NCBI RefSeq assembly: GCF_021869535.1
Contig: NW_026262701.1
Span: 110,484,001 to 110,548,000, forward strand
Origin: Mytilus californianus
Taxonomy: Eukaryota
Direction of reading: 5' to 3'
DNA length: 64,000 nt
The translations under genes and the position numbers were made by a program. This document shows positions 1-64,000 of this stretch, one piece after another. Every line of letters begins with the position of its first letter. Positions within the stretch are counted from its first letter, which is position 1. The notes under the pieces are model-generated. The model was given only the letters and a program-made list of their open reading frames with translations. It was not told where the DNA came from and ran no database searches.

Positions 1-121
1 ATCTTTGAACCTATTGTTTGTTAATTGATAATTGACAGAGGTAAATACATTTTGCAACATTAACGTTTAAGAAGTTACATAACAACTTAGTTAGGTCAGC
101 TTCACACATTTCTTAACTTTT

Positions 122-266
122 NNNNNNNNNNNNNNNNNNNNNNNNNNNNNNNNNNNNNNNNNNNNNNNNNNNNNNNNNNNNNNNNNNNNNNNNNNNNNNN
201 NNNNNNNNNNNNNNNNNNNNNNNNNNNNNNNNNNNNNNNNNNNNNNNNNNNNNNNNNNNNNNNNNN
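122..266. other. Assembly gap (145 N)
   Basis: Run of N characters. Confidence 0.99.
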
Positions 267-639
267 ATTTTAGACATCTCACTGCAATATTACTATGATC
301 AGTTTATTTGCGTTTGACAGTAATACTCGAGGACGATTTAGAGCTTGACTAATTGTATAAACACATCATTCGGTCTATTGTTGAAAACCGAATGTTGATC
401 CATAGATTTTCTTTGGTTTTTTTTTTGTCTAATGTGGTTGCTGTCTCATTACAATTTCCTCATATTCAAACAATGGAATATATTTACCTGAACTAATTCT
501 TACCTAATCCAATGTTAAAAGTGACCATTAACACTTTTTAGACCTTAATATCAACATTTTTTATTATTGTCTTCAGTAAAAACTTATAAGAAACAAAATT
601 TTATTTTAATTTCTGTTTAATTTTCAAATTCTTGACGGT

Positions 640-870
640 GATAATTCATTTGGATTCTTTCTATTGAGTTTTGAATTAATGTGCACACATTGCCGTCGAA
701 AATTATTTAGCCCCAAATATCAACGGGGTTATTTCTCTTCAACTTCGTATTTTATTTGGCCTTTTTAACTTTTTTTTATTCGACCGTCACTGATGTTTCT
801 TTTACAGACGAACCGCGCGTCTGGTGTACATAATTCCAATCTTGATATCAAGATGAATAAACATGTCAAA
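640..870 (+). mobile_element. Degenerate retrozyme-like repeat with decayed type I hammerhead (785-826)
   Basis: cgtcaCTGATGTttcttttacagacGAACcgcgcgtctggtgt aligns to the intact copy at 34234-34275 but has core substitutions at A9 and A15.1. Confidence 0.6.
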
Positions 871-2189
871 AAGTGAAATAGAACGAGCTGTATCGAATTT
901 TTCTAATGAAAAAATGACGTCAGATTTATGTAGCTGTTGTTATTAGGTCATTTTTTGTCATAATGATTCTACGTATTTTCTGGCTTTTAAATGTTTACGT
1001 ATGAGTGTTAATGCTGAAGGCAATTCCATAAAAAAATGCTTCGGACTCGGACGCACGAAAATTAAAAAGTGATATTTTCATTTACACCCCTAAATAGGCC
1101 AAGAATGGAGATTTGGAAAATCTTATGATAATCTTTTTGATTTCAACATCATTTAGCGCGGTTTTCGGCATACTAAATATTCAAGTCAGACATTGTTATA
1201 TCAAACATAATGTTAACAGGTCTTTTTTGTCGACGCAAGCGTTATGAGTTTCTTTTCCTTAAAACAGATCAAATTTGGCCTGTTTCATTGAATTATGTGA
1301 CTTCTTGATTAGAGATTTCTGTTAGTTCTATCATTTATAGTATGAAACAGGACTAGATGTTTCTTCATTTTTATATATTAAAATCTTATACAAATACATG
1401 CACTACACAAGATCTTGTCTTTCTACACTGTTCAGTGCGTTGCTACATATGAATCTACTCAAAATTACAGCTGCCGATAATAAAGTGAAAGAAGATTTGG
1501 ATTCGGCAGATTATCTTGTGGCCTTACACAGTATATACAAAAAGCTGAATTTGATTGCTTTCAAATTAGTAAACAATGTATCAAAGTTGATGCTAAATCC
1601 GTTGAAATAGAGTCATTGTGTGGCAGAGGGAGCCAGACTGAGGATATGCCTAACGTTGGCAAGTTTAACGAATTGTATTTCTTACAGTATTCCTACTCAA
1701 AAACGTGTACATACATACACATACAAAGTCAAAAAAGTCAGCATGTAACTCTACATCTTTCGTTAATGACAAACATTATAGTTTGCATGAGGAGTTCCAC
1801 AAGGCTTGATTAACAGCAACGATATTTTCTTGTGTGCTTTCTTAATATTTGTTCATTTAGTTAACGATGTAAAAAGTGAAGCCGTGGTAAAATATCATGC
1901 ATCTTGCACTTTAAGTTTTAGCGACTTAATCGCACACATTTAAAAGACATCAATAAATCAAATAAATAAAAGTAGCTGCATCGTATACGTCAATAATTTA
2001 ACAACCCCCAAAGCAGATAGAAAAAATCAACCAAATGAGCGCTCGTTTGCATCATTAATAAATATCGTACCTAAAGTCTCTGTATTAAGATTGAAATTAA
2101 ACTTGAGTTAGAAGAACAACACACAATGTAATTTGCTTTATCAAATTATAGCTTGAAACACATATATCATTTTTCAGTGATAGTTTTAA

Positions 2190-2823
2190 ACCTGTTTTTG
2201 TGTCCAAGTGCTCCAAGAAACCTCTCTCTAAATTATTAACCTCAATTCTAGCAGCAACCAAAGACGGGCTTCTCAGTTATTGCGAAACTACCTATTCTAG
2301 AGGTAGCGTGAATCAGATGTGGATATTAAAAAATTCCAAAGATCTTTTAGAGTACATACAATCTAAGACTCTTTCATCTTGCAATAGTATTAAATCATTT
2401 GACTTTTCTACACTTTACACAAGTATTCCCCATTCCAAACTAAAAGACAAATTGAAAGAGTTGGTCCTGCTTTGTTTCATCAAAAAGAATGGCCAACGTA
2501 GATACAAGTATCTTGTCTAAGGGAGGGATAACTTGTACTTTGTAAAAAAATCACCTTGATTCAAACAATAAATTCCGTGAAACTAACATTATCAAGATGC
2601 TTGATTTCTTGATTGACAACATATTTGTTACGTTTAGAGGACGTGTTTTTCAACAAACAATCGGCATTTCCATGGGAACACTCTGTGCGTCTCTTCTTGC
2701 CGATTTGTTCTATTTTGCGTATGAGGCTGAATTCATACAGTAACTTCTTAGGAAAAAAAAAAGAAGTTAGCAGTATCCTTTAACTTCTTTTCCCGCTATA
2801 TAGATGATGTTCTCTCGCGAAAT
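2190..2823 (+). mobile_element. Naiad-type Penelope-like retroelement, RT 5' part (pseudogenised)
   Basis: Translation contains WILKNSK, SFDFSTLYTSIPH, GISMGTLCASLLADLF and RYIDDVLS; long spacer between motifs A and B'; stops and frameshifts. Confidence 0.85.
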
Positions 2824-4091
2824 AGGTGAAATGCCACCAAATCATAGTACGTCTCATTCGACCTTTGACCTTGTGTGTTCTCTCATTTGTGAAAATTTCA
2901 TGCTATTTAAGTGAAATATTACAAAAATGAAATATTGTCTCAAAAACACATTTTATGAGAAAATTGCCTTGTAATAGGACTTTTTTTGGGAGCTTTTCCT
3001 GACTTTCTCTCCTAATTTCTTATATTTTGCTATAATAGAAAACTTTTTTATAAGTAATACTTTAATAAATGTATAGTTATCAGTAAATGAAATTATTTTT
3101 GAAGCAGTAACAACAAATTATTCATTAAAAGGGAAGCTTTTTATGTCCCTCTCTGGAACACGGCGTAAATTTAAGTATTACGTAAAGACTTATTGAAACC
3201 TCCATGTCAGTGAACTTTTATATGGATAGTTCATTCAGATTGAATACTTCAATTACTCATTTATTATCTCATTTCCTTCATAAATGAGTGAAAGTTACCC
3301 CAAAATTTTTATTCATTGGCCTAAAAAGTTGAAATTTTGAGGAAATGAGAGAGAGAGGTATAAATGGACCAAAAGGGACCTTATAATGAAGACAAAGAGG
3401 TCCATAAGAGGTATTTATCATCTTAGAGTCATCTTTTGTATAATATTCAACTGTTTGTATGCAGATGAGATAAATAATTGGAATTTTTCGAAAAATTTTT
3501 GCTCAAATCGCAGTAGATGTTGTCTTACATTATATTAGATTTTTCTCAAACTATTGAACTGATTATGACAAAACTTGACAATAATGCTTGAAATAACTAG
3601 TATTACATTCAGTTAATTCAACAAACAAGTCTTCTTTAGGTGTAATACCACCAAATCATAGTACGTCACATCCGGTTGCATACGAAAAAGGGTAGAAAAA
3701 ATATTCCCTTGAATTTGACATTTGCATTTCATTGCAGTAAAAAATTTCTGAGACATAAACATATGTCTTGGGTGTTTCAAAGCACCATTATTTTTTTGAT
3801 TAGTATTTGTATAGAATATTTTGGAAACTTGAGGTTACATGGTTACTAAAGCTTGTACACAGGAAAAAAAAGGGGTGAAAATTTGATTGGTTAACTTCCA
3901 GTGTCAAATGGTTATTTTCTTATATGCAATGAAATGTTATGTGCAATTTTGTCTACAGTACTGGACAGGATAAAACGTTACTCATGCCAAGTATTTCTTT
4001 ATTTGAAACAAAGATAAATTCTGCAAAATTTTTTGAAAAGTGCAAGTTTAACAAAGACTAATAGGGGAAAATCATTGGTGGTATTACACCT
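2824..4091. mobile_element. Non-autonomous TIR element with 4-bp AAAT TSD (Sola-like) inserted into the Naiad RT
   Basis: Left end AGGTGAAATGCCACCAA vs right end reverse complement AGGTGTAATACCACCAA (15/17). AAAT at 2820-2823 and 4092-4095. Removing it restores the RT reading DDVLS-x-NNSTF. A second left end sits at 3638. Confidence 0.8.
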
Positions 4092-4790
4092 AAATAATTC
4101 AACATTTGGTGACTATGTTGAACGCATCTATCCCATCGAACTTGAGATCAAGAATACAACAGATACAGTTAAGTCTGCCTCATATTTTGATTTACATCTA
4201 GAAATTGACAATGAAGTTCGGTTGAAAACAAAACTTCATGCCAAAAGAGATGATTGCAATTTCCCGATTGTGAACTTTCCATTTCTATGTTTCAACATTC
4301 CAGTAGCGCCTGCATACGGAGTATATATTTCCCAGTTGATACGATATTCCAGGGCTTGTATTTTCTATCATGATTTTTTTGATAGAGGGTTGCTGCTCAC
4401 AAGGAAGATATTAAACTAAGAGTTCCAAATGGTGAAGTTGAAATCATCCCTTCGTTAATTTTATGGACGCCATCGCGAGTTTGTTGACCGTAATGGAATA
4501 TCTATTTCACAAATGACAACGGATATGTTCCAATTGTCGTAATTACAAGGCCGCCACCTTTTCCCCGAATCTAACCCACCGAATGAAACTTATCACCTGG
4601 TTTGTACTAACATGAGCACGACGAGTACCACATGTGGAGCGGGATCTGCTTACCCTTCCGGAGCACCTGAGATCAACTCCGGTTTTTTGTTGGGGTTCGT
4701 GTTGCTCAGTCTTTGGATTTCTATGTTGTGTTTTGTGTACTGTTGTTTTTCTGTTTGTTTTTTTGTTTGGTTTTTTTTTTGGCGTTTCAA
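4092..4790 (+). mobile_element. Naiad-type Penelope-like element, RT thumb and 3' terminal repeat
   Basis: IYPIELEIK, KRDDCNFPIVNFPFL, PAYGVYISQLIRYSRAC. The ORF ends without a C-terminal endonuclease and is followed by the cttacccttccggagcacctgagatca repeat. Confidence 0.85.
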
Positions 4791-4874
4791 AACATTATCA
4801 GGATATTTATCAATGTTCTCTGTACATGTTTTACTTTTACTAAATATATGTTTATGTGGCGTTGAAATATTTAC

Positions 4875-5093
4875 CTGGTTTATCTGATGGTGCAAAGAAA
4901 TGCAATATTCCCTCTCGATTTTTACAAAATTCTACAAACTGTCTATACAAATCTTTTCTACCTAGGTGCCATATCATTGCTTGGAACGTTGCGAGATTTT
5001 CATTTGACAACATGTTTAATTCTTTCATATGTCTGAAAAGGCTAATGCAATCCTCTATTTTCTCTAAAATTCCTTTTGCCATGCCATTTTTTC
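4875..5093 (-). CDS. DED-protein paralog A, exon 2 (C-terminal half of DED)
   Basis: AG acceptor and G|GTAAAT donor; 219 nt, phase 1-1; GKNGMAKGILEKIEDCISLF...QAMIWHLGRKDLY (RxDL motif); same length as paralog B exon 2. Confidence 0.85.
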
Positions 5094-5350
5094 CTGGTGA
5101 TAAAATAATGCAAAAGAGTAAATATTTCTCAATTTAAAGTTTCGAACAGTTATAACATGCAAGGTTGATATATGTACTATAATGTAGCATAAAATCAAAT
5201 CAATAACGGCAGAAATAAAGAAAATAAAAGAAGAACTTGTCTGAATAAAAAAGTTAAAGGCCAAATAAAGTACGAAGTTGAAAAGCATTAAAGGCAAACA
5301 ATTCGAAAAGTTTTACCAAATACAGTTAAGGTACTCCTGTGTATATATAT

Positions 5351-5561
5351 ATGTGGAGCAGGATCTGCTTACCCTTCCGGAGCACCTGAGATCACCCCCA
5401 GTTTTTGGTGGGGTTCGTGTTGCTTAGTCTTTAGTTTTCTATGTTGTGTCATCTGTACTATTATTTGTCTGTTTGTCTTTTTATTTTTGGCCATGGCGTT
5501 GTCAGTTTGTTTTCGATCCATGAGTTTGACTGTCCCTCTGGTATCTTTCGTCCCTCTTTTA
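5351..5561 (+). repeat. Dispersed ~200-bp repeat matching the 3' end of the Naiad element (solo terminal-repeat or SINE-like copy)
   Basis: Near-identical to 4631-4790; further copies at about 11388-11535, 13733-13900 and 21086-21256. Confidence 0.8.
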
Positions 5562-6191
5562 CAAACGGCATGTAATACCCCTTTGTGTAATTTGTCCATA
5601 GCAGTTGTTAAAAATTATACATGTTTTTGTCAAATTATACATCGAAAGATCATTAACATAAATCGAGGATTAAGTCGTACCATACAAATCATTGTCATAA
5701 AATAATTAATGTAAATCTCCAAGTCAATTATATAGAAATACTTCTAATACAATATTAATTTTAGTTAAGAATGTTCTTAGTATTCATTTTATATATTTAC
5801 CAAAACCTGTCAAAATTGAAGTTTTGAACTATCTATAGGTATCTGAAATTCGATGAACTTAATATTCAGAAATACACTAGTTAAAATGAAGAGAAAAAAA
5901 TGCAGAGGCAATTGGTCCATTATCTTTTCTGTTCATTTCGGGCATATTTCATTATAAGTTTATTTAATCATGAAGTTGATTAAAATTGTTATTTTGTGTC
6001 TTTTTAAGTATATCATCTCGATCCAGATTCCTCCTAGTAGTAGATTTTGGAATTCTGATTTGTCCTGGATTTTGATAGTATAAGTCCAAAATCCAATTTC
6101 TACTAGTTTTACGAGTAAAATGGAAGTAAGAAGCAAAGAATGCAAAGAATGCAAAATGAAATGATAAAAAGCATGTTTTGAAAATACGTAC

Positions 6192-6336
6192 CTGAACAAT
6201 AAAACTTTATTTCGTTAAATTCCTCGTCTGTAATTTGCCTTGCAATTTTCATTAAAAATACGTGAAGTTGATAATCATCTGATGGATTCAGTCTGATGCC
6301 CTCTAATTTTCTGCTTTTAGATTTATCAGGTTCCAT
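6192..6336 (-). CDS. DED-protein paralog A, exon 1 (start codon, N-terminal half of DED)
   Basis: ATG at 6336; MEPDKSK...SDDYQLHVFLMKIARQITDEEFNEIKFYCS; donor G|GTACGT; phase 1 matches exon 2; homologous to paralog B exon 1. Confidence 0.85.
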
Positions 6337-7812
6337 TTTGTTCTCATTAATCGAACATACAATTAATCAGTTCCGATAAAGGCAATGACTGCTTATCAAA
6401 CTTTAAGAATAGTTCGGTTTGATTGTCTTCTTCTCTTTTTACATATTCACACACATATAGTAGAGATCATATGCATAAGAATATTCCTCTTGTTAAAACT
6501 ATACTGTTGCAACAAAGTAAATGTGATTAAATAAATATCCATAGATAACTGTACAAAACATATGACATTAACGGATTTTTATGCAAGAGGTACGACATTA
6601 CCTAGACGTCGTCCGCCATGTAAACAACCGACTTTTATCAATATAAAACTTAAATGGAATTTTACAGAATAATAGATTTTATTGGTTATCGATATTCTTT
6701 ACCTTTGACACATGTAACTAATATAATTGTCATTGGCGGTATTCCAAATAGATATCATTTTAAGTTAAATCTTTTTAAAGTAATGGAAGGCCCAAAAATT
6801 GTATCTTATTTATTTGACAAAGTTTTACGTACTAGCAAATAGATAAAACTCTTCCATGGCTATGATTTTTCACCTGGTACACAAAACAAAGTCTTGATAA
6901 TGTAGGAATATAACATTTGCTTCATTTTTTAAAAGAGATATTTTATACCAAAATTATGATTTCTGTCGTACTGTTTTAATACTTTGCATACGGTAGTAAA
7001 AGATTTATTTGTAAATCATGAATTCTAACACTGCGTCTTGATATATATATTCAAATCAAATGCAATGTACAGTATTTGTCCAAATAAGAAAATATTTATG
7101 TTAAGGATTCTTTCGTCGTACACATGTTGAATTACTGTTTAATGAAATGGTTCAAAAGCTTGAAATTAACAAAAATACATCCCCATTATACATGAATATG
7201 TGCATGCATTTTCACAACATAAACATCAATTGTAATCTCAAATTTATTTGTAAGTTCCTAGATTTACAAATGTCAAATCTTTTCATGTATTTGTATATGA
7301 AGATTCTACACGACACTGATAATGATTCGCTCAATTTTTAAAAATTTTTTTTTTTTGTCTGAAAGTTTTCAGTCAATATGGCTTGGTATTTGTCTTATTT
7401 GAATAAATGTACAAGAAATATCTATATCATGAGTATTTAACTTTATATGATTTTTTTTTCACAACTTCAAATATTCTACTGCACTAATAGTTGTGAACAA
7501 TGCCCCTTAGTGCTACAATAATGACACTAAGGTTCCTCCCTGTGTTGTTAATTGCTAGTGAAACCAGGTGCTTTAATAAGCAATATTAACATACATTTAA
7601 GTTCTGTTTTAGTTGCATTTTACAAAGCATTTCTACGAGCACATATATATACATATTTGTTGACACTAAAACAATCAAAGGAAAATTATCCGGATCTGTT
7701 TTGATTTTAATTTCGCATTTCAACCGAAAGAAGAATTAATCGAACAAGCATGGCTTGGAAATTAATTTCATGAAAGCTGAGTAAGTATTGCATTTATTAT
7801 GATTGTCTTTCA

Positions 7813-10307
7813 CACTGTGTCTAAACTACCCCGGCAAAAAATGTTTGGACTCAATGGTATCTAATATCCGGTACGGTGACGGACCATCAACAGACAGAGA
7901 AAAGATAGGATTTCTGTTTATTTATTTGTTAATTTTATGATATTGAAGAATACAAATACATATATAACTATTTTCGATTGTGAGATGTAATATTTTCTAC
8001 AACCGTTCTAGATTAACGAAAAATTAAGTAAAAAGGCTCGTCAAAATGATCAATTGAGTGAACCTTGCCGCGAATTTGTTAAATTTCTCGTTAAATTGTG
8101 CACGTTTCTCGGAAAGAAAGGAACAGGAAGAAAGATATTAACATGGAGATTACAAGACTAGTCACTTTGAGCACCTCAATATTTGTATTTCTGTGCATGG
8201 AACGAAAGTAATGGGTCATGTAAAAATGGAAGGACCCAGTTTTGTCAATGTTGTTTACTACACAATGACACGGTTTTGTCAATGTTTATGACCCGGTTTT
8301 GTTTCATTTTGAAACAAAAACTATATAAAGTGACGTTAACACGTATCTGAACACTGTCCGTCGAATGAATATATATGTAATTTTAAACGAACCTGTCGTG
8401 TTTTGTTTGTTTGTTTGTTTTTTTAGGGGTGGGTCCCAGGTTCGGGGAGGGTTGGCGCCTTCAAACTAGTTAACCCTGCCACATTCTGCATGTGCATGTT
8501 CCAAGTCAGGAGGCTGTAATTCAGTTGTTGTCATTTGTTGCTGTATATCATATTTGTTTTTCATTCATTATTCTGTACATAAATCAGGCCGTTAGTTTTT
8601 GTCGTTTAATTTTTTTTACATTTGTCAATGTGGAGCATTTTATAACTGACTATGCGGTATGGGTTTTGCTAAATGTTGAAGACTGTACGGTGACCTATAG
8701 TTGTTAATTTCTATGTCATTTAGTCTCTTGTGGAGAGGTGTCACATTGGCAATCATACCACATCTTCTTATTTTTTATATATCTTATTATAGAAAATATA
8801 AATTGCCACTTAAAGAATCCCCCCTTCATTTTTTAAATTTTCTCCTACATCACTGATATGTATCAAAGAAATGAGCAATAATTTCACTCACACACAGCTT
8901 GAAATTGAGAAGCGCTGGTGTTAACGCAAAACCCCTATTTCATTAAAGACTAAATATCGTTAAACATCGTAGTACACAAACTGGTATATCATTTTTTTGT
9001 GTGTGTTCAAGTCAGATACAAAACAAAAGTAACAAAAGAATCGGGATGGTAATAACCAGCCGTATAGTTTTTTCCTGCACTTGTTGTCAGGTCAAGGTCA
9101 TTGTCTATCGCCTCAGACATTGAACCGACTACTCGTGCAGAAAAACTATACGGCAACGGTTGTTTCCAGCCTGGTATTTTTGTTACCTTTGTTTTGTATC
9201 TAATACCTAATGTAAGTTTTCACACTTGCGCACACACGTAACATAGCTAAGGGATTTTCAACTTTTCATCTATTTTCAGGTAAGCACATTTAATATCATG
9301 GGACTTTTAAAGCATGTTTTACAAATCATATTCACAGTTCAAATTAAAAAAAAAGGTTAATATTTGAAATAAAAGTTTATTACAATTTTGTATTTTCCAT
9401 ATCATATCTTTAGAATTTTTAAAACCAACATAAGATTGTGGACAAGTTTGGTTGAATTTAGCCCTGTATTTTCAGAGGAGAAGACTTTTGTAAAAATTAA
9501 TGGACGACGACGAACGACGGACTACGGAAGCCAAGTGATGATAAAAGCTCACTTTGTGCTTTGGGTCAAGTGAGCTAAAAACCAACAAAGAATTCAAAAC
9601 AAGATTGCATCGTTCTTAAATTTTTTTAAAAAGTCTAACAATTCATAATTTAGTCTCACACAAACGGGATGCCTTATTAAACAAAGCAAAATTAGAATTA
9701 TTTTTTTTCAATAAAGCAGTAATTCTAGTGTTTACGGATTCAAAATAAAAAATAAATTGTCTTTTGAAAGAAGCCATTTTCCAAAGAGCCATAAAACTCC
9801 ATTTGAACGCCGGAGTTTAATTTACGTTGTGCTATTATGCATTATTTTCTATGACAAAACAGGGTCCTGCTTTGTGAAATTTAAGGACGAAACCGAGTTC
9901 TTCCATTTTGACATGACCCAATAATTTCGTTCCATGCACAGAAATACAAATATTGAGGTGCTCAAAGTGACTAGTCTTGTAATCTCCATGTTAATATCTT
10001 TCTTTCTGTACCTTTCTTTCCGTACAACGTGCACAATTTAAAGAGAAATTTAACAAATTCGTTGCAAGGTTCACTCAATTGATCATTTTGACGAGCCTTT
10101 TTACTTATTTTTCCGTTAATCAAGAAAATATTATATCTCACAATCGAAAATAGTTATATATGTATTTATATTCTTCAATATCATAAAATTAACAAATAAA
10201 TAAACAGAAATCCTATCTTTTCTCTGTCTGTTGATGGTACTTCACCGTACCGGATATTAGATACCATTGAGTCCAAACATTTTTGGCGGGGTAGTTTAGA
10301 CACAGTG
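7813..10307. mobile_element. Non-autonomous long-TIR DNA transposon with Transib/RAG-like ends
   Basis: Both ends read 5'-CACTGTG inward. Perfect 5-bp TSD TTTCA (7808-7812 and 10308-10312). Inverted arms of about 440 bp (7813-8248 vs 9851-10307). No transposase ORF. Confidence 0.85.
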
Positions 10308-11839
10308 TTTCAATAATATCAAACTACTGAAAGAATTCAGAAATGTGTAAAGTTTGTAGACAATCTGCTACGTATATAAAATAAATCAAGGAAGGATTCC
10401 CCCCTTTGTTAATTGATTTTTGGTTGCTGAAAAACTATAACATATTTTTATAGCATAGTTCTAATAAAAAAGAGAAATATAATCAAAGTTCGAAAATTTT
10501 CTTCTGAAATTTTCTCAAACATGGACTATCTGGATGATATAAAAATTGTATTTTAATTCATTTTTTAGGGCTGACAACATATTCATAAATTTAGTTCTTT
10601 TTTTCTGATAAGTAAAAATATTTATAAGTCACAAATCAAATCAGTGTTATAATATGATTAAGTGCGTTATATTCAATATCTTCAATTTTTTATCCTAGTA
10701 CGAGATTGTTAATACAAAACACATGTTGATCGATATAAAATACATAAATATTTTGTATATGAATGATCAATAATTTTTAACCCATTTGCATTCGAAGAAA
10801 AAATGGTTATTGTTATCAAATTTGAAACATTTGGACTATGCGTTTTGAATTTTCCTTGGAGTTGGGTATTTTTTTTATTTTACTTTCTCCTAATCTGAGT
10901 TCTCAAAAGATTCTATTTTGCTTACTTACATCTCCTGGCTTATCAGATCAACCAAGAATCTCCAAACGCAGTATCAATGAAAATAATCATATTTTTGCTT
11001 TACAACCAAAGCCTGGTATGGTGAGTATTTATTATCTGAATAAGTAACATACCAGGTATAACGAATTTGAGCTATTTAATCAATATTTAGATTATTTCTA
11101 TCATATCTTTGTTGCATATTTCTTAAAGAATTAATTTTGGTCCACATTGTTTCATCTTTAACCCAGTTGGAGCAGAAAACGTTTCAATCTCCAAGCTCCA
11201 AGTGCTTTTATTCCTTGGAAATTTAGGAGAATTCATTTAATGATAAGTCTTGGAAACAGAGTACCTTCATTTTAAAAAATGTTAAGAGTTTCATCTGATA
11301 TAGCTCTCATTCTTTTGAGATACTAGTCTAAGAACACAATAAAACAAAAGACATGCGTTGCAGTTCTACATTATTATTTTAAATTTACCTGAGATTACCC
11401 TCGATTTTTGGTGGGGTTCGTGTTGCTGAATCTTTAGCTTTTATGTTGTGTTTTTATTCTTTTCGTCGTTTTTCTTTTTTTTTGCCATGGCATTGTCAGT
11501 TTGTTTTCGATTGATGAGTTTGAAAATGACTTGGGTATCTTTCGCCTCTCTTTTCAAACATGCTATTATGATGAGATTGAAGAAAGCCTATATACAGCCG
11601 AGACTGATCATGCTTTTCGAATAAAATAAACTTGAAACTACATTGTAGAAGAAAACTACTGCATGTGAATGAAAATAAAATTTTGTAAATTTTTGACCAA
11701 GGGAAAAGAATAAGAAAATCAAAGACCTGAAAGCAGTAATGGAAAGTTTACCGAGAAAAAAGAAAAGAATTAAAGAAAAATTCAGCAATGTCTTTATTTG
11801 TGAAGACAAATTAGAGAGAATTGCATTTGGAGGTAGATC

Positions 11840-13560
11840 CTATCGTGAAACAAATTCAACTTCCTGTCCGAAATGTTCCGATTACAATTAAGGGAAATCT
11901 TAAGTCTAAAATCTGAAATTGTTAGATTTTGGATTTCACCTGCCTGCTCCCGAAGACTTTCAAAGGAGGACGAGAGATACACAAGATATAGAAAATTTGT
12001 TATTTGTTGAACATTTAAATTTGTGGTTAACCTGTACCTTCGACATCCTCAGAAATTGGTATTCCATGAATAATATTGAATCCACAGTACTCCATGCGCT
12101 AACGAAGTTTGAATATAGCTGCTAAGGTGAGGAAAATTTATAATTTTAAAATTGAAATCGTTTCGTTTGTCATAGATTCTGGTACTGAGATTACCGAGAA
12201 CATAAGTTAAATTCGACTATCCCTTCGGCATCTTCTGCCTCTCTTTTAAAGCTGAAGCTTAGATTGAAATAAGTAAATTATCTTAGCCACCGAATTTCAA
12301 GCGAAGGCCTGGGAGTCGATCTGACGAAAATTAAAGCCATTACTGAAAGATAAAAACAACATTTTGTATATTTCAGGTGTCCGAAGCAATCTTCTATGAT
12401 TACCTTCATCAGGTACGCTCAAAGCCGTATATTCAAAAGCCTAGGATGTATAAAATCGAATACATGTCGTAAGTGATTTGAGACACCGATCCATCGTATC
12501 GGTCAACCAATTCGTGATGGTGACAGTAGTGTTTATGTAGATTCGATTTTAGTCGCAGTTCCTCGGAGCTCTGTTAGAGCAGTTTCTACATAAGAAGCAA
12601 ATCCTTGTAAATACAATCTGCATAGTGTGAACATTAACGAGCGTTATTTATTAACTGATATATGTAAACGACATAATATGGAAGAGAGTATGTTACTGTT
12701 GAGAAACGGAGAGTTCACAATTGGAAAGCTGAAATCATAATTTTTTTTTATAGATTAAAGTTTAAAGTCTTCATCTGTATCAAGATATGAAGTAGACCTT
12801 CTACTTTCGATAGTATCCATAATCGCAGGTTCACTGGGATATAGATGTAAGCAAGCATTGAAATGTGGGTTAAATGAACGACAGACCATCATAAATGTAT
12901 CTTACATTCAGGAACTTTGCAAGACTTTTTTTGTTTGTCTAAGAAAAGGATCTGTATGAATTCTGCTGCATATGAGTACAAAACAAGTCAGCCAGTATTG
13001 GTGCACAATAAGTACCCTTTGCAAATCTGACTGCCTACTGAAGTATCAATCCACATAAGACAGTTAGTCAGTTTCTAACCCTGTGCTTAAGCACTTCGAT
13101 CAAGAAAATGCTACCGCTGTGCAATGCGATATGGGCGGTTTTGCTAGCTATAAACCAGATTTAACTCACCATTTTCTTCGGAAATTGCTTTTAACAGGAA
13201 TATGACTTTTGTTTTCAATTCATTCCGTTGGTTGATGTAGTCTACCGTTTGATTTTGGCAGGTTTTATAGATTTTCACCTTTTTGAATTTACCTTGGAGT
13301 TCGGTATTTTTGTTAATACTTTTTTTATACATGTATGATGCAAGAAGACATTATATCGTTGACTGACATAAACTAAGTGAAATATGCGTAAATTGAAAAG
13401 GAATCTGTGGCTATCGTTTTTGGAATGGAAGGCTTCGATAATTATGCGTATGGTAGAAATGTACTTATTGAATCTAATCACAAGACACTAAAAAATATAA
13501 AAACAGCTAATTAGTCCACCGAAAAGATTGCAAAGAATGCACTTACATCTCCAGACAAAA
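11840..13560 (+). mobile_element. Heavily degraded Gypsy/Ty3 LTR-retrotransposon pol fragments
   Basis: Remnant peptides DPIVKQIQLPVRNVPI, VNYLSHRISSEGLGVDLTKIKAITE, NPVLKHFDQENATAVQCD and IEKESVAIVFGMEGFDNYAYGRNVLIESNHK...PPKRLQRM (RT, connection and RNase H); many stops. Confidence 0.75.
12430..12960 (-). mobile_element. Degraded Naiad-type RT fragment nested in the Gypsy remnant
   Basis: Minus-strand remnants LYPSEPAIMDTIESRRSTSYLD and DFSFPIVNSPFLNSNI resemble the RT at 57250-58380. Confidence 0.6.
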
Positions 13561-14324
13561 ATATTTGTTGGACAAATTGACGAACAAAATGGTTGCAATA
13601 TAGTCCCCACTCCTAGAGTTGGGGTATCATTAAATGAATGTTTTCGCCAATAATGTTATCTTATTCTTTTCTGCTTTAAAGATTATTTTACGTTCATTTG
13701 AATCTAAAGCGACCTTGAAAACACGAGATTATTCACTCCGGAGCACCTGAGATCACCCCCAGGTTTTGGTGAGGTTCGTGTTGCTCAGTCTGATTTTCTA
13801 TGCTGCTTTGTGTACTGTTGTTTGTCTGTCTTTCTTTAGCAAAGCGTTGTCAGTTTATTTTCGACTTATGAGTATGAATATCCCTTTAGTATCCTTCGCC
13901 TCTCTTTTAACGATTAAGGAAAAAGAATCTTTGGAAAGAGGGATTCATTAATTCGCTATCAGAAAACTTAATCTGTTTTGTTTAATCTTTACTTTTCTGT
14001 AAAGTGATATTTTATTGTTGTTTGTCATTTCGTCATTTATCATTTGGTCATGGCCTGCTTTTTATAGGACTTGTACTAGTTGATTGTCCCTTGGTATATT
14101 CTCTCTCTTTTTACTGGTTGCATTTGTTAGGGCTGTTATACAATTGGAAACACCATGCATAGTAAGAACATTGTTGTGTGCAATGGCCACCTTTACTTCA
14201 GTTATAATTGAACTTCCTCATATATGATCTTTTCTCTTCATAATTATGTAATTGTACTAAACTAAGGTTGCAATTTCCTAGGACATAGTCGACCTTAATT
14301 ACCCCAGAAAATTTGGACTGTTTT

Positions 14325-14530
14325 AAAAGTGAGAGGTTTAGCTAGCTATAAAACCAGGTTTAATCCACCATTTTCTACATAAGGAAATGTCTGTACCAAG
14401 TCAGGAATATGACAGTTGTTTTCCATTCGTTTGATGTGTTTGAGCTTTTGACTTTTCAATTTTATACAGGACTTTCCGTTTTAAATTTTCCTTGGAGTTC
14501 GGTATTTTTGTTATTTTACTTTTTACTTGG
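14325..14530 (+). repeat. Dispersed SINE-like repeat (gtgagaggtttagctagctataaaaccagg family)
   Basis: Related copies at about 13140-13330 (minus/partial), 24945-25085, 27061-27384 and 32125-32310. Confidence 0.75.
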
Positions 14531-15302
14531 GTCATTTTCGTTCTTACGCTATCTTATGTTTTAAGTTTTGGGCTTTCCAGACTTTCGTTTACGGTCGAAC
14601 TGACGAAGATCGTGTGCATGGAAATAACATTCATTTTTGTTTTACTTTTCAAAATATTTCTTGAAACACGAAAAATGTTATTGCCTTGAATTTCTGTTAT
14701 CCCTCAAAAGTAAATTTAACTGCTAATGATTATAGTAACTTTTCGCCTTATAGCATTTCACTTGTATTTAACACTAAAATCTTGATTTGGAATCATGAAA
14801 AAACTGTTTAGGTGGAGCAAATCACAATTTATCAATTTTTCGATATGGTAAATTTGAACGCTGTACAGTTTATGACTCTTGGTCGGAAGAACAAGTTAAT
14901 GATGTGCTTCGATGCCTTTTCTTCACTAAAATTACATCTTCTATTTTCTTTAACCGTTGAACAGCTGAATATACCTTGTCAAAAACCTCAACATTCACTA
15001 GATTCTGTATATTTTCCTTTAAAAGAAAAACATAGTTATCCCTCTGAAATCGTTAATTTTTTAACACTTAAACTTATTTAAAAAAAGTATTGTTTATCTC
15101 AATCTAGAGTTGAATTGAAATTTTTGGCAATCGGCTTAATGTAAAATTTGTAAATCAAATCATGCTACAGTTTCTCGACACATTTGAATGTAATATGTTT
15201 CATTTTCCTATGAAATTATGAATCATACCTTCGCGTAACAAAAATTAACGAAAATTTCTATGTGCCCAAACAAAGCAATGGAAACATCAATCAAAACATA
15301 TA

Positions 15303-15427
15303 TATCGTATTAAAGAAATTGTATACAACTATAAAAACATCGATATCGTACTAAAGAAATTGTTTACAACTATAAAAACATCGATATCGTACTAAAGAAA
15401 TTGTTTACAACTATCAAAAAATCGATA
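15303..15427. repeat. 41-bp tandem repeat x3
   Basis: Unit tatcgtactaaagaaattgtttacaactataaaaacatcga, with atcgta at 15304, 15345 and 15386. Confidence 0.9.
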
Positions 15428-15984
15428 GAAAGATTCAATATATCAAATAAATTTGTTAATCAGTCAACATAATTTTTTGTAAGTATACCTTTAGTTTTTC
15501 CAGATTTTTTCTCTCTGTTTGTACGCTTTGCACTATATCTGATGTAATTTCACATGCTTGACTAGTTTGTAAGATTTCTATAATTTGCCTAAAAATTATA
15601 ATGATAAATAACTGTTTATAACATTATCTTTTGAATAACTTTCATTTATATATTACAGGGAAATTTACTGAGTAACGCGATTGTATGGTTCTACTAGTTT
15701 TTCAGGAACCCTTTTGTACCACTTGAGTTCATTTCCTGTTTTAATGGGGTTCGCTTGCTCAATCTTTTTATTTTTCTGTGTAGCAACTCCTACTGCAAAG
15801 TTAACGATGTTTTAATGTATTCTTTCATGATCCTCACGTGTATCCGTATTTCCCTGTTAAGTGTGATTTTAAAGTTTATTTGTTATTTTTGTTTCAGAAT
15901 GTCATAGGGACTCTTGCTAGATTTACATTGTACATGTATATGCATATGATAGTCAAAACAACATATTGTCCCCTTCCCCTACTA

Positions 15985-16290
15985 GAGAATTACCAGCCCA
16001 GTAGTCAGCACGTTTGAGCTGACATGACATATGATATGTTCATTTTCTGTAAATTACCTGTTGACAAAATGGTGAAATATTCAAAACATTAAGGGTTTTC
16101 TACCCCAAATATGGATCGCCTGATCCGTATTTGGCAGAACTATTCGGAATTTTTGGTTATTAATGCTCTTTAACTATGTACTTAATTGGTCTTTCCAACT
16201 GTTTTATTTCGACCTCACTGATGAGGTTTATGTAAACAAAAAGCGTGTCTGGCGTACCAAATTATAAGCCATCTATCTTTGATGAATTTT
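15985..16290 (+). mobile_element. Retrozyme-like repeat with mutated hammerhead core
   Basis: Collinear with 33970-34310; CTGATGA at 16218-16224 but G12 of GAAA changed to A. Confidence 0.65.
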
Positions 16291-18170
16291 TAACGTGTTA
16301 GGAGAACGTAATGATTTTTGCGCGCAAATGTAATACACCGAGAAAAAACAGATACTTAAGAAATTTGTCATGCCTATGTTAAGATGTTTAAATTGATAAA
16401 AAATAGAAAAAGGGTTAAATTTGTTTTAAATATGGGTTCTCAAAAAGTAATTATGTGCTAAAATCCTGTCATTTTGTAAAATGTAATCGAGTGACGCGCA
16501 TCTAGTTTCACTGTCACATAAAATTGAATACAGACAATGTCAGTACTGAAAGAATAAAAAATAATAGCCTCTTAAAATAATGTAACTCATCTTCGTTCGA
16601 GTTTGGTTGTAATCAAAGGAAGTTGGCGCGGTCATTTTCTGTAAATTTACTGCTTACAAAATGATAAAATCATTCGAAGCAATTGGTTTTTTTTCTAACA
16701 AGGACTAGATGGCCTATTCTAGATTTTGCACAACTTTTTAAGAAATTTTTGTTCTCAATGCTCTACAACTTCATATTTGTTTTGGCAATTCAACCGTTTT
16801 GATTCGAGTTCGACATACTAAAACATATAAACTTGGCATCTTTGGTAACTTTTCACCATCACTATTAAGTGATAAAGATAATCTTGCAAAAATCAATCCT
16901 TTTTTATCATTACTTCATATTCATTGTTGAAAATAATTTGTGAACAAAACGGATTAATAAAAGAAGCATTTTAGTAATACAATAATTGAAAATGTTTTTT
17001 GACACAAAATTTTTATCGAACTCCAGCGCACTAATGATGTGTATACTGAGGATATTCGCTTCTTTCTTTTTCATGTAACTCCTTCTATAGACAATACACC
17101 AGACAGGTTCTCTCAGCAACTCCAATATTTATCAATGTTTTTTTAAACATACAATTCAATTACACCTCTGACAAACATCTTAAAATTCTTGAAAATTCTT
17201 CTGCATTTTTGTACAATTTAAAATTCATTTTTCCCATAATAAATCTTGATGAGCTTTTACCTTTTATTAAAATTAAAAGATATGCTTTTTTTTTTTGGCG
17301 AAAATATAGAATTGGCAAATGCTGGCATCTTTAAAGAATAGACAATATCTATATACTAAAGTTTAATGTATGAAACATTTTCTTCATTTTGAAAAAAAAA
17401 TTGTCATTTTTATTTCTGCTCCGAACTCTCTTAACACAATTATTATATCTCAAATGCTGAAAAAAGGATTAAATATTTCATTCAAATCACTTACGACTGA
17501 ATATCACACGACTTTTCCTCCAGTTCCTCTATTCCTAACTTATCAAGCTGAGACAAAGATCTTAGTACTATAAAATACACATAGCACATTAACCTATTAT
17601 TAACGTATATACTTATATAGAGTTATTTATTTTTAGAATGATAGATCATTCGTTTGAAGAAACAACCCGGACGATATAAAGTTTCAATTAAATGTGCTTT
17701 AAGGCATAAAATAATGACCTGTGTAAGGTCAAATTGCAGTTTGTTAAAACATTTAATTCATTTAATTCATTTAATAGTAATCGTGTGTTGTTCAAATTGG
17801 GATATTCTGTACAATTTTCCATCTTAAACATTCTTGAAAGGTTTTAGGCAGAAACAATCCTTTCCTCTATTTGTTAGATTAGAAATAAAATCCTTGTAAA
17901 TTTAAAAAAAATAATTTGCTTTTCCATGGTTCAAATGTTATGAAACCAGAGAAAGAACATAGCACCCCCTTTCATAAATATATAATAAATAACTTATCAA
18001 ATGACTTATATTTTTCATATACATATTTGTCATCGTCATTTGCAAGTGGAAGCAATGGCATTATATTTTCAGAAACCTACGGAATTGAACAGAAACTGTA
18101 TATGGAACTAAGCAACTTATATTTTTGTCACATTCTGCATTAACATTTTGATAAATTGTACCAAAAATAA

Positions 18171-18241
18171 TCATGTTGTTGCGCTGATTAAAATCCAAAG
18201 AGAGATTAATATAAAGAGCAAACAGTATGACCAAATATGAC
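18171..18241 (-). CDS. DED-protein paralog B, exon 8: hydrophobic C-terminal tail anchor and stop
   Basis: Strong acceptor tttccttcttattttatAG; phase 1 gives GHIWSYCLLFILISLWILISATT followed by TGA (18171-18173). Confidence 0.65.
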
Positions 18242-18533
18242 CTATAAAATAAGAAGGAAACTTCTAAAGGCCAAAGCAAGTTCATATTTTAGCTTTTGTA
18301 AATTTATAATTCATATCCTGAGAATTAAAACATGTTGAATCATGAACAATACCGAAACATTAACTGCAGGAAGATGTTCCTAAATTGGCATTTTGCTCTG
18401 CTCTTGAAATTGGTCAACTTTGCGTTAAAAGTCAAACTTCACATTTTTGTTGGTTTTTTTTTTCTTCTTTTTTTTTTGTTGGTTTTTGCTGTTGTTTTAC
18501 AGTTTTAAGTACTGCATAGTTAAAAAAACTTAC

Positions 18534-18560
18534 CATCTCCTCTTGAGTACAATAACGTTT
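18534..18560 (-). CDS. DED-protein paralog B, exon 7 (27-nt micro-exon)
   Basis: Acceptor tttattttgtAG, donor G|GTAAGT, phase 1-1, ETLLYSRGD. Confidence 0.6.
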
Positions 18561-18880
18561 CTACAAAATAAACACAGACATGAGTACAAAGCTGAGAAAA
18601 ACTGGCTACAAGTTACATAGAAACTTTCATAAACGTGATTGAATTATATTGCATATTCAGTCAAGCAATTCTTCAGCTGACGTGTTTTAAGAGATATATT
18701 CTAAGATATATAATAAATAAATGCAATAGTAGTACACCGCTGTTCAAAAGTCATAAATCGATTGAGAGAAAACTATCTTCTAACATGACTTTTATAAGAA
18801 AACGGTTGATATAATGATTTCGCACTACATTATATCCACATTTCGATGTGGTTTTTTTTTTATTAGTTTATTTAGATTAC

Positions 18881-19018
18881 CTTTACATCCATATTCTGAA
18901 ATTCTGTGTCTAGTTTCTCCAAAGTTACTTTCATCAACAATGTTTTGAAGTTTACAGATAATTTCTTCTCTTTCCGTTTCACATTTTTCAGCAGTGTCCT
19001 TAAGGTCTACTAAAGCAT
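18881..19018 (-). CDS. DED-protein paralog B, exon 6 (duplicate of exon 5, coiled coil)
   Basis: AG/GT bounded, 138 nt, phase 1-1, open: DALVDLKDTAEKCETEREEIICKLQNIVDE...; 18/30 identical to the start of exon 5. Confidence 0.75.
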
Positions 19019-20718
19019 CTGAAATATAAATATGCTGAAATTACATATCATTTTCGTTTAATATATATGTGACCAGCCATGAGATTTTCAGGATTATGGA
19101 GGTACCACAGTCACAATGAGTTTTTTGCCTTTTTATGAAGTATACATAGATTCAAAACAACATGACAAGTTATTTTGCTAGATTCTGCAAAATAACAGAA
19201 TTATGTTCATTTTTGTTAATTTAGATTTTATTAAAAAATTTCATCTTTTTCAGTTTTCCCCATATATTTTCATCTATTATGGTTATCTTTGAAATATCTC
19301 ATATTTTTTGTTGTTGTTTATTTTTCTTTAGGGGGCGGGGGGGGGGGGCAACTTAAGATTTTTTATATCTATATCATCCATTCGTTTGCCATAACAACAA
19401 TGTAGCGGAATCTGAAATCTAAATAATAATGAGTTAATAATAAGGACTTAACCATCTTTCCTTCTTAAGGAAAACAATATTAATACCAAGATATTTTCCC
19501 TTTTGATGTGAACACTGAGATTTACTCCAAAAACTTGGTTTTCATGCTGCAATATTTAGTAGTCATTAATTAGAGAAAAATATAAACACTGCACTTTGAA
19601 ATGCCTACAATAATATAAAATTAATTTTCAGGCCCCTTTGAGAATTAGTTTCAATTCAGATCAATGCAATGAAATCTTAAAGATAAATTGTGTGAATTTA
19701 GAAGCCGATTCTAAACTGGATTTTTACCTTAATTATTAATTTTACGTACAAAATCTACTTGTCTTTTATATTAAATATAAAATTCAAATTTCCAAAAGTC
19801 AAGAAAAAATTAAACTGTTTTACCGCATGATATACTAGTAATTGGACATCCAATAACAGGTGCCCTATTACGTTACTTGACTTTACATCGACGTTTTCTC
19901 ATTGTGACGTTCACCGCCATAAGCCTGGAAATGTGATGGTGGGTCACATATCTATCAGCGTGGTCTGGAATTGCATGGTCAAGTACTCTCAGTATGTCCG
20001 TTGGTAAACCGTCGTTAATATAAAAATAAGTAGTAAAATGGTTACTAGGAATGACGATCGCTACTCATTTTAATCATCATTTTAATAAATAAAGGTTTAC
20101 CTTCAAAACACAAGATATAATTAAAATGAAATAGTTCTAAGAAGGTATGTCTTTTCATATATACTTTTGATTTGACTATTCCCTTTGTACATTAGATAAC
20201 AGTTCTGTCTAATGATTTCCATATTTTAATTGATACCTATAATTAGTTAAGGAATAACAACACGTGTTACCGATGTTAGTGCGTATGGGATGCATGTAAT
20301 TCTGGAATTCGTTCGACACCCAAAAGTTTGAAAGTCAAAATATAAAATATATGAGAAGTTCAAAATCAACAGTGCTTTAACAAAACAAACAAAACTGTTT
20401 ACAGTCAACTTTTCCTGATCGAGTTGCGAACATTCAGGTATAAAATATTAGTCATCAGTAAGGCTTGATGACAAAAGTTAAGGAGGCCAAACATAAAAAG
20501 TCCTAAATAAATAAAATAGGCAAATATATTCAGATCAAATTTGACCGTGACATTTGCAATTGTAGTTATAGTACAATTGCACAATTCATTAACTAAAATA
20601 CATTTATAATATATAATTTGAACGAGTCAGTTCCGAGGTTACAATTTGACAATGTTATGCAATAATATGAGTACCATCATATGTAATGACATGCAATAAA
20701 AAAAATTATAAACACTAC

Positions 20719-20883
20719 CTTTGCAGAAATTTTCCGACGTTACAATATGAGCTTTTTCAATGACTTTGTTTAATTCAGAACATTTCTCGTCATATTCGTC
20801 AATAATATTCTGAAGTTTGCGAGTAATTTCATCTCTTTCTTCTTCACATATTTCCACGGCATACCTTAATTCTAGTAAGGCAT
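20719..20883 (-). CDS. DED-protein paralog B, exon 5 (coiled coil)
   Basis: Acceptor cttttacttttcAG, donor G|GTAGTG, 165 nt, phase 1-1; DALLELRYAVEICEEERDEITRKLQNIIDEYDEKCSELNKVIEK. Confidence 0.8.
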
Positions 20884-21471
20884 CTGAAAAGTAAAAGATC
20901 GTACTAATATATTAACTGATCAAAATGAAAAGTGCTCATTTTTCTTTTCTTGATGGTTATGTTTCTAATTTTGTTTTACTTTTATGAAAGTGTCATGGGA
21001 TGCATAGAAGCTTGGTAAATAAATGATTTTCTATCCTCTCTGGTTTTGTATTTCGAGTTGTTTCACTCACAGTTTACATTTACCACTCACCCCCAGTTTT
21101 TGGTGGGGTTCGTGTTGCTTAGTCTTTAGTTTACTATGTTGTGTCATATGTACTATTATTTGTCTGTTTGTCTTTTAATTTTTCGCCATGGCGTTGTCAG
21201 TTTTTTTTTCGATCTATGAGTTTGACTGTCCCTCTGGTATCTTTCGTCCCTCTTTTTTAACACTGCCTGTTTTTTTAAGTATTTGCAGAACATGAATTAG
21301 GACAAAGGTATATGATGAAGATGTACAGGAGTGCATTGGTGAATGTATTGTGGAGTAAATTATGACCATTATATGTGGCCTACAATTGCTTATATCCACT
21401 TCATGTGAACCATGGTGGATAGTTGTCTCATTGACAATCATACCATATCTCTTTATTTTTTATATATGTAA

Positions 21472-22583
21472 GACTCAGATCGACGTCCGATCTCTAATCG
21501 ACGTCCGTTCCTTAAATCGACGTCCAATCTGACGTCACAATAAAATAACATTCCAATTCGACGGCCGATTTTATGTTCCTCTAATCGACGTCTTTTTTGT
21601 GGTTCTCAAATCGACGTCCAATATTTGGCTTCCCTAATCAACGTCCGTTTTCTTGACTTGTCGCAGTGAAATCACAACTTTATTCAAGGGTTGGTTGAAT
21701 TTAAAACTTAAAAAGTTGTTAAAAAGTCCAAATCGTAAAACTTTTAACAATTGGCTGTACGTTTTTATTCTTTCTATTGTTTCAGTCTGTATACTGCCCT
21801 CCGGATGTCTTATCATTATCTTTGTTTTTGGCCTTTGGTTGTTGTCTCATTGTCGTACAATGTATATAGATATAAGAAGATGTGGTATGCGTGCCAATGA
21901 GACAACTCTCCATCCAAGTCATAATTTGTAAAAGTAAACCTTTACATGTAAAAGTACGTCCTTCAACACGGAGCATTGGCTCACACCAAACAGCAAGCTA
22001 TAAAGGGCCCCCGAAATGAGTAGTGTAAAGCTATTCAAACAGGAAAACCAACGGTCTAATCTATATAAAAAAACGAGAAACGAGAAACACTTATGAACCA
22101 CATCAACAAACGACAACCACTGAACATCAGGTTCCTGACTTAGGACAGGTGCATGTCATTTATTTATATGAAAAAGGAAAAAATCAACAACGTAGAAGAT
22201 AAACGTCTTTCACCAAAATATTAATATGCTATTACATGTAATTGTAATATGATGTTGATGATTGTCTTATTGTCATTTTCTAATATTTGTCGTTTTATTT
22301 TAATTAAATATAAGACAAAGAATGTAGTTTCTGTAAGCTACATCACAAAATGACAAAACGATACAGAAAATATAAACACAGATCAATTTAAAAATAAATC
22401 ATTCAATGAAATCGCGATGAGAGTCTCCTCATCGATCGGACGTTGTATATGTGATTTATTACGTAACATTGGACGTCGATTAGAGGGTTAAAATATTGAA
22501 AACTGATTTGAGAACGTGACGTCAGAGTTGGACGTCGATTTGAGGAACGGACGTCGATTAGAGATCGGACGTCGATTTGAGTC
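21472..22583. mobile_element. Foldback-type TIR element with ATCGACGTCC subterminal repeats
   Basis: About 68-bp near-perfect inverted ends (GACTCA[G/A]ATCGACGTCCGATCTCTAATCGACGTCC...); CpG-rich; SINE-like insertion inside; no clear TSD. Confidence 0.75.
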
Positions 22584-23622
22584 CAACAAATATATAATAA
22601 GAAACTAACAATACCCACCTTACTTGCAGTTAATGACGAAATCAACTTTAAAAACCAAATTCATCTTATTATATGTTTGCTGAACTTTTATAATAAAGTA
22701 GTTTAAGCGTGTTATTACATCAGAGCGGGCTAACAACATAAGTGTTTTCATGAAGCTTGACTTCGATCTGTTCTAATAATCCCGTATTGTTGTTGTAGGC
22801 TCGTCCATAAATGTCAACTGAATGAACCAAATGGTAATTTAAAACGGCAATTAAGTATTAAATCTATTGTATGTCAATTAAAGTGCCTTTCATCTTAAGT
22901 CAATAAGACAAACGAAGACAGCAACAACGGTTGGAATACTTACTTCGGGCACATTTTATATTATTCATGTTATGTAAGTAGTCAATCCTCCCCTGTAGGT
23001 TAAATGAGACAGAAGTGTAATAAAAATCGATGACAATCAGTTGGAATGGACATTACTCGTCAGGGCGGTACATAATGTAAAACTACTCAAATAAATAATA
23101 AGACACTAACAATACCCATCTTACTTGCAGTTAATGAAATCAACTTTAAAAACCAAATTCATCTTATCATATGTTTGCTGAACTTTTATAATAAGAGACT
23201 TATCTTATTTATTAACCACTATACAGTTGAACAGATTTAAAGTCAAATCATCATAAACAACATACAGATATGAGCTTGTGAAATTTAGATATTGGTAGGA
23301 TATTGAATCTAGAGAGTAAAATAATGAATTGTAGATAAACATAATCTTTCTATAAATATCTAAGATTTTCTCAAGAGTTTATATCAAAAGCAACCTTGAC
23401 GAGATGCATATTTCTTTTTCAGCGGCTCATATTGTTATCTTTTTGTACTGCTTTAGAATGTACTACGTGCTGTATAGAGTATGCTTTTCTTTGCTTGTGT
23501 TTAATCTCCTGATTGTTCATTAAGTTAGTACAAAGTTTCCTGGTTATCCTTTTGATTAATATAAATGGTGGATATTCACGTTTTCCCCTATTTGTTCTAT
23601 TTATATTCAAAACATGGTATTA

Positions 23623-24218
23623 GGTAGCAATATACAGAAAAAAATTCTTTATTTTCTTACAAATTAAGCTTACTGTTTGTGTCATATATGTGCATATGTA
23701 TGTAATCAATATCTTTCATAGATTTGGTTTCTAGTAGTTAAAAAAATTAAATATAATTTCTTGTTGGTGTATCCATGGCAACAATCTGCATTTATTTGCT
23801 GTAAAATACAACAAAAAGGGGTTCGAAGATGTCACATATGTCCCCAAAATTTGGCCAAAAGTAGAATTCCAATCCCCTTGAGCGATGTCATTCCTGAAAC
23901 AATTTACATGCATTTATTAAAATCATGGTCTTTCGACTCATTTTTTCCGTAAAATTACGTCAAAAAAAGTATAAAAAAAAAGTGTTTGTACACATTACAA
24001 CAATTTCTAGACCTATGGCCGGTCTGGATATGAATATAAAGACTGTCAAACAGAAAATAGCCAATAAAAACAATTATGGTGTTCACATAAATCCACTTTG
24101 AAGGCTTAATTAGTCATCAGCTATCAAAAAATGAATTTTATTGCACAATAACTTTCATGTATAAAAAATCCACTTGGGCCGAAATGCGAGACCACACTCC
24201 TAACTGTGTATTGCTACC
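23623..24218. mobile_element. Non-autonomous TIR element, TTAA-type target (Kolobok-like)
   Basis: GGTAGCAATA[T/C]ACAG 15-bp TIRs; TTAA on the right and ATTA on the left. Confidence 0.6.
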
Positions 24219-24476
24219 TTAAGTACAAAAATGGCAAACGGACCCCTGGAGTCGTCCACTACGATCCAGTTAAATATGATATTATGCAAAGAAAATATGA
24301 CTGTCTTAGCAAAACACAAAGTTAAACGAATTCTAAACCGTTTACTTTTAAGAGATATAACATATATTTCGTTAGCATTAGATTTTTGCGTGACTCACAT
24401 AAATCAGTGCATTAATCAATGTGGTTTATTCGGCGGCTAGTACATGCATTAATTCTTATGAATTGTATATAGCTAC

Positions 24477-24635
24477 CTGTAATATTCGATATGTATTCTT
24501 TGGTGTTTTCTTTTTCTTGTTCAATAGCGAGCTGATAGTTCTCAACATCCATCTGCAGATCTCTGTTTTGTTGTAGAATTTTTTTTACAGCTGCATCTTT
24601 ATCAAGAGTTGGTTTTTCTTCGTCCTCTTTAAAAT
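24477..24635 (-). CDS. DED-protein paralog B, exon 4 (coiled coil)
   Basis: AG/GT bounded, 159 nt, phase 1-1, open: DFKEDEEKPTLDKDAAVKKILQQNRDLQMDVENYQLAIEQEKENTKEYISNIT. Confidence 0.8.
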
Positions 24636-25113
24636 CTGGAAATATCGAGATAATTCGTTTTATACCTGTAGGGATACCAAAATTAAGAAGAATTTCCTTT
24701 CTTTGTACAGTTATGATTCGGGAAACATAAAAACATTGAGGTATTTTGAATATTATAGACTGTAAATCAAAGAGGGAAGTATTTTAATTAATATTAAAAT
24801 TTCTGATATTGATAAATTTTTATAAAGTAATCATTTCTAATTACTATAACTGGAATACCAATTATTCGAGAAAAAACAGTTTCAATATTTATGATCCTAT
24901 TCATACTGTGAATTCTGAAAACTTGAATCAATTATCTTTCTTCGGAAAATGCTGTACCAAGTCAGGATTATGACAGATGTATTTCATTCGTTTTGTTGGC
25001 TGTAACGTTTGATTTCTTCAGATTTCATGGCTTTCCCTTTTTGAATTTACCTTGGAGTTCTGTATTTTTGTTAATACTTTTCTATCTTTAATTCAAATTA
25101 CAGCAATGATTAC

Positions 25114-25395
25114 CTTTGCAGTCTATAAGTAGTTCGTCTACTTTAATCCGATCTACCCCATGCAAACATAATCTTTTTTTCTCCTGGTCTCCTAAGTTCA
25201 AGAGAATCGCAATACATACTTCTGGTATCATGATGGTAATATGAATGCTGCTTGTCGGTTCTATACCATCAATAATGATGTGATGCATTGGACAGCGTAG
25301 TAAAACTGACATGGCCGCTTTTAATGCTTCCAAGTCATCTGAACTAAATAGATCAGTTCCTCTGATATGAAAATCCACATGTCTGTAACCATTAA
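25114..25395 (-). CDS. DED-protein paralog B, exon 3 (putative TRADD-N-like alpha/beta domain)
   Basis: 282 nt, phase 1-1, open; LEALKAAMSVLLRCPMHHIIIDGIEPTSSIHITIMIPEVCIAILLNL resembles the helix-strand-strand-helix pattern of TRADD-N-like domains (pattern recognition only). Confidence 0.8.
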
Positions 25396-25443
25396 CTATC
25401 AGCAACACAGAGAAAAATAAGTTGCATGTGAATTATATCATTG

Positions 25444-25472
25444 ATATATATATGTGTGTGTGTGTGTGTGTG
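25444..25472. repeat. (AT)n(TG)10 microsatellite
   Basis: Directly visible. Confidence 0.9.
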
Positions 25473-26019
25473 TATACTTGGATAGGTTCAGGTATAAAGA
25501 TAAGATAAGATAACTTTATTAGCACCAACACATAAACAATAAATGGTTATGGCAACAAAATACAGATAAACTACAATAACATATGTACAATTAAGGAGTG
25601 ACAGCGGATAAGTATGAGAAAGATATAAATAAAATCTAGTACCTTTTGACAATGAGTGTCTCACAAACAAGCATTCATTCAAATAATTTACAACAAGTTT
25701 TAATACTGTTGGAGAATTACTATTTAGAATTGATATAAGCAAGTTATAAGATAAAGAATATAATTTCATTAGAACATTATTTAACTTTTTAATGAGGTTT
25801 TAAATGATTAATGGCGGATATATGTTGATTAAGAATTTGATGCTTGAAATAGTTGTCTAGAGAATCGCATTTTGAGCTATAGATATCCTTGATGGGCTTT
25901 AAGTATGTTGATTGGTTGTTTTCTCATTTACGTAACTCCGAATAGCCTATATATCTTTTCATTTATATTTGGCATACATGTTGCATTCCCACACAAAAAA
26001 TGTCATCTAGTAACATAGG

Positions 26020-28648
26020 TTTCTCTAGACATGAACACTGAAAATCAAGTAGACCATGTCTGCATCTCCAAGATGTTAAGGAGAAGTTTACAAGATGTTC
26101 CAGTTAAAAGAGGAGCAGACGTTGCCTCTGGCCATCACTTTATTGTGGCAAAAGTAAAATTGGAGTTAAAGAAACACCAAAACAACACATTAACAGGTAA
26201 ACGATTTAACACGTCAATGTTGGCCAACAAAACAAAGAATTAAAAAATCGCTTCTCAACATTTCAGAATGCAACAGAGGAAATAGTTACAATAGAAGATC
26301 CCTTGCAAGAGATTAAAGAAGCTTTCACGACAGCTTGCGAAACATCAGCTGGTTTGAAAAGTAGGAAACATCAGGAATGGATATCATCAGAAATACTTGT
26401 AAAAGTGGAAGAAAGGAAAAATATAAAAAAAATATCCTGAACAACAGCAAAACAAGATCAGCAAAACAAACAGTCTCAAGAGCGTACACTATAGCTAACA
26501 AGGATGTAGGAACTGTGCAAGGAAAGATAAGAGGGCCTTTGTAGACAAACTAACAGCAGAAGCAGAAGTGGCAGCCAGAGCAAACAACATCAAAGCTCTA
26601 TATGACAACATAAAACTGTTCACTCGGAAATATCAGAAAGGAGGTAGACCGGTAAAAAGCAAAGAAAGGATACACTAAACACACATGAAAAGCAAATGAA
26701 ACGATGGGTGGAGCATTTCAATAATGTGCTAAACCAAGAGCCATCGGTAAATAAAGCTGACATTCCACCCTCTGAAAATCTTTTGGCAGTTGACTGTAAA
26801 AGATCCTCTAAAGGAGAAATCAAGAAAGCCATAAAAATGCTGAGGAACAACAAAGCTCCAGGTCCTGACAACATGCCTGCATAAGCACTGAAAGCAGACA
26901 TTGAAACATCAACTGAAATGCTATATAACCTGTTTTGAAAGATCCGGGAAAAAGGAGAGGTCCCTCTAGAATGGAAAGAAGGACAATGGTATAGCTTTCA
27001 AAGAAATGCAATTTAAGCATTTGTGACAACTATAGATGAATAATGCTACTATCAGTTCCATGGTGATTGAGATTATAACACAATGTTGACTGCTGTACCT
27101 CTATTTTTGACATCTTTACCTATAATATCTGTTTGTTTTGTTCACATATTGTTGTCAATATAATGGAATTTTATGCGACTGTCATACAAGTGAGAGGTTT
27201 AGCTAGCTTTAAAACCAGGTTTAATCTACCATTTTCTACATAAGGAAATGTCTGTACCAAGTCAGGAATACGACAGTTGTTTTCCATTCGTTTGATGTGT
27301 TTGAGCTTTTGATTTTGCCAATTGTTAAGGGACTTTCCGCTTTGAATTTTCCTTGGAGTTCGTTATTTTTGTTGTTTTACTTTTCCAGGGAAAGTTTTAA
27401 ATAGAGTAATGTTAAATCGACTCAAAAATGCAATAGACGAAATTCATCGTAACAACCAAGCTGGATTTATAAAAACAGATCATGTGCAGACCAAATAGCA
27501 ACTTTACGCATCATCCTCGAACAATCACAAGAGTTCAATTCATCGCTCTTTTCTGTTTTTGTCGACTTAGCCAAAGCCTTTGACAGCTTAGATAGAGATG
27601 TGTTGTGGCAGTTGATGAGACACTATGGCATTCCTGAAAAATGTATTACTATCATCAGAAATACCTACACAGGAATGCAGAGCAAGATCATCCATGAAGG
27701 TCAACTAACAGAGGCCTTTGATATAACAACTGGGGTAGGACAAGGCTGTCTCCTTTCACCTATGCTTTTCCTCCTGGCGGTTGACTGGATCATGAAGCAA
27801 GCCACAGACGGCAGAAGAAACGGTATCCAATGGACCATGTTCACACAGCTGAATCCTAGACTTTGCCGATGACATTGCCTTGCTGTCCATCAACCACAAA
27901 CAAATGCAGGACAAACTAGCACAGGTTGAAAGGAGAGCTGCGGAAACAGGCCTATCTATCAACTACAAAAAGACCAAAGTTTTAAAGTCAAACACAAGGA
28001 CCCTAACAAGTCTGATGGTTAACACCCAACCTTTAGAAGAAGAGGATTCATTTACATACCTTGGAAGCTTAGTGGACAATCTTGGTAGCTCAGATAAAGA
28101 TGTAAAAACCAAAATTGGCAAAACTAGAACTGCATTTAATATGATGGGCACAATTTGGAAAGCAAGAAACATCACTCTAAAGACCAAAGTACGCTTGGTC
28201 AATTCCAATATAAAAACATGAGACCTGAGAGCTGAGACTTGGAAAACAACAAAAAACATGCTTCAAAACATTAAGTCTTCATCAACAATTGTCCAGGCGC
28301 ATCCTTAACATCAGAAGGCATGAGAAGATATCAAACCAAGATATGTGGGAAAAGACCAACCAATCCCCAGTTGATGAAGAGTTGAAAAAGAGAAAGTGAA
28401 GATGGATAGGGCACACACTGAGGAAGCCAAATAACAGCGTTACAAGGCAAGCCTTGCAGCGGAACCCACAAGGAAAGCGTGGCAGGGGCAGACCAAGTTA
28501 CAACTGGAGAAGAAACGTTGCAGCCGAGATGGAGAAAGAAGGGTACAAGTGGCATGATCTGGAGAAGCTAGAAAAAAATAGAACAAGGTGAAGGAATATC
28601 GTTACTGGCCTATGCTCCACAAAGGGGCAACAAGATTAAGCAAGTAGG
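26020..28648 (+). mobile_element. 5'-truncated RTE-like non-LTR retrotransposon (pseudogenised), antisense in intron 2 of paralog B
   Basis: APE C-terminus (NQVDHVCI...RGADVASGH), KAPGPD, FVDLAKAFDSL, GVGQGCLLSP, LDFADDIA; stops and frameshifts; short repeat-like tail. Confidence 0.9.
27061..27384 (+). mobile_element. About 325-bp SINE-like element inserted in the LINE RT
   Basis: Splits LLSVP|GKV; (TT)CCA is repeated at both junctions; same family as 14325-14530. Confidence 0.75.
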
Positions 28649-29648
28649 CATACATTGTTGACCAACACACAATAACATATTCATCTTTTGAATTTTCAAG
28701 TATCAACTTCTGAACTTTGTAAAAATCCGATATAGCATTGGCAATAATCAAGCAATACTCGAGCTAAGAGCAGAGTGTGTTTTTATCGAATATTCGAATC
28801 ATAGTTTTTCCTTGATAAATAATGAATAAAGGCAACAGTAGTATACCGGTGTTCAAAAGTCATAAATCGATTGAGAGAAAACAAATCCGGGTTAAAAACC
28901 AAAACCAAGGGAAAAACATCAACCACAAGATGAAAACAAATGACACTTTTGGTGTAAAGTATTTTATACTGAATTGTGTTTTTTCTAGGTAAAAAACCCA
29001 ATAAATGACTCATTTGGTTGCAGTTTTAGTTGGTATTATTATGGTTTTTTTTTCTAAATTTAGCTTATTATAGCTAGTTCTTGGTGTTCAATTCTTTGGG
29101 AATATATATATGCTAAGATCACCAAATTAATCACGTATAACCAAAATATACCCTATGCCTGGGGTAGAAAACACATAGTGTTTCGAATAATTTAACGCTT
29201 TATATTCAGCCAAAAATGAACGTATCAATAATATTTCAGATCAAAACAAAAGTGCTTACTACTGGGCTGCTGATACCTTCGGGGATAAAACGTTCACCAG
29301 CAGTGACATGTAACACATTGAAATGTATTCGACATTATAAACTTCTTATATTTTATGTTTGCCACGATTTAATTATACATATACCAGATGCCTCTCTGAC
29401 TATAATACTATGTAGTCAAATTTATTACCACTCTGCATGCAATGAGAAATTTCAATATTTTAATTTAGTTTAAAACATGTTGGAAATGATATTTTTGGAC
29501 AATGTGTTTTTTGGTTTAACTATTAAATTGGTGATCTTAACATGTATATTCACGCAAATATTAAACTCCTTTGATTTGAAGCTTTGTGAAATGTTACCGG
29601 AAGCTTGTACAGTTATCATGAATACCCTTCAGAAACTTTCTATCTTAC

Positions 29649-29867
29649 CTGGATGTTCCGAAGGAACAAAGAAATGAAGTGTTTTATCCTGTGAATTACA
29701 ATATTCCAAGAAATCCTTGTACAAATCTTTCCTTCCCAAATGCCATATCATTGCTTGTAATGGCGCAAGATTGTATTTAGTCAGAATCCTGCGTTCTTTC
29801 AAATGAGTAAAAAGACTCATGTAATCTGTTATCTTCTCTAAAACATTTTTAGTCAAACCACCTTCGC
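29649..29867 (-). CDS. DED-protein paralog B, exon 2
   Basis: Acceptor tattgcAG, donor G|GTAAGA, 219 nt, phase 1-1; GEGGLTKNVLEKITDYMSLF...LQAMIWHLGRKDLYKDFLEY. Confidence 0.88.
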
Positions 29868-30359
29868 CTGCAATATAACCCTAAACATGACAAAGCAGTA
29901 AAGATTCGAACAATTTATAGCAATCTTGTATAAAATAATTTATATTTCTAGCAGCAAAGGTTTACTAGCATATTTAGAAAACTATTTCTTTGTTGTGATA
30001 TTTTAAATACTGTAACAATTATAATATAAAAATGTTCTTTGTAACTTTTTAAGTTGCATTTTCTGTTGCACAACTATCTAAATGCATTGACTGTGAAGTC
30101 AGAATTTCTTCTTTTTTTTCTTTAAAAAAAGTGTTCTGTAATTTGCCGATTTTATCTAACCCGAAGATTCTAAATACAGGTTCTAAGAGTCGTCCTGGGA
30201 GTTGTTTTTGGATGTGTTTAATCGTATTTATGATTACTTCCCACAAAACATTTGTGTTTCTTTACGTTTCATTAATTTAACTTGTACTTATGTCGAGTCC
30301 GTTCATCTGCATTTGCTTTAAGTTACTTATGATAAAAGACCGTTTATCGAGTAGAACCT

Positions 30360-30500
30360 ATTTTGTCATATAGCTCTTTAACTGTTTGGGTTCTTATACA
30401 TCCTTGGCTTTCATATATTCGACTTTGAGCGTTTCTGATGAATTTAAATCCAGAAAAGCGCTTCGGATGCATAAAATTCTAAAGTGTGGTTTCATTTTCT
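30360..30500 (+). mobile_element. Second hammerhead-like repeat family (retrozyme-like fragment)
   Basis: gcgttt-CTGATGA-atttaaatcca-GAAA-agcgct-TC-ggatgc at 30429-30470; decayed copies at about 1005-1056 (plus) and 12375-12420 (minus). Confidence 0.5.
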
Positions 30501-31352
30501 ACGATTCATTTGAGAGTAAGTTGTAAGAAACTGCTACAATTTTTGTATTTGTTTTTCATTTTGTAGTAAACGTGTTGTTTTTGCAAATAATGCTGAGTAT
30601 CTAGCAAAATGGTTCAACATCACAAATAAAAACAACGGTAAAACGGTAAAAGGAGTCAAATGTTTAAAGTGTCTAAATGAAAGTGAAAGGCGATAGTAGT
30701 GTTCTTCAAATATTTATGACAGTAGTTCACACAATTGATAATAAACAAAAGAGGAGGAGACATTTACAGCGAAATGCGGATCAGACGTGGCAGGAACACT
30801 GAAGGAACTTGATATGATGCAAATGAATAATTTCCTAAGCAAAGAATGCAAAATACAACATATTTTCATAAGGTGCAGGATGGACGCTGAAAGATAATAT
30901 ACATTGAGTTGAGACATCAGCAAACACGACATAGAATAGGCTTATCCTATAAGCAACTGAACCATGTCACTCACATATAATTCTTTTGACATTTTTTTTT
31001 TTAGTAATTTATTAAATTATTATTTTTCCAAAAAATTTTGAGCGTCAGATATCTGGTTTATAATTTAGTCCGCAAGACTCGTGTTTTGTCATATAAGACT
31101 CATCATTGACACTCAAATCAAAACACTCAAAAGTTCAAATCAAATAGAAGAAATTGAAGAGCATTGGAAACCAAAACATTAATCCATCGCTCATTAAAAA
31201 AGGATTAATCGTCCGATATCCAAAGTATAATGTATGTGGTTTCTCCTGGTTATTCTAATAAGAACTGACAGCAAGAAATTTAAAGAAGATATAGTACAGA
31301 AGAATAAAAGAACTCAGTGAGTCTTGCTTTACCTATGTATAATCTAAAATAC

Positions 31353-31488
31353 CTGCGCAACAGAATTTGAGTTTTTTAAAGTCTTCCTCTGTTAGCTGAT
31401 CTCCAATCTTTAGTAGAAACGTGTGAAGTGCATAATCATCCGATGGAATGATCCTTATATCATCCAATGTAAGTTTGTTTGTATCCAT
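31353..31488 (-). CDS. DED-protein paralog B, exon 1 (start codon, N-terminal half of DED)
   Basis: ATG at 31488; MDTNKLTLDDIRIIPSDDYALHTFLLKIGDQLTEEDFKKLKFCCA; donor G|GTATTT; 136 nt, phase 1. Too short to appear in the ORF track. Confidence 0.85.
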
Positions 31489-33969
31489 TTTCGGTTATTC
31501 TACTTTATTTGAATATCACGGTAAAAGGAGAATGCATGAAAACACAGTTGTGTATCCACTGTTGCTTTATTTAAACTATCTTCCTAGAATTTGTTTAAAA
31601 ATTCAATGAATCTACATTGGCTTCCATTGAAAGTGTACAAATTATAAAAATCCATACAATGTTAATAGACGAATACCATTGGTAAGAAGAATCTGCTGCA
31701 TAATTCAATAACAATCACACTAGTTGTATATTCTATTATCGATATTGACCTAATTCTTGCAAATATCTATTTTCATGTAAACTGCCGACACTAATAATCA
31801 ATATAGAATTTAAATGGACCTTAACATAAAATGTTATATTATGGTTGAAATATCACGTTTGTAATATATGATAATATAACGCACTGAATCATAATAAGTG
31901 TACTAGCTTTGATATTTTTCCAAATAAGTATAAGTATATCATGACTAAATTTGTTCAATTTTAATTAGAAAATAATCAACAACAAAAAAAAACATAAAAA
32001 CAGTTGAGTAAGTTGGTCTTTAAAAGGCATTATAAAGAGAAATTGACTTCATAGTCTAAAAATCAGACTTATTCTATACGTATTTCGAGAAAAAAAAGGT
32101 GATGATTAATCAAGTTCAACTTAGTGGAAGGTTTAGCTAGCTATAAAACTAGGTTTGACCCACCATTTTCTGCGGAACATACCTGTACCGAGTCAAGAAT
32201 ATTGCAGTGTTTTTTTCACTTATTCCGTTGATTGGTAGCGTTTGATTTTATCAGTTTTTATGGACTTTCCCTTTTTCGAATTTGCCTTGGAGTATTTTTG
32301 TTATACTTTTTTAGTAAGCATACTATTGAGTTATTGTGTCAGTTGTTGTTTCCTTGTACACAATAATAAAATACAATGTTTGCCCTTATATCCAAATGTT
32401 TCAGATAAAGTACGAAATAAAGTGCTCTCGTATTGCGTAGTATTATAATGAAATATTTTGTTGTGTTCATATTCTAATTCGTTCTCTTTTTTAATGCAAG
32501 TTTACAATGTATATAACGATGGACAATACTGTTTAACTAAATCAATTACAGGAAGGCAAAAAAAGATTAACATATAACAATTAATGAAAGCACAAAAAAT
32601 TCTAAACAGATCATACAAAATCGTCCAAGGTCATTTTCACCACTTGGAGCCGAAATACTTGCCTTAGAACAATCACCAAATTTATAAAACTGAAAATTGA
32701 CATAATCATCAATGTATCATTCAAATTGTGCAAGCGCTGACTACTGGTGGGTAGTATTCTCTGAATGAGGCTGATAGTCTACGAGCAGTGGCACACGTCT
32801 CTGGAATCAAAATGCCAGCTAGTACTGGAGCATAGGCTACAAGGCGGGTGGTCCAATGGGGGACTGACAGTCAACCTCCATAGTAATGAAATTCACTAAA
32901 AGGTACTAGAGTAAGGGAATAAATGGGTTGAATATCTAAACGTTTCAAAAGCTAAATTGGTTTTACTTCTTCTTGTAAATATTGGATGAAGAAATTTAAA
33001 TTATTGATATATGAAATGAAATCTGTTCGGTTTTTTTTCAAAAGACTTTTAAAGAAAAATAGTTTAAACCAGTATTTTTCTAACTCATTCGTTTCAGTGC
33101 CAGATTTGTACTGTTTCTCTCTGTAAAAGTTAACTTTCGATTCCCATTTAATTATTGTTAGATTGGCAATTCGTTGCAATTTCTTGCTCATTTTCAAAAC
33201 AAACTACCTACTAGTATATATGATAAATAAATTAGAGAGGGTTCAACAAATATGGATGGACCTTACGGATAGCCGGAAACATGTGATTGTATTCAAAAAC
33301 CATATAAGTCAATCCCATGGTAAATGTTAAAATATATTAGGTAAACAGAAGTCTATAGAAAATTACTCAGAAAACTAGAGATTCTAGAACTCTATGGAAC
33401 CAAACCGAAAGTGATGATCATGCCAAGTAAATATACGGTGATAAGTCGTATTCGGTGATATCTAGATCGAGGAAAAAGGGTATGGACTGTGGGTTAAATA
33501 CATAATACCAAGTATTCTTGTCGGAGTAGATCACAACATTAAGTCAGTGTTGTTTCTACTTCTAGCAGTCTTGTTTGTCCTCTGTCCTAATAAACTACTT
33601 TTCGTTTCAAACTTACACATCCGATCACTTTTTAGTGATAAAGAATAACATTTACCGATGGCTGATGAATTTGGTAAGGTCTCAGGGTTAGACAAGAACA
33701 TTCATCAATTCTATATTTTTATGAAGCGTTATGATAGAAAATGAGTCAGCAACGTCTTTTAACATAAGAAACACGGCGTGTGTCACCAAGAGCAAGACCA
33801 GCTGCATGACCCTTCCGGAGCAGCTGACTTCATCCCCGATTTTTTTTTTATTGAGGTCATTTTTGTCGAAGATATTTAGAACTTGGTTGTCTTTTGGTTG
33901 CTTTCTATCATATTTGTTTTCCTCTTATCGTTTTAAGTATAAATTAGGCCTTTGATTTTCTATTTCTGG

Positions 33970-34310
33970 ATCGATACCACTTCTGATGAATGTTTCGTCC
34001 CGTGAGAGTATCACCAGTACAATAGTCCGCACTTTTGTGTTGACATGAAATATCATCGGTATGTTATTTTTCTGCTGTAATACTGATGATAAAATGTTCA
34101 ATTACTTGAAATATATAGGTGTTTCTATCCCCTGGCATATATTGCCTCAGTCGTATTTGGCACAACTTTTCGGAATTTTCAGTTTTTGATGATCTTCAAC
34201 TTGGTTTTTGATTTGGCCTTCCAACTGTTTTGAGCGCCACTGATGAGTCTGATGGAGACGAAACGCGTCTGGCGTAACATATTATAAGCCTGATTTCTTT
34301 TATGAGTTTT
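33970..34310 (+). mobile_element. About 340-bp retrozyme-like element
   Basis: Shares blocks with the copies at 640-870, 15985-16290, 16625-16800 and 35450-35700; carries an intact hammerhead near its 3' end. Confidence 0.7.
34234..34275 (+). ncRNA. Minimal type I hammerhead ribozyme with intact core
   Basis: Stem I GCGCCA/TGGCGT; core CTGATGA (34240-34246); stem II GTCT/AGAC; GAAA (34260-34263); palindromic stem III ACGCGT; GUC cleavage site after 34269. Confidence 0.8.
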
Positions 34311-34462
34311 ACATTTTTTCATCAAGGTACCTTTCATAATCTTACTATGCAATATGGGTCTTGCTTTTTGTTGAAGGCCTACGGTGATATATAGCTGTGT
34401 ACATCCAAGTCCTTATGTCTTTCTTGTTTTTTTGTCTCAATGGCAATCACATCTTTTATATC

Positions 34463-35450
34463 GATATACAAATATTCCACAAGACGAAGGAATAGCAGCG
34501 TGTGAAGAGGTATGGAACAATCGCAGTGACAAAAATCCTCCAACTGAGTGCCTTGTTACACTTCTACAACTAATGCTGGAGAGCAACAACTTCTCTTTCA
34601 ATGACAAACACTATCTACAGATGGACGGCACTAGTATGGGTACAAAAATGGCCCCGTCATATGCCAACATATTTATGGGCCAACTTGAAAAACGCCTCTT
34701 GGCTTGTGCTCCATACCAGCCATTATCATGGTTTTGATTTATTGGTGATATTGATTTTAAATGGACAGATTCACAAGACCATCTGAATGAATTTCTTGAA
34801 CACTGTAACTCTTTCAACCATTCAATTAAATTTACACACAAAACATGAAAGGAGAAAATAACTTCCTTGATACTACGAGTTACATCCAGAACGGAACTAT
34901 GATAATGGATCTTCATACGAAGAAAACAGACAAACATTAATTTCTCTCTCCTAAAAGTTGCCATCCCAGACCCTGCTCCGGTGGTATCCCTTTCAGTCAG
35001 GCATTGCGAATCAAGAGAATATAATCAACTGAAAATAAGCATCATGCTATACTTGGATAACTACGTTTAACATCTAGTTGTTCGAGGATACAATAACAAC
35101 AGTATTGATACTGCTTTCGAAAAAGCAAACACTATTAACCGCATAGAACTTCTGGAGTACAACGATACGAATAAAGGAGTCAACAGAACACCTCTTGTAT
35201 TCACTTACCATCCTGATTTTGAAAATGTTTCATCCATTGTTCGAAAGCATTGGAACATTATAGAAAATGACTCCAATTCCTCACCACCAGTCATGGCCTT
35301 CAGAAGAAATAAAAACATCCGTGACAAATTAGTGACAACTATTAACAAAGCAACCTACTCCACCTCCTGTTGCTACAAACATATTAGGAGAAGGAATTCT
35401 TTATGTTGTAAGACTGCCAATACTAGCAGTTCTTTCACCAGCTCCTTGAT
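34463..35450 (+). mobile_element. Canonical Penelope/Poseidon-type RT fragment (pseudogenised)
   Basis: [46 protein letters not shown] (decayed YIDD) and FRRNKNIRDKLV linker; stops and frameshifts. Confidence 0.85.
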
Positions 35451-35700
35451 AAAGTACAAAGTTGAAGAGCATTGAGGACCCAAAATTCCTAAAGTGTTGC
35501 CTAATACAGTTTAGGTAATCTATTCCTGGGGTAGTAAATCCTTAGTATTTCGAAAAATTTCAAATTTCTGTAAACAGTTAATTTATAATTATGACCATAT
35601 CAATGATAATTCTTGTCAGCACAGAAGTGATAACTACTGAGCTGGTGATACACTCGGAGAGAAAAACTCCACCAGCAGTAGCATTGACTTTCTCAACTTA
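35450..35700 (-). mobile_element. Partial retrozyme-like copy (hammerhead end missing)
   Basis: Reverse complement aligns with 33980-34215. Confidence 0.65.
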
Positions 35701-35769
35701 GATATACTTTCTTTGCATACATTTATCGGTAAAGAGCATTGGAAACTAAATAATTTCGGAAAGATTTTT

Positions 35770-38700
35770 CCAAATACACCGTATTGTGTGTAGATAGTTT
35801 GTTACAGATGGTATTATACATATGGTGCTTCTACTAATTATTGTAGATAATAAGTTAGATGGTATTATACATTTGCCGATACTATAGATTGTGTAGATAG
35901 TTGGTTTCGGATGATATACACGAGTCGATACCACTGATTATGAGTAGATAGTTGGTTACAGATGATATACATGTGTTGATACCGCTGGTTGTGTGTAGAT
36001 AGCTAGTTACATATGATATTATATACGTGTCGATACCACTGATTGTGTGTAGATAGTTGGTTCAGATTATATCATACACGTGTCGATACCACTGATTGCG
36101 GGTATAGAGGTGGGTATAGATGATATCTTAGACGTGTCGATACCACTGATTATGAGTAGATAGTTGGTTACAGATGATAAACATGTGTTGAAACCACTGA
36201 TTGTGTGTAGATAGTTTGTTACAGATGATATAGATGTGTTGATACCACGGATTATGAGTAGATAGTTGGTTGCAAATGATATGCATGTGTTGATACCATC
36301 GATTGTGTGTAGATATAGTTGGTTACAGATGATATCATACATGTTTCGATGCCACTGATTGTGTGTAGATAGTTTGTTATAGATGATATCATACATGTTT
36401 CGATACCACTGATAGTGAGTAGATAGTTGGTTACAGATGATATCATACATATTTCGATGCCACTGATAGTGAGTAGATAGTTTGTTACAGATGTATACAT
36501 GTGTTGATACCACCGATTGTGTGTAGATAGTTTGTTACAGATGATATCATACATGTTTCGATGCCACTGATTGTGTGTAGATAGTTTGTTACAGATGATA
36601 TACATGCGTTGAAACCACTGATTGTGTGTAGATAGTTTGTTACAGATGATATATACATGTGTTGATACCACGGATTATGAGTAGATAGTTGGTTACAGAT
36701 GATATCATACACATTACCGATACCACCGATTGTGTTTGGATAGTTGGTTACAGATGATATCAGACATGTTTCGATGCCAGTGATTGTGTGAAGATAGTTT
36801 GTTACAGATGATATCACACACGTTTCGATGCCACTGAGTGTGTGTAGATAGTTTGTTACAAATGATATCACACATGTTTCGATGCCACTTATTGTGTTTA
36901 GATAGTTGGTTACAGATGATATCACAAATGTTTCGATGCCACTGATTTTGTGCATATAGTTAGTTAGGTGATATCATACATTTTTCGATGCCACTGATTG
37001 TGTGTAGATAGTTTGTTACAGATGATATCACATATGTTTCGATGCCACTGATTGTGTTTAGATAGTTGGTTACAGATGATATCACATGTTTCGATGCTAC
37101 TGATTTTGTGTAGATAGTTAGTTAGATGATATCACACATGTTTCGATGCCACTGATTGTGTTTGGATAGTTGGTTACAGACGATATCACACGTTTCGATG
37201 CCACTGATTGTGTTTGGATAGTTGGTTACAGACGACATCACACATGTTTCGATACCACTGATTGTGTGTAGATGGTTTGTTACAGACGATATCACACATG
37301 TTTCGATGCCAGTGATTGTGTGTAGATAGTTGATTACAGATGATATCACACACGTTTCGATACCACTGATAGTGAGTAGATAGTTGGTTACAGATGATAT
37401 CATACATATTTCGATGCCACTGATAGTGAGTAGATAGTTTGTCACAGATATCACACGTTTCGATGCCACTGATTGTGTGTAGATAGTTAGTTAGATGATA
37501 TCACACATGTTTCGATGCCACTGATTGTCTGTAGATAGTTTGTTACAGATATCACACATATGTTTCGATGCCACTGATTATGTATAGATAGTTTGTTACA
37601 GATGATATCACACATGTTTAGATACCACTGATTGTGTGTAGATAGTTTGTTACAGATGATATCACACGTTTCGATACCACTGATTGTGTGTAGATAGTTT
37701 GTTACAGATATCACACATATGTTTCGATGCCACTGATTATGTATAGATAGTTTGTTACAGATATCACACATATGTTTCGATGCCACTGATTATGTATAGA
37801 TAGTTTGTTACCGATGATATCACATATGTTTCGATACCACTGATCGTGTGTAGATAGTTTGTTACAGATGATATACATGTTTCGATACCACTGATAGTGA
37901 GTAGATAGTTGGTTACAGATGATATCATACATATTTCGATGCCACTGATAGTGAGTAGATAGTTTGTTACAGATGTATACATGTGTTGATACCACCGATT
38001 GTGTGTAGATAGTTTGTTACAGATGATATCATACATGTTTCGATGCCACTGATTGTGTGTAGATAGTTTGTTACAGATGATATACATGCGTTGAAACCAC
38101 TGATTGTGTGTAAATAGTTTGTTACAGATGATATATACATGTGTTGATACCACGGATTATGAGTAGATAGTTGGTTACAGATGATATCATACACATTACC
38201 GATACCACCGATTGTGTTTGGATAGTTGGTTACAGATGATATCAGACATGTTTCGATGCCAGTGATTGTGTGAAGATAGTTTGTTACAGATGATATCACA
38301 CACGTTTCGATGCCACTGAGTGTGTGTAGATAGTTTGTTACAAATGATATCACACATGTTTCGATGCCACTTATTGTGTTTAGATAGTTGGTTACAGATG
38401 ATATCACAAATGTTTCGATGCCACTGATTTTGTGCATATAGTTAGTTAGGTGATATCATACATTTTTCGATGCCACTGATTGTGTGTAGATAGTTTGTTA
38501 CAGATGATATCACATATGTTTCGATGCTACTGATTGTGTTCAGATAGTTGGTTACAGATGATATCACAAATGTTTCGATGCCACTGATTTTGTGCATATA
38601 GTTAGTTAGGTGATATCATACATTTTTCGATGCCACTGATTGTGTGTAGATGGTTTGTTACAGATGATATCACATATGTTTCGATGCCACTGATTGTGTT

Positions 38701-40925
38701 CAGATAGTTGGTTACAGATGATATCACATGTTTCGATGCTACTGATTTTGTGTAGATAGTTAGTTAGATGATATCACACATGTTTCGATGACACTGATTG
38801 TGTTTGGATAGTTGGTTACAGACGACATCACACATGTTTCGATACCACTGATTGTGTGTAGATGGTTTGTTACAGACGATATCACACATGTTTCGATGCC
38901 AGTGATTGTGAGTAGATAGTTGGTTACAGATGATATCACACACGTTTCGATACCACTGATTGTGTGTAGATAGTTTGTTACAGATATCACACATGTTTCG
39001 ATGCCAGTGATTGTGTGTAGATAGTTTTTTACAGATGATATCATACATGTTTCGATACCACTGATAGTGAGTAGATAGTTGGTTACAGATGATATTATAC
39101 ATATTTCGATGCCACTGATAGTGAGTAGATACTTTGTTACAGGTGTATACATGTGTTGATACCACCGATTGTGTGTAGATAGTTTGTTACAGATGATATC
39201 ATACATGTTTCGATGCCACTGATTGTGTGTAGATAGTTTGTTACAGATGATATACATGCGTTGAAACCACTGATTGTGTGTAGATAGTTTGTTACAGATG
39301 ATATATACATGTGTTGATACCACGGATTATGAGTAGATAGTTGGTTACAGATGATATCATACACATTACCGATACCACCGATTGTGTTTGGATAGTTGGT
39401 TACAGATGATATCAGACATGTTTCGATGCCAGTGATTGTGTGAAGATAGTTTGTTACAGATGATATCACACACGTTTCGATGCCACTGAGTGTGTGTAGA
39501 TAGTTTGTTACAAATGATATCACACATGTTTCGATGCCACTTATTGTGTTTAGATAGTTGGTTACAGATGATATCACAAATGTTTCGATGCCACTGATTT
39601 TGTGCATATAGTTAGTTAGGTGATATCATACATTTTTCGATGCCACTGATTGTGTGTAGATAGTTTGTTACAGATGATATCACATATGTTTCGATGCCAC
39701 TGATTGTGTTTAGATAGTTGGTTACAGATGATATCACATGTTTCGATGCTACTGATTTTGTGTAGATAGTTAGTTAGATGATATCACACATGTTTCGATG
39801 CCACTGACTGTGTTTGGATAGTTGGTTACAGACGATATCACACGTTTCGATGCCACTGATTGTGTTTGGATAGTTGGTTACAGACGACATCACACATGTT
39901 TCGATACCACTGATTGTGTGTAGATGGTTTGTTACAGACGATATCACACATGTTTCGATGCCAGTGATTGTGTGTAGATAGTTGATTACAGATGATATCA
40001 CACACGTTTCGATACCACTGATAGTGAGTAGATAGTTGGTTACAGATGATATCATACATATTTCGATGCCACTGATAGTGAGTAGATAGTTTGTCACAGA
40101 TATCACACGTTTCGATGCCACTGATTGTGTGTAGATAGTTAGTTAGATTATATCACACATGTTTCGATGCCACTGATTGTCTGTAGATAGTTTGTTACAG
40201 ATATCACACATATGTTTCGATGCCACTGATTATGTATAGATAGTTTGTTACAGATGATATCACACATGTTTAGATACCACTGATTGTGTGTAGATAGTTT
40301 GTTACAGATGATATCACATGTTTCGATACCACTGATTGTGTGTAGATAGTTTGTTACAGATATCACACATATGTTTCGATGCCACTGATTATGTATAGAT
40401 AGTTTGTTACAGATATCACACATATGTTTCGATGCCACTGATTATGTATAGATAGTTTGTTACCGATGATATCACATATGTTTCGATACCACTGATCGTG
40501 TGTAGATAGTTTGTTACAGATGATATACATGTGTTGATACCACTGATTGTGTGCAGATAGTTTGTTACAGATGATATCATACATGTGTTGATACCACGGA
40601 TTGTGTGAAGATAGTTGGTACCATACATATAGTGCTTTTACTGATTATTGTAGATAATTAGTTAGATTGTATTATACATTTGTCGATACCACTGATTGTG
40701 TGTAGATAGTTTGTTACAGATGGTACCATACACGTGTTGATACCACGGATTTTAGGTAGAAACATGGTATTGTATATGTGTCGATACTACTGATTGTGTG
40801 TAGGAAGTTGATTACAGATAGAATCATGTGTTGCTTCCACTGATTATTGTATATAGTTGGTACCCGATGGTGTCATACATGTGTTGATTCCAGTGCAGCT
40901 ATGTAGATAGATGGTAACAGATTGT
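35770..40925. repeat. About 5.1-kb minisatellite of 50-54-bp units with internal block duplications
   Basis: Consensus gatgatatcacacatgtttcgatgccactgattgtgtgtagatagtttgttaca; identical 156-aa pseudo-ORFs recur at 36485, 37967 and 39137. Confidence 0.95.
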
Positions 40926-43030
40926 ATATATAATCATTTAAAGTTTTTGATTAAAGATTTAAGTTGACTTTTTTGTTTGTGAAATATTCAACTTTACTTT
41001 TATAGTGCAGTCTCCTCAAGTTAAAATAGGTGATTTTTTACATTTTATTCTGGAAGTTAGGTAAGGTTCTTTTTACTTTTAATATTCCTATATTTTTGTA
41101 TTGGTCAGCATATCTGATTTAAAGACACATTCAGCTCAAACTATCCTTTGGTTTCTGATTTGGTCCTTGGTGTTTTCCCCTATTGAAAGTTATTTTTGAA
41201 ATAAAAATAAATGTTTATGCTATGTATATTTTATTTGATGGATGGATAAATGGCTGTTTAACGTCCAGTGGCAAATTAAATGCATATTCAGGACAAGAAA
41301 ATGGTAATTGATATGAATAAACCCCTGCTTTCAATGTACTAGACCCACACGCTGAGCCAGATTTTTAGCATGCTAACAGTCAGCACGAAGACATGTCATC
41401 CTAACAAGACAAATAATTCTGAATCCAAACCCAAGCATGTTTGTTCTTACTCCTAAATGATGCATGCTTAGTTGAGAAGGAGTAAATATCAATGTTTGAC
41501 CCAGCTGGGGTTAGAAACCCATGACCTACATATGATCACAGAGGCAGTTTATTTTATTTGATGTTATGACAATCTTTAAATGGAGCAATAATGAAAACAA
41601 CTACTTTCACTTTTATATTAACTTCATCAAACAAAACAAAACAATACAACGATCTTGGAAACATAAATAACATACAAGGAATAATCAATTTTATCTATAT
41701 AACCAATATTAAGATCATGCTTGTCCTACCTTTTTTGCATATTTCACAAAGAAGTAATTTTGGTCCACCTTCTTTTATCTTAAATCCAGATGGACAGAAA
41801 CTTTTTCAATCTTCCAGTGTTTTTATTCGTTGAATATTTAGGGAAATTTAAAAAAAAATAAAACATAAATAGAAGTCTTGGAAACAAGACTATATTCATC
41901 TTTCAAATGTTTAAAGCTTTATCTGACTAACTATCATATTTCACTTCAACACCGAAAAACGAAATTGGAAGTCAAAACAATTTATGGTCAAATTAATTAC
42001 ATGTATAATTATAGAGATTATAATGCCCTAATAAATTAATACATGTAGAATCAAAATTGGATAATGCTAAATGGAAACAAAAATTAATTTATCTTATAAA
42101 AATATTCAATGAGTATTTTGTAAAACATCATACACTGCTTACTAAAACGACAGACATTTCAAAAATTCAAATTTACCGCTACCACTGTAAAAATTGATAA
42201 AAAAAACCTATTAAACTAACACAATAAAAATTTGAACAAAATCATGTAAAATAAACAAATGAAGAATGTCATTGGGCATACTTTACAGTGGCAGGGGCAG
42301 ATAAATGCACTTCTTAATTCACCTTTCAGAATTCAACACATTTTTTTCACCATGTTGCTTATAATAGCCATCTGAAATACACGGACATTGGTTGAATATA
42401 TGGCTTTCTATCACCATTAATTGCATTATTTCACTATAATTTTCAAAGTTTGACTTCTAATCTTGAAGATTAAATTGCATTAACCCATTAACATGAAAAC
42501 TTACTTAAAGGTCTTTCAACTAAAAACATTTTGAAGAAGAAAAAAAAGTGAAATTATCCCCTCTTTGTTCGAAAATTTTATTTTTCCAGAAAAGGATTGA
42601 TATTTGTCTATATTTCGACATTTATTTAGTTTGGCATTTTTACAGAAAACAATATAACTTATCCTTTATTATCTTAGAAGAAAATTATTTGAAAGAACTA
42701 ACATAAAAAAAGATAAATGCTTTTAAACATTTTCTCACACATTATGATTCAAATAACAGAAACTCAGATCTGTGCCAACTTGCAGGATTTATTGGGGATT
42801 TCCCCCATGTAAGGTGTTGACATGAATTTTGAAATTCTTTATCGTACAAACTGAAAACATCAAAACAGGCATTTAAATGAGTTAAAAGAGAGTTTGAGCA
42901 CATACATACTTATTCAAACAATATAGTAGTAAATTAATGTATTTTAGCAGTTATCAAAACTTTATGGTCACGCCAAAAAAAAATCTGTTTCTTGCCTCCC
43001 TAAGGTAACTACTTTAAATTTTCATGCATA

Positions 43031-43187
43031 CAGAGGCGGATTTAGGGGGCCCAGGGTGCCCTGCCCCCCTTTCATGGGAAAAATTTCGTGGTTGATAAAT
43101 AAGGGAATCACTGAAGCGTGACTAAGCGGGTCCCCTCTTATGGCAGTCAGTGGGCCCCCCTTATGAAAATTTCTGGATCTGCCATTG
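43031..43187. mobile_element. MITE with CAG(A/T)GGC(G/A)GAT-type ends (hAT-like)
   Basis: CAGAGGCGGATTTAG ... CTGGATCTGCCATTG imperfect TIRs; GCATA on both flanks. Confidence 0.6.
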
Positions 43188-43320
43188 GCATACACAACTT
43201 ATTTATGGAAATAATTGTTTAAGCACCATTCAGTAGAAACATTTTTGTTTAAGCACCATTAAAGTCCAGAACATTTCCCTATGAAATTTATGAAAAATAT
43301 ATGTGAAGTTTGCGAGTTAA

Positions 43321-43930
43321 GGTGGATGGGGGGTCTTAATTAAAATCCATAGAATTTTTTAATAATTTGTCAAAATGTAGTTTTTATCATGCTTTTTTCC
43401 AAAATATAATAAAAAGTATGGGTCACCGGACTTTTTTTCACGCTACAGGTTCTGCAAAATTGTCAAATTTTGTATAGATGATGCATGGAAATCCAATTTT
43501 GTGTGATAAAAAGAAAACTACACCATAGAATTTTAAGATAAGATGTGATAAGATAGATCTTATAATATGCTTTCAAATCAGAAAAGAAAAAATGGGGTCA
43601 CCGGACTTGTTTTCTTGCAACATATTAAAATAGGTAAATTCACAACACTTTCTATTATAAAAATTACTTTTTCTGAGTTATCTCCCCTACTATCGGAGTT
43701 ACCTCCCCTTATGTGGCAAAATTGTAAAAAAATGAATCAAACAAAAACATTCTGTTTTTTAGAAAATACAGTCGTAAATATGATAAAACACATAATTTTC
43801 TATATTAACATGAAAAGTCTTACACATGAATTACATACAACTCTCAAAATTTGCACATTTCATTAAAGATCTAGACCAATTGTCATCTGCTACTTCAAAA
43901 TCCAAGATGGAGGAAGACACCCCAGCCACC
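43321..43930. mobile_element. Non-autonomous TIR element, TTAA-type target (Kolobok-like)
   Basis: GGTGGATGGGGGGTCTT vs GGTGGCTGGGGTGTCTT (15/17); flanks TTAA and TTTA. Confidence 0.65.
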
Positions 43931-46326
43931 TTTACATTCCTGGAACCATAGGATTCCATTCATGTGTATCCTCATTAATATATATCACAGTGAAATCAAC
44001 ATAGTGTTTTAAAAGGCTACGTAAGTAGTTTCAGAACATGCTATATCAAAGTTTAAACCAAATGAAAATATTCTAACTGACTAATCACATTCAGGTTTTT
44101 GTAATTTAAATGTAAATTATATAAGAATTATTGATTAATTCTTCGCTTTATGATAGTTTGCACATCTTTATATAACAATAAACAAAGGAAAATCTTAGAC
44201 AGCAGCAACATAAATGTTAAGTATTGTTGTGACTATTTTATATGGAAAAGCTTCAGAATCTGGCAAGTCATATGAAACGAGTTTCTTGTAATTTTAATGT
44301 TTATCGAAATTATTAAACAAATGCATTCTTATATGCTAAACTAGTTTGTTGCCGAAGTTTACCGGATCGTGACACTGATAATCAATCAACACAGAGCATG
44401 TGGAGCCCTTGACAAATAAGTGAATAGACCCATATTATTTTTTTAATATTTTCCATACGTTCTCATTTGCTGAATTAAACTTTTCCTTAACAGTTGTTAA
44501 ATGATTTGTTGTATTAAATTTGTTCTTTGAGAATCAGTCATTACGATTTACCTACCAGTGCATGTTTGTTTACATTCTTTAATCACAGTTTTCCCCTTGC
44601 ACTTGCACTGTGCGGTGGCTGAAATTCTAATGAGAGGTCTCATAGTTAAGGTCACTGCATACAGGAAAAGATCAGTGAATTACCCGGTAGGTGTACGGGA
44701 AGGCAATAATTCAATAGCAGTACATTTATGAAGATTTTGATAATATAAAGGATTTTCTTTTACAAGAAAGTTTACGTAAACTTGTTTTATAGTAAAATTT
44801 AGCCATTCAAGTTAGTATATAATACAATTTCAACTTTATTTTTATTAGAAGTTTCATATGACTTTAAAATAGTAAAAGTAGCATGGTTAAACTTGGATCG
44901 AGTATAGTACAATAGTGCAACTGTAGGTATTGTCATACACTGACATTAAAAGTAATCAGTTGATTTGCTGAGCTCATCAAACATGTCAAATGACTTTTCA
45001 TCAATTGCAAATGAACTTTTTTGTCACAGGCACATTTTAAATAAAATTTGGATTTTCAAATGTTTTGCATCACTAAAGAGACATTTTATGTTGAAATGTG
45101 CATCTGGTGCATCTGGTGTGGTAAAATTGGTACTGTTTGCTACTATAAGCATACAGTACACTGTAATCATTTTCCCTTAAATTTAACAAGTTTTGAAACA
45201 ATAACAAAATTTAACATTTATATTACATTAAACATATGTTATAATTGTTAAATACATTACTGTGAAATATTGGAAAATTGTCAATATAGAATGCTCATTT
45301 ATCAGAAAACTACTCAAAATCCTGAATAAGATATAGTAATAAATAAAAAACAGCTTGAATTCTTCCTGAAACATTTATAGCTAGTGAAAACTATCTTCAC
45401 TGTTGAACATTTGTTCTGCTTTAAACTATTCTGTCAGACAACTTTTTAAATCTCCTGAGCCTTTTAACTTACATTGTAGATATAACTGCAAAAACATTGG
45501 ATAAGAAATTGATCATTTATATATATGTACCATTATTCCAAAAAGGCTGTTCTTATTCCTCCATTTATTTTTAAATTACATGTAATTAATTGTTTTGAAA
45601 CTTCAAAAATGTTTGGTATATAAAATTGAATATTAAGTACATAAAAGCTGTGCTGACAGGAGTAAAAGACAAGATAATATCAGTCTTGTCTTAGTGAGAG
45701 ATTGTATTATTGGTCCTCTGTCTTGTGGATATGTAAAAATAATATAAACTAACACTGTTCTAACCAATATGCCATAGGAAATATATGTGCAGTTTCATAA
45801 CTATTACTATAGTTCAGTTTCTTATCCTAATTAAAAAAAAGAGAAAACGTTAACTTCCCCTTACATGTAGTACATAAATGACAAATATACAGTAGAAGAC
45901 TATGGACTATTACAAGCAGTTACATATCGTATATATATCATTACATGTATCTATTGCATATATGGTACATGAAGTTGTAGTGCACTTGTATACATCATTA
46001 CATGTATAAACTATACCTACATGTACATGTACCGGTATATCATTTAAATATTTTCTTAATTGTTTTGTTGTTGATGAGACTTTTCTTGACATTATGCACA
46101 TAAGACAAACAGCTCATTATCCTTGCCACTTCACTGAGCATGGGAATAACTCTGATGTACATTTTTGTAACTCCTTGCTTTAATTTGAGGAGAGGGGGGT
46201 GAAAAATATAAAAAGTAATGAAACCGTTAGTACATTAAGGCAGTCTTTAGTACCTAATGGCACTGTCCATCTTGTACTTAAATTCTTTCGATTCAAATGA
46301 TTTTCCCATTTATCAAAAGCTATATA

Positions 46327-47241
46327 CAGTACACACAGAGAGTACTGATTCTCATACTCCAAACACTGTGTAAAAACTTGGTGTCACACCAAGAAACTCC
46401 AGCAACTCTCTCCAAATCTTTGGAGGAAATTGGGAGAAACTTGGAGTAATTCCTCCCTAAAACTCCTTAATTGTTTATTACCTTGGTGTCTTTCCTCCCA
46501 ACACCATGATTTTTATTGCTATAATTACCTTTGAAGTGTGCCAGTAGTTGTTGACTTCAATAAACATTTCTTAAGTTTCCTGTCATTAAATGGCAGTCAC
46601 ATTGAAATGATTTGTAAAATTTGAAGTACATCAAATTTATATAGAAAATATTAAAATGTCACATGTTTATATAAGATGATTATAATTATTGGAATTTAAG
46701 ACATGTTTTACTGAATTTATTCAATCTTTCTTTTAGATTTAAATGTAAACTAATGGAGGAATTCTAAAATTTCAATTTTTTTTCAGACATTTATATTTGT
46801 TTTTATCATTAAATATTTTTTATAACCTGACTACAAATAAAACTAGTCATTCTTGATAATGTACAAATGATGTAAGAAAGTTAATAATTTTCCAATCTTA
46901 TAAGATAAACAAAAACAAATATCAATACATATTTTATATAAATTTTAAAATTTCATTTCATTACCTTTTAAATTATTTCAGAAATAAAACTTAAAGATAT
47001 ATTTCAATAGGATGAAGTAATTAGAATAGTTGACCTGTAATTACCTGTCAATGTCAGACCATAGTCATGCTTTGTTGATTTTTATTACTTTTACCTGCAA
47101 TCAACAAGTCATAAAATCCTCCCAGATGGGAGTAATTACTTGGAGTTTTTTGGGAGAGAAATCTGTGTTTCACAGTGTGACACTGTGTTACACCAGAATC
47201 AGTGTTGGGAGTATGAGAATATGTCCTCTCTGTGTGTACTG
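46327..47241. mobile_element. Non-autonomous Tc1/mariner-like element
   Basis: Perfect 16-bp TIR CAGTACACACAGAGAG extending imperfectly inward; TA on both flanks. Confidence 0.7.
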
Positions 47242-48003
47242 TATATATATAATATATATATATACAATGTACATGCATGAATATACAAGAAATATAAAGA
47301 AAAAGAGGGTTTCTTAACCAAAACTTCCATTCATATTTTCATATTAAAATAAATCTGGACTATATAAAAACATATATTATAAGGAGTTGTACACTTTGCA
47401 ATGCTTTGTGGCTTACAAAAAATTATTACAATTGTAAAGCCTTAGTCATATTAATGATTACCATGATCATGTATTATGATGATCATGATGGCCATAAATC
47501 ATTCTTTGAAACTTATCTACATTGTAAAATAAAGGAAATACATGCAAATTTGTGTATGTTACATGTAGGTACACTGTACACATGTGCATGAACATCATAC
47601 ATTGTATGCATTCAAAAATATCTAAAAAATATTTGAAACCATATACATGTATGCCCAATTCTAGCAACCACGAAAACAGCCCTGTGATAAACATCAGCAT
47701 GTTCAAATGAAAAGCTTGTACATCATGAAATTTTTTCAAAAATGTTTAATTTCTTATCAAAAATTAGTAGTGTACAATTTACTTGGTCTAACACTGTCAC
47801 ACCAAACAATGTTTAACAGTCCAGTTAAATGGGAAAAAAACATTTAAAAAAACCCATCTCAATTTAATTAGGGGAACTATTTTTTTTTTACATTCATACA
47901 TGTAGTTAGGTCTCAAATTTATCCTCAACTGATTTTGTTCTTTAACAATCGAAAGCTAGTGCCACAAATAAACTACTGATCTTTTAAACTTATCATTCAC
48001 ACC

Positions 48004-49518
48004 TCAATCTATACAATCTATATCACGTTCAGCTTCTACATAGAAATTTTTCACATAATCTGTGTCAAAGAAAACTACAATTATAGAAATATCATCACGA
48101 TAGCTTCTTGCAATATCATCATGCAAAGACAACATAGTCGACAGTCTTCCATGTTCTGGACCCAGAGCATTTCTCATCAAGTGTGTCGCAACATTGTCAT
48201 CAGTTGGCACATTAGACAGATGAGATTTTCTTTGTCTGAGACGTTGATTGATTTCTTTTATAGTGCGACCCTTAATATCAAAATTTGGATCCACCAGTAC
48301 CTGTTTTCCTTCCATATGTCCTGCTACCAGTTTGACAACTTTTTCAGGCGGAATCATGTCATACAGACCATCTGATGCAATAACTAAAAATTTATCTTTA
48401 GGAGTTAATTTACGGTGAATGATTTCTGGCTCTGCTGTCAGGTAAGGTGGTGTTATGTAATGTTCATGCATCAAAACTTCACTGTATACATTGAAATTAG
48501 GGTGCTGCTTGAAAAGTTTCAGATATTGATTACGTTCCTTAACAGACCACTTATACATCATGTCTCCAAATGCCCTTAATGGTGCTAAACTGCCAAAGAG
48601 ACGACCCCCTTTGATCACATGGGAAGATTCATTGGGATGGCTGTTTAAAACTCTTCTCACTTCTTTTGAGTTGTAACCTGTGTGTGCATGTGACATTTCT
48701 ACTGTATTCCAATGGTCCTTATCAACTTCAACTCCTAAAACTGCTTTACAGTCACCGGTGTTAGCAACATACAAATCTATATCATCAACCAATGCAATAC
48801 AAGCACAAGACCCTGACAAACCATTTTCTAAAGCTTGATCATTTATGCTTAAGTCATGACCTACTGGCAAGCATTCTGACATGATGTCATGATCAAGACG
48901 GAGAAAAGCATGCCGCAAATGTTCTTCTACTGAGCATTCTTCAAAGTTTGCTAATGTTTCTTTGGCAAATTTAGCCAAGTTATCCTTGTATATTTGATCA
49001 AGCTCATGATTGAAGTACTGTGACTGATAAGGATACCAGTCTACAAGTTTGTCATGTCCATGGTTTTCACATGCAATGTCTTTCAAAATGTCTTGTGTTG
49101 ACATTGAGACTGAAATATAGTTAAATAAACGTTCACTGAGAGCTTGAGAACATGAACTACCACCATGTCCATCATAAACTCCGAAAATGTACTTGTTTTT
49201 TTCTCCATGAGTCAACTTTGCTACCGTGTCACGATCTTCTATCGGTTTATTTGCTGGTAATTTATTCACTTCAAAGTTTTTAATAGGGCCATCTGCATCC
49301 ACTGAAACTTCGTTTATTTTCAATATCGATGAGACTTGTTTTCGAGTCAACAATGCGACGTCTGAATTACTTAAATACCCATGCTTCTGTTTAAATTTTA
49401 AGAAAAATCTTCTAACGCTTTCAATTTGTCCTTTCGTATGAACTTGTTCAAAGTTTTGTGGGAAGACTTTTTTCTTTAAGCCTATGTCAATCCTCTTCAA
49501 AGGAAAAGTTCTTAGCAT
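48004..49518 (-). CDS. PDP1: Mitochondrial pyruvate dehydrogenase phosphatase catalytic subunit (PP2C/PPM family), single coding exon, 504 aa
   Basis: PP2C motifs FGVYDGHGG, YVANTGDCKAVLG, GGRLFGSLAPLRAFGD, YLTAEPEI, DKFLVIASDGLYD and RDDISIIVV; PDP-type NKLPANKPIEDR; basic N-terminal presequence. First ATG at 49518 (the ORF track starts at an upstream GTG). Co-ortholog of vertebrate PDP1/PDP2. Confidence 0.95.
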   Translation of the reverse strand: MLRTFPLKRIDIGLKKKVFPQNFEQVHTKGQIESVRRFFLKFKQKHGYLSNSDVALLTRKQVSSILKINEVSVDADGPIKNFEVNKLPANKPIEDRDTVAKLTHGEKNKYIFGVYDGHGGSSCSQALSERLFNYISVSMSTQDILKDIACENHGHDKLVDWYPYQSQYFNHELDQIYKDNLAKFAKETLANFEECSVEEHLRHAFLRLDHDIMSECLPVGHDLSINDQALENGLSGSCACIALVDDIDLYVANTGDCKAVLGVEVDKDHWNTVEMSHAHTGYNSKEVRRVLNSHPNESSHVIKGGRLFGSLAPLRAFGDMMYKWSVKERNQYLKLFKQHPNFNVYSEVLMHEHYITPPYLTAEPEIIHRKLTPKDKFLVIASDGLYDMIPPEKVVKLVAGHMEGKQVLVDPNFDIKGRTIKEINQRLRQRKSHLSNVPTDDNVATHLMRNALGPEHGRLSTMLSLHDDIARSYRDDISIIVVFFDTDYVKNFYVEAERDIDCID

Positions 49519-50526
49519 CCTGTTTTCCACAAAACATCTGACCACTCAATCTTGTCCTTTCGACCGCTTGTAAAACTTACTCGGGGGTTAGTCTCCCTTT
49601 AACTGGAGAATGCGGTAGCTAATCACTGATTAGAACTAACGGGTCTCACTAATTGCCGACAAGACGATTATATTTAGTGACAAGAAAACAAATATCGTCA
49701 AGAAATCTATATTAATCATTTTCATTATTTCATTATACTGATAGATGAAGAAAATAATCATTTTTAAAAAAATCGGGATGTACCTTTTGATCATTATCAA
49801 GAATATGTTGAAGTTTGTATTTACTTTTATCATGATGCACAATATACAAACTTTAAGCAGGAACATATATAGATATTCTGTTTCCAGCTTTAAGGTAATC
49901 AAAACAAAGATTTTCAACTTTCTTTAGAAGAATTTATTGAAACAAAAACAAAATATTGTTTCCTTAACTAACAGTGCAATTCATTGTTTTTGCCTAGGGT
50001 AATTCATAAATATAAGAATGGCGTTACGCGTGTCCCTAGTTTTATTGCTAAAATAAAATCCAATTAACAAGTTTAACTCAGTTTAACTAAGTACGCACGC
50101 CAGCCTATGCAATACCACGCGCTAGAATTATATACGATCATTGTAAATAGTGAACACCTGTTGTCGGAAAACTCAACATTGTCTTTTAAGATTTAAATAT
50201 CGTTCAATGATGCAATACTGTACACATAATAAATGTATTTATCCTGCAATCAGCCAACTATTGTACAAATAACAGGTACACAAATAAATTTTTGCTTTAT
50301 TTGTATTTCTACATGTACTTGTACAAATAAAGTCTCCTGTTACTCCTCTTCCATGTTGAGCAAGCGGTAATGTGGATATTTCTTTTTGCGTACCAGTTCA
50401 TTTTGGGGTCCTCTTCGCGGTCCGCGTTTAAACTACGTCGATTTCTTTGAAAAATTAGAGACTATGATTTAGATTTTAACAACTAAAGTTTCAAGTGTTG
50501 GGTGTAAATTTCAGGATAAAAACAAT

Positions 50527-50666
50527 ATATATGTACATTGTCGGAAAATATAAAATTTATTTGTACTCGCTGCGAAACAGGAGAAAAGCTCGGCGAGCCT
50601 CACTTTTCGTCCTGTTTCTAAAGCTCATACAAATAAATTTGATATTTTCCGACAATGTACATATAT
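50527..50666. mobile_element. 140-bp hairpin MITE
   Basis: 39-bp inverted repeat atatatgtacattgtcggaaaatat[a/c]aaatttatttgta with one mismatch. Confidence 0.7.
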
Positions 50667-50869
50667 TGTATATGAACACAAATAATTCTATTTGCATGCA
50701 GTTTTATATTTATTCTTTAATGTTCAAATTTCTGTTTCAGCTCTGTAATTATTTCCCCATAAATGTTGACAAGGATAGTTTTCAAAAATTTATAAGATAA
50801 CTTTAATTGAAACATATAAATATTCTAAAATGCTGTTAAAATTGATATGAAAATCATGCACGTGTATAT

Positions 50870-50974
50870 GGGTGTTGCTAAACGGCGGAAACGGAATACG
50901 GAACATATATGTCAATGTTTTTTTTTTGTTTCCGTTTTCGTTCCGTATTCCGTTTCCGCCGTTTAGCAACACCC
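50870..50974. mobile_element. 105-bp MITE with 9-bp TSD (Mutator- or Merlin-like)
   Basis: Perfect 35-bp TIR GGGTGTTGCTAAACGGCGGAAACGGAATACGGAAC; perfect TSD CGTGTATAT (50861-50869 and 50975-50983). Confidence 0.9.
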
Positions 50975-51094
50975 CGTGTATATATGTCTCTGATTATAGT
51001 AGTCTCGGTAATAAAAAGGATTTATGTAGTCTTACTATCTAAATGCTTGGTAATGCATTATTAACATTTTTATTATTTTGAACATGAAGCAATT

Positions 51095-51708
51095 CCGGTG
51101 GGTCTTTTCACCACCGAACACCACCGCACACCGCCGAACACCACCGAACACCCCAAAAATTATTTTTTTTATCTCTTATTGTTATAAATGTGACCTAAAT
51201 ATAATATTTGAGTTATTAATTCAACAAATAATAAGGTTAAGAGAACAAATATCTACATCGAACAGAAAAGAAGAGTCTATGACACTACAACTCAGCAAAC
51301 CACCACCGGACACCTCAAATAATTTTTTCTTCTTCATTTTTTTCCTTCTTTTATAAAATAGTTATTACAATAATAAGAAAAGAGACATGAACAAATGTTA
51401 AATATTTCGAATAACTAATATCCTTCAGAAGTAATTGATGTCAAATGATTCTTATACACACACAATGTAATCCGGAAAAATAGTGATGGATCCGGAGACG
51501 TTTTTCTTGATATTGATTATTTATGATAATCGACTTTAAACAGAAAAATGATGCACATTAACATCTAAAAATTTGTTAAATTAGACGTAATTTAATTTAT
51601 TTTACCGTTTTATTGTATACAAAATCACTGATTTTCTTAGTGGTTGATGGTTTTTTTTTGGGTGTTCGGCGGTGTGCGGTGGTGTTCGGTGGTGAAAAGA
51701 CCCACCCG
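51095..51708. mobile_element. 614-bp MITE with 8-9-bp TSD and CACCGAACAC subterminal repeats
   Basis: About 48-bp TIR C(C/G)GGTGGGTCTTTTCACCACCGAACACC...; (G)AAGCAATT on both flanks. Confidence 0.85.
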
Positions 51709-51862
51709 AAGCAATTATGTGCGTTTTTGATGGTATTTGTGTGTTTTGGTACTTGGACGTTGTTTGAGTGGTTCTTGTTAGATATCAGCCTACTGTAGAT
51801 GTTTGACTGCATAATAATATCATTATGTAAAGCAAATTTCGACAGAAGAAAATAAATTTAAA

Positions 51863-51983
51863 ATGGCACGACTTTTCAGAAATTTTCGCTTTGTATTACA
51901 GGTTGTGAACAGCACATCACATACAACTAAGAGATATTTGCAGGCGAACGTGACTGACAATGCTCAGAAAGTTGCAGTTGCAG
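51863..51983 (+). CDS. NFS1: NFS1 exon 1 (mitochondrial targeting peptide)
   Basis: AAAATGG start; MARLFRNFRFVLQVVNSTSHTTKRYLQANVTDNAQKVAVA (Arg-rich, acid-poor); donor GCAG|GTATTC, phase 1, matches the acceptor at 56283. Confidence 0.7.
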
Positions 51984-52165
51984 GTATTCTTGTGTCAAAA
52001 AGAAACTGAAAGATACATACACTGATACACGTTGTTTCTCAATGTTCACGGAACTAATAAAAAACACATATTAAAAGAACATGAATTTAATTTGAGGCTG
52101 TGTTAGTAGGCTTATTGCAATATAGATCTTTTAAATACAGAACATGTTCATAGCAAATACAATAC

Positions 52166-52361
52166 ACCTTATCACTATTTGGAAATCTGTCCCGCTTCAA
52201 CGCTTGACCCGAGGACCTGTTCCGCTTGAACTTTTGATGTCATACAACAATCACTTTTCCATTGTGGCGTCAGATATATTCTATTATGACGTCAAAATTT
52301 TACGGGAACTTTTGTGATGTCCAGTAATCATGGTAATGGCGGACAAATAGCGATAAGGTAT
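52166..52361. mobile_element. About 195-bp MITE (Tc1/mariner-like ends)
   Basis: ACCTTATCACTATTTG vs CAAATAGCGATAAGGT inverted ends. Confidence 0.55.
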
Positions 52362-52709
52362 GGAAAGTATGGGTTGTATATAGCAACCCATACTTTGTTT
52401 AACAAAATTCTTCTGGTCTCTTTATCATTAAAATATCAGTCAGGGATACTACTTTTACAATTCAGAATCACATTTTCAAGTGATTTCAGCTGTGAAAAAT
52501 TGAAAAATTTACACAAAACTTTTCACAGACTTTTTAAAATCACTGAAACAAGTAATTTGAGAAGTAAAACTGTAAACACTTCAGTAAGGCCAAAATAAAA
52601 AAAACTTATACATAATGCTTATTACTACAAAACACAGATCAAGTTTGAATTTGGGTGGCGTCACTTTTACCATTCTAGAGTTATGGCATATGCCCCTTTA
52701 CAAATGGAA

Positions 52710-55592
52710 TAAAATGCTTCGCTGGGGCGCAGCTTAATACGACCGCAGAGGTCGAACCCTGAACAGTTGGGGCAAGTATGGACACAACATTCAAGCTTGA
52801 TACAGCTCTGAATTTGGATTATTAAATATTTGAAACAGCATAGGTTTCTGACACAGAAAGAATGTGGTCTAAGAACTTGAATTTTTTTAATTTACCTATT
52901 ATGGTCCAATGTCTAAAATCAAAATACATGGTTAGATTCAGTATATCAAAGAACCCCATATATTCAATTTTTGTTAAAATCAAACAAAGTTTAATTTTGG
53001 ACCCCAACTTGGACCAACTTGAAAACTGGGCCCATAATCAAAAATCTAAACACATGTTTAGATTCAGCATATCAAAGAACCCCAAGAATTCAATTTTTGC
53101 TAAAATCAAACTAAGTTTAATTTTGGACCCTTTGGACCTTAATGTAGACCAATTTAAAAAACGGGACTTAAAATTAAAAATCTAAATACACGGTAAGATT
53201 TGGAATATCAAAGAACCCTAATAATTCAATTTTTGATGAAATCAAACAAAGTTTAATTTTGGACCCTTTTGACCTCAATATGAACCAATTTGATAGCGGA
53301 GCCCACAAATAAAAAATCTAAATTCATGGTTAGATTCAGCATATCAAAGAACCCCATATATTCAATTTTTGTTGAAATCAAAAAAAGTTTAATTTTGGAC
53401 CCCAACTTGGACCAACTTGAAAACTGGGCCCATAATCAAAAATCTAAACACATGTTTAGATTCAGCATATCAAAGAACCCCAAGAATTCAATTTTTGTTA
53501 AAATCAAACTAAGTTTAATTTTGGACCCTTTGGACCTCAATGAAGACCAATTTAAAAAACGGGACCCAAATTAAACATCTAAAAACACGGTTAGATTTGG
53601 AATATCAAAGAACCCCAATAATTCAATTTTTGATGAAATCAAACAAAGTTTAATTTTGGACCCTTTTGACCTCAATATGAACCAATTTGATAGCGGGGCC
53701 TACAAATAAAAAATCTAAATACATGGTTAGATTCGGCATATCAAAGAACCTCATATATTTAATTTTTGTTGAAATCAAACAAAGTTTAATTTTGGACCCC
53801 AATTTGGACCAACTTGAAAAATGGGCCCATAATCAAAAATCTAAATACATGTTTAGATTCAGCATATCAAAGAACCCCATATATTCAATTTTTGTTGAAA
53901 TCAAACAAAGTTTAAATACTGGACCCTATCTTGGACCAACTTGAAAACTGGGCCCATAATCAAAAATCTAAACACATGTTTAGATTCAGCATATCAAAGA
54001 ACCCCAAGAATTCAATTTTTGTTAAAATCAAACTAAGTTTAATTTTGGACCCTTTGGACCTTAATGTAGACCAATTTAAAAAACAGGACCCAAAATTAAA
54101 AATCTAAATACACGGTTAGATTTGGAATATCAAAGAGCCCCAATAATTCAATTTTAGATGAAATCAAGCAAAGTTTAATTTTGGACCCTTTTGACCTCAA
54201 TATGAACCAATTTGATAATGGGGTCCACAAATAAAAAATCTAAATACATGGTTAGATTCAGCATATCAAAGAACTCCATATATTCAATTTTTGTTGAAAT
54301 CAAACAAAGTTTAATTTTGGACCCCAATTTGGACCAACTTGAAAACTGGGCCAAAAATCAATAATCAAAAATACATGTTTAGATTCAGCATATCAAAGAA
54401 CCTCAAATATTCAATTTTTGCTAAAATCAAACAAAGTTTAATTTTGGACCCTTTGGACCTTAATGTAGACTATTTTGAAAACTGGACCCAAAATTAAAAA
54501 TCTAAATACACTGTTAGATTCGGCATAACAAATAAATAAATGTGATCAAAGATTTAACAAATCTAATGCGCCATACTGTGCAATTAAAGATTACTTCTTG
54601 AAATTTTTCAATATTTGAAATTTGAAAAAAAAATAACATTTGAGGAATAATTCTTTTTAATTTCTGAAATCTGAAATGAGAAAAAATTGACCCTCCACAA
54701 TTTCTTTTTATCCCCCCCCCCCCCCCCCACTTTTTTTCCCCAAAAAAATTCTTTCCCTCAAGATATGGTGATAATCTCAATTCAAATTTCCAATGGAGTT
54801 GGCAACCATAATTACCCATTTAAATTTACCATAGTGCTAACTTAATCTATTTTATAATAGAATTAAAAATATAGTGTCAAATCTTTCATATGGATTTTTT
54901 TGTAAAAAAAAATGATGCAACATTTGCAGATATTTTTACTGGTCTTCCTTTATAAATATGTATTTCTTTAAACATAATTTGAAAGCAGTGTAAGGGAAGT
55001 AACCAAAACGTATTTGGATTACCTCCCTTACACTGTTTTAAATTATCTTTATTGTTTATTAACCATTACTTTATACATAATTTAAAAGCAGTGTAAGGGA
55101 GATAATTTCAATGATGTATTTGATTTATCTCCCTTACACTGCTTTAAATTATGTTTTGTACTAAAGTATTTGTCCATTAACCAGTACAACCTTGTTTTTC
55201 CCCCTTTTTTGCCCCTAATTCCTAAACGGATTGAGCCATAACCCCCCAAAGCAAATCCTAACCATCCCTTTGTGGTATGGAAACTTGTAGTATAATTTCA
55301 GAGAGATCCATACAACGTTCCACAGTTATTGTCTGGAAACTAGAAAATGCTTATTTTTGGCCCCTTTTTGGCCCCTAATTCCTTAACTGTTGGTACCATA
55401 ACTCCAAAATCAATCCCAACCTTCCTTTTGTGGTATTTAACCTTATGGTAAAATTTCATGGAGATCCATTCACTTAAACTAAAGTTAGAGTGCGAAAACC
55501 AATGTGTCTTCGGACGACGACGCCGGACGACGACGACGACGCCAACGTCATACCAATATATGACCACAAAATTTTTTGGCGGTCGTATAAAA
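52710..55592 (+). mobile_element. DINE-1/HINE-like (Helentron-associated) element carrying a tandem array
   Basis: 5' subterminal ATACGACCGC (52737-52746); (GAC)n microsatellite; 3' hairpin atatgaccacaaaattttttggcggtcgtat (55558-55588); inserted into an A-run. Confidence 0.75.
52900..54535. repeat. Higher-order tandem array of 126/136/136-bp monomers (about 398-bp HOR)
   Basis: Marker atcaaaga at 52945, 53071, 53207, 53343, 53469, 53604, 53740, 53866, 53993, 54129, 54265 and 54392. Confidence 0.9.
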
Positions 55593-56282
55593 ATTCCTGA
55601 ATTTTTAGTTTTAGTTCTCTAACGTTTGTTTGCCTCAACCAAATGTTATAAAACTTATACACAATGCTTATTACCATTCTAGAGTTATGGCATATGCCCC
55701 TTCACAAATGGAAAAAAAATGCTGAATTTTTAGTTTCAGTTCTATAACTTTTGTTTGCCTCAACCAAATGTTATGAAACTTATACACAATGCTTATTACC
55801 ACAAAACACAGATCAAGTTTGAATTTGGGTAGCATCACTTTTACATATCTAGAGTTATGCCCCTTTACAAATGAAAAAATTACTGAATTTTCGTTTTCCG
55901 TTTTTGAACAAGTTTGCCTCAACCAAATGTTATGAATCTTATACACAAGGCTTATTACCACAAAACACAGATCAAATTTGCATTTTGGTGGTGTCACTTT
56001 TACTGTTCTAGAGTTATGCCCCTTTACAAATGGAAAATTGCTGAATTTTTCGTTTCCGTTCTATAACTTAAGTTTGCCTCAACCAAATGTTATGAAACTT
56101 ATACACAATGCTTATCACCACAAAACTCAGATCAAGTACAAATTTGGGTAGCGTTACTTTTACCATTCTCTAGTTATGTCCCTTTATAACAGTGTTTGCA
56201 AGTGGGGGCATCATGGGACACATTCCCCATTTATTTTTTTGTAAATTGATTTTTTTACTAGATTGTTTTATATTTTATCTAG

Positions 56283-56374
56283 TTAAACATCCTGATACAT
56301 TTGAGACCAGGAAGGACATGCCACCAGAAGATATGAGACCGCTGTATATGGATACTCAGTCAACCACACCATTG
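56283..56374 (+). CDS. NFS1: NFS1 exon 2
   Basis: Acceptor tattttatctAG, donor TTG|GTAATA; ...MRPLYMDTQSTTPL (NifS/IscS N-terminal motif). Confidence 0.9.
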
Positions 56375-57210
56375 GTAATAATATTTTAAGGTTATTTGAT
56401 GAAAATATTTTCTTCAAGGGCACTTATCAAAATAAAAGTAGGTGCATGAAATTAGTTTCAGTGAAAAAATAATGTACACATTTATACATAAATTGTATGT
56501 AAAAGCAACAACATATTTATCAGTACTCACGATTCATTGATATTAAATGTATAGTAGGTTACCAATTTTTGTGAATTTTGTGGGTATGGGGAAACCAAAA
56601 ATACTCCATAAAATACAAATATTTAGATACTTTCTTTAGAGCAAATAATTAAACCATAAAATAATGTACACTAGTAATCATGGTAATAGCTTTTATAAAA
56701 AGCTTGCAATTTGACAAGTAATAGCTTTCCTAAAAATTTTGCAATTAGAAAATTAGTAGCATTTCTAAAAAGCTTGTAAATAGACAAGTAATTGCCTTTC
56801 AAAGCTTGTAATTGGACAACTAAGGTTGTTTGGCATTATAGTTTCTTCCGTTCACTGTTGCATATAAATTTTATTGTGGTTACAAAACAAGGACAAGATG
56901 ATTGGCTGATACAATTTTTGTGGTTTTAACTTTTTCGGGTGATGTTTTATATAAACCTTAAAAAGGAGGTAAGTTTTAGATCACAAGCATTCTTTTCTTA
57001 TCTCATTTTGGTTAAATTTGATTCCAATGAGTATCGCAATGATAAGAATTCTCGTCCTGATATCCGATACATATAACTGTATGCTGATTTTTCGGAAATC
57101 ACAATAATTAATCTCACATTTTTGTCCTTTCTTACAAAACTGCAATAATAATTGCAAGCAATAATTTCTGAATCTACAGTATATTTACCGTAATTTCATA
57201 TTTTATTTGT

Positions 57211-59967
57211 TTTTATACGACCGCAAACAAATTTTTGGGATTGTATAATGGAATTAATTACTTTTGGAGTGTCAAGAACTCGTTGGAAGTACTTGATAAA
57301 TTGCATGCATATATTGGTGATTTTGAATCTGTTCAAAGTTTTGATTTTTCTACCCTATATACCACATTGCCTCACATTCTCATTAAGAAAAAATTCACAC
57401 ACCTAATTAAATGGGCATTTAAAAAGTCAGAATGTAAATATATATGTTCAAACTCTTTTAGGTCATTTTTTAGTAGCAATAAACAAAAAAACTATGTGAA
57501 TTGGACATGCTTTGATACTATATATGCCCTTGAATTTTTACTAGATAACATTTTTGTTCGCTTTGGAGATTCCGTATATCGTCAGGTTATCGGAATTCCA
57601 ATGGGGACTAACTGTGCACCACTTATTGCGGACCTTTTTTTGTATTGCTATGAGTTACAATTTATGACAAAAATCAGCAAAGACCCATCGAAACAACATC
57701 TGATACACAAATTTAATAATACTTTTAGATATTTGGATGATATTTTGGCTCTCAATAACGACGACTTCAGTATGTATACTAAAGAAATTTATCCTGTTGA
57801 ACTTACTTTAAATAAAGCTAATACTAACAATGACCACTGCCCTTTCCTCGATCTTGATATCTATATCATTAACGGAAAGCTTAATACTAAAATATATGAT
57901 AAAAGAGATGATTTTTCATTTCCTATCGTTAATTATCCATTTTTAGATGGTGACGTTCCCTTGTCACCATCTTACGGTGTTTATATATCTCAACTTGTAC
58001 GATTCGCTCGTGTATGTAACAATGTTTTAGATTTTAACGAGAGAAATTTATGTATTACTGAAAAATTATTACACCAGGGTTTTCGATATCACAAACTAGG
58101 CAAAACATTTACTAAATTTTATCATCGGTATAAGGACATCATTCGTAAATATAGCTCAACATGCAGACTTCTTATACGTTCAGGTATTTCACATCCAATT
58201 TTTTATGGAAATATTCTTTATAAAGCACAAAAATGTCAGTATTCACCTCTGAAGCTAACAAAACCTTTAAATAGACTTATTAAGAAGGGATATAGTTACG
58301 ATACTGTTGTCAGGTCATTAAAGATTGCATATTTTGGCGTTAATATTGATTCACTTATAGGGTCTTTGCATCGGCACTAAACACATTTATTTAAAAACCA
58401 GTTGTTGGCATGACACGGGTTATGTTCTTCTCATATATGTTATGATGGTATGATACTAAACATCTAACGGGAAGGATTGTGCCTGATATTCATATGATGA
58501 AGACATAATCTTTCAATCAGTTTAATTGAAGTCTGGAGCTGGCATGTCAGTTAACTGCTAGTAGTCTGTTGTTATTTATGTATTATTGTCATTTTGTTTA
58601 TTTTCTTTGGTTACATCTTCTGACATCAGACTCGGACTTCTCTTGAACTGAATTTTAATGTGCGTATTGTTATGCGTTTACTTTTCTACATTGGCTAGAG
58701 GTATAGGGGGAGGGTTGAGATCTCATAAACATGTTTAACCCCGCTGCATTTTTGCGCCTATCCCAAGTCAGGAGCCTCTAGCCTTTGTTAGTCTTGTATT
58801 ATTTTTAATTTTAGTTTTTTGTGTACAATTTGGAGTTTAGTATGGCGTTCATTATCACTGAACTAGTATATATATTTGTTTAGGGGCCAGCTGAAGGACG
58901 CCTCCGGGTGCGTGAATTTCCCGCTGCATTGAAGACCTGTTGGTGACCTTCTGCTGTTGTCTGTTCTATGGTCGGGTTGTTGTCTCTTTGACACATTCCC
59001 CATTTCCATTCTCAATTTTATGATGTCGTCGTCGTCCGAAGACACATTGGTTTCCGGACAATAACTTTAGTTTAAGTTAATGGATCACTATGAATTTTTT
59101 AAGAAGGTTCAATACCACGAAAGGAAAGTTGGGATTGATTTTGGGGATGATGGTCTCAGCCGTTTAGGAATTAGGGGCCCAAAAGGGGCCCAAAACAAAC
59201 ATTTTTTCTAGTTTCAGGATAATAACTTGTGTATAAGTATTTTGATTGCTCTGAAATTGTACAACAATGTTTAATACCACAAGTAGAAGGTTGGGATTCA
59301 TATAAGGGGTTATGGGGCAAACAGTTTAGGGATAAAGGGCCTAAAAGGGGCCAAAAACAACAATTTTTGTAGTTTCCGGACAATAACTTGTGTGTAAGTG
59401 TATGGATCTCTCTGATATTGTACCATAAGGTTCCATATCACAAAGGGAAGGCTGGGATTGAGTTTGGGGGTAATTGCCTCAAACATGTAGGAATTAGGGG
59501 GCAAAAAAGGGCCAAAAACATGCATTATTCTAGTTTCCAAACAATAACTTTTGTTAGATGTGTATGGATCTCTCTGAAAATGTACTACAAGGTTCCATAC
59601 TACAAAGGAAAGAATTGGATCGAGTCTTGGGGTAATTGCTCCAAGGGGGGATTCCAAAAGTCGCGGGGGGCGAGGGGAAGGGGGGTTTCCAATTTTTTTA
59701 AGGAATTCACATTTTTTTCAAAAATTTTCAAATTTCAAATTTTGTAAAAGTTTCAAGAAGTAATCTTCAGTTGCACAGTATTGCGCAATAGATTTGTAAG
59801 ATCTTTTACCACATTTGTTTTGTGTTAGAAACCTATAATGTGTCAAAAATTTGATCACAATCAAAATTCAGACAGTATCAAGCTTGAATATTATATCCAA
59901 ATTTGCCCCAACTGTTCAGGGTTCGACCTCTGCGGTCGTATCAGGCTGAGCTCAGCGAAGCATTTTA
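57211..59967 (-). mobile_element. Second copy of the HINE-like element (no tandem array), interrupted by a Naiad
   Basis: 5' end at 59860-59967 is the reverse complement of 52710-52815; (GAC)n at 59021-59040; 3' hairpin half at 57211-57250. Confidence 0.75.
57250..59020 (+). mobile_element. 5'-truncated Naiad-type Penelope-like element with a stop-free RT ORF (ends 58380) and about 640-bp 3' region
   Basis: SFDFSTLYTTLPH, GIPMGTNCAPLIADLFLY, RYLDDIL, KIYDKRDDFSFPIVNYPFL, YGVYISQLVRFARVC; the RT is C-terminal with no GIY-YIG after it. Confidence 0.9.
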
Positions 59968-60265
59968 TTAGTTTTAGTGGGGAGATTTGAGAATTATGTT
60001 CTCAGTATCACATGTGAGCATTGAGAATTTTGCAATTAGTATAAATGGTGAGCATTGAGAACACTATTCTTGGTATCAATGCATATATGGTGAGAATTGC
60101 CCGTTGCAAAATCTAATGCAATCTGGGTTTATATTTTCAAAAGCATACACCAGAACACTGTGATAGGCTTACAACGCCTCAAACAATTGAAATTCAACCA
60201 ATGATGTGACGTTGTTTTCATTTTTGGGTATGAACAATGAAATTATCCATGGTCCTTTAGATTCT

Positions 60266-60361
60266 GAGAATTATGCTTTTAGTTAGAGATGAGCATTGAG
60301 AATTATGCTTTTAGTTAGAGATGAGCATTGAGAATTATGCTTTTAGTTAGAGATGAGCATT
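60266..60361. repeat. 32-bp tandem repeat x3 within a decayed array
   Basis: Unit gagaattatgcttttagttagagatgagcatt. Confidence 0.85.
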
Positions 60362-60557
60362 AAGAAATTTGAGAACTCTGAATTTTGTCTTCATGTCATA
60401 TATATTGAGTATTTGGAATATTCATGATATTGCTTTTAGTATTATTGGTGAGAATTTAGAATCTGCTCTGAGTATCAACAGTGAGCTAGAGGATTCTGTC
60501 ATTTGTTGACTAAGTGTAGTAATTTCTACTATAAACAAAACATTTATTATTTTGCAG

Positions 60558-60674
60558 GATCCTAGAGTATTGGATGCAATGTTACCGTACTTTGTTGGTT
60601 CTTATGGTAATCCACATTCCAGAACTCATGCCTATGGCTGGGAAAGTGAAGCAGCTGTAGAAAAAGCCAGAAAA
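60558..60674 (+). CDS. NFS1: NFS1 exon 3
   Basis: tttgcAG / GTTTGT; [39 protein letters not shown]; 117 nt, phase 0-0. Confidence 0.95.
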
Positions 60675-60739
60675 GTTTGTATTATCTCTTACAGTTCAAT
60701 TATCACTTTAATATAGGAATTTGTAAAAATAAGTAGTAG

Positions 60740-61200
60740 TTCTCTCTTTAAGGTTTACCCTTGTCCATACAAATGTCCAGAAACTGGTTTCTGTTCTCTA
60801 ACTTTAGTTTGCCTCAATCAAATGTTATGAAACTTATACACAACGCTTATTTCCACCAAACAGAGATTAAGTTTGAATTTTGGTTGCATCGCTTTCACTG
60901 TTTGTTGAGTTTTGTCCCTTTATTAATGGAAAAATTGCTGAATTTGCCGTTTCCCCACTCTAACTTTACTTTGCCACAACCTAATGTTCTGTACCTTATA
61001 CACAATGATTATTATTACCACCAAACACAGATTAATTTGGAATGTGGGTGGCGTCACTTTCACTGTTCTTATGTTATGCCCCTTTATAGATGGAAAATTG
61101 CCAAGTTTGCTGTTTTGCGCACTCTATCACTTTTACTGTTCTGGAGTTATCATGCCTCTTTTATAACTGGAAATATTTATTTGTCCACATTCTAACTGAT
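60740..61200 (+). repeat. Diverged copies of the 160-bp HINE core repeat
   Basis: Same unit as 55600-56200 and 63500-64000. Confidence 0.7.
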
Positions 61201-62721
61201 GTATGTAATGACCAAACGTTTTATTTCCATGCTCAAAAGTTTGAATTAGTACATTGACTCTTGTATATTTACAAGTGAGGACCAGGGCTTCCAAAATGGT
61301 CGTATTGTCCGGATTTGACCGATAAATTATGATAATGACTTGTTGTGTCGAACCTGATACGGACATTTAATGTGGGTTTGCCATTTTCACATTATTCAGA
61401 AAAAATTGAAGTATTTGCGATCTTTTTGACCTGACATTTTGCCTTAAACAGCAACATTTCCGGTCATAAAAGTGACATGGTGAATAAGTACTATCAAAAC
61501 AAATTCTACTTTAATAACTTCTCATTACAATCAAGGTTAATTAGTTGTCTGACAGTTGAAATTTACCTGTTCAGATGACAGGTAAACTAATATTTACTGG
61601 ACATTGATAGGTCTGTTTAAAATTATTTTCATAAATTTCAGCAGTTTGCATCTAATTAATTAAGTCAAAAGATTCAGATTATCAAAAATACATATAAAAA
61701 TATGATTTGATGAAAAATTTAAAAAGGAAGTTATAAAGTTTTTAGCGAAAAATCGTCAAAACGTTCCAGTACACATGTGCGCAGGTGTGAGATTTAATTA
61801 TGCATCAGAATTCTTCAAAAATGCGAAAATTATCATTGATACCTTTGTCTAACATTCATTTCAAGTATTTTCTTGAAGAAATAACCTGGAAAGAATTACT
61901 TAAACCCAATTGTGCTTTGTAAACGTACAGATTTTAGGTATCCGTCTCTGGTCTGTGTTTTACCATTGTCAAGTCAACATCCGGTATAAGAAAATGTGCC
62001 TTCTAAAAAAAAATTAAGTTTTTGTCAATGTAATTTTGCACAAATAAAGATTCCAAGGTAGATATTAGTATGCTAATGTTGCACACTTTGAATGATGCAC
62101 TGTCAATTTAACAGTTTACGTCAGTACATCAAATTTGTATCAAAAGTTAAGTTTAATGTCGTTTTTATGTCAATCATTGTTTATATGATGCCCAACTGAT
62201 TACCATGATTGCTTTTATTACTAAGTCTTAAAGGATTAAAATCGGGATAAGACAAAAAATGTCCAGCTGGCATAAATATTTTTTGGAAGTTCTGGTGGGG
62301 ACATATATGTCACATGGGCACATTCTTCTATTGGTATTTCAATAAATAATACACAAGCTCCTAGCACATAAATTGACCAAATATAGAATAAGGAGATGTG
62401 GTATGATTGCCAATATAACAACTATCCACTCCTAGGTCGATACTTTGTGTCTTTTGTCATTATGTAAGTTGTTTTCTGTGCTTAATTAGCACCAAGCTTA
62501 TGAGTCTAGCCACTTTTCAACTGATTTTACAGTTTGATCTGTTAAAACACTGTCTCAGATTAAGGGAGGATTGAGTGTTCACTAACATGTTCAACCCTAT
62601 AGTACTACATGCACTATTATAGTCTACAAATGTATACGATTTTTCAAGAAAAGATATGTATACAAAAAAAAATTCCATCATATCCTGCATAACTATACCT
62701 TGACTACAATTTATGTTTCAG

Positions 62722-62859
62722 CAAATAGCTGACCTTATAGGAGCTGATCCAAGGGAAGTAATTTTCACAAGTGGTGCAACAGAATCAAATAACATAGCTG
62801 TTAAAGGAACGGCTAGATTTTATAAGTCAAAGAAAAACCATGTTATAACAACACAAACT
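62722..62859 (+). CDS. NFS1: NFS1 exon 4 (gene continues beyond the window)
   Basis: tgtttcAG / GTAAGT; [46 protein letters not shown]. Confidence 0.95.
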
Positions 62860-63437
62860 GTAAGTTACCATTTATAATTCATAGCACATGTTTGGAGAAT
62901 GCAAAGCTCATTGAATTTTACTGTAAAGGACACAAACAATAACTTCTGAGGATTACAGAGGGGGTTGCAGTTGGGTTAATTGCTGCCTCTATGTAATAAT
63001 CAGCTGTTCCAGTGAACATAGAAATTATCTGTCCTTCTATGGGTCCACATAAAACATCTCAGATCCTGTCAAAATATTGTTATTGTTAATGTTTTCTTGG
63101 CCTAATTAAGCATGAAAAGTATGTTAAATTATCAACAGTTAATCACCTTCTTATTGTTATAAACATTAAAATAAGAATAGAATTATTTCATGAATTCATA
63201 TTGATCATGCATGTATTTTCATGATTCTTTGCTGAAAAAATGAAAAATATGGGAAAATAATTTCTTGCTTATTCAAAGTTTGTTTAGAGATTCAATAATA
63301 TGACCCTCCTCAAATGACAGGAATTCTTAAACAGAGAGAAATCAAACACAGGATGCATTTGTTCATTGATAAGACCAACTAAAATTAATCAGTAGATTTT
63401 TATCCAAATGTTTGAAAAAAATGGGCAGGTGGGTGGA

Positions 63438-64000
63438 ATTTTATGCCCCTGCCGTAGCGGATGGGGCATTAAATTTTACCCTTGTCCATATGTACGTATG
63501 TATGTATGTCCCAAAGTTGGTTTCCGTTCTCTTACTTTAGTTTGCCTCATATAAATTTTATGAAACTTATACACAATGCTTATTACCACAAAATACAGAT
63601 CAAGTTTGAATTTTGGTGGTGTCACTTTTACTGTTCTAGAGTTATGCCCCTTTACAAATGAAAAATTGCTGAATTTTTAGTTTCCGTTCTCTAACTTAAG
63701 TTAGCCTCAACCAAATTTTATGAAACTTATACACAATGCTTATTACCACAAAATACAGATCAAGTTTGAATTTTGGTGGTGTCACTTTAACCGTTCTAGA
63801 GTTATGCCCTTTACAAATGGAAAAATTGCTGAATTTTCCGTTTCTGTTCTCTAACTTAAGTTAGCCTCAACCAAATGTTATGAAACTTATACACAATGCT
63901 TATTACCACAAAATACAGATCAAGTTTGAATTTTGGTGGTGTCACTTTAACCATTCTAGAGTTATGCCCTTTACAAATGGAAAAATTGCTGAATTTTCCG
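63438..64000 (+). mobile_element. DINE-1/HINE-like element 5' end with microsatellite and 160-bp core repeats (runs off window)
   Basis: Hairpin atgcccctgccgtagcggatggggcat, then (GTAT)n, then units starting at 63561, 63721 and 63881. Confidence 0.75.

What the first reader, a model, noticed from the sequence alone, without database searches (positions are those of the whole stretch)
18171..31488. Hidden 8-exon gene: DED + TRADD-N-like + coiled coil + C-terminal membrane anchor
Seen: eight AG/GT-bounded exons join in frame into a 398-aa protein (136+219+282+159+165+138+27+71 nt), although the ORF track shows only fragments of it. Residues about 17-105 have a DED signature (LLKIGDQLTEEDFKKLKFCC...LQAMIWHLGRKDL, with the RxDL motif). 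Exons 4-6 are charged and heptad-like. The protein ends in about 18 hydrophobic residues (IWSYCLLFILISLWILISATT-stop). Established: DEDs recruit caspase-8/FADD-type partners, and tail anchors place signalling platforms such as MAVS and Bcl-2 proteins on mitochondria or ER. Inference: exon 3 is a TRADD-N-like domain. The protein would then be an organelle-anchored, oligomerising death or immune adaptor with no enzymatic domain, an architecture I do not recognise from characterised proteins.
Basis: partly seen in the sequence, partly recalled or inferred. Interest (0 to 1): 0.82.

Follow-up and report, generated by a model that had tools for sequence, protein, structure and literature searches.

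The report
Mussel DED–TRADD-N adaptor gene, no membrane anchor
This is a real, expressed and already annotated California-mussel gene for a soluble death-effector-domain plus TRADD-N adaptor protein, a known bivalve immune/cell-death gene expansion; the membrane anchor that made it look unusual comes from two wrongly chosen exons.

Summary
They match, residue for residue, RefSeq XP_052060111.1 (uncharacterized protein LOC127700602 isoform X1, Mytilus californianus, 481 aa). So the gene is real but not hidden.

- RNA contigs from three studies, with raw stranded RNA reads supporting two of the joints, join exon 6 to 18534-18560, then 17495-17567, 15489-15588 and 14870-15016.
- The true C-terminus is hydrophilic, helical and conserved in paralogues.
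- None of 69 relatives of 200 aa or more has a C-terminal hydrophobic segment.

The domain calls hold:
- DED: Pfam 53.8 bits against a cut-off of 35.9; nearest solved relative is caspase-8 DED1.
- Exon 3 is a TRADD-N domain of the NCOA6 type. It has an RRM-like fold (pLDDT 91.8), its best structural match is the NCOA6 TRADD-N cluster (TM 0.79), and it keeps the conserved "uS" turn.
- Exons 4-6 are predicted as long helices.

DED + TRADD-N modules with variable C-termini were described as bivalve lineage-specific expansions by Kaur et al. 2021 (PMC8195603). Verdict: an ordinary new member of a known kind, with low interest.

The parts
31353..31488 (-). Coding exon 1 (ATG at 31488): N-terminus and the first third of the DED
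   Evidence: GT donor. Pfam DED profile positions 2-24. Identical to P0090 residues 1-46.
29649..29867 (-). Exon 2: rest of the DED, including the RxDL motif (R91-K-D93-L94)
   Evidence: AG/GT boundaries. Pfam DED positions 29-79. 100% match to P0090 45-118. Full-length DED scores 53.8 bits against a cut-off of 35.9.
25114..25395 (-). Exon 3: complete TRADD-N (NCOA6-type) RRM-like domain, residues 119-212, with the uS motif at S167-S168
24477..24635 (-). Exon 4: linker and start of the long helix (predicted coiled coil)
   Evidence: AG/GT boundaries. Matches P0003 208-255. Helix 225-312 in the model.
20719..20883 (-). Exon 5: coiled-coil exon
   Evidence: Joint 19018>20719 in raw RNA reads (3 reads) and in contigs of X1 and X7.
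18881..19018 (-). Exon 6: coiled-coil exon, an internal duplicate of exon 5. Present in the M. californianus, M. coruscus and M. galloprovincialis orthologues and absent from the paralogues.
   Evidence: About 55% amino-acid identity to exon 5 and a nucleotide alignment over about 90 nt. 46-residue insertion in alignment A2. Joints 18560>18881 and 19018>20719.
18534..18560 (-). True exon 7: a 27-nt micro-exon (ETLLYSRGD).
   Evidence: Reproduces P0090. Joints 17567>18534 and 18560>18881 in RNA contigs of X1 and X7. Motif conserved in P0003 and P0086.
17495..17567 (-). True exon 8 (VLRSLSQLDKLGIEELEEKSCDIQS)
   Evidence: Joint 15587/8>17494/5 in 2 raw RNA reads and in contigs of X1, X7 and X5.
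15489..15588 (-). True exon 9: conserved C-terminal helical module (QIIEILQTSQACEITSDI...)
   Evidence: tblastn with P0003.. Joint 15015/6>15488/9.
14870..15016 (-). True last coding exon (ENIQNLVNVEVFDKVYSAV...SSDQES, then stop). The 3' UTR continues below 14870.
   Evidence: The X1 contig extends 392 nt beyond 14890.
18565..18591 (-). Its GT donor lies inside the acceptor tract of the true micro-exon.
   Evidence: No joint at these coordinates in four RNA runs. Sequence read.
18171..18241 (-).
   Evidence: Depth 0 over 18090-18289 in X21, X1, X7 and X5, and no joint. Absent from both RefSeq isoforms.

Best explanation
The locus is Mytilus californianus LOC127700602. It is a 10-coding-exon, minus-strand gene (31488 to 14870) for a soluble 481-aa protein.

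Domain order:
- N-terminal death effector domain (about residues 22-101).
- TRADD-N domain of the NCOA6 type (119-212, encoded exactly by exon 3).
- About 130 residues of long helix, probably a coiled coil (225-351), lengthened by an internal exon duplication.
- A short disordered Ser-rich linker.
- A conserved helical C-terminal module of about 90 aa, with no assigned family.

It belongs to the bivalve lineage-specific expansion of proteins that pair a constant DED + TRADD-N module with a variable C-terminus.

Shown here: the gene structure, its expression, the domain identities and the absence of a membrane anchor.

Inferred mechanism: a cytosolic adaptor or regulator of apoptosis or innate immunity.
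- The DED would join FADD/caspase-8-type DED assemblies by homotypic contacts.
- The coiled coil would dimerise or oligomerise the protein to raise avidity.
- The family-specific C-terminal module would be the input or output surface.
For: Gene model:
- Exons 1-6 plus 18534-18560, 17495-17567, 15489-15588 and 14870-15016 reproduce P0090 = XP_052060111.1 exactly.
- All five joints within the laid stretch are seen in RNA contigs; X1 and X7 each show all five, X5 (another organism) three. Two of the joints are also seen in raw RNA-seq reads.
- In the exon bins outside the repeat-containing ones (18690-19289) the reads' first mates all lie on the + strand, as expected for a minus-strand RNA.
- Spliced full-length ORFs of paralogues sit on transcript-sized contigs of 1.4-2 kb (P0003, P0086, P0088).

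DED:
- Pfam 53.8 bits against a cut-off of 35.9.
- Caspase-8 DED1 at E 1.9e-7 and FADD DED at E 0.007 among solved structures.
- RxDL is invariant in alignment A2.

TRADD-N:
- 84 relatives found, nearly all with the domain about 110-130 residues into a DED protein.
- 27 of 58 members hit PF13820 and 18 of 58 hit PF20694; best E 5.6e-6.
- The AlphaFold2 model has pLDDT 91.8 and a beta-alpha-beta-beta-alpha-beta order.
- Its best Atlas fold match is the NCOA6 TRADD-N cluster: TM 0.79, 97 residues aligned, rmsd 2.4.
- The Atlas feature search gave the same family.
- TRADD 1f2h scores Z 6.1, rmsd 2.8, 88 residues aligned.
- An invariant Ser, preceded by a tiny residue, sits in the beta2-beta3 turn. 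This matches the uS motif described in PMC8195603.

Coiled coil: helices 225-312 and 319-351 in the model.

Published class: DED + TRADD-N expansions in bivalves (PMC8195603).
Against: - No functional data exist for this protein or any close relative. Every database name is 'uncharacterized' or an automatic 'FADD'/'DED domain-containing' label.
- The window's own TRADD-N domain gets no Pfam hit at E <= 1. Family membership therefore rests on transitive and structural evidence.
- In the PDB, TRADD-N is only one of many RRM-like folds with Z 6-9.
- The full-length model has low confidence (pLDDT 57, only 10 sequences). The coiled coil and the C-terminal module are secondary-structure predictions only.
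- Partners (FADD, caspase-8, TRAF) were not examined.
- Joints between exons 1-2, 2-3, 3-4 and 4-5 were not seen directly. The single reads call covered only 14890-20889.
Confidence: 0.85

Rival explanations
1. One reading: a tail-anchored DED-TRADD-N-coiled-coil protein on mitochondria or ER, made by splicing exon 6 to 18565-18591 and then to 18171-18241. It could exist at least as a minor isoform.
For: Both segments have usable AG/GT sites and keep the frame. The resulting tail reaches a Kyte-Doolittle 19-residue mean of 2.27.
Against: - No joint at these coordinates, and zero depth over 18090-18289, in four RNA runs that cover the neighbouring true exons at 4-28x.
- Absent from both RefSeq isoforms.
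- The true downstream exons are conserved in orthologues and paralogues.
- None of 69 relatives has a C-terminal hydrophobic segment.
- There are 1189 chance completions within 1 kb, 54 of them hydrophobic.
- Caveat: contigs can drop rare variants, and only about 6% of the raw run was read.
Confidence: 0.02
2. The protein is a decoy or inhibitor rather than an activating adaptor. Like cFLIP, PEA-15 or viral FLIPs, its DED would cap or poison FADD/caspase-8 DED filaments, and the coiled coil would sequester partners.
For: - It has a single DED and no enzymatic or death domain.
- Its DED is most similar to caspase-8 DED1.
- DED-only regulators are established modulators of DED assemblies. This is background knowledge; reviews PMC4558505 and PMC11074299 were listed but not read.
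Against: Nothing in the sequence separates activation from inhibition. The conserved TRADD-N and C-terminal modules suggest more than a simple cap.
Confidence: 0.3
3. It has a DEDD2-like nuclear or nucleolar role. As a DED + TRADD-N protein it would act in the nucleus, as vertebrate DEDD/DEDD2 do, rather than at cytosolic signalling complexes.
For: - The N-terminal DED followed directly by TRADD-N is the same order as in DEDD2, according to PMC8195603.
- There is a short basic patch, KKRHR, near the C-terminus.
Against: - Pfam and Atlas place the domain with the NCOA6-type TRADD-N families, not specifically with DEDD2.
- The family is a lineage-specific, tandemly duplicated expansion, which is typical of immune genes and not of the single-copy DEDD2 orthologue.
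- No clear nuclear localisation signal was tested.
Confidence: 0.1

Closest known systems
Bivalve lineage-specific expansions of DED + TRADD-N proteins (Kaur, Iyer, Burroughs, Aravind, eLife 2021, PMC8195603)
   Same: The constant module of a DED followed by a TRADD-N domain, with a variable C-terminal region. The genes are expanded and duplicated in a sessile marine bivalve. Relatives found here carry Mab-21/cGAS-like, ankyrin or Toastrack-like C-termini, which matches the published pattern.
   Different: The paper describes Crassostrea; 'Mytilus' does not occur in its text. The main C. virginica expansion has an N-terminal extracellular region and a transmembrane helix, which this protein lacks. 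The C-terminus here is a coiled coil plus an unassigned helical module, not a known effector domain.
Vertebrate DEDD2/FLAME-3 (and DEDD)
   Same: An N-terminal DED followed by a TRADD-N domain and no enzymatic domain (architecture as stated in PMC8195603).
   Different: There is no detectable orthology. This protein has a long coiled coil and a mytilid-specific C-terminal module, and it belongs to a multi-copy family. Nuclear targeting was not tested.
TRADD (N-terminal TRAF2-binding domain, PDB 1F2H/1F3V)
   Same: The RRM-like beta-alpha-beta-beta-alpha-beta fold (Z 6.1, rmsd 2.8, 88 residues aligned) and the conserved Ser in the beta2-beta3 turn, which in TRADD contacts the TRAF2 MATH domain (PMC8195603).
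   Different: About 10% sequence identity. [quoted passage not shown] The classical TRADD clade is confined to vertebrates.
FADD / caspase-8 prodomain DEDs
   Same: A true DED with the RxDL motif. The best solved relative is caspase-8 DED1 (E 1.9e-7).
   Different: It has no death domain and no caspase domain, so it is neither FADD nor a caspase. Some relatives are nevertheless auto-named 'FADD'.
Tail-anchored signalling platforms (MAVS, Bcl-2 family)
   Same: Nothing remains in common once the gene model is corrected.
   Different: There is no C-terminal transmembrane segment. The most hydrophobic 19-residue window (1.89) lies inside the TRADD-N domain.

Membership tests
Death effector domain (Pfam PF01335) | Profile match above the curated cut-off over the whole domain | tested here: met
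   P0090 residues 22-101 match profile positions 2-79 of 82 at 53.8 bits against a cut-off of 35.9, E 2.4e-14. The separate exon peptides scored 22.5 and 30.8 bits.
Death effector domain (Pfam PF01335) | RxDL motif near the end of the domain | tested here: met
   R91-K92-D93-L94 is invariant in 10 orthologues and paralogues. It aligns with the RLDL of caspase-8 DED1.
Death effector domain (Pfam PF01335) | Six-helix bundle fold | tested here: inconclusive
   The full-length model shows five helices between residues 18 and 104, but pLDDT there is only 45-55.
TRADD-N superfamily (Pfam PF13820 NCOA6_TRADD-N / PF20694 TRADD-like_N) | Detectable sequence-profile relationship | tested here: inconclusive
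   The window's own domain has no hit at E <= 1. Among its homologues (phmmer E down to 6e-26), 27 of 58 hit PF13820 and 18 of 58 hit PF20694, with a best E of 5.6e-6. The individual hits that were examined fall below the cut-offs.
TRADD-N superfamily (Pfam PF13820 NCOA6_TRADD-N / PF20694 TRADD-like_N) | RRM-like two-layer alpha+beta sandwich with a four-stranded sheet and kinked helices | tested here: met
   The AlphaFold2 model has pLDDT 91.8 with elements E9-16, H24-38, E46-52, E56-63, H64-71/H75-83 (broken helix) and E86-91. The top Atlas fold match is the NCOA6 TRADD-N cluster at TM 0.79. TRADD 1f2h scores Z 6.1, but it is tied with other RRM-like folds.
TRADD-N superfamily (Pfam PF13820 NCOA6_TRADD-N / PF20694 TRADD-like_N) | Conserved uS motif (tiny residue + Ser) in the beta2-beta3 turn (PMC8195603) | tested here: met
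   S167-S168 of P0090 lie in the turn between E46-52 and E56-63 of the domain model. The Ser is invariant in 58 sequences.
Tail-anchored membrane protein | A single hydrophobic transmembrane segment within the last 30-40 residues of the expressed protein | tested here: not met
   The true C-terminus is ...KKRHRSTSLTCSSDQES. The maximum 19-residue hydropathy is 1.89, at residues 169-187 inside TRADD-N. The exons that would encode the tail are not in the RNA.
FADD | A DED followed by a death domain | tested here: not met
   No Death-domain hit in P0090 at E <= 1.
Coiled-coil oligomerisation region | Long uninterrupted amphipathic helix with a heptad pattern | tested here: inconclusive
   Helices 225-312 and 319-351 are predicted at pLDDT about 65-80. 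Pfam gives only weak coiled-coil-type matches. No dedicated coiled-coil predictor was available.

The most novel reading that the evidence does not exclude
The conserved helical C-terminal module of about 90 residues (exons 8-10; motifs CEITSDI and VFDxVYxAV) has no Pfam, PDB or Atlas match. It could be a new mytilid-specific sensor or effector-docking domain. That would give this tandemly duplicated DED-TRADD-N pair a pathway-specific role in mussel immunity or cell death. The lineage-specific duplication of a coiled-coil exon could tune spacing or oligomer geometry.
Probability: 0.2. Interest if true: 0.4.

Novelty: new member of a known kind. Interest (0 to 1): 0.15.

Why it matters
The main value is corrective. 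Short terminal exons chosen by eye in an AT-rich genome readily yield spurious hydrophobic 'anchors', and here that artefact created the only unusual feature of the finding. What remains is a well-supported Mytilus example of the DED + TRADD-N adaptor expansion, which had been described in oysters. The TRADD-N domain is encoded by one symmetric phase-1 exon, which fits domain shuffling. The protein also has an unassigned conserved C-terminal module. This is useful for annotating mussel immune repertoires, but it would not surprise a specialist.

Tried and rejected
- Word search with the 93-aa exon-3 peptide found only one unspliced 104-aa genomic ORF from a related species, because of the length filter.
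- Pfam on exon 3 alone, and on residues 112-215, gave no hit.
- A profile of the TRADD-N family against PDB sequences gave nothing significant.
- Foldseek against the PDB gave only generic ferredoxin-like and ACT folds at E >= 0.02, with no TRADD in the top 50.
- The C-terminal module gave nothing in Pfam, in an Atlas feature search or in a profile search against PDB sequences. NCBIfam gave nothing meaningful for the whole protein.
- Read-through of the exon-6 donor as an alternative end was considered. AATAAA signals lie at 18872 and 18864, and the in-frame stop is about 60 nt further on. No RNA support was seen: the contigs splice at 18881.
- Weak tblastn hits at 34.6-35.7 kb on the + strand were considered as a third DED gene. 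They were rejected because that region holds a reverse-transcriptase-like ORF and a satellite array.
- Earlier scan notes contained nothing about this gene.
- The spliced protein was never typed into a tool. All work used window references and the database protein P0090.

Full report
**Observation**

The window is AT-rich (about 30-36% G+C) and the feature lies on the minus strand.

The first six exons have strong acceptors (polypyrimidine tract plus CAG or TAG) and GTA-type donors, and exons 2-6 are all phase 1-1. For the 27-nt exon the enumeration already gave a second, equally legal choice at 18534-18560.

**Identity of the gene**

- A phmmer search of the exon-3 peptide against 1.84 billion representative proteins found 84 relatives. 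Most carry the domain about 110-130 residues into a longer protein.
- The best full-length relative, P0003 (429 aa), has a Pfam DED, the exon-3 domain and a coiled-coil region. It then has a soluble acidic C-terminus and no hydrophobic tail.
- tblastn of P0003 against the window found its C-terminal region on the minus strand at 15572-15459 and 15022-14882.
- A word search seeded with P0003 returned P0090. P0090 is 481 aa, NCBI XP_052060111.1, 'uncharacterized protein LOC127700602 isoform X1 [Mytilus californianus]'.
All of these have AG/GT boundaries.
- Isoform X2 (XP_052060112.1, 420 aa) lacks only the N-terminus and has the same C-terminus.

**RNA evidence**

Twenty runs from 13 studies hold exon 3. 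Most are transcriptome-sized contig sets, and one raw stranded RNA-seq run from the same study as a likely source genome was also offered. I laid that raw run (X21) and three contig sets (X1, X7, X5) on 14890-20889.

A single 1976-nt contig of X1, and contigs of X7, run through these segments in order:
- 14890-15015
- 15488-15587
- 17494-17567
- a 27-nt piece
- 18881-19018
- 20719-20886

The joints are 15015/6>15488/9, 15587/8>17494/5, 17567>18534, 18560>18881 and 19018>20719. All have CT..AC ends, which is GT..AG on the minus strand. Raw reads support 15587>17494 (2 reads) and 19018>20719 (3 reads). In the exon bins outside the repeat-containing ones (18690-19289), their first mates all lie on the + strand, as expected for a minus-strand RNA in a standard stranded library; that last step is inference.

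No joint involves 18565, 18591, 18241 or 18171. The 18090-18289 bin has zero depth in all four runs, while the true exons nearby have 4-28x contig depth. X5, from another organism, carries a 33-nt variant of the micro-exon.

**Why the tail is chance**

- Within 1 kb downstream of exon 6 there are 36 acceptors that could give a terminal exon, 100 open AG..GT internal exons and 1189 two-exon completions.
- About 5% of all stop-free stretches of 23 aa or more, in any frame of this window, reach a Kyte-Doolittle 19-residue mean of 2.0.
- The true protein's most hydrophobic 19-residue window (1.89) lies within the TRADD-N beta3/alpha2 region.
- None of 69 relatives of 200 aa or more has a C-terminal hydrophobic segment.

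**DED**

- The separate exon-1 and exon-2 peptides match the two parts of PF01335: profile positions 2-24 and 29-79.
- The full protein scores 53.8 bits against the 35.9-bit cut-off.
- Among solved structures the best matches are caspase-8 DED1 (E 1.9e-7), the FADD DED (E 0.007) and PEA-15.
- The RxDL motif (R91-K-D93-L94) is invariant across orthologues and paralogues.

**Exon 3 is a TRADD-N domain**

Sequence evidence:
- Pfam gives the window's own sequence no hit.
- The Atlas feature search put it next to a cluster carrying PF13820 NCOA6_TRADD-N and PF20694 TRADD-like_N (score 0.91, 187 shared features).
- In a 58-member alignment of the domain (A1), 27 members hit PF13820 and 18 hit PF20694 at E <= 0.1, with a best E of 5.6e-6. 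No other family recurs in more than two members.
- The individual hits that I inspected are below Pfam's cut-offs.

Structural evidence:
- AlphaFold2 with A1 gives a confident model (pLDDT 91.8, pTM 0.82) with beta-alpha-beta-beta-alpha-beta order and a broken second helix.
- The top Atlas fold match is an NCOA6 cluster in which 97% of members carry both TRADD-N Pfam families (TM 0.79, 97 residues, rmsd 2.4).
- Foldseek against the PDB gave only generic ferredoxin-like folds.
- The exhaustive VIA search lists TRADD-N (1f2h) at Z 6.1, rmsd 2.8 and 88 residues aligned. It is tied with Nup54, dystroglycan, MAD, SEA, ACT and RRM domains. The PDB therefore supports the fold, not the family.
- The invariant Ser (S168), preceded by S167, lies in the beta2-beta3 turn. 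This is the 'uS' motif that Kaur et al. give as the hallmark of TRADD-N, and in TRADD that Ser contacts the TRAF2 MATH domain (PMC8195603).

**Rest of the protein**

- The full-length model has low confidence (pLDDT 57, 10 sequences). It predicts one 88-residue helix (225-312), a second helix (319-351), a disordered Ser-rich linker (364-385) and four C-terminal helices (388-473).
- Exon 6 is an internal duplicate of exon 5: about 55% amino-acid identity and a nucleotide alignment over about 90 nt. It is present in the M. californianus, M. coruscus and M. galloprovincialis orthologues (96% and 89% identity) and absent from the paralogues.
- The C-terminal module has conserved CEITSDI and VFDxVYxAV motifs. 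It has no match in Pfam, PDB sequences or the Atlas.

**Context**

- The first two exons of a tandem paralogue lie at 6336-6190 and 5094-4873 on the same strand. They are 100% and 96% identical to P0086, a transcript-derived protein. The rest of that gene lies beyond the start of the window.
- Intron 2 holds a decayed non-LTR reverse-transcriptase element on the + strand.

**Comparison with what is known**

Kaur, Iyer, Burroughs and Aravind (eLife 2021, PMC8195603) describe lineage-specific expansions of TRADD-N proteins in Crassostrea and other sessile marine animals. In these proteins a constant DED + TRADD-N module is joined to variable regions. The paper also notes the same core in vertebrate DEDD2.

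The relatives found here fit that picture. Most are DED-TRADD-N-coiled coil. Others end in Mab-21/cGAS-like domains (P0057), ankyrin repeats (P0076) or Toastrack-like repeats (P0013).

The paper does not mention Mytilus. No functional study of this protein turned up in the two searches that were run.

**Mechanism**

This part is inferred. The protein is most likely a soluble adaptor or regulator:
- The DED enters FADD/caspase-8-type DED assemblies.
- The TRADD-N sheet binds a partner.
- The coiled coil provides oligomerisation.
- The C-terminal module is the family-specific interface.

Whether it activates or inhibits cannot be told from sequence.

**Verdict**

This is a new member of a known kind, of low interest.

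Noticed in passing
window 4873-5094 and 6190-6336, minus strand: First two coding exons (the DED) of a tandem paralogue. They are 96% and 100% identical to P0086, a 448-aa DED-TRADD-N-coiled-coil protein from a transcript-sized contig. Its remaining exons must lie beyond the start of the window.
   Followed up: partly
window about 26000-28600, + strand (inside intron 2): Decayed non-LTR retrotransposon lying antisense to the gene. The ORF fragments hit Pfam RVT_1 (E 3e-5 and 7e-4) and DUF6451, and are broken by frameshifts.
   Followed up: partly
window 18714-18773 (intron 6): A piece of about 60 nt with very high summed contig depth in the RNA runs (bin mean about 390-540x; over 1000x at single places). 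It has many different loose ends on both sides and several variant letters. This looks like an interspersed repeat (SINE- or MITE-like) that is transcribed from many other loci, not part of this gene's mRNA.
   Followed up: no
window 35783-40751: Satellite array of about 5 kb: a 54-bp unit in about 94 copies at 83% identity, with higher-order periods of 158 and 212. It explains the strong positive GC skew at 36-40 kb and the long repetitive minus-strand ORFs there.
   Followed up: partly
window 34384-34737, + strand: A 117-aa ORF with a reverse-transcriptase-like motif (…[23 protein letters not shown]…), probably another retroelement fragment. It accounts for the weak spurious tblastn hits of the DED protein near 34.6-35.7 kb.
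   Followed up: no
relatives P0057, P0076, P0013 (not in the window): Among proteins that share the exon-3 domain, P0057 is DED-TRADD-N-Mab-21 (a cGAS-like nucleotidyltransferase), P0076 carries ankyrin repeats and P0013 carries Toastrack (DUF4097)-like repeats. These are examples of the variable C-terminal regions of this expansion.
   Followed up: partly
window 18534-18560 as seen in run X5 (organism B): In another organism's RNA contigs the micro-exon is replaced by a 33-nt variant. This fits the 2-3 extra residues seen at this point in the M. coruscus and M. galloprovincialis orthologues.
   Followed up: no
window 122-266: A run of 145 N (assembly gap or masked stretch). It was left untouched.
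   Followed up: no
window 16305-16340: Raw RNA reads (8) and X1 contigs lie here with the opposite mate orientation and with loose ends leading into unrelated sequence. This is probably another repeat or an antisense or unrelated transcript inside intron 8.
   Followed up: no
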